Below are positions 1-64,000 of a DNA stretch of 64,000 nt, piece by piece. The DNA comes from an uncultured bacterium (GTDB taxonomy: Bacteria; AUK180). The notes beneath the pieces are model-generated. The model had not been told where the DNA came from, did not search any database, and saw nothing but the letters and a program-made list of their open reading frames with translations. A program made the translations under genes and the position numbers. How positions within the stretch are numbered: position 1 is the stretch's first letter; every line of letters begins with the position of its first letter. The stretch is from contig CALMGJ010000011.1 in assembly GCA_937863565.1 (NCBI GenBank), positions 1 through 64,000 of the forward strand. Direction: 5' to 3'.

Positions 1-957
<957 letters not shown>

Positions 958-1041
958 AAAGGTTTGAACCTTGATGCTTTGATTGTAAAGCTTAAAAATG
1001 TTTTGTTTTTTAGGAATTGCATCCCTTACCTTTCGCATTGA

Positions 1042-1052
1042 GTCAAAGAACA
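1042..1052 (-). promoter_or_regulatory. rrn antitermination boxA (downstream of proximal promoter)
   Basis: Minus strand reads TGTTCTTTGAC, matching boxA consensus, in the rRNA leader. Confidence 0.7.
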
Positions 1053-1076
1053 GTTTTTTTTATTTTCAAAAAAGTT

Positions 1077-1105
1077 ATTATAGCAAAAAATAAAAAGGTT
1101 GTCAA
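1077..1105 (-). promoter_or_regulatory. rRNA proximal sigma70 promoter (P2)
   Basis: Perfect TTGACA-17nt-TATAAT on the minus strand, with AT-rich upstream sequence. Confidence 0.9.
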
Positions 1106-1166
1106 GCGATTTTTAAAAATATTTTTTTGAGGTGGTCATAAACCCGCAGAGGCTTAGCAGCGGATA

Positions 1167-1177
1167 TTGAAAGAGCA
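1167..1177 (-). promoter_or_regulatory. second boxA-like element (downstream of distal promoter)
   Basis: Minus strand reads TGCTCTTTCAA, preceded by a small GATCA...TGATC hairpin. Confidence 0.55.
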
Positions 1178-1210
1178 AATATATATGGGATCATTTATTG
1201 ATCGCAACAT

Positions 1211-1239
1211 ATTATAATACAATAATGGTTTTAAGTCAA
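1211..1239 (-). promoter_or_regulatory. rRNA distal sigma70 promoter (P1)
   Basis: TTGACT-17nt-TATAAT on the minus strand, with an A-tract (UP-like) upstream. Confidence 0.85.
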
Positions 1240-1438
1240 GGATTTTTTTAATATTTCAGGATGATCCGTCTTATCGGTACCGGATTTCATCCTCATATCT
1301 CTCTAAATATTGGATATACCTTTATTTTCGAGTAAGAATAAGCGGTTTATATGCATTAATAGGGCCGCCCCCGGTTCATTCGGTTTTCCGATTTTTTAGG
1401 GATTTCCATGTAAAAATACCTGCGAACTATAAAAAAAC

Positions 1439-1467
1439 TTGAAAAATACCATAAGTTTTTATATAAT
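1439..1467 (+). promoter_or_regulatory. sigma70 promoter, probably giving a leaderless mRNA
   Basis: TTGAAA-17nt-TATAAT ending 5 nt before the ATG at 1473. Confidence 0.7.
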
Positions 1468-1472
1468 ACCAT

Positions 1473-2129
1473 ATGTTTAACAGATTCGGTAAGTTCTTAT
1501 TCAAGAAAAGAAGCGTGACCCCGCTTCCCTTCATCGTCGTTTTTCCGTTCATCTTCGGAAAAGCCCCTCTCCTATTCCCTGTTGAGGACCCGTTCTGGCT
1601 TCTTGTGATATGCTCTGTTTTCATTATTTACGGTGAGGCGGTGCGTATGGGAGCGGTTTCTTATATCGGGTCCATTTCGCGGACCAGAGGAACTGCAACA
1701 GGGAATCTCATCGTGGACGGGCCGTATGCGCTCTGCCGCAATCCGCTCTATGCCGGGAATTTTTTCATTTTCGCCGGATTCGTTTTCACGGCAAACAATA
1801 TCATCTACATCGCTGCGGCGCTTATACTTTTCTTTATACAGTATCTATACATAATCAAATTCGAAGAAGAAGTACTACGAGAGAAATTCGGAGAGACCTA
1901 TCTCGTCTATAAAAGGTCCGTGCCCTCCATTTTTCCGAGACCCGAGGCTGTTTTTAAACTTGAGAATTACCGCGGATTCAATGCCGGCCGGGCGATTAAA
2001 TCGGAACGATGGACTTTGATCGCGGTCTTATTGTTCATCGCCATTCCTTTTATCTGTTATTATTATTCCCGCGTACTGCCCAGTCCTTTCGACAGGGTTC
2101 TGGAGATCATAACCGGGATTTTTTCCTGA
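1473..2129 (+). CDS. Isoprenylcysteine carboxylmethyltransferase (ICMT/PEMT) family membrane protein
   Basis: LIVDGPYALCRNPLYAGNF and EEEVL...FGETY motifs, plus multiple TM helices. Confidence 0.85.
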   Translation: MFNRFGKFLFKKRSVTPLPFIVVFPFIFGKAPLLFPVEDPFWLLVICSVFIIYGEAVRMGAVSYIGSISRTRGTATGNLIVDGPYALCRNPLYAGNFFIFAGFVFTANNIIYIAAALILFFIQYLYIIKFEEEVLREKFGETYLVYKRSVPSIFPRPEAVFKLENYRGFNAGRAIKSERWTLIAVLLFIAIPFICYYYSRVLPSPFDRVLEIITGIFS

Positions 2130-2955
2130 CCTTCGCAAATCTTTTTGATATTTTCAAATTTCTCTTTGCATTAAGGTAGAAAAGTCCGTCGGCGGTTTTT
2201 TTCCCGTACCGCTCCTTTACCGAAATGTAAAGATCCCAAAGTCCGGAAGGGTCCTCGATGAGAGGTTTATGCATCCCGTCAAAATCGCTGCCTATGGCAA
2301 TACATTCGCCGAATCCTTCCGAAAGTGCGTAATCGATATGCCGGAAGAAATCTTCAAGGGGTCTGCCGTTCCCGAGAAAAGGAAGAAAAAAATTCAATCC
2401 GATCAGGCCGCCTTTTCTTTTGATCGAAGCGGCTTGCCATTTCCTGATATTGCGCGGATGCTCATGAACTTCGCGAAAATTGGAGTGCGTTGCAAGAACA
2501 ACCGATGCTTTTTCAAAGACCTGCTCCGAGGTCCGTTCCGAAGCATGCGAAATATCAACGGCTATATCCATTGCGTTCAATTCACGAATAAGGGATCTTC
2601 CTTCCGCGGTGAGTCCCCGGTTCTTCCCCATGCATCCACCGGCCCATCTATTATCCCTGTTCCATACTAGCGAAACGATGCCGATTCCCCATGTCCTTAT
2701 AAAATCAAGCGCTTCTTCCGTACCGGAGAACGCCGAAAGCCCTTCCAGCGAAAATACATATTCAAGACTGCGACCGAAATGCGGAACCCGGGCCAGGAAT
2801 TTTCTCACATACGCTTCTTTCACTTTCCGTGATTCGCCTTTCAGGAAACAGAATGCGAAATTGATGCCGGCCCTTTTTATTCCCGAAAGCGTTTTTCCAG
2901 AGACGACCGGTTTTCGGGAAAGAGGCGTATCGCAATGGAGATCAATCAATTCCAC
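2107..2955 (-). CDS. Membrane dipeptidase (peptidase M19, amidohydrolase)
   Basis: DLHCDT, SLEG, DISHAS, THSN, HPRNI and IGSDFDG motifs. The likely GTG start is at 2955, overlapping the holB end (the track ORF extends to 3012). Confidence 0.85.
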   Translation of the reverse strand: MELIDLHCDTPLSRKPVVSGKTLSGIKRAGINFAFCFLKGESRKVKEAYVRKFLARVPHFGRSLEYVFSLEGLSAFSGTEEALDFIRTWGIGIVSLVWNRDNRWAGGCMGKNRGLTAEGRSLIRELNAMDIAVDISHASERTSEQVFEKASVVLATHSNFREVHEHPRNIRKWQAASIKRKGGLIGLNFFLPFLGNGRPLEDFFRHIDYALSEGFGECIAIGSDFDGMHKPLIEDPSGLWDLYISVKERYGKKTADGLFYLNAKRNLKISKRFAKVRKKSRL

Positions 2956-4006
2956 GGATGCTTTTTCCGAAGTTGAGGACGAATCGAGACAACAGAAGCT
3001 CGAAATTGACATACCTGCGGCAGGCTTTTACGGCATCGTCTATTACAACCGAGCTCAAGGTCATTATCCGTACCCGCAGTTCGAGGTCTTCGTTCACATT
3101 CTTTTGTTTCGTTTTATTGGCAGAGGAAATGGCAAAGTAGAATTTCTTGAATTTCTCATGGATGTTCTTCTCTATCAGCATCTTGTGCATCACCGTTCTC
3201 AGAAAATCGAAAAAATCTGCGGCCGTTCTGAAATACTCCCTTGTTTCCTTTGAGAACATCTGTTCGATCGAGGTGGCCGAATCTATGACATCCTGTACAC
3301 CTGAACCCTTTTTCTCGAAAGTATCGGACAATTTATCAATGATGCCCATATAGCGTTCAAAGGCACCCTCCGAGAGTTCCTTGTATCTTCCTATGCTGCC
3401 TTCGGACAGCTCCGCGATTATTGGATCGTTTGGAAGCTCCGAGATCTGTATGAGGCGTGTAAGTTCTTCTGGTGCAAGTTTTTTAAATGTGATCTTCTGG
3501 CACCGGGATTGTATCGTCGGGAGTATTCTGCCGATCTCCTCCGTTATCAGGATGAGGCACATATAGGCAGGCGGCTCTTCGAGCAGTTTCAGGAGGTTAT
3601 TAAGTGATGCCACTGAAAGATCGGCCACATCGTCAATGATCACGATCTTTTTCTCTCCGATATTCGGCTTGAATACGGATGCGGAGATGACGTCGTCTAT
3701 CGTATCGCGCAGACTTTCGGTTTTTCTTCCTTCCTCAGACGATCTTTTAATGTTCACGAGGGGATCGATCAATGTCACATCGGGAAATTCGGAATTTTCA
3801 ATAGCGCGGCATGAGAAGCATGTGCCGCAAGGTTTCACAGGGCCGCCCGTGCAGTTGAGAAGTTTAGAAAGCTCCACTGCCGTTTTGAATTTACCTACGC
3901 CGCGGGGTCCGTGAAAGAGGAACGCGTTCGGTATCCTATCCTGTTCAAATTCCTTTATTATGAATTTCTTTACCGTCTCATGACCGGTGATCGAGTCAAA
4001 TGCCAT
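2942..4006 (-). CDS. holB: DNA polymerase III delta' subunit
   Basis: HGPRGVGK Walker A, C...PCGTCFSC zinc motif, LLKLLEEPP and SRC motifs. Follows tmk. Confidence 0.9.
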   Translation of the reverse strand: MAFDSITGHETVKKFIIKEFEQDRIPNAFLFHGPRGVGKFKTAVELSKLLNCTGGPVKPCGTCFSCRAIENSEFPDVTLIDPLVNIKRSSEEGRKTESLRDTIDDVISASVFKPNIGEKKIVIIDDVADLSVASLNNLLKLLEEPPAYMCLILITEEIGRILPTIQSRCQKITFKKLAPEELTRLIQISELPNDPIIAELSEGSIGRYKELSEGAFERYMGIIDKLSDTFEKKGSGVQDVIDSATSIEQMFSKETREYFRTAADFFDFLRTVMHKMLIEKNIHEKFKKFYFAISSANKTKQKNVNEDLELRVRIMTLSSVVIDDAVKACRRYVNFELLLSRFVLNFGKSIRGID

Positions 4007-4640
4007 ATTTCTCCTTAAGGATCGTTCCTATCTCCGAGAAGACATCTTCTATCGGCCTTTCGCCGTTGATGAGGTGAATATTATCGCGGAATTCTCCCAG
4101 TTTTTTAAAACCCTCGTAGATCTTCAGATGAAATTTCATGTGCTCCTGTTCAAGACGGTCGCCTTTAGCGAACCCTTCCTTGTTGCTTTCCGCCTTCGCC
4201 CGCCGGAGTCCGATGGAAGGATGTACCATAAGAACGAACGTGATATCCGGCATGCATCTTTCCACCGCGGGGCGGTTGATGGCGAACACTTTCTCTATTC
4301 CGAGGTCTCGGCCCGCGCCCTGATAGACCAAAGAGGAATCTATGAATCTGTCGCAGAGCACGGTAGTGCCTTCGTCTACAGCAGGTTTTATCACTTCTCT
4401 TACGATCTGCGCGCGCGAGGAGGCATAGAGATAACTCTCCGTTGCAGGATACATCTCCTTGAAATCCGGGTTGAGCAGTATCTCTCTGATCTTCTCACCT
4501 ATCGGAGTTCCTCCCGGCTCTCTCGTTCTGAGGACCTTAAGCCCTTTTTCTTCAAGGTATGCGGCAAGCAGTTTTATCTGCGTAGTTTTACCGCATCCTT
4601 CCGGACCTTCAAATGTAATGAACAGCCCCTTTTTCTTCAT
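3996..4640 (-). CDS. tmk: Thymidylate kinase
   Basis: FITFEGPEGCGKTTQ, TREPGGT and CDRFIDSSLVYQG motifs. Confidence 0.97.
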   Translation of the reverse strand: MKKKGLFITFEGPEGCGKTTQIKLLAAYLEEKGLKVLRTREPGGTPIGEKIREILLNPDFKEMYPATESYLYASSRAQIVREVIKPAVDEGTTVLCDRFIDSSLVYQGAGRDLGIEKVFAINRPAVERCMPDITFVLMVHPSIGLRRAKAESNKEGFAKGDRLEQEHMKFHLKIYEGFKKLGEFRDNIHLINGERPIEDVFSEIGTILKEKYGI

Positions 4641-7363
4641 TTCACTATCCCCGCGAAGGAGTCCGCATCGCTTTTGCGGATCTCAGTGCTCTTCTTGATG
4701 ATCCAAAGGAAAGAGCCGGCTTCGCTGTATTTTACTATCACATTCTCGCTGTTTATTATGAAGCTGCATTCGGAGAAATTCTCCGGGACCTCGGCAAGCG
4801 CATCCTTCAATCCGGGAACAAGCGCAGAAAGATTATCCGCAAAGATCTGCCTGTTCTCGAAGATCCTCCGTAAGGCCATGACTCTGTATTCGCTCTCTCT
4901 TGTCGCGAAGTCAATGTAGTATTTAACGTCCCTCATCGTATCGGAGAGGTACTCTATTCCTTCGGGAAAATGTTTATCGAGTACCATCTCGCAAAATCTG
5001 AATTTCATATAATCTCCCTTGAAAAGAAGCGATGCGGGAAGGATATTGAATCCGGAATCGTCCACCCTGATGCAATTCGTGAAGTTGACGGTCATCTGCG
5101 GATTATTAAGGATGATATCTTTCACGATCGCAACCGAATGATCGGAAAAAACATGTTTCGGGGCATTGAATTCAATTATGGGCCGGTCGTTCACATTTAG
5201 GGAATGAGTATCGAGAAGATATTTATTCAAGGACCTTGCATCTCCGGTCTTGAGGTAGAAGAATTCCTCCACATTCTTGAAATTATTGAAATATTTAAAA
5301 TTCCCTTCCCGCGCCATGTCCTTTACGAGAGCAAGTCGCTCCTCTATGTTCAGGTAATCGTTTTTGATCGGGGATGCGGATGCCAGTATGAACATATCGG
5401 TACCGGAAAGCCACCAGAACGATATATGCGGAAAAACAGAATTCACTGTTTTAAGGACGGTCTTGACGGTAGCAAGGTCCACCTGATAGATCGGGAACCA
5501 CTGGCAGAATATACCCCCGGGATTCAAGTGCGCCGAAACGAGTTCAAAGTATTCTTTTGTAAAAAGAAGAGAAACGCCGGAGAGCCACGGATTGCTCGGC
5601 TCTGACGTGATGATGTCGTACCGGTTCTCCGGGTTCAGCAGAAGAAAAGTCCGTGCATCATTGCAGATCACTTCGGAACGCGAATCGTTAAAAACGCCTT
5701 TATTGATCTTTTCGAAGTATTTAGCCGCTTCGATCACGGCGGGTTCGATCTCGACACTGTCCACTCTTTCGATGAATGGGAACGCGAGAAGAGCGGAACT
5801 TGTAGAACCGCTGCCCAATCCCACTACAAGCGCATTGCGCGGCAACGGATGAAAAAAGGCCGGGATGACACCCGCTGCTTTCTGGGCTTCTTCGTCCCCG
5901 TATGACGCATCGGCTTTTCCGTCGAGTTTCAGCGATAATTGATCCTTGTCGCGGTATTTCAGGACCGAGACATTCTGGTATATGCTGTCTTTGAAAAAAA
6001 GGATATCGTACTTCGACCGGTCATAGACGGCATTTTCCTTGATCACGTTCGTGACGACCATCTTCGGGTCCCATTTCGGGCCTGCGATAACAAGCACGCA
6101 GAGAACCCCGGCCAGGACTTTCCCAGTACGCTCTTTCACAAGAAAGAAAATTAAAACGGAAATAATGAGAGGGATGAGAAGAAGGGTCGCTCTGAGGCCC
6201 AGTGCAGGTATGAACAGAAGACTTGTCAGAAGGCTTCCGGAGACGGCCCCAATGGAATTTACACCGTATAGATAGCCCGAAGCGGATTCTCCCGCCCGTA
6301 CAACTCCCGCTCTTATGATAAGAGGGAATGTAATGCCGAAGCATACCGAAGGGATCAGTATTATCCCGAATACGACAATGAACTCGATCGCGAAAAATGT
6401 TCCTGCCGTAGGAAGAAGCGCGTTCTTGATGCCCATCATAAAAGATGGCAGGAACTGGAAAAGGTATGTGCTGAGGATGAAATACATCGAGAGCGTGATA
6501 AGGCATGCTGCAAGCAGTCCCTTTCCGTTTTTATACTTTTCAAATATCAGCGAGCCGGCAAAGATGCCGGTAAGATATGCCGTGAGAATGATCGAGAACG
6601 AATACACCGTCGTGCCGAACACCGGAGCCAGTACCCTGTTCAGGGCTACTTCGAAAATAAAAGAAACGAATCCCGTTACGAAGATCAGAGCCGGAAGGCC
6701 CGGACCTGACCCGGCAGGAGCTTTTTCGCCTGCGGATACAGGAGCGTGTGTAGTTGCTGGAGCCAGCTTCCATACGATAAGACCGGTAAGCACCGCTGCG
6801 GCGGCGGCAGAAAACAGAGTATCCTTCAGGCCCAGGTGGCGTATCAGTACGAAACCGGCAAGGAGCGCACCTGCGGCACCTCCGAGCGTATTTGCCGCAT
6901 ATAGGTATGGGATCCCTGCAAGGTCTCCTGTCTCGTTTTTCCATGCCCTTACAAGAAGCGGGTATGTCGTGCCCATGAAAAAAGTGGGAACTATCAGCAT
7001 TAAAAAGGCTATCAGGAATTTATAAAAAAGAAAAAGTGCATTGATACGGAAGGCCAGTCTGTATAAAACATGTAAATTTTTTCCGATAAATTCGAAAGCG
7101 GGATAGAATGCAAGTACGGACATTCCTATGACAGCAACAACGGTCCCGTATGTTCTGAGCGGGTTTTTAACTCTCTCCAGTTTTCGGGAGATCCAGAAGG
7201 ACCCCGCAGTAACGCCGAACATGAACGATGCGATGACAACGGAAACCGAATAGATAGTGGATCCGAAAACCGCGTTGAAGAAGCGGCTCCATACGACTTG
7301 AAAAATAAGGCCCAGCATTCCCGATACCGTGAAGGGGATAAAATAAAGCGGCATTTTTTTCAT
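4637..7363 (-). CDS. Fused membrane (MFS-like)/spermidine synthase-like SAM-binding protein
   Basis: Two hydrophobic repeats (LYAANTLGGAAG / LYGVNSIGAVSG), then VVGLGSGST, VEIEPAV, NDAR and YDIITSEPSNPW. Confidence 0.85.
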   Translation of the reverse strand: MKKMPLYFIPFTVSGMLGLIFQVVWSRFFNAVFGSTIYSVSVVIASFMFGVTAGSFWISRKLERVKNPLRTYGTVVAVIGMSVLAFYPAFEFIGKNLHVLYRLAFRINALFLFYKFLIAFLMLIVPTFFMGTTYPLLVRAWKNETGDLAGIPYLYAANTLGGAAGALLAGFVLIRHLGLKDTLFSAAAAAVLTGLIVWKLAPATTHAPVSAGEKAPAGSGPGLPALIFVTGFVSFIFEVALNRVLAPVFGTTVYSFSIILTAYLTGIFAGSLIFEKYKNGKGLLAACLITLSMYFILSTYLFQFLPSFMMGIKNALLPTAGTFFAIEFIVVFGIILIPSVCFGITFPLIIRAGVVRAGESASGYLYGVNSIGAVSGSLLTSLLFIPALGLRATLLLIPLIISVLIFFLVKERTGKVLAGVLCVLVIAGPKWDPKMVVTNVIKENAVYDRSKYDILFFKDSIYQNVSVLKYRDKDQLSLKLDGKADASYGDEEAQKAAGVIPAFFHPLPRNALVVGLGSGSTSSALLAFPFIERVDSVEIEPAVIEAAKYFEKINKGVFNDSRSEVICNDARTFLLLNPENRYDIITSEPSNPWLSGVSLLFTKEYFELVSAHLNPGGIFCQWFPIYQVDLATVKTVLKTVNSVFPHISFWWLSGTDMFILASASPIKNDYLNIEERLALVKDMAREGNFKYFNNFKNVEEFFYLKTGDARSLNKYLLDTHSLNVNDRPIIEFNAPKHVFSDHSVAIVKDIILNNPQMTVNFTNCIRVDDSGFNILPASLLFKGDYMKFRFCEMVLDKHFPEGIEYLSDTMRDVKYYIDFATRESEYRVMALRRIFENRQIFADNLSALVPGLKDALAEVPENFSECSFIINSENVIVKYSEAGSFLWIIKKSTEIRKSDADSFAGIVK

Positions 7364-9555
7364 TTAAAGATCAGTTTGACCTTTTTATCAAGTACCTGCC
7401 CGGGGGCAACGGTTATCTGTTCGACATAATCCTCGCAATTGGGGTTTTTCAAAACGAGTGAGTGAGAACCCACCGTGATGCTGATCGGCTTTGCGATAGG
7501 CGTGGTCCCGTAGCTTTTACCGTCTATGAAAACTTCCGCCCAAGGCTGCGAATTGACCTTTATCATCCCGAAATTGCTTTCGAGGACATAGGAAAGCCGG
7601 TTATCGCCCTCATTGACATCGAATATCTCTTCGATCGTTTTAAAATCCGAATGCACTATCTTGATGCGGTGTTTGCCCACCAAAAGCGTTTGCGGTCTGA
7701 TCGGGAACATGCCCACTTTCTTGTCGTCTATGTAGATCGTAGGGAAACCGCCCTTTACGACAAAATAGACCTTGCCGTATTTTTCCACGAATTTTGTAAG
7801 CGTATAATCGAGCGTTCTTGATGTTTTATCCCCGAAATTCACTTCATCATAATGCGTATTATAGCCCTTGAGGACGATCTTCAGTGTCTGTTTGCCGTAG
7901 GGTACGGTCGAAGTTATCGGAGTGGTCCCCAGCTTTTTAGTACCCAGGTAGAATTCGGCGCCAAGCGGGTCCGTTTTGAAAGTGAACACATCCTCGCTCT
8001 TTTTAAGGGGAATATCGTACTGCTTCCTTCCGCCCTCGAAGATCTGAACTTCTTCCTTATGCGTATAGTATCCTTTTTTCGCAACCTCTATCACATGATT
8101 GCCGATATTGATATTGATCTCGACGCCGAAATCCTTTTCCTCTCCGTCCAGTTTCAGTTTAGCATCTGCGGGACTTATATTGAATTTTGTTATCTGATAA
8201 TTGATCTTTTCAAGGTTGTAAGACCTGGATGTTTTATCGCCTTTGACTATGTTCACGACCTCTTTTTTGGGAAGGTAAAGGTCTTTTTTTATCTCTATTT
8301 CATAATCGCCGGGCTTGACGCTCATGCTGAGCGGCGACATCTTCTCGTTCAATGTCCCGTTGATGTATATCTGGGCATCCGCAGGATTCGTTTCTATCAT
8401 GAGCTGGGTCTTGACCCTGAACACGGTGAAGTACAGGGTTACCGCAAGAAGAACGACAAAGGCGGCAACGATCGGTACGATCGGAACTTTCGACGAGGTC
8501 ATGGCCTTCTCTATTTTTTCAAGGTATTCCGACGCCTCTTTGTGCCCGGGTTCCCAAAGGAGGACCTTGTTGAAATTCGCGGTGGCAACGGAGTATTTGC
8601 TCTTGCCCTCATTGAAGAGCTCAATGCCTTTTTTCATTTCCTTGTCGATTATATCGCTTTTAAATTTCTGCCAGTATGTGCTTATAGATCTTAAAAAATT
8701 CTTTATTATGCCTTCGCTCGGATTGATTCCGTATTTGGAGAAATAGGTCTCAATATCGGTAATGACCTCTTCGCAGTTCTTATATCTGTTGTTCTTGTCC
8801 TTTTCCACCATCTTCGCATAGATGCTTATCACGCTTTCGGAAAAAGGCACATCAAGTTTGGGAACGGGGATCGGGTCCGGAGAGAGAATTTTCGCGATTA
8901 TGGACATGTAATTGGATGTTTCGCCGTACGGTTTCGCTCCCGTCAGGAGTTCATAAAAAATTATGCCGGTAGAAAAGATATCGCTTTGATTATCGGCCAC
9001 CTCTCCCTTCGCCTGTTCGGGGGCCATATACGCCGGTGTTCCCATAAGCGTGCCGGTCATGGTGAGATTGGCCGCATCCTCCGAATGGGCAAGACCGAAG
9101 TCCACGATCTTGACATACCCGTCTTTCGAGACCAGGATATTGCCCGGTTTGATATCCCTGTGCGTAACGCCCTGCGCGTGAGCAAAAGAGAGGCCTTTGA
9201 GAATGAAATACAGAAAGAGGAGGGCGATCTGTTCTGGCATTTTATTGCCGACATTCTTGATGATCGCCTTGAGATCGACGCCCTCGACATATTCCATGAT
9301 GATGAAGAAGGTCTTATCGGTCTCAATGTACTCGTAGATCCTGACGATGTTCGGGTGTTCCAGTTTGGACAGCATCAGCGCTTCCCTTTTGAACCGGTCT
9401 ATGAAGCTTCTGTCCTCAAGAAGGAAGGAATGAAGCTCCTTTACGCCCACTATCCTCTGCAGGGATTCCTGCAAGCCCTGATAAAAGGTGGCCATGCCGC
9501 CTTTTCCGACCTTTTTTTCAATTGAGTATCCGCCAACTTTTCTTTTATCTTCCAT
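7360..9555 (-). CDS. Hanks-type Ser/Thr kinase with a TM helix and multiple extracytoplasmic PEGA domains
   Basis: GKGGMA, HRDIKPGN, DFG and APE motifs, one TM helix, and repeated TNPADAQIYING / TDPLGAEFY / SQPWAEVFIDG PEGA motifs. Confidence 0.93.
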   Translation of the reverse strand: MEDKRKVGGYSIEKKVGKGGMATFYQGLQESLQRIVGVKELHSFLLEDRSFIDRFKREALMLSKLEHPNIVRIYEYIETDKTFFIIMEYVEGVDLKAIIKNVGNKMPEQIALLFLYFILKGLSFAHAQGVTHRDIKPGNILVSKDGYVKIVDFGLAHSEDAANLTMTGTLMGTPAYMAPEQAKGEVADNQSDIFSTGIIFYELLTGAKPYGETSNYMSIIAKILSPDPIPVPKLDVPFSESVISIYAKMVEKDKNNRYKNCEEVITDIETYFSKYGINPSEGIIKNFLRSISTYWQKFKSDIIDKEMKKGIELFNEGKSKYSVATANFNKVLLWEPGHKEASEYLEKIEKAMTSSKVPIVPIVAAFVVLLAVTLYFTVFRVKTQLMIETNPADAQIYINGTLNEKMSPLSMSVKPGDYEIEIKKDLYLPKKEVVNIVKGDKTSRSYNLEKINYQITKFNISPADAKLKLDGEEKDFGVEININIGNHVIEVAKKGYYTHKEEVQIFEGGRKQYDIPLKKSEDVFTFKTDPLGAEFYLGTKKLGTTPITSTVPYGKQTLKIVLKGYNTHYDEVNFGDKTSRTLDYTLTKFVEKYGKVYFVVKGGFPTIYIDDKKVGMFPIRPQTLLVGKHRIKIVHSDFKTIEEIFDVNEGDNRLSYVLESNFGMIKVNSQPWAEVFIDGKSYGTTPIAKPISITVGSHSLVLKNPNCEDYVEQITVAPGQVLDKKVKLIFK

Positions 9556-9562
9556 ATTTTTT

Positions 9563-9591
9563 ATTTTATCATATTTAGTTCATTTTTTCAA
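9563..9591 (-). promoter_or_regulatory. sigma70 promoter for the kinase-tmk-holB unit, probably leaderless
   Basis: TTGAAA-17nt-TAAAAT with an extended -10 TG, 7 nt before the ATG at 9555. Confidence 0.65.
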
Positions 9592-9596
9592 TACAT

Positions 9597-10562
9597 TTAT
9601 TCATTATCTGTCATTGTAAGATAGAATGCCGCTTGATCCCCTCTTCCCTTTTTGTTCAACGAAATGGCCTTGACTTTATATCTCAATATATCAAAGCGGC
9701 TGAAGATGGACCTTTTCCGGCCATAGTGGAGAGACTTTTCGGAAAGCAGGGGAATGTCTCTTTTATACTGTTCACTCCCCCATACCTGAAAATCAGTGGA
9801 ATCGTAAATGATCTGTTTCACTTTGAAACCGGCGGATCCGGCAAGCCTCTTCAGAGAATCCTCCGAGTAGATGAAATTATGCCTGGGGGCATCAAGTTGA
9901 ACCCAATTCTCCCTGTATTTTTGCCAGGCCCAGCTGTTCATGAGCGGCGTCCGAATAAGGCAGAGGCCGCTCGGAGATAAAAGGCGCCTAACCTCTTTCA
10001 GCATTTCAACCGGTTCCTTCTCATGTTCGAACGAATGATTGAACATGACAATATCCCATTTCCCGTTCAAGTCCTTGAGCGTCATTTTCCCGATCATAAG
10101 ACCTTCCGGCCCCAGGATCGTTTCCGTGATATACGGGTCTATACCCATGAGGTTTTTCATTCCCTCCCGGTGAAGAGCATAAAGGAGGTTACCTGTTCCG
10201 GACCCTACGTCAAGAATACGCGTTTCCTTCGTTATTCTTTTTCCCATTAGATACATGGAAATGAAATTGGGAAAGAAAAAAGTAATGACCCCGCCGATCA
10301 GGGTCCTTCTTTCGAATAAATGCGCATTCCGGAGATTGAATATCACTTCCTTGATCTTGGGGAGCGGAATCACCTTTATCTTTTCAAAACTGTCAAATTT
10401 CCCGGGGTAATATTTCCTGATATCCTCCGGCGGGGAAATTATCTGCATCGTATTGCAGGAGCGGCAAAGGAAATATTCGAATTGTTCGAATGTTCCTATC
10501 TTCTTTTCGGTGAGAATGAAGGGTGTCTGTTCTTCTTCAGAGCCGCAGATCCGGCACTTCAT
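9597..10562 (-). CDS. Class I SAM methyltransferase with N-terminal zinc ribbon
   Basis: MKCRICG...CRSC, ILDVGSGTG, NHSFEH and DAPRH motifs. The likely start is the ATG at 10562, in an ATGA overlap with csaB. Confidence 0.88.
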   Translation of the reverse strand: MKCRICGSEEEQTPFILTEKKIGTFEQFEYFLCRSCNTMQIISPPEDIRKYYPGKFDSFEKIKVIPLPKIKEVIFNLRNAHLFERRTLIGGVITFFFPNFISMYLMGKRITKETRILDVGSGTGNLLYALHREGMKNLMGIDPYITETILGPEGLMIGKMTLKDLNGKWDIVMFNHSFEHEKEPVEMLKEVRRLLSPSGLCLIRTPLMNSWAWQKYRENWVQLDAPRHNFIYSEDSLKRLAGSAGFKVKQIIYDSTDFQVWGSEQYKRDIPLLSEKSLHYGRKRSIFSRFDILRYKVKAISLNKKGRGDQAAFYLTMTDNE

Positions 10563-11539
10563 GAATGGGAACCGCTGGTAGAGGAAGAGTTCAGAACGGA
10601 CATCAGCATCATTCTGAATTTTTTTTCCGTAAGGCGGCCAATGCGTATAGTCCCCTCCGAATCGGCGCCTTTTATGGCATGTTCGCATTTTCTCTCATAG
10701 GAAAGATTGATCCCCCGGATGCCGAGAATCTTCGCTATCATATTGAAGTGCAGCCGCATGCCGATGGAAATATCGCACATCGATAGCACATTAAAAGCGT
10801 TCTCCGGATCGAATTTGATCAAAAAACAATTGCCGGAAACATACCGTCTAAGGCGGTTCAGGATCTTTTCATCCTCCGGAGCGAATGGGATAAGAAGGAA
10901 AGTGTATTTCGGGTCCCCTTTGAATTCCGACAGAACGGAACCCAGAATCTTCACCGCGTGTTTTACATTGTGCCACGGTCTGAGATTTATCCCGATCACA
11001 ATCCCGCTCTCTTTTTTTCCCGGAATTCCGGTGTATTCATCTTTGATCTCGTAGAGCGTATCCCGTGAAAGCATTGCTTTTGTCTTCATCCATTTCCCGG
11101 CCATTTCATAAGAATACCCGTCTCTAACGCTCAGGAAACTGCAGTAATCGAGTATCTTGAACGTAATGAGGCGGTTGAGATAGTTCACGAAAGGTCCCAG
11201 GCCGATATTCTGAAGTTTTACAGGCACGAGAAGAAGTCTGGCTATCACAATAAGCAGAATGTAATAGTAAAGAGAACGCTTGGATGTAATGTCCTGAAAG
11301 ATGCCTCCTCCGGGGAAGATCATTTCCTTCGAGCCGAGAAGATAAGAAATGAACGAAAGCGGATCGTATTTGTAGAAACAGTGCACGCCGTATTTTTGTC
11401 TGTGAAGCCAGGGATCGGCGGTCAGGATAACGATATTTGCGCCTTCGCTTTTGAGTCTTTTCACGGTTCCGTCAAGTATGAGCTCGTCGCCGACATTACC
11501 GCTTCCGAAATAACCGCATAGCATGGTGTATGATCTCAT
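10559..11539 (-). CDS. csaB: Polysaccharide pyruvyltransferase CsaB family
   Basis: GYFGSGNVGDE, GGGIFQDITS..SL.YY, SVRD and GMRLH motifs. Confidence 0.88.
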   Translation of the reverse strand: MRSYTMLCGYFGSGNVGDELILDGTVKRLKSEGANIVILTADPWLHRQKYGVHCFYKYDPLSFISYLLGSKEMIFPGGGIFQDITSKRSLYYYILLIVIARLLLVPVKLQNIGLGPFVNYLNRLITFKILDYCSFLSVRDGYSYEMAGKWMKTKAMLSRDTLYEIKDEYTGIPGKKESGIVIGINLRPWHNVKHAVKILGSVLSEFKGDPKYTFLLIPFAPEDEKILNRLRRYVSGNCFLIKFDPENAFNVLSMCDISIGMRLHFNMIAKILGIRGINLSYERKCEHAIKGADSEGTIRIGRLTEKKFRMMLMSVLNSSSTSGSHS

Positions 11540-12912
11540 CCCTTTCTTAACCCTCTCTTACTTATCATGCCTTCAAGGAGCAGCAGAAGATACCCTATGG
11601 CGGTCCCGAGGAGCAAACCCAGAATAGAGACGGCCACATTGACATAGAGCGGATGCGACAGGTGCTGAAAAGTGTTAAGGACGGAGATATATGAGACCAT
11701 CCCGACGGGCAGCAATATGATCCATCTGATATCGGTCTTCATTTTCTTCAATGCCAGGATTAGAACGGGATACCCGATTACAAATTCCTTGAAGCGGGGA
11801 CGGAAATAGAACGTCCTTTCGAGGCCTTCGCGGATAAAGCCTTCTGTCTTCGAGTACAGTATTCGGCCATTACCCGTTTTCAGGATGATCAGAAAAAGAA
11901 AAACAATGGCAAGGCCGGCAAAGAATACGCCAAACTCCTTCAAAGAGCGCTTTTCAAGGTACAGTATGCCGGCCGCTTGAATGAGCGAAGCGATAAAGGG
12001 AATGATGAACCCTATTTTGATCCCTCTGTATCTCAGGATATAACTCTGATATTCGATCGATGAAAATAACGCCGTACAGCCGATCCCAAGCACGGCGATA
12101 AGAAGGAAAGCCCTTAAATGATCGAGGCGGCCGTTGATAAGCGCGCTCTGGATGCCGAATATCGTCGCTGTATTAAGGGATAGAAGATATAAAAACAAAA
12201 ACCATCTCTCGCGGGCGGCATATGAAAAAATAAGATAAACGGACATAAGAAGGCAGGTCCAGACGGGTACGCCGATATTTTTCACGCGTTTATTTATGAT
12301 AAAAGCCGCAAGAATGAACGATATGAACAAAATGAGTTTGCCGAGCATCCCGCTGCTGAAGTACCGTACGGGTTCCACTTTTAAAGAAATCTTCCTTTTA
12401 AGCAGCGGGTCGATCCTGGTCTTGAGATAAGAGCGCCCGGCGGGAAGGATGAAGACCCTGATGCCCCTTTCCACGGCGGCTCGACGGAAACGCCTGGATA
12501 TTTCCGTATCGTTCAGTTTTAGCGCCTCGTCCTGAGGCACTTCATGCGCACGAACGATCTTCAGCCCGGCATAGTATGCGGGGATTTCGCCATGATCCGG
12601 GAGTCTCAGGTTTTCGGGGATGATCACGGGCAGCCCGAAGAGCTCAAGTTTTTCAAAATACGCTTTCGGATTGCTCTTGATCTCCGCTTCCGTTATCAAT
12701 ACGGCCTCTATTTGGGATATCTTCCGCTCCTTAAGAAGGCGCGAGATACTAACCGTTCTTTCTCCGCAGGCAATGTTCCGGTATGTTCCGCTGTCCACCG
12801 TTTCAAGATAAGTGATATCCAGGGCTTTGAGTTCGGATCCTATGCGGAACACGGAAAAAAAACCGATCAGGATCAAAAGCGCAATAAGGTATAGTGCTGA
12901 ATCTCTACCCAT
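11536..12912 (-). CDS. DUF5693-like membrane protein (CsaB-associated)
   Basis: RAAVERGIR, YRGIK, RPRFKEFVIGYP and NTFQHLSHP motifs. Adjacent to csaB. Confidence 0.7.
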   Translation of the reverse strand: MGRDSALYLIALLILIGFFSVFRIGSELKALDITYLETVDSGTYRNIACGERTVSISRLLKERKISQIEAVLITEAEIKSNPKAYFEKLELFGLPVIIPENLRLPDHGEIPAYYAGLKIVRAHEVPQDEALKLNDTEISRRFRRAAVERGIRVFILPAGRSYLKTRIDPLLKRKISLKVEPVRYFSSGMLGKLILFISFILAAFIINKRVKNIGVPVWTCLLMSVYLIFSYAARERWFLFLYLLSLNTATIFGIQSALINGRLDHLRAFLLIAVLGIGCTALFSSIEYQSYILRYRGIKIGFIIPFIASLIQAAGILYLEKRSLKEFGVFFAGLAIVFLFLIILKTGNGRILYSKTEGFIREGLERTFYFRPRFKEFVIGYPVLILALKKMKTDIRWIILLPVGMVSYISVLNTFQHLSHPLYVNVAVSILGLLLGTAIGYLLLLLEGMISKRGLRKG

Positions 12913-13753
12913 CCTCCTGTTCCATTCTCTTCAAGATGCGTTTTCTTCGTATTCTATAAAAAATATAGGAAATTATCAATAGTAGGGCCCCAAGAACGAA
13001 TAGCGCATTCATATCTATAAGCGACAGTATATTGACATCAGCTCTTAGCCTGTCATAAAATAAAGAATACTCGCCGGAAATATCATTCCCGAACATAAGG
13101 CCGAAAGATCTTCTCCAGTCCTCTGCCGACCGGAGACTTCTTATATAGTTCAGAATACGCCGTTTTCCGTATTTGGCGGCAAGATAAGCGATGAAGGCAT
13201 GGGCAAGCTGATAAGACATCGCATCGGAGTAGAACTCGCTTCGCGACATCTCCAGAAGACCGCTCTTCTTCCGTAACAGAAGCATGAACCTGAACATATT
13301 ATTATCCGAGTAATTCTGGCCGAGATACTGCACCATGCCTTCGTCGAGCCAGATGGGAATGTCCGGGCCCGCAAGATCATTTAGAAGCACATGACCTATC
13401 TCATGGTAGACGAGATTGTCAAGGCTATTGAAAGGGGAGAGCCCGAGTTTCACGGGAACAAGCACAGTGATGTTCCTTTCCGCAGGTACGGCAAATGCGG
13501 AAGTATTCTCGAAACCGGCGGCCTTGTCCCCCTTTTCCCTCTTTCTGAAAAGGACCTTCACCGGCGAAGGCGCCGTTATTCCGAGTTCTTCGGCAAGAGA
13601 AATGGCATAATCGTTCCAAGCCATCAGCTGGGCGTTTTTTATTTCGATGGGCGCGGACTTCTCCATTTCAATGATGCCGTAGCGGACCAAGGTCTCCGGC
13701 CTGCATAATACGCCGAATAAAAAAAGGACCAGTACGATCGAATGTTTAAACAA
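12905..13753 (-). CDS. Peptidase MA family zinc metallopeptidase, membrane anchored
   Basis: Signal peptide, HEIGH zinc motif, PIWLDEG, and a C-terminal TM helix. Confidence 0.8.
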   Translation of the reverse strand: MFKHSIVLVLFLFGVLCRPETLVRYGIIEMEKSAPIEIKNAQLMAWNDYAISLAEELGITAPSPVKVLFRKREKGDKAAGFENTSAFAVPAERNITVLVPVKLGLSPFNSLDNLVYHEIGHVLLNDLAGPDIPIWLDEGMVQYLGQNYSDNNMFRFMLLLRKKSGLLEMSRSEFYSDAMSYQLAHAFIAYLAAKYGKRRILNYIRSLRSAEDWRRSFGLMFGNDISGEYSLFYDRLRADVNILSLIDMNALFVLGALLLIISYIFYRIRRKRILKRMEQEDG

Positions 13754-13870
13754 TCCTTCTCCCGTTTTTCATATAAAGCGTTTCATTTTTACTGCGGATA
13801 TTACGGTTTATTCTAAGGATATTCCGTTTGATCCTTTGCCGGTACTACTCTTCTTTTCGTGTCAAAGGGC

Positions 13871-14638
13871 TCATTTGATCTTTTGCCAATATTTTTCCTG
13901 TTCTTCGATAGTCATCCTCGAAAGCTCCTTCCCGTCCTTTTTCACTGCTCTTTCCATCTTTTTGAACCTTGACAGGAATTTTCCGTTCGCTTTTTGAAGG
14001 GCCTCTTCCGATTCGATACCAAGATGGCGCGCGACATTGACAAAAGTGAACAGCATATCCCCGTATTCTTCTATGATCTTTTCTTTTTTCTTCGACCGTA
14101 CGGCCCTGCGGAATTCGGCCGCTTCTTCATCTATCTTTTCAGCAGCGGATTCCGGACCGGTCCAATCGAATCCGATGCGCGAAGCCTTCTCCTGCATGCG
14201 GAAAGCTTTTAAAAGCGCCGGCAGTGAGGCGGGCACTCCCGCGAGCGCAGAACGCCCGTCTTTTTCCCGGTTCTTGAGCCGCTCCCAGTTTTTCAGCACA
14301 TCTCCCTCACCCTTCACCTTGATCGCGCCGAATACGTGCGGATGCCGTCTAATGAGTTTTTCATTTACTCCGGAGATGACATCGGCATCTTTTATCTTAT
14401 ATTCCTTTTCTGCAAGTTCCATCATGAAAATGGCAAGAAAGAAAAGGTCTCCGAGCTCTTCTTTTATCCCGTCTCGGTCTTTTTTCTTGACCTCCTCCAC
14501 AAGTTCATAACATTCCTCGATTATATGCTTCGCCATGCTTGAAAGCGTCTGTTTTCTGTCCCACGGGCATCCCTTTTTCCCGAGAAGGCGTTTTATCGTT
14601 GAGACAAGCTCATCTAAGGGTTCTTTTTTCGATCTCAT
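13871..14638 (-). CDS. mazG: Nucleoside triphosphate pyrophosphohydrolase MazG (tandem domain)
   Basis: GCPWDRKQT, EELGDL, KLIRRHPHVF, GFDW and EEYGDMLF motifs. Confidence 0.95.
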   Translation of the reverse strand: MRSKKEPLDELVSTIKRLLGKKGCPWDRKQTLSSMAKHIIEECYELVEEVKKKDRDGIKEELGDLFFLAIFMMELAEKEYKIKDADVISGVNEKLIRRHPHVFGAIKVKGEGDVLKNWERLKNREKDGRSALAGVPASLPALLKAFRMQEKASRIGFDWTGPESAAEKIDEEAAEFRRAVRSKKKEKIIEEYGDMLFTFVNVARHLGIESEEALQKANGKFLSRFKKMERAVKKDGKELSRMTIEEQEKYWQKIK

Positions 14639-17063
14639 TTATCAGCTCCTTCCATTCGGGATATTTCGCATGCAGCTCTTCCTTCTGCAGGCCTCTCTTC
14701 TCTATGTATGAGGATATCTTCCTGACAGGAAGTGGAGCAGGCAGCATTTCTATTTCATAATAGCACGAAGAGGCGATAAGGTCGGCATAAACCGTGTTCA
14801 GCCGGGACGGGTCGGTCGTTCCTGAAATGATGCGTTTAAGTATGGCAAGCGCTTCCGCGTGCGCCGAGTTCTTAGCAAGAAAAACGGCTTTTTTAAAATA
14901 CAGCTCGGCGGAATTCGGGACTATTTTTAGAAATTCATTAATGTATTCTATCTCGAACCTGCTTCCCATTCTCGCGCAGACCGAAATGAGATTATTCAAT
15001 ATCAGTTTCTTCTCGCCGATATTGCCCATCTGCTCTGCCGTTTCCAGAGCGCTCTGGAAACCGGTGAGCGAACCGTGAAGATCTCCGCTTTTATATCTTA
15101 AGAAAGCCCTCTGCTTTTGTGTGTAAAGTCTGGCCTTTAGTATCTCTGCCGCAAGCTTTTCCTTTCTCTCCCCCTCGATATAGATAAGGGAGGACTCAAG
15201 AAGTTCAACGCTTTTCTCTACTCTTGAAAGCAGTTCTCCGAACGGCGGATCAAGGATATCCTTCAGGGCAGAGGTCACCTCGGTAAGCTGTATCAGGGCA
15301 GGAAGATTGAACGGTTCTATTTCTAAGGCGCTTTTCAGGTATTCCTCGGCAAGGCCGAGCTGTCCCAATTTGGTATAGCCGACACCGATATTGTACCGTA
15401 TTTCATAGTAGGCAGGTTTTAGTGCGTCGGCCGCTTTAAGATGGGATATGCCTGTTTCAATGAGTTCCCCAGAGCGGTTGTCCGGCGTTTTTTTCTGGGC
15501 CAGCATCAGAAAATCATTGCCGAGCTGATAGTGAGCATGCACCGAACGGGAATCCCATTTCAGCGACATTTCGAGCTCTCCGATCGACCGCATTATCGCA
15601 TCTTCGTTCATATCTTTCGCATTGAGCTGATAAAGACCCGCACCCCTGGAAAGGTGAAATGAGCCCTTGAGGTTTTGCACTCTTATGAAAAGGATGAGCG
15701 CGATAAAAGCGGCAAAAAGCGCCAATACTTTTCTTGGAACTCTGAAGGAAGAACGTATACCGGATGTGAAAATACCCAAAGAGACGGCGAACAATGAGAG
15801 CGCGGGTTCATAATTCAGGACCACGGATATCAGATTATCCGCATACATCAGTATGAACATGAAAAGGAACGCTTCCTTAAGCGGTTCCGGTTTTTCCCGG
15901 CGCGCCAAGAACACGGCGCACAGGAAAATGAAGATGTACCATAAGAATCCGGGGACCGATCCGTTGATCGCCCATTCGAGCGCCTGATTGTGCGGATGCC
16001 TTGCATGAGTGGAGAGATTGACGAGATGTTCGTCATTCAGGAACCGGGCCTGGTATTCGGGGTAGAACATCCTGAATCCGGCATATCCGAGACCGAGTGG
16101 TTTTTCCTTTACTATGGAGAGCGCGGTTTTCCACATGAGGCTCCGCTGGCCGACCGAGCCGCTCTGCTCCTTCAACTGACGCGGTATATTGAGAAGCCTT
16201 TTTGATGTAGAGGGTATTACAAGGGCGGTGACGGCCATCGCCGCAAGGAAAGCGAGCAGAGCGTATTTTTTCCTGTAGAGGATGAATAGGAATGCGGTAA
16301 GAGCGAAAGCAAGGAGCACTCCTCTCGTTCCGCTGCCGATAATTGAAAGAAATTCAATAAGAAAGGCGGCAAGAAGAAGCGGAGACCTTTTTGTCATGTA
16401 TGTGTAAAATGTCAATCCCATTATCCCCAGCATATACCCCGAGTAGAAGTTCGGATTCCCCAGCGTGCCGACTATCCTTTGGGAAAAAGGTTCCGAATAT
16501 TTCCGCGCAGGCATAAGCGGATCAAGGCCGGCCCATTGCATGAGACCCCATAGCGCAAGGATCACGCCGGAGTACATTAAAAAACCGGCGAAACGTTCTT
16601 TATCGCGTATATTCTTAGCAAAAAAATAAATGCATACGAAGCCCTGGAAATGTATGACGAATTCGGCGAAGCGGTCTGACAAATGACCGTTCAGGGAGAA
16701 CAGGCACGTCAGAAAGACGCCTGAGACGATCACGATATCGAATAATGAAAAACGCAGCTCTTTCTTTTTTGTCAGATATGACGCAAAAAGGGCCAAGAGA
16801 AAAACGCTGAACACCACTTCTTTCACAAGATACGGATTATATGTCGCGAACCAGAAGAAAAAACCCAATGAAGCAAGGGCGGCGGCTAAAATCCGGTCCG
16901 CCGTATCCTTGAGAAATATTCCGGCGGGGATGCAAAAGAGAAAGAAGAAGAGCGCCGTGATTAGAGGAAGCCGGCCCAGGCCGGGGATCAAGAACGCAAG
17001 AAGGAGAAGAAGGCCCGAAAGAAGCGCAGCAAAGAGCGTCGTCGTTCTGTTAAATAAGCGCAT
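14610..17063 (-). CDS. O-antigen ligase/O-oligosaccharyltransferase (Wzy_C) family membrane protein with C-terminal TPR-like repeats
   Basis: Many TM helices with GTLGNPN, SGTRG, R..MWK.AL...KEKPLGLG and HPHN motifs. TPR-like helices follow (AHYQLGNDF, IRYNIGVGY...ALEIEP). Confidence 0.82.
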   Translation of the reverse strand: MRLFNRTTTLFAALLSGLLLLLAFLIPGLGRLPLITALFFFLFCIPAGIFLKDTADRILAAALASLGFFFWFATYNPYLVKEVVFSVFLLALFASYLTKKKELRFSLFDIVIVSGVFLTCLFSLNGHLSDRFAEFVIHFQGFVCIYFFAKNIRDKERFAGFLMYSGVILALWGLMQWAGLDPLMPARKYSEPFSQRIVGTLGNPNFYSGYMLGIMGLTFYTYMTKRSPLLLAAFLIEFLSIIGSGTRGVLLAFALTAFLFILYRKKYALLAFLAAMAVTALVIPSTSKRLLNIPRQLKEQSGSVGQRSLMWKTALSIVKEKPLGLGYAGFRMFYPEYQARFLNDEHLVNLSTHARHPHNQALEWAINGSVPGFLWYIFIFLCAVFLARREKPEPLKEAFLFMFILMYADNLISVVLNYEPALSLFAVSLGIFTSGIRSSFRVPRKVLALFAAFIALILFIRVQNLKGSFHLSRGAGLYQLNAKDMNEDAIMRSIGELEMSLKWDSRSVHAHYQLGNDFLMLAQKKTPDNRSGELIETGISHLKAADALKPAYYEIRYNIGVGYTKLGQLGLAEEYLKSALEIEPFNLPALIQLTEVTSALKDILDPPFGELLSRVEKSVELLESSLIYIEGERKEKLAAEILKARLYTQKQRAFLRYKSGDLHGSLTGFQSALETAEQMGNIGEKKLILNNLISVCARMGSRFEIEYINEFLKIVPNSAELYFKKAVFLAKNSAHAEALAILKRIISGTTDPSRLNTVYADLIASSCYYEIEMLPAPLPVRKISSYIEKRGLQKEELHAKYPEWKELINEIEKRTLR

Positions 17064-17892
17064 CGAGATATTCGCCCTTTTTGAGAACCGCGGAAAATGC
17101 GGGGAGTCCCGACAACTTTTCGATGATATCCATCTGAGACCTTACAGCGGGAGGGCTCACCGGGATGAGTGAATAGGATAGAATCCTCTTGAAGACCTCT
17201 CTGGCAGGGATGTCTGTCACTGTACTGCTTTTTCCGAAACCGTCAAGAAAATAAAGTGCTTTAATTCGCTTTTTCTCCGAGCAGTACATGTCCCTGCTCA
17301 AGACGCGGTCCACGGGGAGGGCCGCTTTTTCTCCCTCCGTGCCCGGGACCTCCCCCGGGAATAATTCTAAAAGCGCATCTTTTTTCAAATGCAGCGGTTT
17401 AAGAAAAGGGTGGGCAAAAAGATCGCTGTCAATAACGGCGGTGTCGTCTCCGAGAAGAGGTCTTCCCCGCAGAGCAAGGCGGACCGCATTTGAACTTTTT
17501 CCGCTGCCGCTGTTTCCGAAAACAAGCACCGCATCTCCGCCTTCGGCATTGGCGCCGGCATGCGCGGTGAAATATCCGAATATCCTGAGCGAAATCTCGA
17601 ATATCGGGGTCATGATGAACTGATGAAAATAGCTCTGATCCCAGTTCTCATTCATATTGCCCGCGAAAGAAACCCGCCTTTCGGATCTTTCTATCATCAC
17701 ATAGAATATCCCGTCAAGCAGCAAGTAGATTTCATTCCCCTGATGCCATATCTTGAGCTTCCGCTCTTCATGGGATGGGACCAGGCCTTTCATATCCGGA
17801 TAGTAGCCCAGATCGAGGTTTTTCGTATCGAAGAACCTGATAAATATTTCCCGGCCTTCCGGTTCACTGTTCTTTTCTGGGAAAAACGACAA
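17050..17892 (-). CDS. HPr-kinase-related P-loop kinase (type found in RiPP/lasso clusters)
   Basis: AHAGA...VLVFGNSGSGKS...LLGDD motifs. The start is uncertain: TTG at 17892, or ATG at 17981 across a homopolymer frameshift. Confidence 0.8.
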   Translation of the reverse strand: MSFFPEKNSEPEGREIFIRFFDTKNLDLGYYPDMKGLVPSHEERKLKIWHQGNEIYLLLDGIFYVMIERSERRVSFAGNMNENWDQSYFHQFIMTPIFEISLRIFGYFTAHAGANAEGGDAVLVFGNSGSGKSSNAVRLALRGRPLLGDDTAVIDSDLFAHPFLKPLHLKKDALLELFPGEVPGTEGEKAALPVDRVLSRDMYCSEKKRIKALYFLDGFGKSSTVTDIPAREVFKRILSYSLIPVSPPAVRSQMDIIEKLSGLPAFSAVLKKGEYLDALI

Positions 17893-17939
17893 GATCCACT
17901 CTTTGACAAGAGCAGATCCGGAGAAATAATTGATTGCTG

Positions 17940-17972
17940 AAAAACTCAGCGGTTTCTTAAAAAAAAACCGCT
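17940..17972 (-). terminator. possible hairpin/terminator after the precursor gene
   Basis: AGCGGTTT-loop-AAACCGCT followed by GAGTTTTT on the minus strand. It could alternatively be coding sequence of the kinase N-terminus. Confidence 0.35.
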
Positions 17973-18024
17973 ATCCGACATTTGTTCAAGTATAAGGAAA
18001 GTTTCCTTGATACCTGCGCTCACC

Positions 18025-18180
18025 TTAGCCCTTGATCGCGGGGGGTTCGCCTGTGCACCTGGTAAGGGTACAGTCAGCCGAATTTGACGTACCTTCGAGT
18101 GCAACGGTTGCTGTCGTTGACTCTCTTACTTTATTGTACTTTATCAGTACGGGTTTTTGGTACTTCTTTCGAATATTCAT
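18025..18180 (-). CDS. RiPP precursor peptide, 51 aa: MNIRKKYQKPVLIKYNKVRESTTATVALEGTSNSADCTLTRCTGEPPAIKG
   Basis: Translated by hand. GGAGG SD lies 6 nt upstream. The leader has a lasso-type YxxPxL motif with Thr at Y+15. The gene sits between the rSAM and kinase genes, near the RRE and B2 protease. Confidence 0.88.
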   Translation of the reverse strand: MNIRKKYQKPVLIKYNKVRESTTATVALEGTSNSADCTLTRCTGEPPAIKG

Positions 18181-19210
18181 CCAAAACCTCCATTTTTATT
18201 TCCGTTAATCTGCATTTCTGCAGAGAGGGTGTGAACGGGTCTTTCATTTCCGCTTCGTTCATGCCCGGACAAACTCTGCAGTGATTTTTCAATCTGCATT
18301 TCATACATTTTACGAAATTATCATCATTGAAGTCAAGTATTTTTTGAAGATTTTTTGATTTTTCCCATAATTCCTTGAATTGCGTTGTTTTTAAGCTTCC
18401 CAGAGGCCGGCGCCAGACAATGCAGGGTAGAAGATCGCCGTTCGGTGCGATGGCAGCAGTAGATCTGCCGGCCGTGCACATGATGCGGGCATCCTTTTTC
18501 GGTTCCGCCTCAAATTCCGTCCAAAGGCTGTCCGAACCTGACATTTTTATCCGGAATCGTTCTGCGAATTTCACTTTATCTGAACTTGCAAGGTAATTCA
18601 GGGGACAGAAAGAACCCGAATCCGTGACGAAAAGTATCTCATCGAATGTGATCAGAAAACCGTTATCCCTGGCATACTTGTAGACCTTAGGGAGTTCCCA
18701 GGCATTGAAATCAAAGATCATATACTTCAGCCGGAGAGGAAGTCCGTGCTCTTTCATTAATCTGAACACTTCCATAAGTTTTCTGAAACTTCCGGGCACG
18801 CCCGTAACTTTGTCATGCGTTTCTTCTTTGATTCCGTAAATGCTGATATCGATATTCCGCAAACTGAGAGATTTCAATTTTCTTACGGAATTTTCATCAA
18901 GGATATAGCCGTTGGTGAAAACGGTCGTTGAGAACCTGAGATCTACGGCGGCGGCGAGAATTTCCCAGATATCCTTTCTCAGGAATATCTCTCCTCCAGT
19001 AAAAGCAAGTTCCAAGGTGCCGGCTTCCCTCAATTCCTTCAGTATACTGATCACCTTTTCCGTTCCGAGCTCCTCGGTATCCCTGATGTCCCTGACGCAG
19101 TGTATGCAGTTAAAATTACAGCGGTGAGTCAATTCGAAATTGATCGAAACAGGTATCCTATTATCGATTATCTTCTGTTGGATCTTTTTAAAATCGCCTG
19201 TTCCGCTCAT
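18131..19210 (-). CDS. Radical SAM/SPASM peptide maturase
   Basis: CNFNCIHC and FTGGE motifs. The SPASM domain reads C-x12-G-x4-C...CMKC-x5-C-x2-C...C (7 Cys). Confidence 0.93.
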   Translation of the reverse strand: MSGTGDFKKIQQKIIDNRIPVSINFELTHRCNFNCIHCVRDIRDTEELGTEKVISILKELREAGTLELAFTGGEIFLRKDIWEILAAAVDLRFSTTVFTNGYILDENSVRKLKSLSLRNIDISIYGIKEETHDKVTGVPGSFRKLMEVFRLMKEHGLPLRLKYMIFDFNAWELPKVYKYARDNGFLITFDEILFVTDSGSFCPLNYLASSDKVKFAERFRIKMSGSDSLWTEFEAEPKKDARIMCTAGRSTAAIAPNGDLLPCIVWRRPLGSLKTTQFKELWEKSKNLQKILDFNDDNFVKCMKCRLKNHCRVCPGMNEAEMKDPFTPSLQKCRLTEIKMEVLDEYSKEVPKTRTDKVQ

Positions 19211-19602
19211 CTGAACTCTCCCAATTTTTCGTATCTTTCGGCCGTGTTATCCGGCTCGAACATTATATGACTGCATTTTTCAAGCCACATATGCCCGGAT
19301 ATGCGTCCTTTCAACCTTTTTACGCCAAGAACAATATATATATCCGGATGGCGGTGTTTCAAATACGCATAACCGAGATAGGTATATCTTACACAGTTCC
19401 CGCAGAAAATGTTCATTCCGAACACCGTTTTGTACAGGATCCCGCTGATCGTCCTCATTATGTCTTCGTCGGAGAAACCGAAAAGGAGAACGGGTAATTT
19501 TTTTAAGGTCCGGACGATCCGTTTCGGTCCAAGATCGAAAAAGATCATTATCTCTATCAGTGTCAGCGTTAAGACCATTTCCAGTTTGAGTACCGTTCTC
19601 AC
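19207..19602 (-). CDS. Lasso peptide B2-type transglutaminase-like leader peptidase
   Basis: NCVRY...YIVLGVKR...GHMWLE: Cys/His catalytic motifs of the Transglut_core3 type. Confidence 0.85.
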   Translation of the reverse strand: MRTVLKLEMVLTLTLIEIMIFFDLGPKRIVRTLKKLPVLLFGFSDEDIMRTISGILYKTVFGMNIFCGNCVRYTYLGYAYLKHRHPDIYIVLGVKRLKGRISGHMWLEKCSHIMFEPDNTAERYEKLGEFR

Positions 19603-20003
19603 TTCTCTTTTTCGATGATCTTCTCGCTGATAAGGTCCGCGACAATATACGCGATATCAGATCTTAGGTCCGTCCGCTCGATCTCTTTTCCGTATTCCGT
19701 ATAAAGGCTGCCCTCGATCTCGGAAAATGACATCTTCTTCTCTATCATGTCAAAGATCTCGGTCCCCATCTCGTTCAGGCTGTAGTAATACTGGTTCTTG
19801 TTATTGTAAAGGACTATTTCCCCGTCAAGTTCATTGTACATGATATCCCTGCAAACCCTGAATTTGTCTTTAATATTGAACTTGATACGATGCCCCTCTA
19901 TTTTAACGGCGAGGTCTCCCGTAGCATCATTCATCTCAAGTTCGGTCTTTTTTTCGTTGTCTTCCGGTCTGCTTGGTCCGTTCGTTCCATTTTCACCTTG
20001 CAT
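19599..20003 (-). CDS. PqqD family RiPP recognition element (RRE)
   Basis: ELDGEIVLYN...YYSLNEMGTEIFDMI...L..EY...DI...V.DL....II pattern, with an AAGGAG SD. Confidence 0.88.
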   Translation of the reverse strand: MQGENGTNGPSRPEDNEKKTELEMNDATGDLAVKIEGHRIKFNIKDKFRVCRDIMYNELDGEIVLYNNKNQYYYSLNEMGTEIFDMIEKKMSFSEIEGSLYTEYGKEIERTDLRSDIAYIVADLISEKIIEKEK

Positions 20004-21465
20004 GTTCTTTCTCCTTTATTCCGAGCATAGCCTGCCCTATCATTATTCGTGAAAAATCCTTTCTCTCTACCTGAAGTACTATCTCGCCTTTGAACATTAC
20101 GGCGATATCATCGCAGATCTTGAGCAGTTCTTCGAGCTCAGTAGAAAAAATAAGTATCGCCTTGCCCATGTCCCGGGCCTCCATCAGAAGGTCGTGAACA
20201 AAGCGAACACTTGCAAGATCGAGGCCGCGCGTCGGGTTCTTGGCAATGATCACCTGTTTATCCGCAGAGAATTCCCTGGATAAGATGAATTTCTGCTGAT
20301 TGCCCCCCGAAAGCGACGAAGCAGGGGCAGAAGCGGACGGATACTTAACTCCGTAGTGTTCCATCTCTTCTATCATCTTTTTCTTCTTCCCTTTCCTGTC
20401 GATCATCCCTCCCGGGCCGGGTTTTAAATTTTGCGGTGAAAGAAGATAGTTCTCCGAAAGAGGCATTTCCGGGACAAGCGCTTCCGTTGTTCTATCCTCC
20501 GGGATCAGGGCAATGCTCTGCCTGAGCGATCCGGAAACATCGCGCCCGTCCAGAAATATTTTTTTTATTCCATCTGCAGCTCCGACGATCACGTCGAAGA
20601 ATTCTTTCTGGCCATTACCTTCGATGCCGGCGATGCCGAGTATCCTCTTTCTATGAAGTTTCAGATCCTTGATGTTCAAACGCCTCTTTTTGTATACCTG
20701 TTCGAACACGATATACGGTTCCTCGCCCGGAGCGGTATGGTCATACTGCTTTTCCTCGCATTTGAACAGTATGTCTATCAGGTGCTTTTCAGAGACCTCG
20801 GAAGCGCGGAAGTCTCCGAGGACCTTGCCTTTCGACATAGCGATCACCCGCGTGGAGACCTCGAAGATCTCAGATAATTTGTGAGTAATGAAAATGATAG
20901 TTTTGCCGGAAGCGGCAAGTTCCCTGAACACCTTATAAAGACCTTTAATCTCTTCTTCGGCAAGAAGGGCAGTAGGTTCATCGAAGATCAGAAGTTCATA
21001 ATTCTTGTAAAGCAGTTTCAGAAGTTCCGTCTGCTGTTTCTCTCCGACGGAGATCTCGCCTGCTTTCCGTTCCAGGTTTACGGTCAATCCGTATTCCCTT
21101 TTCAGCGACTCGAGCTTTTTAACATACTCTTTTTTATTCAGGAAAGGGCGCCCGCCTTCGGCACCGAGTACTATATTCTCCCAAACCGTGAAATTGTCGA
21201 TGAGAAGCAGATGCTGATGGACCATGCCTATGGAAAGCTCCCGGGCCTTGACCGGGTCGAGCGGAAGAATGCTTTTCCCGTTCACAAGGATATCCCCGGA
21301 ATCGGGACCGTAAAGGCCTGTCAGCATTCTGACAAGCGTTGTTTTCCCCGCGCCGTTCTCTCCGAGAATGCTTACGATCTCCCCTCTGTCGAGCGTGAAC
21401 GATATTCCGTCATTCGCCTTAAGATCGCCGAATGTTTTCGAGATATCCAGAATCTCAATCTTCAT
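19993..21465 (-). CDS. Nucleoside/sugar (CUT2) ABC transporter ATP-binding protein
   Basis: GENGAGKTT, VHQH, FDEPT, LSGGNQQK and NPTRGLD motifs in a two-domain ATPase. Confidence 0.92.
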   Translation of the reverse strand: MKIEILDISKTFGDLKANDGISFTLDRGEIVSILGENGAGKTTLVRMLTGLYGPDSGDILVNGKSILPLDPVKARELSIGMVHQHLLLIDNFTVWENIVLGAEGGRPFLNKKEYVKKLESLKREYGLTVNLERKAGEISVGEKQQTELLKLLYKNYELLIFDEPTALLAEEEIKGLYKVFRELAASGKTIIFITHKLSEIFEVSTRVIAMSKGKVLGDFRASEVSEKHLIDILFKCEEKQYDHTAPGEEPYIVFEQVYKKRRLNIKDLKLHRKRILGIAGIEGNGQKEFFDVIVGAADGIKKIFLDGRDVSGSLRQSIALIPEDRTTEALVPEMPLSENYLLSPQNLKPGPGGMIDRKGKKKKMIEEMEHYGVKYPSASAPASSLSGGNQQKFILSREFSADKQVIIAKNPTRGLDLASVRFVHDLLMEARDMGKAILIFSTELEELLKICDDIAVMFKGEIVLQVERKDFSRIMIGQAMLGIKEKEHAR

Positions 21466-22465
21466 CCGCTCCTTCCAGGTTTATCCGTATCTTGCCGCTT
21501 ATGATATCCCTTTTTATCTGTTCCACTTTTTCTATGATACCGGCATCAAGGAGGTCCTTATTATATTCATCGAGCGCATATCCAACCGCATCCTCCGCCA
21601 GGCCAAGCGCTACGGGGCCCGGTCTGAATTCTCCGTCCTTCAATTCCTTTATCGAGAAGTACACCGCCGTATCAACTCTTTTTATCATGCTCGTAAGGAC
21701 ATAGCCGGGCGCCAGGTAGTTCTGGTTCGAATCTACGCCTATGGCGAATTTTTTATTCTTTTCGGCGGATTTGATGACTCCGTTGCCCGTCGAACCGGCC
21801 GCGTGAAACACGATATCGGCCCCTTTTGAGAAAAGCGTATCTGCGAGGAGCTCTCCCTTTGTGGGATCGTGGAATGCCTCCTGGCCCGAACCGGCATATG
21901 TGATCTCCACTTTTATTTCAGGATCGATGTATCTGGCTCCCTGTATATAACCGAGTTCGAATTTTTTGATAAGCGGGACTTTCATCCCCCCAACGAACCC
22001 GATGTGTTTCGTTTTCGTTTTCAGGGCCGCAATGACCCCTACGAGGAAAGAACCCTCTTCTTCCTTAAAGATCAGGGATTTGATATTCTCGCCTTCGCAT
22101 ACGGTATCGATGATCACGAATTTTGTTCCCGGATAGAGTTTGGCCGCATCCGTTATCGAAGCGCCCATAAGGAAACCCACGCCGATGACGAGATCGCATC
22201 CCATCGATGCGAATGATGAAAGGTATTTCTTATCCTCGGACATTTTAGCCGGCTGGCCCAGATTGATATCGACGGATAATTCCTCTTCCGCCTTTTTCAG
22301 CCCGCGGTATGCGGAATCGTTGAAGGATTTATCTCCGAGGCCGCCCACGGAAAGCACCATGCCCACTTTGGGATTATCGGTCACGGCTGTATTTTTCTTC
22401 TCCGAACATGACATCAACACGAGCAGGCAGCAGATAACAACGGCCATTTTGGCGGATCTATTCAT
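21455..22465 (-). CDS. BMP family (PnrA-like) nucleoside-binding lipoprotein
   Basis: Lipobox LMSC, GGLGDKSFN, GADIVFHAAG.TG.G, IGVDSNQ and TSMIKRVD. The start is approximate. Confidence 0.92.
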   Translation of the reverse strand: MNRSAKMAVVICCLLVLMSCSEKKNTAVTDNPKVGMVLSVGGLGDKSFNDSAYRGLKKAEEELSVDINLGQPAKMSEDKKYLSSFASMGCDLVIGVGFLMGASITDAAKLYPGTKFVIIDTVCEGENIKSLIFKEEEGSFLVGVIAALKTKTKHIGFVGGMKVPLIKKFELGYIQGARYIDPEIKVEITYAGSGQEAFHDPTKGELLADTLFSKGADIVFHAAGSTGNGVIKSAEKNKKFAIGVDSNQNYLAPGYVLTSMIKRVDTAVYFSIKELKDGEFRPGPVALGLAEDAVGYALDEYNKDLLDAGIIEKVEQIKRDIISGKIRINLEGADED

Positions 22466-23243
22466 AATACCTCTTGACCAGGCCATCGGCAAGGTCTAAT
22501 CCTTTTATTATTTGATTTTTTTTATGCATTTCCAAAACAATGCGGGGAGACGGGATCAGCGTGGCCATCTTCTCGAATAAAGCCGGAAAATCGATCGTGC
22601 CGTCACCCGGCGGAAGGTGGGCATCGCAATCGCCTGCATTATCGTGAAGATGAACTTCGATGATATCCGTACCGAGCGTGTCCAGCCATACGGATAGCGG
22701 GGCGTGCGAAAGAAAATGGGCATGTCCCGTGTCGAAACAGATGCTCAACGGATGAACTTCACAAAGGCCGTCGAAGATCCTTCTGAACGTATCGGGATCC
22801 CTTTCAAAAACATTCTCGATGAGGATATGCGCACCTTGCCTTTTTTCAAGCACGCCGGCGAGGAACCGTCGGGCATTTTCGAGCCATCTTTTTTCCATCT
22901 CGGGGACCTGCACTTTTTCGAACAAATATCCCGTATGCAGCACCACTGCGAGCGAGCCGAGATGCTCGGCGATGTCCAGCGCGGCATTGAGACGCCGCGC
23001 ATATATCTCCGTAAAATGAGGATCGTCCGAGCCCAGATTGATCTCTTCCCAGGGAGCGTGAATAGTGGTTTTAAATCCTTCCGCCGCTTTTTTCAGATCG
23101 GAGATATCCTTCTCTTCCAGTTTACATATCCTGTATCCGCTTATGTATATCTCAAAACCGCAAAGCCGGGGATGTTTTTGGGCTTCATCGCTCCACCATG
23201 GTATCTCCCTGTAAGGAAGGTGCGAATAGAGCCCGGGCCTCAC
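22458..23243 (-). CDS. Sugar phosphate isomerase/epimerase / AP-endonuclease-2 TIM barrel protein
   Basis: HAPW, VLHTG, IEN, CFDTGH and HLHDN..DAHLPPGDG motifs. Confidence 0.85.
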   Translation of the reverse strand: MRPGLYSHLPYREIPWWSDEAQKHPRLCGFEIYISGYRICKLEEKDISDLKKAAEGFKTTIHAPWEEINLGSDDPHFTEIYARRLNAALDIAEHLGSLAVVLHTGYLFEKVQVPEMEKRWLENARRFLAGVLEKRQGAHILIENVFERDPDTFRRIFDGLCEVHPLSICFDTGHAHFLSHAPLSVWLDTLGTDIIEVHLHDNAGDCDAHLPPGDGTIDFPALFEKMATLIPSPRIVLEMHKKNQIIKGLDLADGLVKRYYE

Positions 23244-24190
23244 GGGATCATCTCTCTTTCAATGCGCACGGACAGGCTTTCGGCATCAAGGCCGAAGTGT
23301 TTCATCAGCTCCGCACAGCTGCCGCTCTCGCCGAACCTGTCGTCGATGCCGAGACGGACTACTTTTCGCGGCAGTTTCATGGACAGCAATTCCGAGACGG
23401 CGGAACCAAGGCCGCCGGCCGTTTGATGTTCTTCGACCGTGAATACGGTTTTTGCTGCAGAGGCATGGGCTAAGACAAATTTTTCGTCAATAGGCTTTAT
23501 TGTGTGAAGGTTAAAAACTCCGCAATCTATACCGCGGGTTTTCAATATGCCGGCCGATGCTATCACTTCTGTTATGACAGGGCCGCACGCAAATATCGCT
23601 ATATCTTTTCCCTGTTTTACCGTTATGCCCTTTCCGAACTCGAACGGGGAGGAACGCTTAGTATACACGGGTGTTTTCTCTCGCGCATATCTGATATATA
23701 CAGGGCCTTTCCTCTCATAAGCGGCATATACCGCCTTTTCAGTCTCATATGCATCGGATGGCACGATAACGCTCATGTTCGGTATCACTCGCATAAGCGC
23801 TATATCCTCAAGGGCCTGGTGCGTGGCTCCGTCCGGACCCACCGATATACCCCCGTGCGCCCCGCCGAACTTGACATCGAGATCCATATAACATACGGTA
23901 TTACGTACCTGATCCCAGGCGCGTCCGCTCAGGAATATCCCGTATGTGGAAACGAACGGGACCTTTCCGCACAAGGCAAGGCCGGCAGCCGTTCCCACCA
24001 TATCCTGTTCGGATATGCCCATTTCGATGAAACGGTCCGGATATTCGTCCCTGAAGCCGGCAGTGCCCGTTGATTCCGAAAGATCCGCGCAAAGAACGTA
24101 AATATCTTCATGTTTTTCACCAAGGGCCTTAAGGCCGGCCGAGAAGCCCTCCCTGGTGGAAACAAGTCCCGCGTATTCTTTACCGCTCAT
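23240..24190 (-). CDS. Transketolase, C-terminal subunit
   Basis: MGISEQDM, GPDGATHQ, GPVYIR and VEEH...GGLG motifs. Confidence 0.93.
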   Translation of the reverse strand: MSGKEYAGLVSTREGFSAGLKALGEKHEDIYVLCADLSESTGTAGFRDEYPDRFIEMGISEQDMVGTAAGLALCGKVPFVSTYGIFLSGRAWDQVRNTVCYMDLDVKFGGAHGGISVGPDGATHQALEDIALMRVIPNMSVIVPSDAYETEKAVYAAYERKGPVYIRYAREKTPVYTKRSSPFEFGKGITVKQGKDIAIFACGPVITEVIASAGILKTRGIDCGVFNLHTIKPIDEKFVLAHASAAKTVFTVEEHQTAGGLGSAVSELLSMKLPRKVVRLGIDDRFGESGSCAELMKHFGLDAESLSVRIEREMIP

Positions 24191-25013
24191 TGCCCAACTC
24201 TCTCATCGCCTTCTCATACTCTTTTTTTCCGATGGGCTTGCCGTGCCATGAGGGATCGCCTTCCATAAAAGATACGCCCTTTCCCTTTATTGTATCAAAG
24301 ATCAGCACTGACGGACCGGGCGAACCGGCGGATCCGGAGAAGACATCGCGTATGGACCCCATATCATGCCCGTTCCCGGTATACACCTTCCAACCTAGCG
24401 AGCCGAACCGCTCAGGGACAGGCTCCTTGTTCTTGACATCCCCGCATGAACCGTCGATCTGGTACCCGTTGCGGTCCACGATCGCGGTGATGTTCGAAAG
24501 ACCGTAATGCCCTGCGGTGGCAGCTGCCTCCCATATCTGTCCTTCATCCAGTTCCCCATCGCCGAGAAGACAGTACACCCGGGCGGGCGATCCGTTCCCC
24601 GAGAGGGCGAAAGCCATTCCGTTGCCTATCGAAAGGCCCTGGCCCAGCGAGCCCGTGCTCGCATCGATGCCTTTCAATTTCAGCATATTGGGGTGCCCCT
24701 GCAGTGGCGAACCGAGGCGGCGGAGCGTGAAGAGGTCTTCTTCCGGAAAATAACCGCAAAGCGAAAGCACTGCGTATAGAGCCGGGCATACATGGCCCTT
24801 GCTGAGGATGAACCTGTCTCTGCCCACATCGCCGGGAGAGCCGGGATCATGCCGCATCACATTGAAGTACAGGTATACCAGAATATCAATGCATGAGAGG
24901 CTCCCTCCGGGATGGCCGGATCCGGCCTCGTATATCATTTTGATGATCAGCCTTCGGGCGGCGCGCGCCATGCCTTCAAGCTCGACGGTTTCGAGTTTTA
25001 CCGGATATTCCAT
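24180..25013 (-). CDS. Transketolase, N-terminal (TPP-binding) subunit
   Basis: GHPGGSLS, DRFILSKGH, LQGHP, GSLGQG and GDGELDEGQ motifs. Confidence 0.95.
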   Translation of the reverse strand: MEYPVKLETVELEGMARAARRLIIKMIYEAGSGHPGGSLSCIDILVYLYFNVMRHDPGSPGDVGRDRFILSKGHVCPALYAVLSLCGYFPEEDLFTLRRLGSPLQGHPNMLKLKGIDASTGSLGQGLSIGNGMAFALSGNGSPARVYCLLGDGELDEGQIWEAAATAGHYGLSNITAIVDRNGYQIDGSCGDVKNKEPVPERFGSLGWKVYTGNGHDMGSIRDVFSGSAGSPGPSVLIFDTIKGKGVSFMEGDPSWHGKPIGKKEYEKAMRELGNER

Positions 25014-25890
25014 TTAAAACCTCTGAGAAATGATATCTTCCTTCTCGTGATATCCTTGTTCACAAAATCGAAACGTCTCTCCCTCATCTCCATCGAGGCG
25101 CTTTCATAGATCCTGCCGTTCTGCGAGAACGAGTACCAGTAATATCCATCTGTTTTAAAGCGTTTCACGAAACTGCCAAGATGTTTCTCGAACCTGTTTA
25201 TATAACTCTGGTTGATCGAAAGGATATTCCACAAAAGCGATATGCCTTTTATCTTATCTTCATTGCCCATATATTCGGAGGAGATATCCGATACATATGT
25301 CCTGTCCGCGCCGAGAAGGTATGCGAACGATACCGGGATATTGACGAGAAAACCCCCGTCAACGAATATCCCGTCTTCAAAAGGATAAGGAGGGAAAACG
25401 AGCGGGATCGATACGGCAAGCGTCAAGATCTTGGAAATGGGTCCCTTCTTAAAGACCGTAAGGGAGCCGGTCGTGAGATCTATGGCGGTAATATATACCG
25501 GTATCTTCAGATCCCTGAGGTCTGCATCCCCGAACGTATCGGAGAACATCTTCTCAATTTCACCGCTTTCGAACACGGACGGTCCCGTGAAAAGCTTCGC
25601 TTCGGAAACGACCTTCTGGGTGAAGGAAAAGAAATTCCGCTCCTTGATAGACGAGTAGAAATCCTCGATCTTGGCAAGGATCGGGAGATCGAAGAATTCG
25701 AAGGCCTTTTTGGCTGTTTTCTTCAGGTCTCCGTCATAGAAGCCGTAAAGGGCTGAGCACAGGGCTCCCGCAGATGATCCGATGAGGGCGTCCGGTTCGA
25801 TCCCCGCGTTCTCAAGGAACGCGATATGGGCTATCCCCTTTGCACCGCCCCCGGCGAGAACGAAAAACTTTTTTTTTTAAAAAGACCCAT
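24998..25890 (-). CDS. Patatin-like phospholipase, frameshifted in an A10 run just after the start codon
   Basis: The frame upstream of the track ORF reads VLAGGGAKG...GSSAG, and DGG occurs downstream. The ATG at 25890 is one base out of frame at the homopolymer 25869-25878. Confidence 0.85.
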
Positions 25891-27005
25891 TATTCGGCTA
25901 TGAGCTCGACATTGGCTCGCGGAACATTTACATTGGTCCCGTCCGAAAGCTGGACTTCGACGATCCTGACATGGGCTTCCGTTTCGAGCTTCTGAAGTTC
26001 CGAATGTAGTTTAACGACCTTGGCAAGTTTACCGAACCAGGGATTGCGGATTATCCTTACCATCTTACCTTCCTGAAGGAAATATTCGTCTTCCTTGACC
26101 GCCGATTCCGTTTCAATATCGGTAACGATGACCTCGGGCCTGATCACGCCGGCGCGGATCTGCGTAGCGCCGTTGAGCGAGGCGAATTTACCGTTCAATT
26201 CAGTAAGAAGCGCGAATGTCCGTTCGGCCATATTGATCTTTCCGAACCCTTCCGTGGCAACGATGGAAAGAGGGATATGCTCATTGCCCGTTATGGCAAC
26301 GCCTATTTCATATCCGAGAAGAGCTTTAATATCGGCGTCGTCGATGCCCGCAGTGATGATACCCTTCACGCCGGCCTCCATCGCCTTATTGATGAAACTG
26401 AAATCAATATAATTGCCTGCCACGACGATCATCCCCTTGCACGAAGCGTCAAGAGCCGAGATCGGCGCGGCTTTGTCGGGGCTGTCAACGAGCATTTTGA
26501 GATGCCCCATCCGTTCCCCGCCCAGGCCGAATATACCCTGGATGAGAGATCCTTTCGTCTCTATTATCACTCCTTCTTCAGGAAGCACTTCCTTTATGGT
26601 GCCTCCGATATAAGCGAGCATGTCGATCGGTACGGGGTTCATTCTGAGAACGCTCTGTCCGGTAACGGGGGAAATGCTTTCCACAATGCCGTCGATCGGG
26701 CACTTGACCTTATTGCTGAAAAGACCGAAGAAAGAGCTTGATTCCGCAAGGACCTGTCCCGTCGTGACGCTGTCTCCTTCCCTCACTTTAAGGAATTTGG
26801 GGAGTTCATTCGCAGGAACGCCGAGTTTCTGAGCGATCCTTTCGATCACAACGCTTCCCGGGAGCTCCGCAGAAGCCACCTTATCTCCGGGTTTGACTTT
26901 TGTACCCTGTTCAACCAGGATCTTCCCCTTTATAGGCAGTATCCTCTGTTTTTCTATCAGCGTATATTTGGAGACCTTCAGTCCCGGTGTATATGCCTGT
27001 CCCAT
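25890..27005 (-). CDS. Conserved GlmL-associated protein (biotin-lipoyl-like N-terminal repeats, possible C-terminal KOW)
   Basis: VEQGTKVKPGDKVA and VREGDSVTTGQVLA repeats, IQGIFGLGGE, and VRIIRNPWFG...VPRANVE. Confidence 0.65.
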   Translation of the reverse strand: MGQAYTPGLKVSKYTLIEKQRILPIKGKILVEQGTKVKPGDKVASAELPGSVVIERIAQKLGVPANELPKFLKVREGDSVTTGQVLAESSSFFGLFSNKVKCPIDGIVESISPVTGQSVLRMNPVPIDMLAYIGGTIKEVLPEEGVIIETKGSLIQGIFGLGGERMGHLKMLVDSPDKAAPISALDASCKGMIVVAGNYIDFSFINKAMEAGVKGIITAGIDDADIKALLGYEIGVAITGNEHIPLSIVATEGFGKINMAERTFALLTELNGKFASLNGATQIRAGVIRPEVIVTDIETESAVKEDEYFLQEGKMVRIIRNPWFGKLAKVVKLHSELQKLETEAHVRIVEVQLSDGTNVNVPRANVELIAE

Positions 27006-27006
27006 T

Positions 27007-28839
27007 TCATCCTCCTATGAGTTTCCCGAATTCCTGCGGGTACATATCTATGGCATTGAACCATTTGATCATATTCTGTACGCGCAAAGGATCGTTCAGG
27101 GAAATATCCAAAGGCCGTCCGCGCGTGTCGATCACGACACCCACAACACCGCCGTTCAATTCCGCATCAATTTTTTTATTTTTCCCGGCGCCCATATCCA
27201 GTCCGTTCAGCGGCCTGATCTCGGCTTTCGCTTTTTCGTCGTGGCCGAGAGGTATCACCTTGATCTCTCCGTACGGGATCTCTTCCTCGACCGATTTCCC
27301 GTCCGGCATTTCGAGTTTAATGTGAAGAGCGGGTTTTCCACTGCCCTTTATCTGGCCGTCGGGACATACCGATGTGCCGAGGTATATGAGGCAGTCTTTC
27401 TCGAAAACGTCCGTGGCGGCGGTCTCGTGAACCTGCGAGAGCACTCCGAGCTGGGGCATCATGAATATGCTGTCCACGGTAAGTTCAGTGAGCCCTTTGG
27501 GTTCGAAGGCGTCTATCATCATCAGGGCGGACTGATTTCTTCTCGGGGCATGCGAAAGGACGCCGCCGCTGCCGACGAGCATATCGAGATGGAACATATC
27601 TATGATCGTTTCACCGGATGTTTTCTGAGAGAACGCATCCGAGATCGTTCTTTGCTGCTGTACGCCCTTCAATCCCACCGCAAGGGACTTATGCTGGATG
27701 AAGGCAAGCCTCAGGGCTTCCCTCGCCAGGGCCTGTTCAATAACGAGCTCCTCCAGCGTTTGAGGTATCGTTGTGGGGCGGATCATCTTGTTCTTGATCC
27801 TGTTTCTTATGTCCACCATGTTCGGTTTGAAGGGAAGCCATCTCATAATATTCTCTGCTCCCGCTTCGGCAAAGACCTGGCTTATCGAATACGACATCCC
27901 CAGGTTGGCGGAGACCGTCCGGTTGAAGACCTCTCCGAAGACGGAGAAGACGTCCGTTGTCGCGCCTCCGATATCTACACCGACTATATTGATGTTCTTT
28001 TTCTTGGCGATCTTCTGCATGATAAGGCCGACCGCGCCGGGAGTGGGCATGATGTCCACATCCGTCCATTCCATCAGCGTCTTGTATCCCGGAGCATGTG
28101 CCATAACATGCTCGAGGAAGAGGTCCTGTATCTTGAGCCTTGCCGGCATCAGGTTCTCCGTCTCCAGCGTAGGCCTTATATTATCCGTGATCTGAAGCGA
28201 TGTGATCGAGCCGAGCGTCTCGGTTATTTCCTTTGAAGCGGTCTGATTACCGGCAAAGATAACGGGCAGCGAATACGAAATGCCGAGGCGCGGTTTCGGG
28301 TTAGCGGCCTTGATGATCTCGGCCAGCTCCACAACATGCTTTATCGTTCCTCCGTCGGTGCCGCCGGAAAGCAGGATCATATCGGGCCTGAGGTGCCGGA
28401 TCCTTTCGATCTTTTCGTGAATGGGTCTCATATCATTGCTCGCGATCACGTCCATGACGATCGCACCGGCGCCGAGGGCGGCCCTTTCGGCAGATTCGGC
28501 GGTCATCGTCTTCACAACGCCGGCGACCATCATCTGAAGGCCGCCGCCGGCCGAAGATGTCGAGATATAGATATCTGTCCCTTCGTCGCCGGAGCGTCGC
28601 GGCTTGATGATATTGTTGTTCTCCAGAAGCTTGATGTTCGTCAGTTCCTCGAGTTCGGTTATCGCATTAAGCACCCCTTTAGTAACATCCTCTACGGGCG
28701 CCTCGACGGTCGTTGGGGCTTCACCCCTTTTGATGAGGCGGAAGATCCCGTCCCTCTTTTCTATCAGTATGGCTTTCGTTGTCGTAGAACCGCAGTCGGT
28801 AGCTACGACTCGTTCCATTTTGGAATGGTCCGTGCTCAT
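27007..28839 (-). CDS. Glutamate mutase L (GlmL/MutL)-like actin-fold ATPase
   Basis: DCGSTTTK, SSAGGGL, LSGGTDGG, MPTP.AV, VDIGGATTDVFS and RTVSANLGMSYS motifs. Confidence 0.85.
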   Translation of the reverse strand: MSTDHSKMERVVATDCGSTTTKAILIEKRDGIFRLIKRGEAPTTVEAPVEDVTKGVLNAITELEELTNIKLLENNNIIKPRRSGDEGTDIYISTSSAGGGLQMMVAGVVKTMTAESAERAALGAGAIVMDVIASNDMRPIHEKIERIRHLRPDMILLSGGTDGGTIKHVVELAEIIKAANPKPRLGISYSLPVIFAGNQTASKEITETLGSITSLQITDNIRPTLETENLMPARLKIQDLFLEHVMAHAPGYKTLMEWTDVDIMPTPGAVGLIMQKIAKKKNINIVGVDIGGATTDVFSVFGEVFNRTVSANLGMSYSISQVFAEAGAENIMRWLPFKPNMVDIRNRIKNKMIRPTTIPQTLEELVIEQALAREALRLAFIQHKSLAVGLKGVQQQRTISDAFSQKTSGETIIDMFHLDMLVGSGGVLSHAPRRNQSALMMIDAFEPKGLTELTVDSIFMMPQLGVLSQVHETAATDVFEKDCLIYLGTSVCPDGQIKGSGKPALHIKLEMPDGKSVEEEIPYGEIKVIPLGHDEKAKAEIRPLNGLDMGAGKNKKIDAELNGGVVGVVIDTRGRPLDISLNDPLRVQNMIKWFNAIDMYPQEFGKLIGG

Positions 28840-28842
28840 ATC

Positions 28843-29160
28843 TTACTCCTTATTTTTTATTTTTTTCCGCACAGCGACTTCAGCCCTTTTTTTATCATCG
28901 AGGTCCTCTATCATGCGTATCATCGTTTCAACGGATGACCTTTTTTCGAGAAAATTCACAAAACTCCCGTACTGGTTATCCAGTACGAACGCCTTTATAA
29001 AGGGTTCGAAAAGGGCAAGGGCCTGGCTGCCCACATAGTTCAGCGGCTTGTTCAATTCAAGAAAGAAGATGGCGGGAGTGGTCATACCTATCTTCACGAT
29101 ATACCCCGCTACTTTTTCGCAGGCGGTAAGTTCATCGCTTGTGAATCTCTCCTCAATCAC
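28843..29160 (-). CDS. Conserved hypothetical protein
   Basis: Protein-like ORF (PAIFFLE..KPL..VGSQ), tightly coupled in the operon. Confidence 0.7.
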   Translation of the reverse strand: MIEERFTSDELTACEKVAGYIVKIGMTTPAIFFLELNKPLNYVGSQALALFEPFIKAFVLDNQYGSFVNFLEKRSSVETMIRMIEDLDDKKRAEVAVRKKIKNKE

Positions 29161-29557
29161 CTTTGATCTTCTCCTCTATGATCTTTTTGGCCGCCTCATA
29201 CTTTTCCGGAGGGCAGATCACGTAAATGCCTCTCGTTCTTTCAAGGTAATTTTTCTTAGCGAACGGGCTCAGAAAGAAACCGTTCGGGTCAAAATAGACC
29301 TTCTTGTAATCCGCCCAGCTTTTCACCACCTTGACCCAGAGCCGTTTTATCCTTATACCTTCATCGTCCAGGCGGTAGTGCGTGGGGAACCAGTATGCCG
29401 CAAAATTGAAAAGCATTATTATCACATAAAGAATGAGAAAAAGGCCCGCCTTGAAAATGACCGGAACGAAGTACCCGATCACGGTAAGCGTCGCTATCAG
29501 AAGAACGCTCCGCACCGGTTTTTCAGTAAGAGGATGTGTTTTCCACTCTATTTCCAT
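29153..29557 (-). CDS. Hypothetical 2-TM membrane protein
   Basis: Two TM helices followed by a soluble domain (THYRLDDEGI). First gene of a long operon. Confidence 0.7.
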   Translation of the reverse strand: MEIEWKTHPLTEKPVRSVLLIATLTVIGYFVPVIFKAGLFLILYVIIMLFNFAAYWFPTHYRLDDEGIRIKRLWVKVVKSWADYKKVYFDPNGFFLSPFAKKNYLERTRGIYVICPPEKYEAAKKIIEEKIKGD

Positions 29558-29562
29558 AGTTT

Positions 29563-29597
29563 ATTGTATATTTTACCAAATTTTCCTAATAAGTCAA
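29563..29597 (-). promoter_or_regulatory. putative sigma70 promoter for the long 29.5-kb operon
   Basis: TTGACT (29592-29597) with TAAAAT (29570-29575, 16-nt spacer). TACAAT also lies 5 nt before the ATG. Confidence 0.5.
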
Positions 29598-29660
29598 TGG
29601 TGATATGCACAAAAATGGCCGGCGGACCTCAATATTGCCGTTTTTCCGGTACGGATAGGA

Positions 29661-30665
29661 TCACCTGTAGTATTCTCCGACAATAACGGACAACGCCCTC
29701 TCCCCGTATTCGCTAAAATGAAAATTCTCCCTGTCGTATATGTCCTCTCTGCGCGGGTCTTTCGCGAACCTGCCGTAAAGATCAAGAACGGGGATGTTCC
29801 CGGAAGCAAGATATTCTTCTGCCCAGATCCGGTAAAGGGCGAACATTTCAGCATATTTTCTCTGTTCGTCAAAGAGAGTATGTTCAGCTATCTCCGCGAC
29901 CGTCGGAATAAGGAAGATCCTGAACGGAATACATGTGCCTTTAAGTTCATTTACTATGTACTCCATCTGGCTTTCTACGGCAGTTCGATCTATCTTTTCC
30001 GAAAAGGACATATTTTGTATCTGTATATTCCGGATATCTTTCAGGACCTTTTTATATTCGGAAAAATATTTGACCAGGAAGTAGAGCGCGGTATATCCCA
30101 ATAACGGGGCGTGTTGGCGATCTTGCTTCAGGTCGAAGTTCCCGTCAAGATACGGCCCGGTCAACGGGTTCATATTATCGATAAGGTCATTGCCTATATA
30201 TATAAAAAGCAATATCTCGCCTATCTCGTTCGCATGTTCAAGGATGATCCCTTTTAAATATTCGATCTGTTGAATATTCGAAGAACCGGCAATGCCGGCA
30301 TTAATGAAATTATACGCACTCTGCCGGGCGTTCAGCATTCTCTCAAAAAGAAGTTCGTCCGAAAGAAGATTATCCACGAACGAATCTCCAAGGATGAGGA
30401 TGTTCTTTTTATCTTGTTTAAAGATACAGTTACCGCGAAATCCCGCTTTATTATAAGAATAAATGTGGGGCTTTCCGTTCTTTTTGAATCTTAGCGCATA
30501 TCCCGGGTTCGGGACCAGCATTTTACTATTGCTGTACCTCGGTATATAGCCGTGCTTTCCGGATTTTATTCCGGAAAATCCGAGCGCTAAGGCGGAAAGT
30601 ATTTCTATTGCAACAAGGATACAAAGAAAAATGACAGTGGTCTTTATGAGAACTTTGATTTTCAG
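29661..30665 (-). CDS. SGNH/GDSL-like (AlgX/AlgJ-type) membrane-anchored protein
   Basis: N-terminal TM helix, ILGDSF, INAGIAG, YIGND and NFHFS motifs. The start is a probable CTG at 30665, or ATG at 30698. Confidence 0.75.
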   Translation of the reverse strand: MKIKVLIKTTVIFLCILVAIEILSALALGFSGIKSGKHGYIPRYSNSKMLVPNPGYALRFKKNGKPHIYSYNKAGFRGNCIFKQDKKNILILGDSFVDNLLSDELLFERMLNARQSAYNFINAGIAGSSNIQQIEYLKGIILEHANEIGEILLFIYIGNDLIDNMNPLTGPYLDGNFDLKQDRQHAPLLGYTALYFLVKYFSEYKKVLKDIRNIQIQNMSFSEKIDRTAVESQMEYIVNELKGTCIPFRIFLIPTVAEIAEHTLFDEQRKYAEMFALYRIWAEEYLASGNIPVLDLYGRFAKDPRREDIYDRENFHFSEYGERALSVIVGEYYR

Positions 30666-31798
30666 GGATTTCCTCCGTCGAGTTTGAGCATGCGGCAAAG
30701 AAAACCCGCGACGACCTTATTACCCTCGGGATCCAGATGCCGGTCGATATCATAGTATAATGCTTGTCCGGTTGCAAGATACGCTTCTCTCATCGGCTCC
30801 AAAAGATCGATACATGGCAGATCCGCATCCTTGAAGGCGCGCATTACGCCGCTCAGGATGATCCTGCCGCAGTCTTCAGTGGCCGCTTCATCGGTGCCCG
30901 TGTTTTTCAGAAATGTTAAGAACTCCGCATCGGGGCCTTCCACCTGTGTTTTTGTGGGAAGAAGGATAACGGAAATCGGCACTCCTGATTTTTTTTCATA
31001 TTCCTTGAGTTTTCGGGCGATATATCCGATCTTCCGGAAGACCTCTTCAGTTCCGGCAGTAGTTTTATCTAAAAACCATTCTATCTGCCTCATCTCCTGA
31101 ATGAGCATCTTATCTCCAAGAACATGTTTCAGATGTTTTCTTCCGTACAGGAAAGAGTATAGATATGAATATTTTGCTATTTCGGGAAAGGGTTTCCGTA
31201 AGTTCCGGTCTATAGAAAAATCCGGAGCCGTCCCCTTGATCCCCGGGCCGAAAGGCTGCTCCAGATCGTAAAGGTCATTTCCCATATATACCGCGACGAT
31301 CACCATATCGGGGCTGTATTTTACAAGTTCTTCCGTCAGATACAGGTATTCCTGAACGAAAGACCAGCCGCCTACGCCGGCGTTTATCACATTGTAATTA
31401 GTGCCCTCCTTTTCGGAAAGGCAGGCCTCCAGAAGATTCGGGAAAGATTCAATATTATTGCAGGCACCCTGTGTATGCGAGTCGCCAAGAACGAATATCC
31501 TGTATTCCCCTTCTTCTTTTTTTACCGGAATATCCTTATCTTCGCTGAACCCCTGTTCATTTATATGGATAAAATAAGTGCCGGCGGGGTGTTCTTCATA
31601 GCGCACTTTCAGCCGGAGTCCCGGATTAAGCTTAAGCCCGTATTTATTGTCGTTCACGCTGTAGTTCAATCCGAATCTCCCCGCCTTGATATCCGAAGAC
31701 AAAAGAACAAATAACCGAACGGAAAATTCTCCGAGCGCAATAAGAATCGCCGCGGCAAGGATCATGAAAAGCACTAACCTGGAAAGTGTTCTCGCCAT
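30662..31798 (-). CDS. SGNH/GDSL-like (AlgX/AlgJ-type) membrane-anchored protein
   Basis: VLGDSHT, INAGVGG, YMGND and DRHLD.EG motifs. Confidence 0.82.
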   Translation of the reverse strand: MARTLSRLVLFMILAAAILIALGEFSVRLFVLLSSDIKAGRFGLNYSVNDNKYGLKLNPGLRLKVRYEEHPAGTYFIHINEQGFSEDKDIPVKKEEGEYRIFVLGDSHTQGACNNIESFPNLLEACLSEKEGTNYNVINAGVGGWSFVQEYLYLTEELVKYSPDMVIVAVYMGNDLYDLEQPFGPGIKGTAPDFSIDRNLRKPFPEIAKYSYLYSFLYGRKHLKHVLGDKMLIQEMRQIEWFLDKTTAGTEEVFRKIGYIARKLKEYEKKSGVPISVILLPTKTQVEGPDAEFLTFLKNTGTDEAATEDCGRIILSGVMRAFKDADLPCIDLLEPMREAYLATGQALYYDIDRHLDPEGNKVVAGFLCRMLKLDGGNP

Positions 31799-31802
31799 AA
31801 CA

Positions 31803-33662
31803 TCATTCCCCGCCGTTGTTGCCGGAGATCATTTTCAGACGGTGGTCGGTATTCCCGAGCTTGAACGGTTTCAAAGCCGGGTTTGTAAGTATAAGAAAAA
31901 GCGTGTTCCCTGGCGGGGTGTCAAGTTCAAGAGATATTTTCACTCGGCCATTCCTGTCAAGCATATTCTTGGATATCAGCTTGTGTGTTTGAAAAAGAGC
32001 GCTGCCTTCCCCTGCGTGGAGAAAGGCGAGGATGGGAATATATTTTTTAAACCGGATGAAAGCATCTACTTTACAAATCTTATTTTCGGAAACTGAATAC
32101 CCTTCAAAAATAAAATTCTTGAATCTTTTTACTGTCTTTACTTCCGGTTCTTCGGATACGGTCGTCTTAAAATCACCGACCCTGTACTTGCTGACGAAGA
32201 CCGGGGCTCGCCCGAAATAGACCGGAAGAGGGTATTTCCTTTTTAAGAAAAAGAGCGAGCCGTTACTGAACACATCCACGGGGCCGGAATTGCATTGTGC
32301 CGTTTTTTCGAGTGTAATGTTCCTATTCGAGTAAAAATATTCTTCAAGATCAAGATTAGAAAGAAGGACATTCCCCTCTTCAAGATTATCAAATACCGCT
32401 TCAGAATATCCCTCGCACACGAGGGAACGCCATTCGTTCCATTTCCGCGGCAAGGGCGTGAATTCCATCTTCCTTGCATAATATCTCAGCGTGCCGTTCG
32501 AAACGGTCTTGGGGTTCTCACAAGACCCGAGCATTCTTTTGCTTAAAACGGCCTCGGTGGATGCGTGATCATAAATCCCGTAGAGAAAGAGCACGGAAAA
32601 GAATATCATGAACGCATAAAGAGGGATCGGGGTTTTCCCGGTCTTTTTTCCGCCTATGATTACAAGAGGAAGGAGGATGACGAAATTACGGGGTGTCGGT
32701 TGGGGGTAGATCAGGGCAATAACAAGGAAAATACCCGCAGTATAGAAAGCCATTCTCTTTTCCGTATTTTTTAGTATAAGGAACGATCCTATGAGCGCAG
32801 TAATAGTCCCTGCCACGGTATAGATTGACGGACCTGCAATCGCGGCGATCACTGTTGCGATAACCAGTACTGTTAGGATCCGCCTTCCGCTTTTTTCATA
32901 AAGGAGGGCAACAGGCAGAAGCAGAAAACCGAGGGCAACGGCGGCATAGAAGAGCTTTTCGAGCAAGAATAATTTGGGAAGATGAATCCCCGGCGGGGTC
33001 CATTGCAGAAGGTCGAGGAAGATAAATCTACCCGTAATGAAATAAACTATGAGCAAATAACACAAGATCATAATCGGCGGAAGAAGAAATACGGATTCAA
33101 ACTTCTTTTCTTTTAGATAGATCTCGATCAAGGGAATAAGGCAGAAAAGAGCGGCGCTATAGGAAGTGAAAGCGGCAAGAGCCATAAAGAATACTGAGAG
33201 ATATTTATATACGGTTCTTTCATATTTAAGATATAGATGCAGGAATGCAAGCGCGGCGGCCGTGAACATGAAAGTGAAATGGTCGTTCATGTAAGAATTA
33301 ACGAGCACAATGACCGCGGGGGAGAGAAAAACGGCGAAAGTCAGCGGGGCTTCCCCGTAAGTTCTCAGAACAAGAGCGAAAGTTAAAAGATAGAGAACGA
33401 GTGAAAAAAGGTAGAATATCCTGAAATCTCTGAAAGGCTTAAATAGGGTTATCAGAAGGCCGGTCAAAGGGGGGTGTGTATCCATATATGTCTGGGACGG
33501 CGAGCCGAGATATGCCGCAATACCATCCTCAAAGAAAACCCGGCTTTTAATTCCGAGAGCGACCTCGATATTTTTCGCACTATCCAGAATGGGCGGGGTA
33601 TTTAGAAAGATCAGTATAAGGAAAGCCAGAATAATTATTTTTACGACCTCTTGTCTGCGCAT
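31803..33662 (-). CDS. Polytopic membrane protein, probable GT-C (PMT/ArnT-like) glycosyltransferase
   Basis: Many TM helices, a THPPL motif in the first loop, and a C-terminal soluble domain. Confidence 0.6.
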   Translation of the reverse strand: MRRQEVVKIIILAFLILIFLNTPPILDSAKNIEVALGIKSRVFFEDGIAAYLGSPSQTYMDTHPPLTGLLITLFKPFRDFRIFYLFSLVLYLLTFALVLRTYGEAPLTFAVFLSPAVIVLVNSYMNDHFTFMFTAAALAFLHLYLKYERTVYKYLSVFFMALAAFTSYSAALFCLIPLIEIYLKEKKFESVFLLPPIMILCYLLIVYFITGRFIFLDLLQWTPPGIHLPKLFLLEKLFYAAVALGFLLLPVALLYEKSGRRILTVLVIATVIAAIAGPSIYTVAGTITALIGSFLILKNTEKRMAFYTAGIFLVIALIYPQPTPRNFVILLPLVIIGGKKTGKTPIPLYAFMIFFSVLFLYGIYDHASTEAVLSKRMLGSCENPKTVSNGTLRYYARKMEFTPLPRKWNEWRSLVCEGYSEAVFDNLEEGNVLLSNLDLEEYFYSNRNITLEKTAQCNSGPVDVFSNGSLFFLKRKYPLPVYFGRAPVFVSKYRVGDFKTTVSEEPEVKTVKRFKNFIFEGYSVSENKICKVDAFIRFKKYIPILAFLHAGEGSALFQTHKLISKNMLDRNGRVKISLELDTPPGNTLFLILTNPALKPFKLGNTDHRLKMISGNNGGE

Positions 33663-33686
33663 TTTTAGAAAAACCCTTTACCTCAC

Positions 33687-33706
33687 TTTTATGATATATC
33701 ATAAAA
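33687..33706. promoter_or_regulatory. perfect 20-bp palindrome, operator candidate
   Basis: TTTTATGATATATCATAAAA in a divergent intergenic region. Confidence 0.5.
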
Positions 33707-33809
33707 TATACCATAAATCAACTTGAGTTGTACTCGGCAGGGGAGAGGAAAGATTTGACTTTTCATCGGATTTCGGTTATAAACAATCAACCCGGATTAC
33801 GGCTTTTTA

Positions 33810-34892
33810 ATGAATGAAATGGGGAAAAAGATACAGGTATATTCCTTACTGTTCTTCTTAATCATATTGGCCCTGATATTGTATGCTTTAATTCTCGACT
33901 TCTCTGCCGGGAGATCGGCGGGGACTTCTTCTGACCTCGATATCAAAAGATCGGGTGTTGAACTGCCTGCAGATGACAGCCCCCATCCCGGTTCAGGGAG
34001 CGAGTGGTGGTTTTTTGTTGGTCATCTGCGGGATGAAAACGGAAATGAGTACGGGTACCAGCTTGTTTTCAGGATACGGCAAGGTATTTATGAGCCGTTC
34101 AAAGGTATCCGTTTTTATAAGTACTGTGAGGCGGATTTTACAGTTACCGATGAAAAGAACCGGCGGTTCTTCGCCGAGACTTCCCGTCTGCCCCCTTTTT
34201 CCTTTTACGGAATAAACCGGAACGGCCTTAAGATCAAAGCAGGAAAGGCGTTGATAGAGGCGTTAGATGAAGGGAAATATTCCATTGTATATAAGGGAAA
34301 GGACTATTCTGTGGCATTCATCCTGATCCCGGAAAAATCCCCGATGATACAAGGTGATAACGGTTGGGTAACCGGGAACGCGGGATGCGGCCTTTTCTAT
34401 ACTTCACAGACCCGTCTCGGAACGTCCGGTACCCTATCCGTGAACAAAGAAAAACTCAGTGTTAACGGGTTCTCGTGGATGGACCATCAGTGGGGAGATT
34501 GCGATATGTCCGATACCCGCTGGAACTGGCTTTGCGTTCAGCTGGACAACGGAGACGATCTCATGGTCTACGAATTATTCCCAGGGGCCAAGATGGCCGA
34601 TCTGTTCCGGAGCGATGGAAGCAGGGAAAGGACTTCGGACCTTTTGCTCGTTCCAAGAACCTCCTGGAAGAGCCCGGCGACGGGGATATCTTATCCTTCC
34701 GGATGGCATCTGGAAATCCCTCCGCTGGAAATATCTTTGGACATAGAACCCGTATTGCCCGATCAGGAAGTAGCCGTGACGCATTCCCTGCGCGACAGCT
34801 ACTGGGAGGGCAAATGCAGGGTTTCCGGCACGATCGGAGGGGAGCCGTCTAACGGCAGGGCCTATGTTGAACTTGTTGGTTACTGCCGGTAG
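33810..34892 (+). CDS. AttH/CrtC-like lipocalin-domain protein
   Basis: EWWFFVGHL, YTSQTRL, WMDHQW, WNWLCVQL, W.SP.TG..YP and YWEG...GRAYVELVGY motifs. Confidence 0.88.
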   Translation: MNEMGKKIQVYSLLFFLIILALILYALILDFSAGRSAGTSSDLDIKRSGVELPADDSPHPGSGSEWWFFVGHLRDENGNEYGYQLVFRIRQGIYEPFKGIRFYKYCEADFTVTDEKNRRFFAETSRLPPFSFYGINRNGLKIKAGKALIEALDEGKYSIVYKGKDYSVAFILIPEKSPMIQGDNGWVTGNAGCGLFYTSQTRLGTSGTLSVNKEKLSVNGFSWMDHQWGDCDMSDTRWNWLCVQLDNGDDLMVYELFPGAKMADLFRSDGSRERTSDLLLVPRTSWKSPATGISYPSGWHLEIPPLEISLDIEPVLPDQEVAVTHSLRDSYWEGKCRVSGTIGGEPSNGRAYVELVGYCR

Positions 34893-34912
34893 AAAAGACC
34901 GTTATGCGGATT

Positions 34913-36043
34913 TTATTCGAGACAGAAGAACTTTCCGGCAAGGGTGCCAAAATAAAGACGCCCCTTATAAATGCAGGGTGTTGCGCTTATAGATTTTAAA
35001 GCATCTCCGGCGGGATAACTTGCCAGCATTTTGCCGTTGCTTAAACGGAATTTATAGGCAATGCCGTCACAGGAGCCGTAGAATACATAACCCCGGGCAA
35101 TGACCGCAGAAGCATAGGCAACATTATTATTCAGGAATTTCCATTCCAATTTTCCCGTTTCGGCATTAAGGCAGTAAAGATAATGATCAAGGCTGCCGAA
35201 AACAACTTTACCTCCGGAAACTGCTGGACAGGCATGGATGGCGCCCTCCGTTGCGTATCGCCATTTGATACGGCCGGTCGCGCGTTCTATCGCAAAGAGT
35301 TCTTTTGAATGAGAGCCGATATATAACGTACCTCGGTCCACGGACGGCATCGAAAGAATAGGTCCGTCCAGATACGTCCTCCAGATCGGGGTTCCGCTGG
35401 AAGCGTCAAGGCAGTAGAGATATCCGTCATTGCTCCCGATGAAAAGATCGTTGCCTGCCAAGGCGGCTGAGGAATACACGGATTTTCCGGTTGAAATTTT
35501 CCAAAGAAGCCCCCCTGTTTTCGCATTTAATGCGTAGATATTCCCATCGGCGCTTCCAAACACGACCGTGCTGCCGAATGCGAGCGGCGCGGAAACGACA
35601 GGGTCGTTCGTAGCATACTTCCACTTCAGGGAACCGTTATCGGTGTTCAGAGCATAAAGACACCCGTCTCCGGAACCGAAATAGACGGTCTCTCTAAAAA
35701 TCGCAGGGGAAGATTCCACTGTCCCTTTCGTAAGGAATTTCCATACCGGTCTTCCCGTATCCGCGTCGATGCAGTAAAAATACCGGTCATTGGAACCCCC
35801 GTACATTTTACCTTCGTGGATTGCTGGAGTGCACACGATATCGCCGCCGGTTTGAAATATCCATTTCGGACGCATATGTTTTACCGGCGCTGTATCGCAT
35901 GCGCCAGTCCTTTGCAGATTCGCGTGATAACAGGGATGATATTTCCCGTCGCAGGAAAGGCATAATGATCCTATAAACAGGAACAGAATAATTGTTTTTA
36001 TTTTGTTGAACCGGACTTTCCGGCACACATTTTTCGGACTCAT
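34913..36043 (-). CDS. PQQ-like (BamB-type) beta-propeller repeat protein, probable lipoprotein
   Basis: About 8 repeats of YFGS.DG.LY.L...TG...W and a lipobox-like LSC. The start is approximate. Confidence 0.85.
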   Translation of the reverse strand: MSPKNVCRKVRFNKIKTIILFLFIGSLCLSCDGKYHPCYHANLQRTGACDTAPVKHMRPKWIFQTGGDIVCTPAIHEGKMYGGSNDRYFYCIDADTGRPVWKFLTKGTVESSPAIFRETVYFGSGDGCLYALNTDNGSLKWKYATNDPVVSAPLAFGSTVVFGSADGNIYALNAKTGGLLWKISTGKSVYSSAALAGNDLFIGSNDGYLYCLDASSGTPIWRTYLDGPILSMPSVDRGTLYIGSHSKELFAIERATGRIKWRYATEGAIHACPAVSGGKVVFGSLDHYLYCLNAETGKLEWKFLNNNVAYASAVIARGYVFYGSCDGIAYKFRLSNGKMLASYPAGDALKSISATPCIYKGRLYFGTLAGKFFCLE

Positions 36044-36141
36044 GAGTGATTTTAACAATAATTCCCGTAAAATGCAAACCGGAAAGCATGTCGTGTATTT
36101 TTGCCGGCATGAATACCAGTTTTTCTACAGCCGCTTCCTGA

Positions 36142-36170
36142 TTGACTTGATATCTTCTATCTGATATAAT
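36142..36170 (+). promoter_or_regulatory. sigma70 promoter, leaderless/very short leader
   Basis: TTGACT-17nt-TATAAT with an extended TG, immediately before the ATGs at 36173/36179. Confidence 0.75.
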
Positions 36171-36172
36171 GA

Positions 36173-37036
36173 ATGGAAATGAAAAAAAATATATTGCATG
36201 ATCCGCGGCTTCTTGAAATAGTTCTTTTGAGCGGGATGACCTTTCTCGGAGCTCTTTTTTCTGTTCCGGATAGGTCTCAGCTGTTTTCATTGAATTCTCT
36301 TCTGTCTTTACTGGGAACGATATGCCTTTTTATCCACATTTACCTTTATAATGACTGGGCCGGATACGATAGAGATGAGAAGGATTTTGTTAAAAGGAAC
36401 CGCATCATTTATACGGTAGGACCGCGCATTACTCTCATTATCTCGGCCGTAACCGCCGTTTTGTATTTATTGGCAACCGTTTATCTCGGGATCCCCGTTC
36501 TCGGTATCGTCATGCTTGCATTATCGTTCGCTTATTCGGCAAAGAAGATCAATTTAAAATCCGTTCCCTTCATTCCTTATCTTATTCACTACCTCGCTGC
36601 AAGCGGGCATTTCGCAATGGGATTCTATCCCTTTACTCACAAGGTCATGCCCGTAATAAGGTTCGGCCTTTTTCTGGGAAGCGTTTTTATTGCCGGCGAG
36701 ATCAATCAGGAACTGCGGGATTTCGAAACGGATAAAAATAACAGGGTCTTTACCACCGTTCAACTCTTTCCCAAGAAAGCCGTTTATTTGACCGACAATG
36801 CCCTTTTTCTCTTGTCCGCCGTATTTTTCAGGATGCTGACGGATAAATTCGGCATAGCTCCTTGGATTTTTTATACCTATACGGTTTTGATACTTTTATA
36901 TATTCTTTTCTCTTTATTGTTCACAAGCAAACACGGACTTGAAATGCGTTCGTTCGTTCTTCTGAAGAAAGTATACCATATGATCTTCTGGTGCTTCGGA
37001 TTACTTCTTTTAGCGGAGCGCTATCTTTCTCTCTGA
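36173..37036 (+). CDS. UbiA family prenyltransferase
   Basis: YLYNDWAGYDRD...KRNR, AYS...LK and QELRDFETD motifs, with multiple TM helices. Confidence 0.8.
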   Translation: MEMKKNILHDPRLLEIVLLSGMTFLGALFSVPDRSQLFSLNSLLSLLGTICLFIHIYLYNDWAGYDRDEKDFVKRNRIIYTVGPRITLIISAVTAVLYLLATVYLGIPVLGIVMLALSFAYSAKKINLKSVPFIPYLIHYLAASGHFAMGFYPFTHKVMPVIRFGLFLGSVFIAGEINQELRDFETDKNNRVFTTVQLFPKKAVYLTDNALFLLSAVFFRMLTDKFGIAPWIFYTYTVLILLYILFSLLFTSKHGLEMRSFVLLKKVYHMIFWCFGLLLLAERYLSL

Positions 37037-38022
37037 TCTTTTTCCGTGTTCTCTGCCGTTATATTCATAAATGATCCGATCCTTTCCGCCAGCGCTTTAT
37101 GTCCTTCCGCGTTCAGATGGAAGGTCTTGTCGAACAGCTCTCTTCCGGGAAGGAATTCAATGAATCTGATATTCCTCAAATTCAATTCTTTTGCGATCCC
37201 CTCCATCATACGCTTGAAAAGGTCATGCTCCCCGTTTTGGGAAAAAAAATTCCCCAGAACAATGCATTGAACATCGTATTCGCCTTTCAGGAGGTCCAGC
37301 ACATAACCAAGTCGTGACAATGCTTCTTCCTCGAGCTCGGGTTGCGCAGAAAAGACATTTGCCGTCTCAAGGCCCTGCCTGTCTTCGAACACATGCCTTC
37401 CCGCGGTGATCGTGCGAAGTCCGAGAGGCATGATCGTTGAAAGGACAGCGGACCGGTTCCATAGAGGAGAGAAAGTCGCTTTAGAAGGCAATTGCAGGGA
37501 AAAACCGCCTCCTTCCGGTTTCACTTCCGGATATTTCGGATTCCCATTCACGAGTTCATAAAGATCGTTCCCCGTGAATACAATAAGAAGGATGCGCGAG
37601 CCCGGCGGAATGCCGTATTTCTTTAAAAGAAGATACTGGTGTGCCGGAGAATACGCTTCCTGCCCCATATTGACGAAAAAGTATTCCTTTTGCTTTTCAT
37701 TGAGAAGTTCGCTGCAGAGTTCCGCGTTTCTTGTAGAAAATGAGATCTGGGAATCACCCAAAAGGAACACGTTCTTCCCTGCTCCTTCGTTCTTTTTGTC
37801 GTTCCTGTTCCCGTACTCGCCTGTTGTGATCTCTACTCCGTAATAAAGGTCTCCCCTGTAGTTCTCATTATGCCTCCAGCCAAGTTCTTTGTCGGAGATG
37901 AAGTAACCCCAGCCGGATCGGCCGTGATTCTTCCTCAAGAACCTGAATGCGATATTCAGTGCAGCTTCCAGCGCAAGGAGCGAAACAATCAGGAAAACAA
38001 GGATCTTACAGAACCTTCTCAT
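37021..38022 (-). CDS. SGNH/GDSL-like membrane-anchored protein
   Basis: N-terminal TM helix, LLGDSQ, FTGND and FHLNAEGH motifs. Confidence 0.78.
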   Translation of the reverse strand: MRRFCKILVFLIVSLLALEAALNIAFRFLRKNHGRSGWGYFISDKELGWRHNENYRGDLYYGVEITTGEYGNRNDKKNEGAGKNVFLLGDSQISFSTRNAELCSELLNEKQKEYFFVNMGQEAYSPAHQYLLLKKYGIPPGSRILLIVFTGNDLYELVNGNPKYPEVKPEGGGFSLQLPSKATFSPLWNRSAVLSTIMPLGLRTITAGRHVFEDRQGLETANVFSAQPELEEEALSRLGYVLDLLKGEYDVQCIVLGNFFSQNGEHDLFKRMMEGIAKELNLRNIRFIEFLPGRELFDKTFHLNAEGHKALAERIGSFMNITAENTEKDQRER

Positions 38023-38028
38023 ATTCCG

Positions 38029-38091
38029 ATTCTACATTTTTTTAAGAGAATTATCAAACCATTTGCTTTTTCGCCGCAAATCCAATAGAAT
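38029..38091. promoter_or_regulatory. back-to-back divergent sigma70 promoters
   Basis: Minus strand: TTGATA-17-TAGAAT, 6 nt before ATG 38022. Plus strand: TTGCTT-17-TAGAAT, 5 nt before GTG 38097. Confidence 0.7.
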
Positions 38092-38096
38092 TAACC

Positions 38097-38876
38097 GTGA
38101 AAAAGAAAAATACCGGTCTCTTGACAACAAAGGTACTGGCCCATTACTCGGACATTCCGTTCGATTTCGGAGAAATAAGGAGGCTTTTTTTCAAGGAAAG
38201 CATTCTTTACGATTTTATCCGGAAGAACGGGATTGGGGAGGAGCGGATAATAGACGTGGGGTGCAGCACCGGCGCCAATGGTATTTTCATTAAGGGAATG
38301 TTCCCTCATGCCGATTATCTCGGCATCGACAACAACGAGAACGCTTTGGACGAAGCAAGAAAAAACGGCATAAATGTATTACCGGGCGATAATCAGGAAC
38401 TCCCTCTCGGGAACGGCATCGCAGGACTGACTATTTCAGAAGGTGTCATCCATCATACGCCGATGCCTTTTAAAAGTTTTTCCGAACTTGTCCGCATCAC
38501 TGCGAGCGGAGGGCGTATCATTCTTTACGTTTACAGCAGAAGATCCGCTTATTACTATCTTTATTCGTTTTTTTTCCCTTTGAGGTTATTCTACGGGTCG
38601 GGCGGGACTCCTCGTATCATCATAAAAAAACTGTTCTACGATACCGCTCCCTTATTGATACCCCTCTATAAAGCCATGTTCATCCGCGGAAAATGTATCA
38701 GAATATATAAGAGGGACTTTCTGAATATGATCTCGGATCAGCTTCTTACGCCTTATATATTTTTCTTTACCGGGAAAGATATCGAAAAGCTCTGCTTGAT
38801 GCACGGCCTTGAAATAGAGATGTTCAGAAGGACAAGGAACGGCCAGGGTCTGATGTATATCCTGAAGAAGCATTAA
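38097..38876 (+). CDS. Class I SAM-dependent methyltransferase
   Basis: IIDVGCSTG, LGID, GVIHHTP and EL.R....GG motifs. Confidence 0.85.
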   Translation: MKKKNTGLLTTKVLAHYSDIPFDFGEIRRLFFKESILYDFIRKNGIGEERIIDVGCSTGANGIFIKGMFPHADYLGIDNNENALDEARKNGINVLPGDNQELPLGNGIAGLTISEGVIHHTPMPFKSFSELVRITASGGRIILYVYSRRSAYYYLYSFFFPLRLFYGSGGTPRIIIKKLFYDTAPLLIPLYKAMFIRGKCIRIYKRDFLNMISDQLLTPYIFFFTGKDIEKLCLMHGLEIEMFRRTRNGQGLMYILKKH

Positions 38877-38887
38877 CCTCTGAAGAA

Positions 38888-41791
38888 TTAGAACTCGAAT
38901 GTATTGTCCGTCAGCGTGTCCTCGATCGAGCCCGAATCCGCTGCCGTTTTCCGGTACATATCGGCATCCCTGATCAGATACCTGACATAACCTTGGGATA
39001 TGTTGAAGAAATTACTGCCTGCCTTGTCGCTCAAGAACCCGTATTTTGCAGAGATCTCCATCGTCTCCTCATCCTGTTTGAAATGATCTACATGGAAAAG
39101 AAAATCGGCCGGTAAAGCATGTGAGACGACTTTTTTGAAATCATCGTTCCACAGGAACCTGGCCGGTGCCGCAAGCACATCGGTCCTACCGAAATATTCC
39201 TTCTGTTTAAGGAGTTCTTTTGTTCTTCCTCGGTCATGGTCCCCGAAGATCAAAAACTGCTTTTTCCCGATCTCCAAACCTCCGCGCAGATATGTATAAT
39301 CCACTTTTATCACGAGATTGTCATTGAAGTAATCGCTCTTCCCGCTCATCAAAGGCGCAAGAGCATAGATCTCCAGTCTTTTTTCTGAATTTCCCACCGT
39401 TACGGATTCCGAGTGGATATAATCTCCCGTTTTTACCACTATTAGAGGTATATTTTTCGCGTTTCTAATTTTATTTACCACAAGTGCCGAATCATACCGT
39501 GATTTCACCCAATACGCACCCATGTTCTTCATTAAATAATCACTCCCGGCGGTATTCACAAAGTCATCATAGGATAACCCTTTAATATCTTCTATGTTTG
39601 TGGGAAGATATATGCTTTTTACGGGGTATTCCTTAAGAATTGTGGAGGCGGCCGAGGCATTTTCATCGGATAGGTCTGTTAGAATGAATTTATCTATCCC
39701 GCTAATGCCGTAGTGCATGAGCGAGTTCATGATCACCCTGTCCGCTTCGTCCCACTCTCTTTTCTTATAAAGCGAGTGCCGGCCGGCATTGATCAGAATG
39801 TTCTTATTTTTCAGTGTTCTTATGAAAACGCAATTGCCTCGCGCCAGAGAGAAGAATGTGATATCGGCATCGTACTGCCTGCGCGGCGGAAAGAGCAGAA
39901 ATACGGTTACGGCGATGAAAAGGATTACCGCGGAAAGCGGCGCAGCGCGCACCAGTTTATGCCTTTTATCCTTTTTCTGCTGATACAGCATCGTATAGTA
40001 TTTTACATCAAGGAGTCTTGCCTTTATCCAGGGGATATTCAATATGATAAAAAGAACGATATAATAGTAGAGTATCTCCTTGAAGCCGAGTTTTTTTACG
40101 AAGGGATACGGGAAGGCCGTAGAGAAGAAGTGCGCGCTCTGGATGAAGAACTTCAAAAGAATCCAGTTGGCGGCATTGAGAAGAAGGGCGATATAAACGC
40201 CCGCCACCGGGATCAGCGATGCGATCACCGCCATCATACCGACCTGAACGTTGACGCCGACAAGAGGAATGGCTACATAGTTCGCATACATGCCCGCGAT
40301 GGGATAACGCCCGAAATAGTACGCAGAAAGAGGCAGCATCATCCCGAACTGGATCGCGAACTGGGATGATATGAAGGATATGAGATAGCCGGGTATCTTG
40401 CGGTATGAGGGGAACGGGAGTTTTGTTCTCTCCTCCAATTTGTTCACAAAGAACAGAAATACGCCCGCGGCGGCAAAAAAAGAAAGGATGACCGGGGGGC
40501 TATAGAAGGATTCCCTCATTACAATATTCAGGCAAGTGAAAGCCGCAACAACGAGAACGCCGGCCCAGAACGCATATCCGATCAGATATTTTTTGAAAAG
40601 ATCATCGATAAAAGGCGTCAGAATGATCAGTGATAGTACTGCTCCGAATGAGAGCGAGAATGATGCTTCCCTCAGAAGGAGCGGATTGACCAGAAGGATA
40701 CTGAGGCCGGCTACGGCTATACCGATCGCGACCGAGGCGCGGAGATTCTTCTTCGAGAAAGCCCACACGAGAAGTATGAACCCGTGCATTATGACCGCCC
40801 GCAGTGTGGAGGGCCGGCCGCCGGTTATTATCGCGAAGATGATCAAAAAGATCACGGTGATGACATTGGACCATCGTTTAGGCACGCCGACGAGCGAGAA
40901 AAATCCCAGAAAGAAAACGGTGATTATCGTAACGTGAAGTCCTGAAACGGCAAGAACATGATTTACGCCCGATCTTTTAAAATCGTCCTTGATCTGGAAA
41001 TCGGAGCCCGGAAGAAAAATGCCTTCAAGGCCGTATCTCAGGCCGAGCGTGATCCCTCCGAGGAATGCCGATTCCGGGTACGGCACAGTCTTTCTTATCG
41101 TTGAGAGGAATTTCCTTTTGAGATTGAGGGAGAACACGACGAAAGCGTTTCTTTTCGTTCCGGACAGGAGAGTGACATCGGACCTGTCATTCAGAAAAGC
41201 CGTATAGTACACGCCCGTGCTCTCAAGGAATTTCTTATAATTGAAGCCTCCGGGATTGGTCTCGCCCGAAGGCCTTTGAAGCAATGCTTCAAATTCGATA
41301 TAATTGCCGTATTCGAGGAAAGACGGGAATTTTCCTTTTTCAAAGGAGTAATTCACGAGTATCCTGCCCTTTTTTATCTTCAGGGCCTCTCCGCCTTTGG
41401 GCGTGACCGTCTCGGGCGCGAGGTAAACCCTCACCCGGTCCTCGAAATATTCTGGTTCGCAGTATATGTACCCCGAGATCTTCGCTTGTACCGTTTTCGC
41501 GTCCCCGAGTTCCTTGAGTATATGGCCCTTCTTTACATCGCTCAGCGCATTGTGCGTGAGCAGCACTCCGAGAAGGAACGGAACGGCGTAGAATACGATG
41601 AGCGTGGGCGCTTTGGCGATATATCCGTGTTTTTTGAAGGAAACGAACCCGAGCGCGAGGCCTGCAAGGAGCACGGCCGCAAAAAAGGCAAGAAGAACGG
41701 GCACGGGCGCGGCTGGGAAGATTCCGAAAGTAACAAGTATCCCGGCCACTAATGCCAGCGTGAACACATACAGTTTATTTTCCCAGTACAT
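38888..41791 (-). CDS. comEC: DNA internalization channel ComEC/Rec2 (OB domain + competence domain + degenerate MBL domain)
   Basis: NPGGFNYKKFL, SGVNHVLAVSGLH, PSTLRA and SFSLSF motifs, then a C-terminal MBL-like region. Confidence 0.92.
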   Translation of the reverse strand: MYWENKLYVFTLALVAGILVTFGIFPAAPVPVLLAFFAAVLLAGLALGFVSFKKHGYIAKAPTLIVFYAVPFLLGVLLTHNALSDVKKGHILKELGDAKTVQAKISGYIYCEPEYFEDRVRVYLAPETVTPKGGEALKIKKGRILVNYSFEKGKFPSFLEYGNYIEFEALLQRPSGETNPGGFNYKKFLESTGVYYTAFLNDRSDVTLLSGTKRNAFVVFSLNLKRKFLSTIRKTVPYPESAFLGGITLGLRYGLEGIFLPGSDFQIKDDFKRSGVNHVLAVSGLHVTIITVFFLGFFSLVGVPKRWSNVITVIFLIIFAIITGGRPSTLRAVIMHGFILLVWAFSKKNLRASVAIGIAVAGLSILLVNPLLLREASFSLSFGAVLSLIILTPFIDDLFKKYLIGYAFWAGVLVVAAFTCLNIVMRESFYSPPVILSFFAAAGVFLFFVNKLEERTKLPFPSYRKIPGYLISFISSQFAIQFGMMLPLSAYYFGRYPIAGMYANYVAIPLVGVNVQVGMMAVIASLIPVAGVYIALLLNAANWILLKFFIQSAHFFSTAFPYPFVKKLGFKEILYYYIVLFIILNIPWIKARLLDVKYYTMLYQQKKDKRHKLVRAAPLSAVILFIAVTVFLLFPPRRQYDADITFFSLARGNCVFIRTLKNKNILINAGRHSLYKKREWDEADRVIMNSLMHYGISGIDKFILTDLSDENASAASTILKEYPVKSIYLPTNIEDIKGLSYDDFVNTAGSDYLMKNMGAYWVKSRYDSALVVNKIRNAKNIPLIVVKTGDYIHSESVTVGNSEKRLEIYALAPLMSGKSDYFNDNLVIKVDYTYLRGGLEIGKKQFLIFGDHDRGRTKELLKQKEYFGRTDVLAAPARFLWNDDFKKVVSHALPADFLFHVDHFKQDEETMEISAKYGFLSDKAGSNFFNISQGYVRYLIRDADMYRKTAADSGSIEDTLTDNTFEF

Positions 41792-41797
41792 ATGTCT

Positions 41798-41944
41798 TTA
41801 CTTACATAGAAATTCGTAGTATTCGGAATTGGAGCGCAGATTATCCTCTATCGTATAATCCTTCTTGAGAGCAAGAACGGCTATACCGAGGATGATCAGG
41901 GCCAGGGCTATCACTATCGTCCATACATTCTTTCTTTTCGCCAT
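41798..41944 (-). CDS. Small single-TM protein, 48 aa (MAKRKNVWTIVIALALIILGIAVLALKKDY...EFLCK)
   Basis: GGAGG SD before ATG 41944. Fills the gap between the barrel gene and comEC. Confidence 0.7.
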   Translation of the reverse strand: MAKRKNVWTIVIALALIILGIAVLALKKDYTIEDNLRSNSEYYEFLCK

Positions 41945-41945
41945 C

Positions 41946-43940
41946 TCAGATCCTCCAGTCGATGTATACCTTGTACACTCTTTCAGGCAGGGTTTCGGGA
42001 TTGCGCGAAGATTCATCTTCCATATAGAATCTTCTCCTGTATCCGAACGTGATCTTGAGTTTCCTCGAGAAAAGGTATTTCTGGAGATTTATCTGAAGGT
42101 CCCTGTACTCCTCTCCCGAAGAAGAGTCGTATTTCCTGTAAAGGTTGTCGTCATTGAACTTGTAAGAAAGGATAAGGTCGGCCACCGGGTTCTTCCAGCT
42201 CAGCCTGTACTGGAACGACGAGGACGGCTTCGTTTGCGGTTCAGAATGCTCCATGTACATCTTATACCTGTATACCGTGGAAAAAGAGATATTCTCTTTC
42301 GGTTCGTATTTCAATGTGATATAGGTATACGAACTCCTGTCCGATTCGCTGTAATCCGTAGTGTAAGAATCGTCAAGATCGCGCGAAAGGTCCTTATCCT
42401 TGAACCTCTGCGAAAATGAAAGGTCCACAAGCGGTGAGACGGGATATTTGAGCGATACGGTCCCGTCGAAATTCATCTGCAGCGAGGAATAATATTTCCA
42501 GACATCGCATTTCGCTCCGAATTCGGTTTTCCCGAGCTTAAGCTGGGTATTGAATTTAATGCCCTTTTCGTTCTGCGCGGAGAATTCGCTCGGAGTATCC
42601 CACGTGGCATATGTGTATGAATACGGGTTTTCGAAATTCCTCTGGAAATCGCGGTAAATGAGCTCCATTTTAAGTGTTTTCTCCTTCAAGAAGCTTCTCA
42701 GGACAAATCCGCTGTCACCCAGGTCGATATGGGCGTATTCCCACTGGAGGACGATATTGGAAGAAGGATTGAGTTCCATATTAACGCCCCATACGAGAGC
42801 ATCGTACATATCTTCCGTATAAGTGTAGGGCCGGTAATTTTCCGTGGCGAAGTCCTCTTTCGTTTTGTATATCGTGGCGCCGATGAAATTCTCTTCGCTT
42901 CCGATCTCGGCATGTCCGCCGTAGACGTTCTTATCTATATATTCGGGAATGGAGCGGGATTCGGATGCCAAAAGGTCCCAATCTTCCTGGGACTCGATCT
43001 CGTCGATATCGCCCGTTGATTCGAGTATGCCCGAATACACGGTGCATTTGTCTTTGATATCCGAATAGAACATGAAAAGCCGGAAGACATTGAGGTCCAA
43101 CTTGGCGCCTGCGCCGTAGAGTCTCTTATAGTCGTAATCTGCGTTCGAGGAAAGATCCCCGGTGAATCCGTTCAGGAGCCTTTTCCCGGATTCATTGAAG
43201 ACGGCGCCCAGACCGAAACCTGCGCCGAAATTCCCTATGATGAAAGAGAAGGCCTTGGAATTGAAGTTCAAGTAGAATTTCGGATCGGAGAATATCGTCC
43301 TTTGATTTTTGATCACCACGTCGCCCGGCTCGGCAATGATCTTGTAATTCTCGTCATAGACCACCGGACCCTCGTAGATCTCGTATCCCGGCGTTGTCCA
43401 TTTTCTCTCCTCTAAAATGCCTATCACGAGTTTTTTACCGAAGCTGAATTTGCCGTCAATGCTGAGGTAGGGCGTCTCAGGCGCCTTATGGTAGGAGGAG
43501 ATCTCATCCACATATTTGAATCCGATATCCCCTTTGAACGCGATCTTCGCTTTCCTTTTAACGGCCGTGGGCTTCACCTCTTTCTTTTCAACGGGCCTTT
43601 CAAACTTGATGAAAACCTCGATAAGATCGAATACCGATTTGCCTATCGCTTCCTTTATCTCTTTTTCATCCTTGAACGGCCTTGCCTTAATGATCTCTTC
43701 TGCGAGTTCCGGCGTGATGTCGGGAAGCCTTTCGAGAGAGGTCTTATCCGCGGTATTTATATCTACAGGATTAGCAAAAAGGTCCCACAGTTCCACATAT
43801 TCCTCTTCAGAGATCTCCGTTGCATAATACATGTCCGCGATATCGTCCTCGGTTTTCACCGGCCTCGAAAGATCGTATTTGAATCCGTATGCAAGAAAAG
43901 AGATGAATATCAATGCCAGTATCGCGGTCTTTTTCATCAT
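41946..43940 (-). CDS. Outer-membrane beta-barrel protein with N-terminal ComEA-type helix-hairpin-helix domain
   Basis: Signal peptide, VDINTADKTSLERLPDITPELAEEII HhH motif, amphipathic beta strands and a terminal YIDWRI. Confidence 0.75.
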   Translation of the reverse strand: MMKKTAILALIFISFLAYGFKYDLSRPVKTEDDIADMYYATEISEEEYVELWDLFANPVDINTADKTSLERLPDITPELAEEIIKARPFKDEKEIKEAIGKSVFDLIEVFIKFERPVEKKEVKPTAVKRKAKIAFKGDIGFKYVDEISSYHKAPETPYLSIDGKFSFGKKLVIGILEERKWTTPGYEIYEGPVVYDENYKIIAEPGDVVIKNQRTIFSDPKFYLNFNSKAFSFIIGNFGAGFGLGAVFNESGKRLLNGFTGDLSSNADYDYKRLYGAGAKLDLNVFRLFMFYSDIKDKCTVYSGILESTGDIDEIESQEDWDLLASESRSIPEYIDKNVYGGHAEIGSEENFIGATIYKTKEDFATENYRPYTYTEDMYDALVWGVNMELNPSSNIVLQWEYAHIDLGDSGFVLRSFLKEKTLKMELIYRDFQRNFENPYSYTYATWDTPSEFSAQNEKGIKFNTQLKLGKTEFGAKCDVWKYYSSLQMNFDGTVSLKYPVSPLVDLSFSQRFKDKDLSRDLDDSYTTDYSESDRSSYTYITLKYEPKENISFSTVYRYKMYMEHSEPQTKPSSSFQYRLSWKNPVADLILSYKFNDDNLYRKYDSSSGEEYRDLQINLQKYLFSRKLKITFGYRRRFYMEDESSRNPETLPERVYKVYIDWRI

Positions 43941-45418
43941 TCACCTCCCTCGCCGCCGTCTACAGCGGGATCATACGGCGTAACGGTGATATAAGGCTTC
44001 AAGTTCTCGAATGTTTTCTCGCCTATTCTCGTAACGTTCATTATATCCTCGACGGTCTTGAACCCTCCCGCCTGCTTTCTGTAGTTTATTATGTTCTCTG
44101 CGGTTTTTTCGCCTACGCGCGGAAGCGCCATGAGTTCGCTTTTAGACGCTTTATTAATATCTACAAGAAGGCCGTCCATGTTCTTCCCGGCGGGCGTGCC
44201 GGTACCCGAACGTGTTGTCGGGGCTTTCTTCGTCTCCACAGGCTCATCGTCGGCACTTCCCTGCAGGCAGACATAGGGCCTTATCTTTTCCACTGTCTTC
44301 TCCCCGATGCGCGTAACATTGACAAGCTGGCCTATGCTCGTAAAACCGCCGATCTTTTCCCTGTATTCAACGATATTCTGGGCTGTCTTCAATCCGATGC
44401 CCGGTATCGCGGACAGTTCTTCCGCCGATGCTTCATTTATATCGATCCTGCCGTTTATGACGGACAGTTTTTTCAATACCGGCCTTTCTCCTATCTTGAA
44501 AGAGAAATAATGCGTGCCGCCCAGTTCGGGATGCACGTCATATGCGTACGAGAACGAAAGGCCCGGACCGAAAAGCTCAAAACCGCAGGCATAGGAGATG
44601 CGTCCGGAGTATACCCTCTTCAGGCCTCCCATCAGATTGATATGATCGAATATCCTGTAAACTATGCCGCCGTGGCATTCGATCTCCCTCTCTTTCTCTG
44701 CGCCGAAATTCTCAAGATACTGATCGTATAGCACAGCGTCCCAGATATTGTCCGTTATCTCCTGCTCCTGTTCATCCGTCAGACTCCCTAATCCGTATGT
44801 CATTTTAAGGAACGACGGTGAGATATAATAAACGGCATTGAAATAGGCCTCAAGGTTTTTAAATATCTTGTAGTTGATGCCTGCCGATACATCCCTCGGC
44901 ATATATTCCTGTCCTATATAGGGCATTGATACGTTCTTAAGCCTGATGCCTATGGAAAGATCATAGTTCACGAAATACACAATGCCGAGGTCCAGCGCCC
45001 ATTCCGAAGCGCTCCCTATTTCGTCGATGACCACGCTCAGATACTTCACCTTTGTCCCGAAGGAAAAATTCTTTCCCACCTTGAGGGCTCCCCCGATCTG
45101 AAGCTGCTGTTCTTTGTATAGTGACGAGCCCATTGAAGTGAAACCGAAGCCGAGAGTAATGGGGCCGGCAGGTTTTATGAAAAGAAAAGATACCGTTTCC
45201 AGTTCGGGCACATCATACAAGCGCGCCGTAGAGAATTGCACCTGCGGTTCTTCAATGAAGGAGAGCATTCCCGTGTTCTGGAAGAAAGCCTCCGGTTCGA
45301 AAAGAACCATATTGCTCCCGCCTGTAGCTATATCCTTAGGGAACGCTCCGTCGAAATCAAAAGCGGCAAAAGCAAGTAACGAAACAAGACATATCAATGT
45401 TATAAGAGTTCTTTTCAT
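43937..45418 (-). CDS. PorV-like barrel fused to two ComEA helix-hairpin-helix domains
   Basis: The barrel ends in SYAYDVHPELGGTHYFSF. It is followed by IDINEASAEELSAIPGIG...GGF...VTRIGEK and VDINKASKSELMALPRVGEK...VTRIGEK. Confidence 0.82.
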   Translation of the reverse strand: MKRTLITLICLVSLLAFAAFDFDGAFPKDIATGGSNMVLFEPEAFFQNTGMLSFIEEPQVQFSTARLYDVPELETVSFLFIKPAGPITLGFGFTSMGSSLYKEQQLQIGGALKVGKNFSFGTKVKYLSVVIDEIGSASEWALDLGIVYFVNYDLSIGIRLKNVSMPYIGQEYMPRDVSAGINYKIFKNLEAYFNAVYYISPSFLKMTYGLGSLTDEQEQEITDNIWDAVLYDQYLENFGAEKEREIECHGGIVYRIFDHINLMGGLKRVYSGRISYACGFELFGPGLSFSYAYDVHPELGGTHYFSFKIGERPVLKKLSVINGRIDINEASAEELSAIPGIGLKTAQNIVEYREKIGGFTSIGQLVNVTRIGEKTVEKIRPYVCLQGSADDEPVETKKAPTTRSGTGTPAGKNMDGLLVDINKASKSELMALPRVGEKTAENIINYRKQAGGFKTVEDIMNVTRIGEKTFENLKPYITVTPYDPAVDGGEGGE

Positions 45419-45428
45419 CGCCGCCTCC

Positions 45429-48400
45429 TCACATCTTTTTACCGATGGCGACTACGGCCTTCTTTGCCACAGACCCGCCGTCGCTTCTGAGCTCGAAATA
45501 CACTATATAAACGCCGATGGGAAGCGGGCAATTCTCATTGTCATTGCCCCACCATTGAGTACTGAACGGCCCCGGGGGTACCGGTTGTTTCTCCACAAGG
45601 GTTTTCACCTCTCTGCCTGCTATATCGTAAACCCTTATGGTAAGCACTCCTTCCGAAAGCGAATTGAGAGTAATAGTTGTGTAAAGCCTTTCCGGAACGC
45701 TTCCGTCGTTCACGAATGTTCTGGGAGAGATATCTATATCCGTCAATTTCCCGGCGGGGGCGTCCGTCTTATCGGCTCCGCGGCCCATTGTGGGCTTATC
45801 CGTGATCGTCCAGTCATCTTTCGTATTAGTGTCGGTGTAGTTCACATCCCTTGTCACTGAGCTCTCTTCTTTTACCTGATTTGCTATGATCGCTCCCGTG
45901 CAGGCATATGTCCAGTCATACACATATCCGTAATCCGGTTCCGTGCCGGCGGGGAAATCCGGGTATTTCACGATATTCGGGAAGAATTTGTAAACATCCC
46001 CGGCCCAGTGTTGGATCCCCAGTTTGGGGTCTTCCGTATAGATGGCCTCTATGAAATCATCATATTCCGTATAAGAGATATCAACGAGCATCTCGCCTTT
46101 ATATGCCGTCGTATCCGGCACGACATATGCGCCGGGAAGAAGGTCCTCATTTTCATCCAGCGGGAAACCGTAATCCGTTGCGCTTCTCTCCGCCCAGACC
46201 ACGACATCCTTAATATTCCCCGAAAAATCCCTGAAGTCGAGATTCTCGTCCGTTGAAGAGAGTGCGACGCCGTCGCCTTCTACGAAGACCGTTATGATGC
46301 CGTCCGCGCCGGCCCTGTATTCGTCGTTTTTGGGATCTCCCTGAACGACCACGGCGAAATCGCCGGTTCTCATCGTTGTGCCTGTTTTGAAGGTCTTGAT
46401 CGGTGTGCTGTCCGCTTTGATAAAGCAGCCGCCTATCTCCACTCCCTTACCCTCGTTCCCGTCATCCTTGCAGTATAGCTCGACCCAGTCCGGAAAACCG
46501 GACGGAGAGTAGAAGTATACTTCGCTGATCACAATATCTACGCCGGAAGGAAGCTCATCGGGGGGATGGCCGTATCCCGGGGTCTGGGCATACGTCTGTT
46601 TCCAGTCGGCCTTGTCATTAGTATCGGTATTGTAATAATCCCTGACTATTGACCCCTTGCTGAATCCGGATGCAACGCAGTCGATCTCCTCTTCATCGCT
46701 GGGAGAACCGTATCCGATATTCCACTGCCCGGCGGCGAAGGCCTCGTGAAAATCATCGTCTGATATGGAGCCGCTCATATCCGCCCAGCACACAAGGTCT
46801 ATCATCTTTCCGGAGGGATCGAAGACGGCGATCTGTTCATCCGAATCCGTAAGGCCGGAATCGGCGGTATAGATCACATGCAAAGTCGCGCCGGATGAGA
46901 ACTTCTGCTTCAGATCGTCGCCGTTATCGTAGATAAGGAGTATATAATCCCCTGTCTTCACCGTGAGGTTATCGATCTTCTTGTCGGCATTCTCTTCGAG
47001 GTCGGAAAGAAGCGCCAGGCTCCCCGAAGACGACACCGAATCAAGATCGTCGATATAGTAGCCTGAGATATCTACGCCGAGGCCGGCCGCGCCGTCATCT
47101 TCGCAGTACAATTCCACAAAATCCTCTCCGAGGGTCGAAATGAAATCCACTTCGGTGACAATGAGTTTCGTGTCCTTCACAGTAAGCTCAACGAAGAAGT
47201 CTTCTTCTGAATTTTCTGCGGTGCTCATCGCATTGCCCTTGCGGTCGGTGCCGGTGAGCCAGATCCCTATCATCGATCCGCTTTCCACTGTAATACCTCC
47301 GCCATTCGTGAAATCGATGAACCCCGAGAACAAAAGAGAACTTCCCCAGATAAGATTCCCTTCATAATCGCTGGCACCGCTCGTATAGCTTATATTCCGC
47401 GAAGATTCTCCCGAGAGATTGCCTTCCGGGTCGTAGACCTTGTAATGCACGGTGATAGCCTGCGTATTGTACATTCCTCCGGTCTCGGAGATCGTAATGT
47501 TCAATTTAATATTCTCTATGGAGATCAGCGGGACATCCTTATCCGGGATGAATGTTACGGCGAAGGGGCCCGACACGTCAACCGCGTCGACCTCGAGATC
47601 AGATGAAGAGAACCCGTCTATATGGGCTGCCGAAGAAGCGGTGAAACGCACCGAACCCGGTATAAGACATCCGCCGAAATCAGTCTGCCCCGTTCCGTTC
47701 ACAAGCGTTAGAACCACCGTATCCGTGCCGCCTGAAAAATGACCGGATAAGGACGGATATGCTGTAAGCGTAACGTCAAGAAGCGGCGAGGAGGCATAGA
47801 TGGCGTAAAGTTCATTAAGCAGTTCCACCGTTACCGTAGTTGTTTCGGGGTCGCCTCCCGCTACTTCGATCTTTTTAGGATAGACAGATGTGGCAAGATT
47901 GATCGTCTCGGCGGAAGGAGCGCAGGAGTTCCTCCGGCGCGGTGTTCCGTATATGGGATTACCGAGATGATCGTGGCCGTTCATCGTGACAAGGTCATTG
48001 CTGGCCCAGTTTGTCGGGTCATCGCCGGATTTCCCGAGAATTTTCTTTTCCATCGAGATCGCTCCGGTCACACCCGCAAACCATCCAGAAGAACAGTCGA
48101 TCTCGTCGATGATGTTGCCGGAGGCGTCCTTGAGCGTCAGAAGCTCTCCGTCATTGGAGAGTTTACTGTACCCGAGATCGTCTGAATCCCCGACTATATC
48201 ACCAAGCGCTTCCTTTTCCGGTTCGCTCGTGCTTTTATATTCTATCACATAGTATCCGCCTGCGGAGATGGTCTTGGTATTCGCGGTGGAAAGGTCGACT
48301 ATCGTCCCTCCGCTGTCCGTGATATACCAGCCGGTTAGATCTATGTCTGCGCCGGTGGTATTGAAAAGCTCCATCCATTCGTATCCGCTTGAGCCCAGCG

Positions 48401-48518
48401 TGCCGCTCCAGGCGATCTCGCTGAAGACAATATCGCCGGGCTGTGCGGCATGTGCGAAACATGTGAACAGGATCGCTATGGTCAATATCAATATCTTTTT
48501 CATCATGTTCTCCTTCAC
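45429..48518 (-). CDS. Secreted acidic protein with three lamin-tail domains and a C-terminal FlgD-Ig/T9SS-like sorting domain
   Basis: IVFSEIAW...EWMELFN, IVTEV...FVELY and IVISEV...WVELY motifs. The C-terminus reads TIRVYDIAGREVKTL...W.G.D.....LPIGVY. Confidence 0.8.
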   Translation of the reverse strand: MKENMMKKILILTIAILFTCFAHAAQPGDIVFSEIAWSGTLGSSGYEWMELFNTTGADIDLTGWYITDSGGTIVDLSTANTKTISAGGYYVIEYKSTSEPEKEALGDIVGDSDDLGYSKLSNDGELLTLKDASGNIIDEIDCSSGWFAGVTGAISMEKKILGKSGDDPTNWASNDLVTMNGHDHLGNPIYGTPRRRNSCAPSAETINLATSVYPKKIEVAGGDPETTTVTVELLNELYAIYASSPLLDVTLTAYPSLSGHFSGGTDTVVLTLVNGTGQTDFGGCLIPGSVRFTASSAAHIDGFSSSDLEVDAVDVSGPFAVTFIPDKDVPLISIENIKLNITISETGGMYNTQAITVHYKVYDPEGNLSGESSRNISYTSGASDYEGNLIWGSSLLFSGFIDFTNGGGITVESGSMIGIWLTGTDRKGNAMSTAENSEEDFFVELTVKDTKLIVTEVDFISTLGEDFVELYCEDDGAAGLGVDISGYYIDDLDSVSSSGSLALLSDLEENADKKIDNLTVKTGDYILLIYDNGDDLKQKFSSGATLHVIYTADSGLTDSDEQIAVFDPSGKMIDLVCWADMSGSISDDDFHEAFAAGQWNIGYGSPSDEEEIDCVASGFSKGSIVRDYYNTDTNDKADWKQTYAQTPGYGHPPDELPSGVDIVISEVYFYSPSGFPDWVELYCKDDGNEGKGVEIGGCFIKADSTPIKTFKTGTTMRTGDFAVVVQGDPKNDEYRAGADGIITVFVEGDGVALSSTDENLDFRDFSGNIKDVVVWAERSATDYGFPLDENEDLLPGAYVVPDTTAYKGEMLVDISYTEYDDFIEAIYTEDPKLGIQHWAGDVYKFFPNIVKYPDFPAGTEPDYGYVYDWTYACTGAIIANQVKEESSVTRDVNYTDTNTKDDWTITDKPTMGRGADKTDAPAGKLTDIDISPRTFVNDGSVPERLYTTITLNSLSEGVLTIRVYDIAGREVKTLVEKQPVPPGPFSTQWWGNDNENCPLPIGVYIVYFELRSDGGSVAKKAVVAIGKKM

Positions 48519-49390
48519 CAGACATACGACATTCCGGCGGCATAGGTCGCCGGTATATCGCCTTGGACGCTGTAGGAAATATCGATCATTATGTTCTTCA
48601 GAAGAACGGATACGCCGGCGCCGATCTTCCTCGAGAAATCATTGCCGAGATCCGATGAACCGAATCTCAGGCCGAAAGCCTTTCCAAGGCTCAATTCGAT
48701 CCCGGCATTGATCACTGATTCACCGCCGGACTGATTGAGGTCCATCATCGCCTTAAGGTTCAGTTTATCCGTTATACTGAAGGAATATGAGGCTCCGATA
48801 CCGGCATCGATGGCCGTAAAATCGCCAAGATCGATATATTCCACTCTTGTGCCCCAGTTCTTCACGTAGAATCCCGCAAAGAATTTTTTCAACCGGAAGG
48901 CCATCCCGAAATCAAGATAGATAGAATCCGAACTGTATTCGCCGATCGTGGAGTAGAGGTATTTGATATTCACTCCGGCATATACCGACTTCACTATCAT
49001 ATCGGACATCGTAACCGCGAAAAGGTGCTCACCGGAATAAAAATCATCCCCAGTATTCCCTTCCGCATCCCTCGATTCCTGGTATCCGTAGTTCCCGAGC
49101 CCGTATGTGAATGCGATATTCCCGAATTTCGGGATATACAGGCCTGCGGATACCGCTCCGTAGTTCATATCCATAAGATATTTGTAAAACGATATCTTGG
49201 CGAAATTCCAGCCTGAGACGGAAAGAAGGGAGGGATTGGTCAGTATGGAAGAATAATCGCCGTAATCGACCGAACAGACCGAGCCGGAGCCGAGGGCGGG
49301 CGCCGAAAAATTCATGTTCAGCATATTTATCCCGCCCGAAGAGGCCGTTATGCAAAGAGCCAGGAAGAACATCATAATGGCTTTTTTCAT
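48515..49390 (-). CDS. PorV/PorQ-family outer-membrane beta-barrel
   Basis: Signal peptide, SAPALGSG...NPSLL, GVNIKYL...DFGM, KNWG and a terminal aromatic (MSYVW). Confidence 0.78.
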   Translation of the reverse strand: MKKAIMMFFLALCITASSGGINMLNMNFSAPALGSGSVCSVDYGDYSSILTNPSLLSVSGWNFAKISFYKYLMDMNYGAVSAGLYIPKFGNIAFTYGLGNYGYQESRDAEGNTGDDFYSGEHLFAVTMSDMIVKSVYAGVNIKYLYSTIGEYSSDSIYLDFGMAFRLKKFFAGFYVKNWGTRVEYIDLGDFTAIDAGIGASYSFSITDKLNLKAMMDLNQSGGESVINAGIELSLGKAFGLRFGSSDLGNDFSRKIGAGVSVLLKNIMIDISYSVQGDIPATYAAGMSYVW

Positions 49391-49394
49391 TGTC

Positions 49395-52300
49395 TCACCT
49401 CACCACGGAGAACTTGATCATCTTCGTGAATGTCTCCGCTTTCAATATGGCGAAATAAATGCCTGCCGGTATCTTTTTCCCGCTTCTGTCCTTGAGGTCA
49501 TACGGGATCTTGAAATAGCCTGCCGTATAGTATGAATCCACTATGTCGACCACTTTTCTTGCGTCAAGCGACAGCACGGAAAGCGTGATATTCGAGCTCT
49601 TCTCGAGATTGATCTCGAATACGATCCCGTCCGTATCGGGTGTGGCCGGGTTCGGATAGGGCGTTTTAAGGTCGTTCCCTTCAAAAGACGTCACGGTGAA
49701 GTATTCGGTAAGCGTCCCGCAGGTCAGTTCCACAATATGCTTGCCGGCATCCGAGGAAAGGGAGAGCGTGAAAACGGCATTGCCTTCATCCACAGTATAG
49801 AGTGAGGCGTAGTTAAGCGAAGCGCCGGGAGGAGATGTGAGTATCTGCGCCTCAACTAAAGCGCCGAAAAGATCAAGCCCGGCTTTCGATCTTACATTGG
49901 CCGTAATATCTACCGTATACCCCGGCGCGGTATGCGGGTCCTCCGCGGGCGTGAGCGTGAGAAGATACGGATCCTTTACCGTGAATATCACGGGGAAGGA
50001 TTCGGAAATGTAAACGCCGTTCTCCTTCACGACAACATCAAATTCATAATTGCCTTCGTCGGCGGGGAAATCGAAGTTCTCCATGAGAATGCTCACATTG
50101 TCCGATGCCGTGAGGTCCGGGACGCAGACGGTCGAGCCGCTTATCGTATAAGAAGTATCAGGGATCTCCGCGCCGTCGACACGAACGGTGATATTTCCCG
50201 TGTCGGGCACGGTGAACATCTCATTCAGAACGAAATAGATATCGTCATCGCCGTTAAAAGCGGGGCTGTCAAGATAATATGTGATCTCGAGGCTGCCGCG
50301 GCCCGAGGAGGCAAGCGGCATATCTGGATATTTGTCGACCGTGAGGCTTCCGCTCACCGCTGATGCGGCATTGCCGAAGGCCGATTTTTTCCCGGCTTCG
50401 TCAACGCCCTTGACGCTCACATAGAAAAGCGTGTTCACAGGGAAAAGATTGATGATGATATCTTCCGCAGAGCCGGGCGCTGAAGGAGTGATCCCGGACG
50501 GATCGTATTTGGACGCGGCCGTGAATTCCGTATCGTTCGTGATGGGTGCGGTTGAATATGCTATCTCGTAACTTGCGCAGGTTCCGGACGAATCGTTCTC
50601 GTATGGCGCAGTGAAATGGAGGCGGATGCCGCCGAGGGCGGTATAGGAATACGCCTCGAGGTCCGTGACCGCCGTCGGGTCTTCCATATCCACCGTATTG
50701 AAACTGAATGTATATCCGTCCCCGGGAGTGCCGTCGGCGTTCCCGTCAAGACCGTTTCCCGCAGTGTCCATCGCATAATACGATATTGAAACGGTATACT
50801 CGGTATCGATACCGAGAGGAGAAGCGGGATTGAGCGTAAGCACTGTATTTCCCGACGACCATACAGGGGTATACGAAAAATCTGGCGTGAGAACGAGCGC
50901 TTCGATGACGGAGGACATATCCATCTCTTCGGAGAAAGTGATCACGACCGAGGCGGCGGTGTCCACGCCCGCGACACCGTCGACAGGAGATGTTGAAACG
51001 ATATAAGGCGGATCATTGTCCGGACAGGACGGTGCCCATATCGAGTTTTGCGCTTTCGGGGTCGCGATGAGCGGCGCGCTGTTCATATCAAGGCCGTTCA
51101 CGATGATGCCGTTATTTGTACCCCATGTAGCGGCATCGCTCCCGTCGCCGCATGGGTCCTTTCTTTCCATCGAAGTATCCGGACTGGAAAGGCCGCCGAA
51201 CCAGCCGCCCGAACAATTTACCTGATCTATCACCGTTCCCGAGGAGTTCTTGAGTATTACATTGGCGCCAGCATCGTCAAAGGCGATAGAAGAATCTATG
51301 AAATCTCCGGCAATGTCGCTTACGCATTCCTCGTCGTTCTCGATAAGATAAAAACCTCCGGCGGGGATCGTTCCCGTCAGGGTCTCATCAGTGAAACCGA
51401 TCCCTTCGATCTTCCATCCGTTCACGTTCACATCGCTCGTTCCCGGATTGTAGAGTTCCATCCACTCGTCCGAATATGAGCCCGCGGTCCCGCTCCATGC
51501 GATCTCGTTTATGAGGATCGTGCCGGTCATCGCCTCGTACACATTGACGGAGGGAGAGACGGAAAGGGCGGTAAGCGCGCCGGAACCCTTGGACCCAACA
51601 GTAAATTCATAGTCGCCGGATACCGTGCACAGCGCGCCGGGGCCGCCCGAGCTTTTATCCCCGTATGTGAATATAAGGTCCGCGCCGGAATCAAGCGCGG
51701 TTATATCGGCTACGACCTCCCAGCCGGGGCCGATGTCCGTGATCGCATTTAACGATGCCGAAACACCCGCATCACCCGAGATTGAAACGTATCCCGCAGA
51801 GGCGGGCGCGCCGCTTTGCGGCTGCGTCCAGTTGTCCGGAACGAAGAAGGATACCTGACCCCCGGCCATATCGAGGGCGGCCGTATAGGTCAGTTTAAGC
51901 GACTGATACGCATTGAGCGGCACTTTTGCCGGAGCGATCGATGCCGTTCCCATTCCGTCGCCGTACTGACCCGTAGTGAAGGAGAGCGTGAGCGTATCCG
52001 CGCCGGACTGGGTCACGAAAGCGGAATACGCGAGCGTATTCCCCGCCACATCCGTTATAATGGATTGAACAAGATAGACCGTATATGCCGTGCCGTAGGC
52101 AAGGTCATTGTGGTTCACCGTGAGCGTTTTCGTATCATTGCTCCATGCATAGGTGACGCCGCCCGGGTCGGGCGACACGGAAATGCCGGATGTTGAGGTA
52201 TCTACCATCGTTTCGCCGAAATCAAGAGTGATGGCCGCGGTCACTTCGACCGAGCCGGCCCCGTTCGACGGAGATGTCGAGGTCACTTGAGGAGGCGTAG

Positions 52301-52967
52301 TATCGCCGCCGCAGCCCGGAGGGTTCTCTTTTGCCGAAGATGAGTTCTGGGGGTTCCTCCCGTTGGTCTGAACGACGAAATCGGTGCAGTTATTGTTCGA
52401 ATCGTAAGCATTCCCCGATGTTACATGCGCCCCTCCCGAAGCAAGGTCCGCGGCCGTCGAGGAGGAGAAGGCCTTTCTTTCAACGCTGTTATTGTTGGCG
52501 GAAGTGCCGTGATTTACGGTTGTAGATCCGCCTTCGGCCTCGGCATTTGCAGTGCAGACGGTCACGTCCCAGAGCACTTTGTCGATCTCATTGCTAAGTT
52601 CGTCTATTATTCGGATCCCTCTACCCCCTGAAGTTTCAGCAAAACCGAAATATGTCGCATGATAGAGGTCTGCCGTAGTAGTAGTGAAATACGCTGCGGA
52701 AGAAGCCATGAGATAGAATTTTCCGGAAGGCAAGACCGTTGAGGCCGGTATCGTTAATTTATCTCCCCAGGATGCTCCGCTCCAGTACTGGAGTTTCCAT
52801 CCCGAAATATCCACATCGGAGCAGGTGGGATTGTATATCTCGACGAACTCGTCATATGCGGATGAAGCTCCCCTTGTCGTGAATTCGGATATGACCACAT
52901 CGCCGGGATTGCCCGCATAGACGGAAAACACAAAAGCGCACAGTATGAAAGCGAGGAGTTTTTTCAT
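49395..52967 (-). CDS. Large secreted protein with lamin-tail, Big_5 Ig-like and FN3-like domains and a T9SS/FlgD-like CTD
   Basis: VVISEF...DEFVEIYNP, DTTPPQVTSTSP, ILINEIAW...EWMELYNP and DNDPPYIVSTSP motifs. The C-terminus reads PYPNP...GIYF...KFSVVR. Confidence 0.82.
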   Translation of the reverse strand: MKKLLAFILCAFVFSVYAGNPGDVVISEFTTRGASSAYDEFVEIYNPTCSDVDISGWKLQYWSGASWGDKLTIPASTVLPSGKFYLMASSAAYFTTTTADLYHATYFGFAETSGGRGIRIIDELSNEIDKVLWDVTVCTANAEAEGGSTTVNHGTSANNNSVERKAFSSSTAADLASGGAHVTSGNAYDSNNNCTDFVVQTNGRNPQNSSSAKENPPGCGGDTTPPQVTSTSPSNGAGSVEVTAAITLDFGETMVDTSTSGISVSPDPGGVTYAWSNDTKTLTVNHNDLAYGTAYTVYLVQSIITDVAGNTLAYSAFVTQSGADTLTLSFTTGQYGDGMGTASIAPAKVPLNAYQSLKLTYTAALDMAGGQVSFFVPDNWTQPQSGAPASAGYVSISGDAGVSASLNAITDIGPGWEVVADITALDSGADLIFTYGDKSSGGPGALCTVSGDYEFTVGSKGSGALTALSVSPSVNVYEAMTGTILINEIAWSGTAGSYSDEWMELYNPGTSDVNVNGWKIEGIGFTDETLTGTIPAGGFYLIENDEECVSDIAGDFIDSSIAFDDAGANVILKNSSGTVIDQVNCSGGWFGGLSSPDTSMERKDPCGDGSDAATWGTNNGIIVNGLDMNSAPLIATPKAQNSIWAPSCPDNDPPYIVSTSPVDGVAGVDTAASVVITFSEEMDMSSVIEALVLTPDFSYTPVWSSGNTVLTLNPASPLGIDTEYTVSISYYAMDTAGNGLDGNADGTPGDGYTFSFNTVDMEDPTAVTDLEAYSYTALGGIRLHFTAPYENDSSGTCASYEIAYSTAPITNDTEFTAASKYDPSGITPSAPGSAEDIIINLFPVNTLFYVSVKGVDEAGKKSAFGNAASAVSGSLTVDKYPDMPLASSGRGSLEITYYLDSPAFNGDDDIYFVLNEMFTVPDTGNITVRVDGAEIPDTSYTISGSTVCVPDLTASDNVSILMENFDFPADEGNYEFDVVVKENGVYISESFPVIFTVKDPYLLTLTPAEDPHTAPGYTVDITANVRSKAGLDLFGALVEAQILTSPPGASLNYASLYTVDEGNAVFTLSLSSDAGKHIVELTCGTLTEYFTVTSFEGNDLKTPYPNPATPDTDGIVFEINLEKSSNITLSVLSLDARKVVDIVDSYYTAGYFKIPYDLKDRSGKKIPAGIYFAILKAETFTKMIKFSVVR

Positions 52968-53197
52968 TTTTTATCTCCCTTATTTTTTTTGAGAAGTTTT
53001 TCGCGAAGCGCCGCGGCTTGTTTTAACCTTTCCGCCGTCGCCCCTTTTGAGATATTCATTTCGATATCGAGCACATCGCCTTCTTTGAGCCCCTTCGGGA
53101 GGCGCGCGCGGATAATGTAGATCTCTCCGCAGTTTCCGTCAAGGACGATAACGGCAGTGCCGTCCTCGAACCTGTCGCATACGCCTTTTAGTTTCAT
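52964..53197 (-). CDS. DUF3006 family protein
   Basis: GVCDRFEDGTAV...LPKGLKEGDVL...T..R motif, with an AGGAG SD. Confidence 0.85.
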   Translation of the reverse strand: MKLKGVCDRFEDGTAVIVLDGNCGEIYIIRARLPKGLKEGDVLDIEMNISKGATAERLKQAAALREKLLKKNKGDKK

Positions 53198-53245
53198 TTT
53201 TTCTCTCCTGTAAGGATATGATCATTTCTGATACGATACATTATC

Positions 53246-53274
53246 ATTTTAAGAAATTTCGCCTTTTTTTGCAA
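53246..53274 (-). promoter_or_regulatory. sigma70 promoter for the DUF3006-to-comEC operon
   Basis: TTGCAA-17nt-TAAAAT, overlapping the end of the upstream rSAM gene. Confidence 0.6.
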
Positions 53275-54259
53275 ATATCGGCCGGGTGGGAAAATATTTC
53301 TTTCTGATCGAAAGACGCGAACCGGGCTTTATCTCGATCGTGATGCCCCTGGCGTTAAAATACTCCATATTCTCTTTTTTAAAACCTATGATATGCGCGA
53401 TAATGCCTTCCGGCGCATAGACCATATATCTGCCGGGGCCATGCATCCTCTCTTCGAGCATCTTTCTGTAATACCTTGACCATACGATGGAGCCGAAAGC
53501 CGGATGGAAAGGGCCGGCAATTATATTGCCTTTCTTTAGAAGGTTCTCATCAGGGAAAAGCCCCAAACGTGTAACGGGGATATCTTTTTTTATGAAATAT
53601 TTAAGTGAAAGCGCTGTGAGATCCGCCGCTTCTCCGATATCAAGAGGGCAATATTCCCCTTTAGCGTAAAGCCCGGCAAGCGCCGTTCCCTTCAGTACAA
53701 TGGCCGGATGTATCCTTACACCTGCGGGAGCCAGGCGGGCGGCTTTTCTCGCCGTATCAAGATATTTCTCTTTAGAATCCCCGGGAAGACCGCACAAAAG
53801 ATGAATATGAAGAGGGATCTTCATCCCTTTAAGTATTCCCGCTTTCTTCCGGTAAAAGGCAAAGGGATGATTTGGCCTTCCGCATTTCTCGAGCACATCA
53901 CCGTTGAAAGATTCTATGCCTATCTCTATAGCGGATATGCGGGTTTTCTTCATGACCTTCATTATCTTCGCTTTCTCTATGCTCTCCGCTGTAGTGGAGA
54001 TCCTGATCCCCTTCATCCTCCCCGAAACCGGAAGAGCATCAAGATATTCAGATATCCTCTCGAAAGGCAGTGCAAGAAAACTGCCTCCGTAGAATCCCAC
54101 AAGAAAATCCCCCTTCACTCCGCTCGCCGCTTTCGCCAGGAATTCGCCGGCATCGGCCGGGGATCTTATTTTTGATATGCCCGTCGCTATATGCTGCTGG
54201 CAGTACGAACATCTCCTTACGCAGCCGGCGTAAGGAAGGAATAAAGGGATTATCTTCAT
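53249..54259 (-). CDS. Elp3/YhcC-like radical SAM protein (rnc-associated)
   Basis: PLFLPYAGCVRRCSYCQQ, FYGGSF, GLPGD and AGPFHPAFG motifs. Confidence 0.85.
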   Translation of the reverse strand: MKIIPLFLPYAGCVRRCSYCQQHIATGISKIRSPADAGEFLAKAASGVKGDFLVGFYGGSFLALPFERISEYLDALPVSGRMKGIRISTTAESIEKAKIMKVMKKTRISAIEIGIESFNGDVLEKCGRPNHPFAFYRKKAGILKGMKIPLHIHLLCGLPGDSKEKYLDTARKAARLAPAGVRIHPAIVLKGTALAGLYAKGEYCPLDIGEAADLTALSLKYFIKKDIPVTRLGLFPDENLLKKGNIIAGPFHPAFGSIVWSRYYRKMLEERMHGPGRYMVYAPEGIIAHIIGFKKENMEYFNARGITIEIKPGSRLSIRKKYFPTRPIFAKKGEIS

Positions 54260-54963
54260 TTTATCTTGAGTTTTTTCACGGCATCGTCCGCAGCGGATGC
54301 CTCGGCTTCCTTTTTGGAGGGACCGCGGCCGTGTCCTACAGGTTTTTCCCCTATGAAGACCTCGGCCATGAAAGAGTTGCCTGCTTTTTTTACGATGTAC
54401 TTCGGCACAGATTTGGACCTTTTCATCGTATATTCCTGCAGAACGCCCTTCGGATTGAAAACGGTGGATTTTTCAAGGATCAGAGAGGAGTATTTCTTCA
54501 GGATGCCCATAAGTATTTCGGAGACCCTTTTGATCCCCGCATCGATGTAAAGAGCTCCCATCACAGCTTCGAAGGTGTTCTCGAGAACGGATTTGTTCTT
54601 TGAGATCTCCTCGGAATTTGTAAAAACAAAATGCTCAAGTTCGAATTTCTGCCCGAGGGCGTAAAGGAAATCCCTTGAGGAAAGGATATGTTTCCCTACC
54701 GAAAGAAAACCTTCATCTTCCTTTTTATAATCCCTGTAAAGGGCGTCTGAAATAACAAAATTTATGACGGCATCCCCGAGAAATTCGAGCCTTTCATTAT
54801 CCACATCTACATGCTGACTGGCGCCTTTGAACGATGAATGGATCAGGGATTGAACCAGAAGTATCTTGTTCTTGAAGTTGTATCCGATCTGTTTTTCAAG
54901 GTTATTGAGCCTTTTGCTGTGATACAGAAGAATGAGGGGATTTTCAGGTTTAGATCTTTCCAA
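54256..54963 (-). CDS. rnc: Ribonuclease III
   Basis: NERLEFLGDAV signature, FEAVMGALYID, and a dsRBD (G.G.SKKEAE). The start is uncertain. Confidence 0.95.
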   Translation of the reverse strand: MERSKPENPLILLYHSKRLNNLEKQIGYNFKNKILLVQSLIHSSFKGASQHVDVDNERLEFLGDAVINFVISDALYRDYKKEDEGFLSVGKHILSSRDFLYALGQKFELEHFVFTNSEEISKNKSVLENTFEAVMGALYIDAGIKRVSEILMGILKKYSSLILEKSTVFNPKGVLQEYTMKRSKSVPKYIVKKAGNSFMAEVFIGEKPVGHGRGPSKKEAEASAADDAVKKLKIK

Positions 54964-56188
54964 AAAGAAGAACCCCGTTATGTCCGCCGAAGCCGAAGCT
55001 GTTCGAAATCACGTAATCCACTTTCTGTTCCCTTGCTTTATTGGGAACATAATCGAGGTCCATCTCCGCATCAGGAGTTTCGTAGTTTATTGTGGGCGGG
55101 ATGATCCCTTTCTTCATAACGAGTATTGAAGCTATCGCCTCCACTGCCGCGGTGGCGCCCAGCATGTGTCCCGTCATCGATTTGTTGGAAGAAACGGGGA
55201 TCTTTTTCGCGTGATCGCCGAAAAGGTCCTTTATGGCAAGTGTCTCATTGAGATCGTTCGCTTTTGTGGATGTCCCGTGGGCGTTCACATATCCGATCTT
55301 TTCCTTATCGATCCCGGCAATTCTGATCGCCTGTTCCATTGCCCTTCTTCCGCCTTCGGCCCGGGGGGCGGGAGCGGTATCGTGATGAGCATCCGCCGTA
55401 TTGCCTGCGCCGAGCAGCTCGGCATAGATGTTCGCGCCTCTTTTCTTCGCGTGTTCATATTCCTCTAAAATGAGCATGCCGGCGCCTTCTGCTATTATGA
55501 AGCCGTCCCTTTTTGCGTCAAAAGGCCTTGAGGCTTTTTCCGGTTCATCATTGAACGCCGTTGAAAGGGCCTGAATGGAACAGAAAGCGGCTATCGAAAG
55601 CGGTGTCAGCGGAGCTTCGGAACCCCCCGTAATGGCAGCATCTATAAGACCGTTCTTGATATCCCAGAAAGCGGACATGATCGCGTGCGCCGAGGACGCG
55701 CAGGCGGTAGTAACCGAAAAGTTGGAGCCTTTCAGACCGTATCTCATCGAGATCTTGCCGGGGAGGATATCTGTTATCATCTTGATGATAAGGAAAGGGC
55801 TGACGCGGTCCGCTCCGTTATTGACCATATTTATATTTTCCTTTTCTATCTCTTCTATGCCGCCGATACCGGAGCCCGTGATCACACCCACTCGTTCCGG
55901 AGAGTAAAAATTCCAGTCCATTCCCGCGTCATTGACCGCTTCAATCGCTGCGGTCAGTCCGTAAATGACAAATTTTGACAGCCGTCTTATTTCTTTCTTG
56001 TCAAGCCTCAACAGCGGATCGAAGTTCTTCAATGTACCCGCTATTTTTGACGTATATTTTTCCATGGGGAAATCATTGAACTTGACTATGCCGCACTTCC
56101 CTCCGATCAGATTATTCCAATATTCGGGCACGCTGTTGCCCAAGGGATTTAGAGTACCCAGACCCGTTATGACAACTCTTCTTTCCAT
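54950..56188 (-). CDS. fabF: 3-oxoacyl-ACP synthase II
   Basis: RRVVITGLG, TACASS, NAHGTST, GHMLG and NSFGFGGHN motifs. Confidence 0.97.
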   Translation of the reverse strand: MERRVVITGLGTLNPLGNSVPEYWNNLIGGKCGIVKFNDFPMEKYTSKIAGTLKNFDPLLRLDKKEIRRLSKFVIYGLTAAIEAVNDAGMDWNFYSPERVGVITGSGIGGIEEIEKENINMVNNGADRVSPFLIIKMITDILPGKISMRYGLKGSNFSVTTACASSAHAIMSAFWDIKNGLIDAAITGGSEAPLTPLSIAAFCSIQALSTAFNDEPEKASRPFDAKRDGFIIAEGAGMLILEEYEHAKKRGANIYAELLGAGNTADAHHDTAPAPRAEGGRRAMEQAIRIAGIDKEKIGYVNAHGTSTKANDLNETLAIKDLFGDHAKKIPVSSNKSMTGHMLGATAAVEAIASILVMKKGIIPPTINYETPDAEMDLDYVPNKAREQKVDYVISNSFGFGGHNGVLLFGKI

Positions 56189-56202
56189 TCACTGACTCCT
56201 TT

Positions 56203-56233
56203 AAAAAAGGGGCAGGCGATAACGCCTGCCACC
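56203..56233 (-). terminator. Intrinsic terminator/attenuator after acpP
   Basis: GGCAGGCG-TTAT-CGCCTGCC hairpin followed by CCTTTTTT on the minus strand. Confidence 0.8.
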
Positions 56234-56247
56234 TTTCAGGGAAAAAT

Positions 56248-56484
56248 CTATTTGCCTACGTGTTCTTCGAGATAGGCAACGAGCGAGCCGAATGTTTTGA
56301 GAGTTTCAGCATCGCTGGCGGGTATCTTGATGTTGTATTCGGTTTCTATTTCCATGATGAAATCCATAACATCAAGAGAATCGGCGCCCAGATCCTCGAC
56401 GAATCTCGCTTCATCAGTGATCTCGCTTTCCGATTTCCCCAATTTTTCCACCATTTTTGCTTTCAGATTTTCTCTGATTCCCAT
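56248..56484 (-). CDS. acpP: Acyl carrier protein
   Basis: DLGADSLD phosphopantetheine site, within the fab cluster. Confidence 0.97.
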   Translation of the reverse strand: MGIRENLKAKMVEKLGKSESEITDEARFVEDLGADSLDVMDFIMEIETEYNIKIPASDAETLKTFGSLVAYLEEHVGK

Positions 56485-56503
56485 ATATACCTCCTAATAT
56501 GCG

Positions 56504-57241
56504 CTACATTATCATGCCGCCATCGCAATTTATGACCTGTCCCGTTACGTATTTTGCAAGGTCGGACGAAAGGAACAGAACGATGCCGGCAACATCCTTC
56601 GGCGTTCCGAACTTTTTCAAGGGAATGAATTTCATATATTCTTCACGGACATTTTCCGGCAGAGCCTGGGTCATCTTCGTTTCTATGAATCCCGGGGCAA
56701 TGGCATTTGCGGTAACGCCCCGTGAAGCGAATTCTTTCGCTACGGACTTCGTGAACGCAATGAGGCCGCCCTTGGAGGCAGCGTAGTTCGCCTGGCCGGC
56801 ATTTCCCATTATCCCTATCACGGATGCGATATTGACGATCGTTCCGGATTTCTGTTTGATCAGGGTCCGTGAAAAAGCGCTTACCATGTTAAAAGCGGAT
56901 TTAAGGTTTACCGAAAGAACCTTATCCCACTCATTTTCCGTCATTCTCATAAGCAGGTTGTCGCGCGTGATCCCGGCATTGTTCACAAGGATGTCGCATT
57001 TCTCGTATTTTGCGAGGAATTCGTCCTTGAAGCCGTTCACGGCATTGAAATCCGATACGTCAAGGATGAAGGTCTCTTCCTTTGTTACTGTTTTAAGCTC
57101 TTCAAGGCCTTCCTTGTCAAGGTCAATCCCGATCACTTTAGCTCCGTTCTCGGAAAGGGTCATGGCAATATCCCTTCCAATACCTCTTGCAGCACCCGTA
57201 ACACATGCAGTTTTTCCAAAAAGATCGATCTTCATCATCAC
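56504..57241 (-). CDS. fabG: 3-oxoacyl-ACP reductase
   Basis: [16 protein letters not shown] and GQANYAASK motifs. Confidence 0.97.
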
Positions 57242-58173
57242 ATCTCCATATTTTTTAAATTTTCCAGGTCGGCCAGCTTGTCCACATTCCGACGCTCTAT
57301 ATTCGGCGCGAATCTTTTCATAAGCCCGGTAAGAACATTACCGGGGCCTATTTCCACAACAGATTCAATGCCTTCTTTGAGAAATGTCCCCATTGTCCCG
57401 GTCCATTTCACCGGGGATGTTATCTGCCGGCTGATATATCGTCTTATTGCCTCTTTATCGGATTCCGGCGCACCCGTCACATTAGGAATGAATTTTACAG
57501 ACGGCTCAGCCAGTTCGAGACCGGCAACAAATGCCGCATATTCCTCTGATGCGCCGCTCATAAGAGGAGAATGCCATGCGCCGGAGACCTTGAGCTCGAG
57601 AAGCCGGGCTTTGATGTTCTCCCCGTTCACGGTCTTCATGAAACCGTCCATGCCGGAAGCGTCTCCCGATATTACGGTCTGCCCGTTGGTATTGTAATTC
57701 GCAGCCACGACAATGCCGTCTTTAACTTTGGAAATGACCGCGTTCACGACAGCATCTTCAGGTCCCAGGACCGCGTACATCTTTCCCTCTTTCTTTTTCG
57801 ATTCTCTTTCCATAAGGCGAGCCCTTTCCGCGATCAGCCTGAAAGCATCTTCTCTTTTCAGTATTCCGGCGCAATAGAGGGCCGAGGCCTCTCCAACCGA
57901 ATGTCCTGCAGTAATGAACGGTTTCATCCCGAATTCGCTTCGCAGTGTTTCTAGGATCGCGATCTCGACGGTGATCATCGCAGGCTGGGTGTTCATTGTC
58001 CGTTTAAGCTCTTCCTCGTCAGAATCGAAGATCAGTTTTGCCATATCCATGCCGGTCATTTCAGATGCCTCCCGGAAGACCTCTTTCACGGCATCGAAGC
58101 TCTGAAAAAATTCATAGCCCATTTTGATATACTGGGCGCCTTGTCCGGGAAATATGAACGCTGTTTTCTTCAC
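57238..58173 (-). CDS. fabD: Malonyl-CoA:ACP transacylase
   Basis: FPGQGAQ, GHSVGE and VSGAWHS motifs. Confidence 0.96.
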
Positions 58174-58177
58174 GGCC

Positions 58178-59164
58178 TCACCATCTGATCAGCGCGGAAC
58201 CCCAGGTGAAACCCGCGCCGAAGGCCGTTAGAAGAAGGAGTTGGCCTTTTTTGATCTGTCCGCCGCCAAGGTATACCCCCATAGCGATCGGGATCGACCC
58301 GGCTGAAGTATTGCCGAATTTATCTATCGTGATAACGACTTTTTCGCGGGCGATGCCCAGGCGCTCGCCCACTTTATCCATGATCCGGATATTGGCCTGA
58401 TGAGGGATCAGCCAGTCCACGTCTTCCGTTTTAAGCCCGTTCCTTTCGAGAAGTTTTTTCGATATTTCAGACATGAACGTGATCGCGTTTTTAAATACTT
58501 CGCTTCCGCCGCTCATCTCAATAAAGTGCAGTTTCCCGTCCACCGTCTCGTGCGTGGAGGGTTTTACGGAACCGCCGGCAGGTTGAACGAGAATATCTCC
58601 GAGATTGCCGTCACCGCAGTTCATAACATCGATTATCTCATGGGCATCGTCTCTTTTGCCGATCACGGCGGCACCGGCGCCGTCGCCGAAAAGAACGCAT
58701 GTGGCCCTTTCTGCCCAATTAGTGATCTTGGACAACTGCTCCGAGCCCACAAGAAGGGCATATTCGTGATTGCCCGAGGAGAACAGGCCCTTTATTATTT
58801 CAAGTCCGTACACGAATCCGGTGCACCCCGCTTCGAAATCGAAGACCATTGCATTGGGGATACCGAGTTTTTTCTGCACCATCGCTGCGGTTGAAGGGAA
58901 CAGGAAATCGGGAGTGACCGTGCCTACTGCTATGAGCGATATTTTGTTTCTGTCTATGCCGGCTTCGGCGATGGCCCTTTCACAGGCAGGGATTATCATA
59001 TCTGAATTCCCTTCATATTCGCCGTTGTTGATATGCCTTTCCTTGATCCCGGATCTTTGCGTTATCCACTCGTCCGACGTTTCCACCATCTTTTCAAGGT
59101 CCTGGTTGGTTAATATTTTCTTCGGAACATTGTATCCCATTCCCAGTATCCCGATCTTAGACAT
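58178..59164 (-). CDS. fabH: 3-oxoacyl-ACP synthase III
   Basis: AGCTGF, FGDGAGA, PHQAN, GNTSA and FGAGFTWG motifs. Confidence 0.97.
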   Translation of the reverse strand: MSKIGILGMGYNVPKKILTNQDLEKMVETSDEWITQRSGIKERHINNGEYEGNSDMIIPACERAIAEAGIDRNKISLIAVGTVTPDFLFPSTAAMVQKKLGIPNAMVFDFEAGCTGFVYGLEIIKGLFSSGNHEYALLVGSEQLSKITNWAERATCVLFGDGAGAAVIGKRDDAHEIIDVMNCGDGNLGDILVQPAGGSVKPSTHETVDGKLHFIEMSGGSEVFKNAITFMSEISKKLLERNGLKTEDVDWLIPHQANIRIMDKVGERLGIAREKVVITIDKFGNTSAGSIPIAMGVYLGGGQIKKGQLLLLTAFGAGFTWGSALIRW

Positions 59165-60188
59165 TCTGCCCTCCTATCAATTTCAGTTTTGCCGTGATCG
59201 TTTCGTTAAGGCTGTTCTCGTAAAGTTTTTTAATGAATATGACCGCATTCTTTATGGCCACGTTCGTTGAAACGCCGTGGCTTTTTATTACATATCCGTT
59301 CAATCCGAGAAGCGGCGCGCCGCCGTATTCCGCATAATCATAGTTTCGTGCGATGTTCTTTATTTCGCTGTGAAAGAAGGTAGTGCCTATTTTCGTTCTG
59401 ATCGATTTTTTCACCAGTGATTTAAACTCCCCGAATATCGTTGTTGCGATGCTTTCGATAAGCTTGAGCGCGATATTGCCCGTGAACCCGTCTGTGATGA
59501 TGACATCCACTTTTCCCGCGATCAGGTCGCGGCCTTCAATATTCCCCTTGAAACCTTCAAGATATTTCTCCAGAAGTTCGTATGATTGTACCGTAAGTTG
59601 ATTGCCTTTGGTCCGTTCCTCGCCGATGGAAAGCAGCCCTGATCTGATACTCCTCGTCGATGCGGCAATGCTCATATACAAAGAGCCCATTATCCCGAAC
59701 TCGAGAAGGTTCTGCGGTTTCGTGTCGGCATTGGCTCCGGCATCAATAAGAAGACTTTTTCCGAGGCCGTTCTTTGCCGGGATAAGCGCGGCAAGCGCCG
59801 GGCGGGAAATCCCTTCAAGGCGGCCGAGTATCATTGCGGCGCCGAGCATGAGCGCGCCGGTATTCCCCGCAGATACGAAACCGTCTATCTTGCCGGCTTT
59901 ATGGTCGGTAAGCCCCATCATCATCGAAGAGTTCTGCTTTCCCTGGAAAGCGGCCTGAGGTTTTTCCTCGGGTCCTACGGTCTGTTCGCAATGCCTGATC
60001 TCGATATTCGGAGGAAGTTTCTTCCAAGGTTTCCACTTATAGAGCTCTTTTTCTTCTTCTTTAATGAAATCTTCCTGTCCGTAAAGCGCTATGATATCAT
60101 CGGGAAGCAGTTCCGCCGCTTCAATGGCGCCTTCCAGAGTGACTTTGGGACCGAAGTCCCCCCCCATAGCATCAAGCCCGATCTTCAT
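59157..60188 (-). CDS. plsX: Phosphate acyltransferase PlsX
   Basis: DAMGGDFGP, SAGNTGA, DGFTGN, GGAPLLGL and KSHG motifs. Confidence 0.97.
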   Translation of the reverse strand: MKIGLDAMGGDFGPKVTLEGAIEAAELLPDDIIALYGQEDFIKEEEKELYKWKPWKKLPPNIEIRHCEQTVGPEEKPQAAFQGKQNSSMMMGLTDHKAGKIDGFVSAGNTGALMLGAAMILGRLEGISRPALAALIPAKNGLGKSLLIDAGANADTKPQNLLEFGIMGSLYMSIAASTRSIRSGLLSIGEERTKGNQLTVQSYELLEKYLEGFKGNIEGRDLIAGKVDVIITDGFTGNIALKLIESIATTIFGEFKSLVKKSIRTKIGTTFFHSEIKNIARNYDYAEYGGAPLLGLNGYVIKSHGVSTNVAIKNAVIFIKKLYENSLNETITAKLKLIGGQNV

Positions 60189-60197
60189 GACGGACCG

Positions 60198-60380
60198 CTA
60201 TTTTTTGATCGTTTTGACCTGTCTGCCCCTGTAATAACCGCAGTTGGAACAGACAGTGTGCGGCTTTTTCGGCTGACCGCAATGCGAACAAAGGGTCAAT
60301 GCGGGTTTTGCGAACTTCAGCGAGGCCGCTTTTTTCTGTCTCGTTCTCTGCCGTGATTTTCGTACTTTTGGAACTGGCAT
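60198..60380 (-). CDS. rpmF: 50S ribosomal protein L32
   Basis: MPVPK...CSHCG..K.PH.VC..CGYYRG. Confidence 0.97.
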   Translation of the reverse strand: MPVPKVRKSRQRTRQKKAASLKFAKPALTLCSHCGQPKKPHTVCSNCGYYRGRQVKTIKK

Positions 60381-60389
60381 TTCATCCTC

Positions 60390-60815
60390 CTAATAATCTA
60401 TGCCTTCGCAATTTTCTTTGCAAAGGGGTTTAACCGGGATCTCCAGAAGAACGGAGTCCCTTATCTGATCGGCAAAATTTACTTCCTGCCTATCGTAGAA
60501 AAAAAGATCAACGCTTTCTTCTTCCTTATAATTCCTTTTTTCTTCGGGAAGGAAGAGAAACCGGTATTTAGCGTCTATATGCTGCTTGAATTCTTTTCCG
60601 CAGCGCGCGCATTTTAAGGAACATTCGGTCTCGAGCCGGACTTCGATAAAAACCTTCTTGCCGTTTATCGTAAAGAACCCGTTCACCTTCACGTCTTTGA
60701 AATTGTCCGGGAGCGAAAGCATGCCCGGGGTTTCGGTCATTTCGAAGGCCGTCTGTTTGTTCTCATGTTCGAAAAGAGAAATAATGAACAGTTTGCTCTT
60801 TGCAATGCGTTCCAT
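60390..60815 (-). CDS. yceD: DUF177/YceD family protein
   Basis: CARC and P.KPLCKENC.G motifs, directly upstream of rpmF. Confidence 0.9.
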   Translation of the reverse strand: MERIAKSKLFIISLFEHENKQTAFEMTETPGMLSLPDNFKDVKVNGFFTINGKKVFIEVRLETECSLKCARCGKEFKQHIDAKYRFLFLPEEKRNYKEEESVDLFFYDRQEVNFADQIRDSVLLEIPVKPLCKENCEGIDY

Positions 60816-60838
60816 CGTTTTTCCAAAAAATAAATGTT

Positions 60839-60867
60839 ATTATATCTTAGAAAGAGAAAAAAGTCAA
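60839..60867 (-). promoter_or_regulatory. sigma70 promoter of the yceD-rpmF-plsX-fab operon
   Basis: TTGACT-17nt-TATAAT. Confidence 0.8.
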
Positions 60868-61688
60868 TACTTTCCCGGGGAAAGAAACTTGATCTTACGG
60901 CATAGAGAGAGGTCGGCCGAAGCTTCAATAAAATTGTTAAATATCCTGTTTTTCAGTTCATCCCGGTCCGCACTTCTGATCTTTGCGAGCACACGAACGA
61001 CCCTTTTTACAAGGTCCGGCATAAAAGTCCTTCCATAGATGCTTTCCGGACCGCCCGGATTATCGGTCTCGGTTAGAAGCCGGTTCTCCGGTATCGTTTT
61101 GGCTATTGACCTGATCTTCTCGGAAACAAGGATTTCCGGACCGACCGTAAAATAGTAATCCCTTGAAATCATCTCCTTCAGCGTGTCCCGGTCTCCCGAA
61201 TACCAGTGGATCAAGACCCTGGAATTCCCCGATCTCTTAAGCATCTCCAGGGCTTCCCTCTCCGCCCCCTTTGTATGTACGCTGATCAATTTTTCCCTGC
61301 ACCGTGAAAGGAAAAATGAGAAGATCCTAACTTGCGCCTCATAATTCTCGCGGTCAGAAACAAAGAACCTGTCAAGGCCGATCTCTCCGATGAGTTCGTT
61401 CTTTTCAATGAGCGCTTCGATCTTGCCGAGTTTTGCGGTGTATTTTGGGGCTTTCCAGGGATGTATTCCAAATGATGCGAAAATATACGCGCATTTACTT
61501 TGGAGGATACGGTTCTTCCTGTAAGAAGCGATGTCCAGTGAATTGGCGATCGAGATTATGCCTGTTTTCTCTATATCGTTTATCAGGTCCTTTTGCGAAA
61601 TGCCGAACCTCTTATATGCGTATATGTTCGGATGGGTATGGGCATCTATGTACATTGGCATTTGTTCCGGATCTTTCCCTTGTGTCAT
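60864..61688 (-). CDS. tatD: TatD family hydrolase
   Basis: IDAHTH, GIHPW, IGEIGLD, HWYSG and LLTETDNP motifs. Confidence 0.9.
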   Translation of the reverse strand: MTQGKDPEQMPMYIDAHTHPNIYAYKRFGISQKDLINDIEKTGIISIANSLDIASYRKNRILQSKCAYIFASFGIHPWKAPKYTAKLGKIEALIEKNELIGEIGLDRFFVSDRENYEAQVRIFSFFLSRCREKLISVHTKGAEREALEMLKRSGNSRVLIHWYSGDRDTLKEMISRDYYFTVGPEILVSEKIRSIAKTIPENRLLTETDNPGGPESIYGRTFMPDLVKRVVRVLAKIRSADRDELKNRIFNNFIEASADLSLCRKIKFLSPGKY

Positions 61689-61709
61689 GCCGGACAGGAG
61701 AACGTTATA

Positions 61710-63098
61710 TCAGCAGTTGAAATAAAGGTCTATCTCCGCAGGATTCGGGCATTCAGAAACGAGTGCGGATTCCCTGGATTTCACTTCTACCCAGCGTTCT
61801 ACAGCTTCTTTCGAAAATACGCCGCGGCTTGTTAGGAATTCGTGTCCCTTCTCCAGGGCTTCAAGGGCGGCGCCTAAACTCTGGGGGAGTTTCTTGATAT
61901 CCTTTCTTGCTTCGATGTTCCCTTCGGCGGGAGCACCGGGGTCCGTTTTCTTCAGAACGCCTTCTATCCCGGCGCATACAAGGGAAGAGAGCATGAAATA
62001 CGGGTTGCAGGTAGCATCCGCTGGCCGATATTCGAAGCGCATTACTTCGGGATCCCTGATATATCCGGGTATCCGGATCGCGCTTGTCCGGTTAGACGGC
62101 GAATAGCATACGGCCGTAGGCGCCTCATAACCCGGCACCAGTCTTTTATATGAATTGGTTGAAGGATTGGCCAGTCCTGTTATCGCGTCTATATGTTCGA
62201 GGATGCCGCCTATGTAATAAAGCCCGGTTTCTGAAAAATTCACGTATTTATTCCCGCTGAAGATGTTCTTGCCGTTCTTTTTAAGAAGCTGATGAACATG
62301 CATTCCGCTGCCTGCGATCCTGTAAAGAGGTTTCGGCATGAAAGTAGCGACCTTATTGTAACGCGCGGCAATGTTCCGGATGAAGTATTTAGCCAGGATG
62401 ACCTCGTCGCAGCTTCTAAGAAGCGGTTTGAAATCGAGCTCAAATTCATGCTGTCCCGGTACGCCGCATTCATGATGGCTTACTTTGATATCGATGCCTA
62501 TCTTTTCGATAAGATCGGTCAATTCCGTTCTGATGTCAAGGCCTTTATCAAAAGGAGGCACGGCTCCGTACCCGCCTTCCTTATGGAATTTATAACCGAA
62601 ATTCTCCTTATCCGTGCTTTCGCAAGAATAGAATTGAGCCGATATCCTCATCGGATCGGTATCGAAGGTGTAACCGTCAAAAATGAAGAATTCGAGTTCC
62701 GGTATCCAGTATGATTCATCTGCGATCCCGAGCTCTTTCAATGCTCCGGTTGCGCGGATGGCCGTTTGCCTCGGACACAAGGGAAATGGTCCGTCTTTTG
62801 CCGCATAAGTTACATTGCACAGAAAAGAAAGTGTTTTTTGCGGAAAGAACGGATCCAGAAATCCCGTGTCGATGTCCGGAACAAGCCTCAGATCGCTCGA
62901 CTCCACAGTAGCATATCCTCCGACGGAAGACCCGTCGGCGCCGATCCCCTCCTTAAAGAGTTTTTTATCAAGTTTCGAAGCCGGTATCGTGAAGTGTTTC
63001 AGCTGGCCCGAGAGATTGGCCACCTTGATGTCAAGGAATTTTACGCCTTCGCGCTCGATTATCTCATTGTACTTTTCCAGGCCCGATTTGATGTCCAT
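61710..63098 (-). CDS. glnA: Glutamine synthetase type I
   Basis: DGSS, HHEC...GQHE, TFMPKP...GSGMHVH, NSYKRLVPGYEAP and NRTSAIRIP motifs. Confidence 0.96.
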   Translation of the reverse strand: MDIKSGLEKYNEIIEREGVKFLDIKVANLSGQLKHFTIPASKLDKKLFKEGIGADGSSVGGYATVESSDLRLVPDIDTGFLDPFFPQKTLSFLCNVTYAAKDGPFPLCPRQTAIRATGALKELGIADESYWIPELEFFIFDGYTFDTDPMRISAQFYSCESTDKENFGYKFHKEGGYGAVPPFDKGLDIRTELTDLIEKIGIDIKVSHHECGVPGQHEFELDFKPLLRSCDEVILAKYFIRNIAARYNKVATFMPKPLYRIAGSGMHVHQLLKKNGKNIFSGNKYVNFSETGLYYIGGILEHIDAITGLANPSTNSYKRLVPGYEAPTAVCYSPSNRTSAIRIPGYIRDPEVMRFEYRPADATCNPYFMLSSLVCAGIEGVLKKTDPGAPAEGNIEARKDIKKLPQSLGAALEALEKGHEFLTSRGVFSKEAVERWVEVKSRESALVSECPNPAEIDLYFNC

Positions 63099-63102
63099 CG
63101 AT

Positions 63103-64000
63103 TCACTCCTCTATTCTAACTCTGAAAATGATCCTTTTTCCGGCGCGGATTATTCCCGATGCCGATATTTTCATTCCCTGATCGGTCACCTTCTCGCTCT
63201 CGAAGAACACCGCGTTCTGTATGATCAACCGCTTTATTTCGCCTTTGGACATGTCCTTCGCGAAAGCGGCTATGATATTCGTGATCGTGTCCGGTGCTGC
63301 AGATATCTCCGGGATGTCCTCGGGTATCCCTTTTTTCACGAACCTTGTGATGAAATCATTTTCAGCCGTTGCCGCATCTTCTTTTCCGCAGAGCCATTCC
63401 GTCATCTCCCGCGCGAATTCCATCTTGGGATCCCGGGGATTCACCGTGCCTTTCTGAAGGGCATCAACGATCTCGGATTTCATCCTTTCTTCTTTTTCGG
63501 AAAGAAGGCCTATATATTTCGGCAGTATCTCGTCGGGAACGGACATGATCTTTCCGAACATGTCTTTAGGCCCGTCATTGATGCCTATATAGTTGCCGAG
63601 ACTTTTGCTCATCTTCTGTTTTCCGTCAAGACCCTCTATGATAGGCATGATAAGAGCGGTCTGCGGTTCAAGCCCGTACCGTTCCTGCAGTATTCGTCCT
63701 ACGATGAGATTGAATTCCTGGTCCGTTCCCCCGAGTTCGATATCGGCTTTTATTGCTACAGAATCGTAGCCCTGAACAAGCGGATACAGGAATTCAAGGA
63801 TGGATATCGGGGATTCTTTTTTAAACCTCTCAGCAAAATCATTCCGCTCCAGCATGCGCGCTACTGTATATTTAGAAGTAATATCGAGGAATTGATAGAC
63901 ATTGATCTTTTCAAACCATTCGCTGTTGAAGCGGATGTCCGTCCGGTCCCTGTCGAGTACCTTGAAAATCTGTTTGGCATATGTATCGGCATTCGCTGCG
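63103..64000 (-). CDS. tyrS: Tyrosyl-tRNA synthetase, C-terminal part (N-terminus outside window)
   Basis: EFLYPLVQGYDSV, ELGGTDQ.FN and KMSKSLGNYI motifs, with a C-terminal S4-like domain. Confidence 0.96.
   Translation of the reverse strand, partial: AANADTYAKQIFKVLDRDRTDIRFNSEWFEKINVYQFLDITSKYTVARMLERNDFAERFKKESPISILEFLYPLVQGYDSVAIKADIELGGTDQEFNLIVGRILQERYGLEPQTALIMPIIEGLDGKQKMSKSLGNYIGINDGPKDMFGKIMSVPDEILPKYIGLLSEKEERMKSEIVDALQKGTVNPRDPKMEFAREMTEWLCGKEDAATAENDFITRFVKKGIPEDIPEISAAPDTITNIIAAFAKDMSKGEIKRLIIQNAVFFESEKVTDQGMKISASGIIRAGKRIIFRVRIEE

Follow-up and report, generated by a model that had tools for sequence, protein, structure and literature searches.

The locus studied here raises the question of how leader-handling proteins of lasso-peptide type, namely a RiPP recognition element (RRE), a B2-type protease, and an HprK-like kinase, operate in a cluster that encodes a radical SAM (rSAM) enzyme and no lasso cyclase. 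The locus lies in a 64,000-nt stretch of a contig from an uncultured bacterium, hereafter the window. Our analysis suggests that it is probably a functional RiPP cluster in which a lasso leader-handling module is combined with an rSAM/SPASM maturase that replaces the cyclase.

Five packed genes conserved across a phylum

The cluster (17050-20003) comprises five co-directional minus-strand genes, some of them overlapping (Table 1). Specifically, the RRE and B2-like genes overlap by 4 nt, the B2-like and rSAM genes overlap by 4 nt, and the precursor ORF overlaps the 3′ end of the rSAM gene by 50 nt. All five genes are present where the first-pass annotation had placed them, and the identities that it had assigned (RRE, B2-type protease, 7-Cys SPASM rSAM enzyme, 51-aa precursor, and HprK-like kinase) are upheld by family, profile, and fold matches.

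Table 1. Features of the cluster and its surroundings in the window
Feature	Coordinates	Strand	Description and basis
RRE gene	19599-20003	(-)	discrete PqqD-type RiPP recognition element, lasso-B1-like, 134 aa from ORF start at 20003
B2-like gene	19207-19602	(-)	divergent lasso-B2-type (transglutaminase-like, C96) cysteine leader peptidase, 131 aa
rSAM/SPASM gene	18131-19210	(-)	radical SAM enzyme with C-terminal 7-Cys SPASM domain, 359 aa
51-aa precursor ORF	18025-18180	(-)	leader 1-23 and core 24-51 (predicted)
Kinase gene	17050-17892	(-)	HprK/PEPCK-fold P-loop kinase, 280 aa, TTG start
Shine-Dalgarno GGAGG	18187-18191	(-)	within rSAM gene, 6 nt upstream of precursor ATG; from sequence
Predicted leader (residues 1-23)	18112-18180	(-)	Y7-x-x-P10-x-L12 and invariant Thr22; 7-ortholog alignment
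Predicted core (residues 24-51) and stop codon	18025-18111	(-)	28 residues; ortholog alignment
Terminator-like hairpin and T-rich tail	17947-17973	(-)	precursor/kinase intergenic region; consensus scan
Possible accessory gene, Wzy_C/TPR membrane protein	14610-17063	(-)	817 aa; PF04932 and TPR families

The order RRE-B2-rSAM-precursor-kinase is repeated in five related loci (L011, L012, L013, L014, and L015), and two further loci (L016 and L096) end early. All nine genomes of this small phylum have the cluster, at least in part, in the same syntenic place; eight of the nine carry an rSAM ortholog, and in the ninth (G001) the end of a contig holds a fragment of the kinase gene. The five-gene cluster is thus more than a chance assembly, since related genomes repeat identical genes in identical order, and the recurrence that the first-pass annotation had proposed as a check is observed. 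The neighbourhood is wholly syntenic, from an ABC ATPase gene upstream to MazG downstream. Similar components are found at one Omnitrophota locus, and HprK-like genes lie beside rSAM and RRE genes at 27 of 154 loci outside this clade (11 at E ≤ 1e-5), which include some near-duplicates, span several phyla, and differ in gene order.

Lasso-type RRE, precursor, protease, and kinase

The RRE matches PqqD (PF05402) above cut-off (E 1e-8). Its top NCBIfam match is lasso_PqqD_Bac (2.2e-10, below cut-off), and both lasso PqqD models are matched by all eight RRE orthologs, in agreement with an RRE of the lasso B1 type. The orthologs are only 95-114 aa long and the alignment shows an N-terminal extension in the window, so translation could start at internal Met24 (19934). 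Complex prediction for the RRE and the precursor gave a score of 0.55, compared with 0.04 for the best of three controls; 58 of 80 solved complexes reach this mark, as do 2 of 110 mismatched pairs, and those that reach it at scores ≤0.60 comprise only 7 of the 80 solved complexes and both mismatches. Contact agreement between runs was at least 71%, and partner pLDDT was at least 49. The prediction slightly favours RRE-precursor binding, and the pass may reflect likeness only, since lasso RRE-leader complexes have already been solved.

The 51-aa ORF is a real gene, as judged by its GGAGG site and by saturated synonymous sites with low pN between the window and orthologs (pS 0.83-0.95, pN 0.14-0.29), indicating purifying selection. 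In the alignment of seven orthologs, 19 of 51 columns are invariant. The leader has the lasso layout: YxxPxL, followed by an invariant Thr 15 residues past the Tyr. In lasso leaders, YxxPxL is reported at positions -17 to -12 (PMC10368454), which here places Thr22 at -2 and predicts the 28-residue core. Core residues E29, G30, T31, C37, L39, R41, C42, E45, P46, K50, and G51 are invariant, with both cysteines present in 7/7 orthologs; aromatic residues are absent from the core in all aligned orthologs. At its predicted position 1 the core carries Ala or Thr, and at predicted position 6 an invariant Glu.

As a single sequence, the B2-like protein matches Transglut_core3 (0.014) and lasso B2 model NF033537 (7e-4), both below cut-off. 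A profile of its seven orthologs retrieves 721 relatives at E ≤ 1e-3; the next 40 relatives all match NF033537, and hhalign of the seven-ortholog profile against a profile of these 40 gives a probability of 99.8% (E 9e-29), consistent with the lasso B2 type proposed earlier. Cys70, His104, and Glu116 are invariant. The AF2 model (pLDDT 89.6) has no Foldseek match at E ≤ 1e-3; its matches to transglutaminase-like proteases are weak (Foldseek E ~0.1; VIA Z 4.6-5.5), and its best VIA row has Z 6.0, a level that the tool rates as common.

The kinase matches Hpr_kinase_C (6.5e-4) and HprK_rel_A (1.1e-7; 31 bits against a cut-off of 200), both below cut-off, and HprK_rel_A is matched by all six kinase orthologs. 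Its HprK-like character is borne out by profile matches in the PDB (PEPCK 5e-5, HprK 1.5e-3), by Foldseek matches of the AF2 model (PEPCK E 9e-8, HprK/P E 1.6e-5), and by conserved catalytic positions. In particular, the P-loop reads GNSGSGKS, H111, K132, and D149 are invariant, and D150 is Asp in five of six orthologs and Glu in one; these four residues correspond to the His-Lys-Asp-Asp reported as catalytic in lasso-tailoring kinases (PMC9266682). A counter-point to our reading is that neither the B2-like protein nor the kinase, taken singly, reaches the curated cut-off of any family model.

The rSAM/SPASM enzyme and the chemistry of the core

The rSAM enzyme matches Radical_SAM (PF04055, 6.2e-22) and SPASM (PF13186, 1.6e-8), both above cut-off. 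The CxxxCxxC cysteines (C31, C35, and C38) and the seven cysteines of the SPASM domain (C245, C263, C302, C305, C311, C314, and C333) are invariant or nearly so across 15 homologs, confirming the 7-Cys assignment. The enzyme has no N-terminal RRE domain: CxxxCxxC already lies at residues 31-38, and matches to the AlbA, SkfB, and StsB models begin only some 100 positions into each model. The top PDB match is SkfB (2.7e-21), followed by PqqE. All NCBIfam models fall far below their cut-offs (for example, GeoRSP_rSAM, 97 versus 400 bits; ScmE, 91.5 versus 400 bits), and the enzyme thus clusters with no characterised class.

Thioether formation is our guess, made from the two invariant cysteines and the distant likeness to SkfB. 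Rather unlikely is a different rSAM chemistry (epimerisation, Thr/Ser ether crosslinks, or a C-C link via Lys50, Glu, or Arg), with the cysteines serving in a disulfide or in metal binding. This chemistry is consistent with the lack of any above-cut-off match to a characterised rSAM family, with the match of the enzyme to WgkB (1.8e-27) and of six of eight RREs to the WgkC chaperone model, and with the invariant E29-G30-T31, R41, E45-P46, and K50-G51, which two thioethers leave unexplained. In the distant relatives L019 and L036 the candidate precursors are Cys-free, so the wider rSAM group is not uniformly Cys-directed. Arguing for thioethers instead are the invariance of C37 and C42, the fact that the top solved relative is a thioether synthase, and the aromatic-free core, which makes Trp/Tyr-type C-C crosslinks impossible and excludes Trp/Tyr/His crosslinks of the streptide, WGK, triceptide, and darobactin types.

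A possible physiological role of the product

The same enzymes might make a conserved physiological molecule of the phylum rather than an antibiotic-type secreted RiPP, either a peptide-derived cofactor resembling PQQ or mycofactocin or a phosphopeptide passed on to the Wzy_C/TPR protein, whose gene is translationally coupled, for attachment to envelope polysaccharide; we regard this as rather unlikely. The presence of at least part of the cluster in every genome of the phylum, the nearly invariant core, and the lack of an exporter or immunity gene in the cluster favour such a role, as does the combination of a discrete PqqD protein with an rSAM/SPASM enzyme without a fused RRE, the architecture of PqqD/PqqE and MftB/MftC. 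The missing exporter and immunity genes also count against our main reading. The full-length NCBIfam matches of the rSAM enzyme include PqqE (2.5e-31) and the mycofactocin maturase (4.7e-26). Nevertheless, both models are far below their cut-offs, the precursor lacks the Glu/Tyr pair of PqqA and a C-terminal Tyr, and no redox partner genes are seen.

As for the polysaccharide variant, the Wzy_C/TPR protein is a membrane protein that matches PF04932 (Wzy_C, O-antigen-ligase-like; 3.3e-19) and TPR families. The start of its gene overlaps the end of the kinase gene by 14 nt, and in L011, L013, L014, and L015 an ortholog likewise comes next after the kinase gene and overlaps it, so that the arrangement is present in all five loci extending that far (window included). 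Polysaccharide genes (pyruvyl transferase, DUF5693) lie downstream, LPP and paeninodin clusters are likewise reported in polysaccharide loci (PMC13381572), and the phospho-Ser of a lasso peptide is reported to be able to bear hexoses (PMC9266682). Against this, the nine genomes are kin and syntenic throughout, so that universality and Wzy_C adjacency may be mere shared descent. The Wzy_C/TPR gene was not found in five distant loci searched (L017, L018, L019, L021, and L036), although distant loci of this kind have rSAM, RRE, and kinase genes, and its link to the cluster is therefore purely one of within-phylum synteny; L019 has an ABC exporter.

Relation of the kinase gene to the cluster

It is improbable that the kinase and Wzy_C/TPR genes are mere neighbours kept by synteny, with a RiPP unit of RRE, B2, rSAM, and precursor only. 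Terminator-like hairpins separate precursor and kinase in three of six loci: the window (z -4.39 for the fold of the intergenic region) and, as clear hairpins with U-runs at the equivalent place, L015 and L096. L011, L012, and L014 show no such hairpin. This hairpin, like the synteny of the entire neighbourhood, would fit such a division, and the kinase may be transcribed separately from the precursor; the hairpin may also act as an attenuator. Against such a division, a leaky terminator commonly follows the precursor gene in RiPP operons. The conserved catalytic residues of the kinase and the 27 loci outside the clade that join HprK-like genes to rSAM and RRE genes argue that the kinase belongs to the cluster.

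Search for a lasso cyclase

The earlier claim that no lasso cyclase is present holds for the contig, where no Asn_synthase match is found, and extends to the genome (95.5% complete), where none is recognisable. The genome has four strong Asn_synthase matches and one weak match, all on other contigs. Of the four homologs, three exceed the cut-off for glutamine-hydrolysing asparagine synthase (428.8, 420.5, and 400.2 versus 267.1 bits), whereas against the lasso cyclase model (cut-off 525 bits) the four reach only 215, 159, 192, and 42 bits. All four sit among glycosyltransferase and polysaccharide genes, with no PqqD or B2 gene beside any of them. In one of them (G000:C37:29876-31666, 596 aa) the N-terminal catalytic Cys is missing, as it is in lasso cyclases; among the eight other genomes, one holds a clear ortholog of this paralog at 49% identity and two more give 32-34% matches, and a search with it as query found nothing in G001, G002, or G005. 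A cryptic lasso pathway, in which such an unlinked protein is the cyclase and the rSAM enzyme and kinase are tailoring enzymes, would draw on this paralog, the lasso-type leader, RRE, and B2 protein, and the Glu at predicted core position 6, and is very improbable in view of the scores and settings of the homologs, the patchiness of the paralog compared with the cluster, the absence of an Asn_synthase gene within 6 kb of the related loci, and a core with Ala/Thr at position 1 and its acidic residue at 6 rather than at the 7-9 reported for lasso rings (PMC10368454).

Comparison with known systems

The cluster shares with phosphorylated lasso clusters of the paeninodin/Bsf type a discrete B1-type RRE, a B2 Cys protease, an HprK-like kinase, and a YxxPxL leader with Thr at predicted -2. 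In Bsf, one RRE is reported to serve both kinase and protease, with core Ser3 as the kinase target (PMC10368454). It differs in having an rSAM/SPASM enzyme instead of an Asn-synthetase-like cyclase, a core without ring-forming geometry, no nucleotidyltransferase or ABC exporter, and shared proteins that all three score below the curated lasso-model cut-offs. LPP (Popov et al. 2026, PMC13381572) is, as reported, likewise a cyclase-less RiPP reusing a lasso-like discrete RRE, a YxxP leader, and an HprK-like kinase, with adjoining polysaccharide genes, and is patchy in Bacillota, whereas our cluster, at least in part, occurs throughout its small phylum (9/9).

Sactipeptide and ranthipeptide maturases (SkfB, AlbA, StsB, PapB) resemble the present system in their 7-Cys SPASM architecture and Cys-bearing cores; here the RRE is a separate protein (compared with SkfB, AlbA, and StsB) and their models all score far below cut-off. 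Neither a B2 protease nor an HprK-like kinase is known to us from sactipeptide or ranthipeptide systems, and none was found in the literature searched. The uncharacterised NCBIfam cassettes SynChlorMet (ScmC/D/E/F), GeoRSP, and HPr-rel-A, compared by model names and weak matches all far below cut-off, also appear to combine PqqD-family, rSAM/SPASM, and HprK-related proteins; no mention of them was found in the literature searched. PqqD/PqqE and MftB/MftC share a discrete PqqD-family chaperone, an rSAM/SPASM enzyme without fused RRE, and a short precursor conserved vertically and lineage-wide, and differ in precursor residues, companion genes, and model scores.

Proposed mechanism and novelty

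For the rSAM-for-cyclase reading, we infer crosslinking, phosphorylation, and leader removal as follows. The RRE would bind Y7-x-x-P10-x-L12 of the precursor and present it to the RRE-less rSAM enzyme, which would crosslink the core; thioether bonds from C37 and C42 are the likeliest form. The kinase would phosphorylate a conserved Ser/Thr, with residue 25, adjoining the predicted cleavage site, and invariant T31 as candidates; BsfK and LppK are reported to perform RRE-assisted phosphorylation of core Ser3 (PMC10368454, PMC13381572). The B2-like protease would cut past residue 23, with Thr22 at -2, freeing a 28-residue modified peptide.

Residue 25 is Thr or Ser in all orthologs. It is Thr in four of seven, a counter-point to the phosphorylation step, since known lasso kinases target Ser and LppK is reported to have rejected Thr (PMC13381572).

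The hybrid architecture proposed by the first-pass annotation is supported, and its novelty stands in part. Lasso-type discrete RREs next to rSAM enzymes had been noted earlier (RRE-Finder, PMC7470986), a cyclase-less family with RRE and HprK-like kinase, LPP, was published in 2026 (PMC13381572), and NCBIfam names uncharacterised cassettes that combine PqqD, rSAM/SPASM, and HprK-like proteins, so that the novelty is narrower than proposed. No description of a B2 protease, rSAM enzyme, and kinase in combination was found in the full-text literature searched, and the remaining novelty is the B2 protease together with the rSAM enzyme and kinase, in a cluster that is probably ancient and has been passed on vertically in a single small uncultured phylum.

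Five genes encode lasso-type leader proteins, a radical SAM enzyme, and a kinase

ORF coordinates, together with Pfam, NCBIfam, profile, and model matches, confirm the five-gene cluster that the first-pass annotation had described at 17050-20003. In the HMM searches proposed there, PF05402 (PqqD) and PF04055/SPASM score over cut-off; the lasso-B2-like Cys protease (B2) and the HprK-like kinase are sub-threshold as single sequences and are firmed by profiles.

Coordinates of the cluster genes and adjoining features in the window
Feature	Position	Strand	Description
Double-NBD ABC ATPase	19993-21465		upstream of RRE ORF
RRE ORF	19599-20003	minus	134 aa; 11-nt overlap with end of upstream ABC ATPase gene
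B2-like protease ORF	19207-19602	minus	131 aa; 4-nt overlap with RRE gene
rSAM/SPASM ORF	18131-19210	minus	359 aa; 4-nt overlap with B2 gene
Precursor ORF	18025-18180	minus	51 aa; first 50 nt within 3′ end of rSAM gene
Terminator-like hairpin	17947-17973
Kinase ORF	17050-17892	minus	280 aa; 132-nt gap after precursor gene
Wzy_C + TPR membrane protein	14610-17063	minus	817 aa; 14-nt overlap with end of kinase gene

The membrane protein encoded next to the kinase combines an O-antigen-ligase-like Wzy_C domain with TPR repeats. Its gene overlaps the kinase gene by 4-47 nt in all related loci long enough to include it, a hint that a glycan-handling protein is translationally coupled to the RiPP genes. 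A terminator-like hairpin 3′ of the precursor gene is present in the window (z -4.39) and in two related loci, L015 and L096, and none is found there in L011, L012, or L014; it may raise the precursor-to-enzyme ratio, or may split off the kinase transcript.

Directly upstream of the cluster, at 19993-22492, a Bmp-family lipoprotein and the double-NBD ABC ATPase are encoded without permease genes; the whole genome has two BPD_transp_2 permease matches, both on other contigs (C21 and C28), and the RiPP genes occupy the spot where permeases usually come next. Downstream, on the same strand, 7360-13753 holds envelope-related genes, comprising those for a Peptidase_MA_2 protein, a DUF5693 protein, a polysaccharide pyruvyl transferase, a methyltransferase, and a Ser/Thr protein kinase with three PEGA domains.

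The precursor has a lasso-type leader and a core unlike that of a lasso peptide

The 51-aa peptide (MNIRKKYQKPVLIKYNKVRESTTATVALEGTSNSADCTLTRCTGEPPAIKG) has no Pfam or NCBIfam match. Its ATG follows a GGAGG by 6 nt, and orthologous ORFs are present at the equivalent position in six related loci. The precursor is better conserved than any of the cluster enzymes (53-80% versus 25-59% protein identity), and comparison of the window's copy with the other orthologs gives a saturated pS (0.83-0.95) with a low pN (0.14-0.29), indicating that the frame is under purifying selection. In an alignment of seven orthologs, 19 of 51 columns are invariant (M1, Y7, K9, P10, L12, K14, Y15, T22, E29, G30, T31, C37, L39, R41, C42, E45, P46, K50, and G51).

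Lasso leaders carry YxxPxL at -17 to -12 (PMC10368454) and usually Thr at -2 (PMC10368454; PMC10885120). Both features are found here: Y7, P10, L12, and T22 are invariant in all seven orthologs, with exactly the lasso spacing, which places T22 at -2 and predicts a 28-residue core starting at residue 24. The 51-aa ORF thus encodes a genuine precursor whose leader is of lasso type. The predicted core contains two invariant cysteines and, in all seven orthologs, no aromatic residue. A lasso core closes its ring through an Asp or Glu at one of positions 7-9, according to PMC10368454; in this core the sole conserved acidic residue close to the N-terminus is a Glu at position 6, outside that range. 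Since the core has no Tyr, the motif of PQQ and mycofactocin precursors is likewise missing.

Structure prediction of an RRE-precursor complex gave a score of 0.55, versus 0.04 for the best control, which is weak support: solved complexes reach the mark in 58 of 80 cases and mismatched pairs in 2 of 110, and at scores ≤0.60 only 7 of the 80 solved complexes reach it, as do both mismatches. At least 71% of contacts are shared between runs, and the partner's pLDDT is at least 49. The prediction shows likeness at most, because similar RRE-leader complexes have already been solved.

The RRE and the protease are of lasso type

The first ORF encodes a PqqD-family RRE, as lasso B1 proteins do (PF05402, E 1e-8, over the Pfam cut-off), and two lasso PqqD models are the best NCBIfam matches in eight of eight orthologs, all under the models' own cut-offs. 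The window's RRE ORF has an N-terminal extension of ~40 residues that the orthologs do not have (19934-20003); either the true start is Met24, or the window's copy has gained a low-complexity tail.

The B2-like protein as a single sequence gives sub-threshold matches to Transglut_core3 (0.014, Pfam) and lasso B2 (7e-4, NCBIfam). Searching 1.84 billion representative proteins with a seven-ortholog profile retrieved 721 at E≤1e-3; six of these, at E≤1e-30, form the protein's own clade, and all 40 of the next relatives match the lasso B2 family model NF033537. Alignment of the ortholog profile with a profile of the relatives (hhalign 99.8%, E 9e-29, 132 columns) superimposes C70, H104, and E116 on conserved positions of the relatives, with Cys70 and His104 invariant. 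By profile comparison, the protein is thus a transglutaminase-like Cys leader peptidase of the lasso B2 type, with the single sequence under cut-off. The AF2 model (pLDDT 89.6) has no PDB match at E≤1e-3 in Foldseek, which returned weak matches (E ~0.1) to vasohibins, a Cytophaga protease, LapG, and PeiP; VIA gave weak scores for transglutaminase-like folds (Z 4.6-5.5), below a best row that is itself middling (Z 6.0). The predicted structure would accordingly bear a weak likeness to transglutaminase-like cysteine proteases.

Three relatives retrieved with the B2 profile (P0146, P0234, and P0157) are B2-domain fusions: two with an NTP_transf_5 nucleotidyltransferase, and one, of 350 aa, in which the B2 domain is preceded by a C-terminal fragment of a Radical_SAM domain that scores sub-threshold.

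The radical SAM enzyme falls outside characterised families, and the kinase is HprK-like

The rSAM enzyme scores over cut-off for Radical_SAM (PF04055, 6.2e-22) and SPASM (PF13186, 1.6e-8). Its CxxxCxxC motif spans residues 31-38, and all seven SPASM cysteines are conserved, giving the SPASM domain with auxiliary-cluster cysteines that is characteristic of sactipeptide and ranthipeptide enzymes. Its closest solved relatives are SkfB (2.7e-21) and then PqqE. Every NCBIfam model is far under its cut-off, which places the enzyme outside the characterised maturase families (AlbA, 89 bits against a cut-off of 850; SkfB, 78 against 300; StsB, 72 against 625) and apart from the PQQ and mycofactocin equivalogs (PqqE, 108.9 against 381; MftC, 91.8 against 265); PapB is absent among the best 25 matches listed. 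The alignments to AlbA, SkfB, and StsB start ~100 residues into each model, indicating that the enzyme is without their N-terminal RRE domain; presumably it relies on the discrete RRE.

The kinase as a single sequence gives sub-threshold matches to Hpr_kinase_C (6.5e-4) and HprK_rel_A (1.1e-7), the latter matched by all six orthologs. In the PDB, a profile built from the six orthologs aligns with PEPCK (5e-5) and HprK/P (1.5e-3) over the P-loop and GDD region, and the AF2 model (pLDDT 73.5) finds the same two folds (PEPCK, E 9e-8; HprK/P, E 1.6e-5). A homolog search among proteins with the kinase as query returned nothing beyond the query itself. Residues H111, K132, and D149 are invariant, whereas at position 150 five orthologs have Asp and one has Glu. 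These residues correspond to the His-Lys-Asp-Asp motif reported in PMC9266682 to be catalytic in lasso-tailoring kinases.

The genome contains no recognisable lasso cyclase

The first-pass annotation had found no cyclase in the window and proposed a genome-wide search with PF00733 (Asn_synthase, the lasso cyclase family). That search bears the statement out: there is no match on the window's 234-kb contig, and the genome has four strong matches and one weak match, all on other contigs. Three of the four strong matches have the Ntn-glutaminase Cys at their N-terminal start, and these three are over the cut-off for glutamine-hydrolysing asparagine synthase (428.8, 420.5, and 400.2 bits versus 267.1). 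Against the lasso cyclase model, the four score 215, 159, 192, and 42 bits, with a cut-off of 525. Each of the four is surrounded by glycosyltransferase, flippase, and acyltransferase genes, and neither the genome's sole other PqqD gene nor its sole other, sub-threshold B2-like match adjoins any of them. For the one paralog that lacks the N-terminal Cys, a search of the phylum's eight other genomes gave a clear ortholog (49% identity) in one and weaker matches (32-34%) in two more; this query found none in three that are 91%, 92%, and 69% complete. No lasso cyclase (C protein) is thus recognised, an absence that is not absolute, as the genome is 95.5% complete. We reject a lasso pathway served by a remote cyclase, given the scores of 42-215 bits against 525 and the polysaccharide contexts of the homologs.

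The same genome has a second RiPP-like locus outside the window (G000:C3:13550-14916), which encodes an 86-aa PqqD protein (PF05402, 5e-14), a 331-aa rSAM/SPASM enzyme, and, overlapping the 3′ end of the rSAM gene, a 48-aa ORF with a W-x-x-P leader motif and three Cys. It has no B2 gene and no kinase gene.

The cluster is conserved across its phylum, and B2 is a rare addition to a broader theme

Among 5.8 billion proteins, the rSAM enzyme has four relatives at 56-59% identity and one at 42%, the others being at ≤36%. In species-representative genomes, searched with a six-sequence rSAM alignment, the order RRE-B2-rSAM-precursor-kinase recurs in L011-L014 (rSAM identity 57-59%) and L015 (43%), and, interrupted by contig ends, in L016 and L096; the recurrence that the first-pass annotation had proposed to test for is thus observed. 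The related loci share flanking genes for a TIM-barrel protein, the Bmp lipoprotein, and the ABC ATPase upstream, and for Wzy_C/TPR and MazG downstream.

The phylum of the window's genome, an uncultured lineage, comprises nine genomes. Eight have an rSAM ortholog, and in the ninth the C-terminal half of the kinase is encoded at the edge of a contig; the cluster is therefore present, at least partly, in all nine; as the nine are kin, this reflects ancestry and not independent retention. A metagenome scan with the rSAM alignment (80 loci) found none above 34% identity except short partials (up to 45%), and hence no further close family members; with the precursor alignment as query, the metagenome scan hit 519 pattern stretches, none of which encodes a relative.

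We surveyed 160 loci of distant rSAM homologs (80 genomic and 80 metagenomic; ≤6 kb on each side, many on short contigs) using HMMs built from the window's clade. An RRE was found in 56, an HprK-like gene in 32, and B2 in 7; beyond the clade's six loci, the counts are 50, 27, and 1 of 154, with 11 of the 27 outside kinase matches at E≤1e-5 and several of the loci near-duplicates. The sole outside B2 (NF033537, 41.2 bits, over the cut-off of 33) is in L018, from an Omnitrophota MAG, where L018:3640-7756 holds a similar cluster in another gene order: B2, RRE, a 282-aa protein with weak PEPCK-type P-loop matches only, rSAM/SPASM, a 51-aa ORF (K-Y-x-K-P leader, three Cys), and additionally a B12-binding rSAM enzyme. 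Candidate precursors with a K-Y-x-K/R-P motif lie 3′ of the rSAM gene in four further distant loci (L017, L019, L021, and L036), those of L019 and L036 having no Cys. The combination of an rSAM enzyme, a lasso-like RRE, and an HprK-like kinase is thus a broad, uncharacterised theme, to which B2 is a rare addition.

In the distant rSAM + RRE + HprK-like loci L019 (4727-5986 and 8222-9873) and L036 (9296-10471), glycosyltransferase-like ORFs occur, and L019 also has an ABC ATPase/permease pair, as annotated from the translations alone.

Discussion

RiPP classes are defined by a class-defining enzyme. The cluster described here combines lasso-type leader handling with sactipeptide-like maturation, and lies outside the lasso, sactipeptide, LPP, PQQ, and mycofactocin families, because each fails at least one of the defining features tested. 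Its matches to the NCBIfam cassettes SynChlorMet, GeoRSP, and HPr-rel-A are likewise all far under cut-off, which argues against membership. Linear polyphosphorylated peptides (LPPs), according to Popov et al. 2026 (PMC13381572), form without a cyclase: a lasso-like RRE, an HprK kinase, and a SipW-like peptidase make them from precursors with a YxxP leader, and their genes often adjoin polysaccharide loci. The RRE and HprK-like kinase are common to LPPs and our cluster, whereas the SipW-like signal peptidase, NTP transferase, and MsbA-like exporter have no match among the cluster genes and their immediate neighbours. Our full-text search, which covered mainly non-subscription papers, found no B2 peptidase or HprK-like kinase joined to an rSAM maturase, and no mention of the three cassettes. 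In passages of a 2023 review of RiPP leader proteases, lasso peptides are the only class to which the transglutaminase-like C96 family is assigned (PMC10885120). The first-pass reading, a hybrid in which the rSAM enzyme takes the place of the cyclase, is supported; its novelty is narrowed to the joining of B2, rSAM, and kinase and to the phylum-wide conservation.

Gene content, the conservation of catalytic residues, the layout of the leader, selection, and recurrence are directly supported, and on them we build a proposed mechanism. The RRE would bind YxxPxL and present the precursor, and the rSAM/SPASM enzyme would crosslink the core. Thioethers from C37 and C42 would be the most likely crosslinks, because neither Cys varies among the orthologs, the core offers no aromatic acceptor, and the closest enzyme of solved structure is a thioether synthase; judged from the residues, Cys-to-carbon bonds of this kind are plausible in the product. 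The kinase would phosphorylate a conserved hydroxyl, the candidates being residue 25 (core position 2; Thr or Ser in all seven orthologs) and the invariant T31. The kinases BsfK (PMC10368454) and LppK (PMC13381572) are reported to act on core Ser3, close to core position 2. B2, with the RRE, would cut after residue 23.

To our knowledge, the lasso leader module (B1 + B2) is regarded as lasso-specific. The cluster suggests that this module is portable and able to serve a radical SAM maturase. If so, B2 peptidases would offer a genome-mining handle for non-lasso RiPPs, the rSAM enzyme, kinase, and B2 would be a new enzyme trio for peptide engineering, and the products would be a third branch of the emerging HprK-phosphorylated peptides, beside lasso peptides and LPPs.

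The vertical, phylum-wide conservation and near-invariant core contrast with the patchy distribution of related RiPPs (PMC13381572). They hint at a function in the cell's physiology, perhaps one linked to envelope polysaccharide, which would be unusual for a RiPP. In the boldest form of this reading, B2 here would be the first lasso-type leader peptidase outside lasso peptides, in a RiPP pathway ancestral to and universal in the phylum, and the core, crosslinked and phosphorylated, would be passed to Wzy_C/TPR to yield an envelope peptide-glycan conjugate, or would act as a conserved cofactor or signal; we consider this combination unlikely as a whole. Were it true, the RiPP would be a housekeeping molecule and not a weapon.

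Follow-up and report, generated by a model that had tools for sequence, protein, structure and literature searches.

A short conserved gene at the 3' end of a radical SAM gene

The 64,000-nt stretch of DNA analyzed here (the window) carries, on its minus strand, a gene cluster with a radical SAM/SPASM enzyme. In the direction of reading, it comprises a discrete PqqD-type RiPP recognition element (RRE) resembling lasso B1 proteins (19599..20003(-); conserved domain 19599-19865), a lasso B2-type, transglutaminase-like Cys protease of 131 aa (19207..19602(-)), the radical SAM/SPASM enzyme itself (rSAM, 359 aa, 18131..19210(-)), a putative precursor peptide of 51 aa with a TAA stop (18025..18180(-)), and an HprK-like P-loop serine kinase of 280 aa (17050..17892(-)). 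The end of the kinase gene is overlapped by 14 nt by the gene for a membrane protein with Wzy_C (O-antigen-ligase-like) and TPR domains, as assigned by Pfam (14610..17063(-)). Residues 1-23 of the peptide (18112-18180(-)) form the predicted leader and residues 24-51 (18028-18111(-)) the predicted core.

The 51-aa ORF had been proposed in a preliminary description of this DNA, and its layout was reproduced. The translation of 18025-18180 on the minus strand matched the peptide quoted there exactly, and the claimed Shine-Dalgarno sequence GGAGG was found 6 nt ahead of the ATG. This motif (18187..18191(-)) lies inside the rSAM coding sequence; on the minus strand it runs from 18191 to 18187 and is followed by the spacer TTTTGG and the ATG at 18180. 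The claimed 50-nt overlap with the rSAM gene agreed with the coordinates of the rSAM ORF (18131-19210(-)). In relatives, the two genes overlap by just 26, 23, or 4 nt, and the longer overlap in the window is due to the rSAM tail, which is not conserved there. The label "unannotated" did not stand for public data: an identical 51-aa protein, from a 234,215-base contig, is present in the protein collection, and NCBI lists a homolog with 78% identity as a "hypothetical protein."

The same 51-aa ORF was found directly 3' of the rSAM ortholog in all seven loci of a small candidate phylum for which DNA downstream of that ortholog was available (the window and L002-L007), and GGAGG is kept ahead of its start in each of the seven. 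Homologous short ORFs, which the preliminary description had expected beside related rSAMs, were thus present at every one of these loci. The rSAM ortholog was found in eight of the nine genomes of the phylum examined. In the precursor frame, pS exceeded pN in all 21 pairwise comparisons (pN/pS 0.11-0.62), compared with only 5/21 and 3/21 pairs in the two other frames. Between the window and L002, pN was 0.17 and pS was 0.93, a value at which synonymous sites are near saturation. These results indicate that the 51-codon ORF is a real gene under purifying selection, far beyond chance. An overlapping 52-aa ORF at 17946-18104(-) was rejected as coding because pN equaled or exceeded pS in most pairs in the off-frames.

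Identity among the loci was 53-80% for the peptide, compared with 42-59% for the rSAM. The precursor was the best-conserved product of the cluster, with the core as conserved as the leader; identity to L007 was 53% for the peptide, 42% for the rSAM, 35% for B1, and 24% for both B2 and the kinase. Such conservation is unusual for a RiPP core and would suit a conserved small protein that is itself unmodified, such as a subunit that assists or regulates the rSAM or the kinase. However, we consider this very improbable, since the leader motif fits the type of RRE whose gene lies two genes upstream, and the Thr at -2 fits the type of protease. Furthermore, related cassettes place this leader motif, in the same position, ahead of cores that are unrelated, which is a hallmark of substrates, not subunits.

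A word-indexed protein search with the peptide returned only three proteins, the window's own included, and an exhaustive profile search with the precursor gave eight matches at E <= 1e-3, adding further family members. The very long proteins P0010-P0012 from the profile search were dropped as false members. P0010 is a eukaryote-type repeat protein in which only a leader-like stretch, YTKPEVV, matched; P0011 and P0012 were rejected on their length and multi-stretch pattern only. A peptide-pattern scan of metagenome contigs gave 188 pattern matches, none of which was confirmed.

Leader recognition and cleavage

Lasso leaders follow the motif YxxPxLxxxGxxxxxTx, with Thr at -2. The preliminary description had read a leader of this type into the peptide, and the residues it cited (Y7, P10, L12, and T22, with N16 at the position of the Gly) were all found in the translation. 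The assignment was further borne out by the family, with Y7, P10, L12, and T22 invariant in 9/9 close members and with the B1-like RRE and B2-like protease present. Also invariant in these nine members were K9, K14, Y15, E29, G30, T31, C37, L39, R41, C42, E45, P46, K50, and G51. After four distant members were added, Y7, P10, L12, Y15, C37, L39, C42, P46, and K50 were still invariant. Conservation of E45 and R41 does not extend to the most distant members; R41 is absent from P0013 and P0014. In a 10-sequence alignment, Y7, P10, L12, and K50 were invariant, C37 and C42 were present in 10/10, and T22 and G51 were each present in 9/10. The Y+9 position is N or E in close members and the canonical Gly in the distant members P0013 and P0014; Thr at -2 is missing in P0014. 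The YxKPxL leader is common to a wide superfamily of PqqD-dependent rSAM cassettes, a point absent from the preliminary description. What is specifically lasso-like is confined to the B2 protease and Thr(-2).

The B1-like protein matched Pfam PqqD (1e-8) and lasso_PqqD_Bac (2.2e-10, below the cut-off). Conservation is lacking over the N-terminal ~45 aa, so translation probably begins at an internal Met. When its profile was searched against the PDB, TbiB1 (3.6e-12), the lasso PqqD chaperone 9x90 (7e-10), and TfuB1 (2.6e-5) were detected; the closest solved relatives of this discrete PqqD protein are lasso B1 proteins. Complex prediction for B1 with the peptide gave weak support, with a score of 0.48, compared with 0.02 for the best control, a pass that may reflect likeness to solved complexes because lasso B1-leader complexes have already been solved. 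The mark for this score is reached by 116/157 solved complexes and 2/215 mismatched pairs, and passes at <= 0.60 comprise only 18 of the 157 solved complexes and both passing mismatches. At least 85% of the contacts agreed between runs, and the pLDDT of the partner was at least 48. No N-terminal RRE domain was detected in the rSAM by Pfam search or in the ortholog alignment. The discrete PqqD/B1 protein would quite probably bind the leader via Y7-x-x-P10-x-L12 and present the peptide to this RRE-less rSAM/SPASM enzyme.

In the B2-type protein, the candidate triad C70/H104/E116 was invariant across orthologs, with a His-to-acid spacing of 12. The third triad residue of lasso B proteins is Asp, whereas window-family B2 proteins have Glu. 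The window protein scored 20 bits against NF033537 (E 6.8e-4; cut-off, 33), and five of the six B2 orthologs matched this model, the best at 1.3e-12; the f2 orthologs, in which PF13471 is annotated, go by the name "lasso peptide biosynthesis B2 protein." A search of PDB sequences with the B2 profile gave no match at E <= 1. Foldseek with the B2 model (pLDDT 87.9) gave weak matches to vasohibin, PeiP, and LapG-type proteases, with a best E of 0.04, and VIA-align wide with the B2 model gave Z <= 6.4, with transglutaminase-like proteases scattered among unrelated helical matches. The B2-type protein is a predicted leader peptidase. Under the lasso Thr(-2) rule, this Cys/His/Glu protease would likely cut after T23, guided by Thr(-2), to leave a 28-aa core starting with ATVALEGT.

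The window family thus shares a discrete B1-like PqqD protein, a B2-type protease, and a YxxPxL leader with Thr(-2) with the lasso leader module, and an HprK-like kinase with paeninodin-type kinase-bearing lasso clusters. In contrast to lasso clusters, it has an rSAM/SPASM gene in place of the cyclase gene, and the peptide ends in Lys-Gly, not Ser. These lasso-like components would also be expected if the product were a true lasso peptide and its cyclase gene lay at another place in the genome, as would an acidic residue fixed at predicted core position 6 (E29; E in 9/10 and D in 1/10). Four Asn_synthase homologs were found in the genome, which is 95.5% complete; in L031 (596 aa), the N-terminal glutaminase part is missing. 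However, the four scored 42-215 bits, compared with the cut-off of 525 for the lasso cyclase model NF033535, and three of them, which exceed the asparagine synthase cut-off, are surrounded by glycosyltransferase genes on contigs other than that of the cluster. No lasso cyclase was found in the cluster at any locus read. Lasso rings are closed at Asp/Glu at core position 7-9, whereas the conserved acidic residue here is at position 6, outside this range; the next acidic core residue, D36, is at predicted position 13. A true lasso peptide is therefore extremely improbable.

We put at roughly 0.7 the probability that this ORF encodes the precursor (A) of a RiPP pathway in which the lasso leader module is reused and the lasso cyclase is absent. 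Such a pathway would be a natural hybrid, with lasso recognition and cleavage serving non-lasso chemistry and, if this is true, B1 and B2 are a portable leader-handling cassette useful for RiPP engineering. The peptide is also a concrete, conserved substrate candidate for an uncharacterized rSAM/SPASM enzyme.

Core chemistry and the kinase

The rSAM has CxxxCxxC at residues 31/35/38 and the full SPASM Cys set of seven cysteines, and it matched Pfam Radical_SAM (6e-22) and SPASM (1.6e-8). Its best solved relative in the PDB was the sactisynthase SkfB (2.7e-21), ahead of PqqE (4.5e-14), and anaerobic sulfatase maturase was not among its 17 PDB matches at E <= 1e-5. Among NCBIfam models, AhbD, NirJ, PqqE, GeoRSP, WgkB, MftC, AlbA, and SkfB were matched approximately equally, via the core domain, and no cut-off was reached (for example, AlbA, 89 bits, cut-off 850; SkfB, 78 bits, cut-off 300; StsB, 72 bits, cut-off 625). 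In the rSAM tree, the window-family enzymes formed a separate deep branch (SH-aLRT 90); because the backbone was unresolved (25/55 inner branches open), the tree does not identify a sister group. None of the enzymes in the cluster attains a curated family cut-off, and with matches spread over chemically diverse rSAM models, any assignment of the rSAM chemistry is tentative.

The preliminary description had listed C-x4-C, seven Ser/Thr, no aromatic residue, and a C-terminal Gly for the core, all of which were confirmed in residues 24-51, the two Cys being C37 and C42. The favored rSAM chemistry, which we rate at somewhat less than even odds, is the formation of one or two thioethers that link C37 and C42 to acceptor carbons close by, for which the conserved E29-G30-T31, D36, and E45 are candidates. 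Thioethers, which the preliminary description had favored over aromatic cyclophanes, fit the invariant CxxxxC, the Cys richness of most related cores, the position of SkfB as the closest solved relative, and a core without aromatic residues, which itself argues against a cyclophane. Sactipeptide and ranthipeptide systems likewise have an rSAM/SPASM enzyme beside a small Cys-bearing precursor, and their models AlbA, SkfB, StsB, and PapB were matched by the rSAM, far below the cut-offs. However, the RRE is an N-terminal domain in SkfB/AlbA/PapB-type systems and a separate lasso-type protein in the window family, which also differs in its B2-type leader peptidase and kinase; the thioethers here are predicted from sequence.

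Alternatively, the ORF may encode a RiPP precursor on which the rSAM performs a chemistry other than Cys thioether formation, such as epimerization, another C-H functionalization or cross-link, or oxidation of C37 to formylglycine, with CxxxxC serving as a disulfide or metal site. The spread of the rSAM matches over chemically diverse SPASM enzymes is consistent with this, as are the Cys-free cores of the related cassettes L036 and L034, which indicate that enzymes of this radiation are not restricted to Cys-bearing substrates. The stretch C37-T-L-T-R41 also resembles the sulfatase formylglycine motif, C-x-P/A-x-R. However, R41 is lost in P0013 and P0014, C37 and C42 are the most strictly conserved core residues, and the closest solved enzyme is a thioether former, whereas the sulfatase maturase falls outside the PDB matches at E <= 1e-5. 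We therefore regard non-thioether chemistry as unlikely.

The kinase carries GNSGSGKS and GDD motifs, and G131, K132, H111, and D149 are invariant. It matched HprK_rel_A at 1.1e-7 (31 bits; cut-off, 200) and Hpr_kinase_C, also below the cut-off, and its atlas look-alikes were clusters of the "serine kinase / HPr kinase / ScmC" type (score 0.96). Paeninodin-type kinases phosphorylate a C-terminal Ser. The proposal that the kinase target is not a C-terminal Ser gained support from the family, in which K50 is invariant and G51 is present in 9/10, whereas the precursors of related kinase-linked rSAM cassettes end in Ser or Thr in 15/16 loci. Because the window-family precursor ends in Lys-Gly, its kinase target would differ from that of the related cassettes. 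Tentatively, the HprK-like kinase may phosphorylate an internal hydroxyl, for which the nearly invariant T31 is the best candidate.

Related cassettes and a possible role

The combination of kinase, discrete PqqD, rSAM/SPASM, and small peptide recurs in related loci. Cassettes of an HprK-related kinase, PqqD, and rSAM/SPASM match the window cluster in gene content and order, and their precursor gene likewise directly follows the rSAM gene and has a [YF]x[KR]Px[LIVMF] leader. The named families of such cassettes are HprK_rel_A/B, GeoRSP, and SynChlorMet ScmC/E/F of NCBIfam, which are in-silico families. Window proteins scored below their cut-offs (GeoRSP_rSAM, 97 bits, cut-off 400; ScmE, 91.5 bits, cut-off 400), and the kinase gave weak matches to HprK_rel_A/B and ScmC. 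A small ORF with the [YF]x[KR]Px[LIVMF] motif directly follows the rSAM gene in 21/66 metagenome loci, and the motif was found in 26/233 small ORFs near rSAM compared with 28/4506 elsewhere. Most precursor cores of the superfamily have 2-4 Cys. Besides their Ser/Thr C termini, the related kinase cassettes differ in the protease: a scan of ORFs from 84 such loci with the B2 profile gave no match at E <= 1. The window family is thus linked to a larger, unstudied radiation of kinase, PqqD, and rSAM cassettes, in which YxKPxL leaders and mostly Ser/Thr ends suggest that phosphorylated, rSAM-modified peptides are an unexplored product class.

In the accessible part of the RRE-Finder paper (PMC7470986), ~300 discrete RREs of the lasso type next to rSAM enzymes are mentioned, but solely as "false positives" of its lasso model. 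One such group, as far as that part describes them, now has a defined precursor, protease, and kinase. The supplementary networks of RRE-Finder and the rSAM-RiPP compendium of PMC10288494 may list the window family. The literature searched, in its accessible parts, held no paper on the kinase/B1/B2/rSAM architecture and no experimental paper on the related cassettes.

The PQQ (PqqA/D/E) and mycofactocin (MftA/B/C) pathways share with the window family a small conserved precursor, a PqqD-type chaperone, an rSAM/SPASM enzyme, vertical conservation across the lineage, and the lack of an exporter; the PqqE and MftC models were matched by the rSAM. However, the scores were far below the cut-offs, the peptide has no Glu/Tyr or Val-Tyr target motif, and these pathways contain nothing equivalent to the B2 protease or the kinase. 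The gene context of the cluster, Bmp-binding-protein / ABC-ATPase ... Wzy_C-TPR / MazG, is shared by the two families of the phylum. Pfam annotation revealed no exporter or immunity gene in the cluster; together with the best-conserved peptide, this suggests that the end product may have a conserved cellular role rather than being a variable antibiotic, and near-universal presence in a small candidate phylum likewise hints at a physiological role. Combined with the 8/9 genomes and the shared gene context, these observations led us to consider a factor derived from a peptide and inherited vertically throughout the lineage (cofactor-, signal-, or envelope-related), for which the cyclase would have been swapped for an rSAM/SPASM enzyme, B1/B2 kept, and T31 phosphorylated in place of the C-terminal Ser of its relatives. 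As a whole, this reading is rather doubtful.

The Wzy_C-TPR ortholog follows the kinase in L023, L024, L025, and L027; the protein is a conserved neighbor that may or may not belong to the pathway. A terminator-like hairpin with a U tract (17947..17973(-)), a possible attenuator, lies 52 nt past the peptide stop, in the gap between the precursor and the kinase. It has 12 pairs, in a region not enriched over shuffles (8 vs 5.7 +/- 2.7), and its RNA fold was -14 kcal/mol (z -2.8), with 3/200 shuffles equally stable. No Rfam match was obtained over 16500-21700 at E <= 0.1. A 30-aa ORF 3' of the peptide, conserved in f1 relatives, was discarded as a gene candidate, having just 11 codons from an in-frame ATG in the window. 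The f1 relatives also keep the T9-AAGAAAC core, and we take the region of their 30-aa ORF for a conserved RNA/terminator element and not for a coding gene.

A conserved precursor gene behind the radical SAM gene

Re-reading of the DNA located a 51-aa precursor-type ORF at 18025-18180 on the minus strand, which reads MNIRKKYQKPVLIKYNKVRESTTATVALEGTSNSADCTLTRCTGEPPAIKG followed by TAA. A Shine-Dalgarno-like GGAGG lies 6 bases ahead of its ATG, and the ORF overlaps by 50 nt with the 359-aa ORF of a radical SAM/SPASM enzyme (rSAM; 18131-19210, minus strand), all as claimed in the preliminary description. The residues named there (Y7, P10, L12, N16, T22, and C37-x4-C42) and the make-up of the predicted core (residues 24-51, with seven Ser/Thr, no aromatic residues, and a C-terminal Gly) were also correct, and there is good support for reading the ORF as a precursor with a lasso-type leader. 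The label "unannotated" stood only in part: a public protein collection already contains the identical protein, and NCBI lists a homolog with 78% identity as "hypothetical protein".

The preliminary description had asked for homologous short ORFs beside related rSAM genes. rSAM orthologs were found in eight of the nine genomes of the phylum that were searched, the exception being G005 (91% complete); in G003, the contig stops inside the rSAM gene, so the DNA following it is unreadable. All seven loci with readable DNA (the window and the orthologous loci L002-L007) carry the 51-aa ORF at the same place after rSAM. Across these relatives, identity to the window was 53-80% for the peptide and 42-59% for rSAM. 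The Nei-Gojobori count for the window and L002 gave a pS of 0.93 and a pN of 0.17, and pS exceeded pN in 21 of 21 pairs in the peptide frame, compared with only 5 and 3 of 21 in the other two frames. The GGAGG was kept in 7/7 loci despite its position inside the rSAM reading frame, and the window's genome contains a single copy of the ORF. The conserved location, the pS/pN pattern, the retained GGAGG, and the single copy confirm the observation: the 51-aa ORF is a real gene under purifying selection. The overlap with rSAM is 26, 23, or 4 nt in the relatives; that of 50 nt is specific to the window's genome, in which the rSAM tail is a non-conserved extension in the ortholog alignment.

We also examined the width of the peptide family. 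A scan of one genome per species returned six loci, all in MAGs labelled Atribacteria, "bacterium", or Mcinerneyibacteriota, and no family member emerged when metagenome contigs were scanned for the peptide pattern. Eight proteins matched when 1.84 billion representatives were searched exhaustively with a profile. Three very long matches were rejected as false positives; P0010, the one inspected, proved to be a eukaryote-type repeat protein. This left five short peptides (46-72 aa), four of which were put into the alignment. After addition of the distant members, Y7, P10, L12, Y15, C37, L39, C42, P46, and K50 were invariant, and K9, T22, E29, G30, T31, and G51 were kept in at least 90% of the extended alignment. 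At Y+9, where Gly is canonical in lasso leaders, two distant members do carry Gly and the window has Asn.

The peptide gene is followed by a terminator-like hairpin (-14 kcal/mol, z -2.8; hairpins in the scan overall were not enriched over shuffles), which would fit an excess of precursor transcript. A T9-AAGAAAC element after the peptide stop (17935-17985, minus strand) is conserved in the f1 relatives (L002-L005), where it lies in a 30-aa ORF (MDTLQVIT...FFLRNSFRF); in the window, this ORF has only 11 codons when read from its in-frame ATG, and the element folds there into the hairpin.

Partner proteins and the proposed maturation

The cluster consists of five tightly packed minus-strand genes encoding B1, B2, rSAM, the 51-aa peptide, and a kinase. 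B1 (19599-20003) is a discrete PqqD-family protein (Pfam PqqD, 1e-8); among NCBIfam models, that of the Bacillus-type lasso PqqD chaperone matched it best (2e-10, under the cut-off). With the profile of its orthologs, the best solved relatives were lasso B1 proteins, namely TbiB1 (3.6e-12), a "lasso peptide biosynthesis PqqD family chaperone" (7e-10), and TfuB1 (2.6e-5). B2 (131 aa; 19207-19602) matched lasso_biosyn_B2 weakly (E 6.8e-4; 20 bits, cut-off 33). Residues C70, H104, and E116 are invariant in its orthologs, with a His-to-acid spacing of 12; five of six orthologs matched NF033537 (best 1.3e-12), and those of the second family of the phylum bear the NCBI name "lasso peptide biosynthesis B2 protein", with PF13471. 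Structural matches of its AlphaFold model (pLDDT 87.9) were weak: the Foldseek list was topped by transglutaminase-like cysteine proteases (vasohibin, PeiP, and LapG; E 0.04 or worse), and VIA-align gave Z values of 6.4 or below. B2 is treated here as a putative lasso-B2 member on the basis of sequence profiles, not of these fold matches.

The rSAM protein has the CxxxCxxC motif and a full seven-Cys SPASM region, and reached no curated family cut-off in the NCBIfam search. The closest solved enzyme was the sactisynthase SkfB (2.7e-21 over residues 15-289), followed by PqqE (4.5e-14). Neither the domain search nor the ortholog alignment revealed an N-terminal RiPP recognition element (RRE), which fits a need for the discrete B1. 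The HprK-like P-loop kinase (17050-17892; HprK_rel_A 1e-7, under the cut-off) retains the P-loop and GDD motif, and its look-alikes in the ESM Atlas are clusters named "serine kinase / HPr kinase / ScmC". Background terms pertinent to the comparison with lasso systems and kinase cassettes are paeninodin and PadeK, the McjB-type triad, and the "HPr-rel-A system" label.

Is the product a lasso peptide? No Asn-synthetase-like gene was present in the cluster at any locus read. The window's genome (95.5% complete) contains four Asn_synthase homologs, on other contigs and next to glycosyltransferase genes; three scored above the asparagine synthase cut-off, and all four gave 42-215 bits against the lasso cyclase cut-off of 525. 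The conserved acidic residue is at predicted core position 6, outside positions 7-9 where the ring-closing residue of lasso peptides is located. Thus, the system shares the leader and the B1/B2 features with lasso peptides but lacks two defining ones, the cyclase and the position of the acidic residue. One of the four, encoded at locus L031 (contig C37, 817-2607, plus strand), is a divergent 596-aa Asn-synthase-like protein without the N-terminal glutaminase part (118 against 267 bits for asparagine synthase, 42 against 525 bits for lasso cyclase), in glycosyltransferase-rich surroundings with a second AsnB homolog nearby.

In the maturation that we propose, B1 would grip the leader and hand the peptide to rSAM, which would alter the core, with thioethers formed by C37 and C42 as the most plausible change; B2 would cut after residue 23, and the kinase would phosphorylate an internal hydroxyl, T31 being the only nearly invariant one of the core. 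Both the cross-link chemistry and the kinase target are what we infer from the cluster. The predicted complex of B1 and the peptide scored 0.48 (best control, 0.02), with at least 85% of contacts agreeing between runs and a partner pLDDT of at least 48. Of 157 solved complexes, 116 reached the mark applied, as did 2 of 215 mismatches; at scores of 0.60 or below, only 18 of the 157 and both passing mismatches reached it, and the prediction lends weak support. The pass may also come from likeness, as like complexes are solved.

The C-T-L-T-R stretch of the core (C37-R41; 18061-18075, minus strand) resembles the sulfatase C-x-P/A-x-R formylglycine motif, the substrate of another SPASM enzyme family. 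R41 is gone in the two most distant members, and anaerobic sulfatase maturase was not among the 17 PDB hits of rSAM at E <= 1e-5.

Related cassettes, possible role, and genomic neighbours

When metagenomes were scanned with the rSAM alignment, 79 loci were returned, whose enzymes are 25-41% identical. Together with five genome loci, these yielded 40 B1-like and 22 kinase-like matches in profile searches, and no B2-like match across the 84 loci. Of the 66 loci in which 300 nt or more are available behind rSAM, 21 carry a small ORF with the motif [YF]x[KR]Px[LIVMF] directly after this gene. The motif occurred in 26 of 233 nearby small ORFs and in 28 of 4506 elsewhere, a list that includes a few probable chance matches (e.g., L109 and L035_4825). 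These two were removed by hand, and genome locus L010 was added, before C-termini were counted. Among the 16 loci with both kinase and peptide, which represent approximately seven distinct peptide groups with some duplicates and are therefore not independent, the C-terminal residue was Ser in 12, Thr in 3, and neither in 1. Most cores have two to four Cys; those of L036 and L034 have none or one. No relative reached an NCBIfam cut-off, and the kinases matched HprK_rel_A/B or ScmC weakly. A quick tree of 59 rSAMs covered 54 of the 84 loci, with those matching <280 profile positions excluded. In it, the five enzymes of the 51-aa peptide family grouped in a single branch (SH-aLRT 90), and the backbone was unresolved. 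Since the same motif follows rSAM across related loci, the YxKPxL leader is general to PqqD-dependent rSAM cassettes; the B2 protease, Thr at -2, and the Lys-Gly end are special to the 51-aa peptide family. L033-L111 and L010 represent an extensive radiation of uncharacterised cassettes with an HprK-like kinase, PqqD, and rSAM/SPASM; L036 has four Cys-free precursors in tandem, and in L010 the precursor is followed by a signal-peptidase-I-like gene.

The rSAM cluster lies in the same gene context in both families of the phylum and contains no exporter or immunity gene. No other product of the cluster is as well conserved as the peptide (identity to L007 of 53%, compared with 42% for rSAM, 35% for B1, and 24% each for B2 and kinase), a pattern more like that of SCIFF, PqqA, or MftA than that of a hypervariable bacteriocin. 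On account of these features and the presence of rSAM orthologs in eight of nine genomes of the phylum, a conserved physiological role for the product was considered, to which we give about one chance in four.

According to two published studies, approximately 300 lasso-type discrete RREs co-occur with rSAM enzymes and were taken as false positives of the lasso model (RRE-Finder, PMC7470986), and HPr kinases are present in lasso clusters (2014 survey, PMC4289311). Word searches of the accessible literature returned no paper on a B1, B2, rSAM, and kinase cluster or on HprK/PqqD/rSAM cassettes.

The cluster is flanked upstream by a Bmp-type binding protein and an ABC ATPase, and downstream by a Wzy_C and TPR membrane protein and MazG. 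The upstream pair (19993-22492, minus strand) directly precedes the cluster with no adjoining permease genes, and the order binding protein, ATPase, B1 recurs in loci L022-L024, L026, and L027, not in L025. The gene of the 817-aa, O-antigen-ligase-like Wzy_C and TPR protein (14610-17063, minus strand) overlaps the kinase gene end by 14 nt. In both families, an ortholog comes after the kinase (L023, L024, L025, and L027; in L027 with 26% identity, E 2e-52, and a 4-nt overlap); the gene may belong to the operon or be merely syntenic.

Elsewhere in the window, a patatin-like phospholipase gene (24998-25889, minus strand) has a frame open from 25876 down, which aligns in one frame with residues 6-291 of the full-length L022 ortholog (42% identity). 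Upstream there is a single ATG (25889-25887), shifted by one base relative to this frame across ten consecutive A (25877-25868); the offset could reflect an assembly error in the homopolymer, a tract subject to phase variation, or a frameshift.
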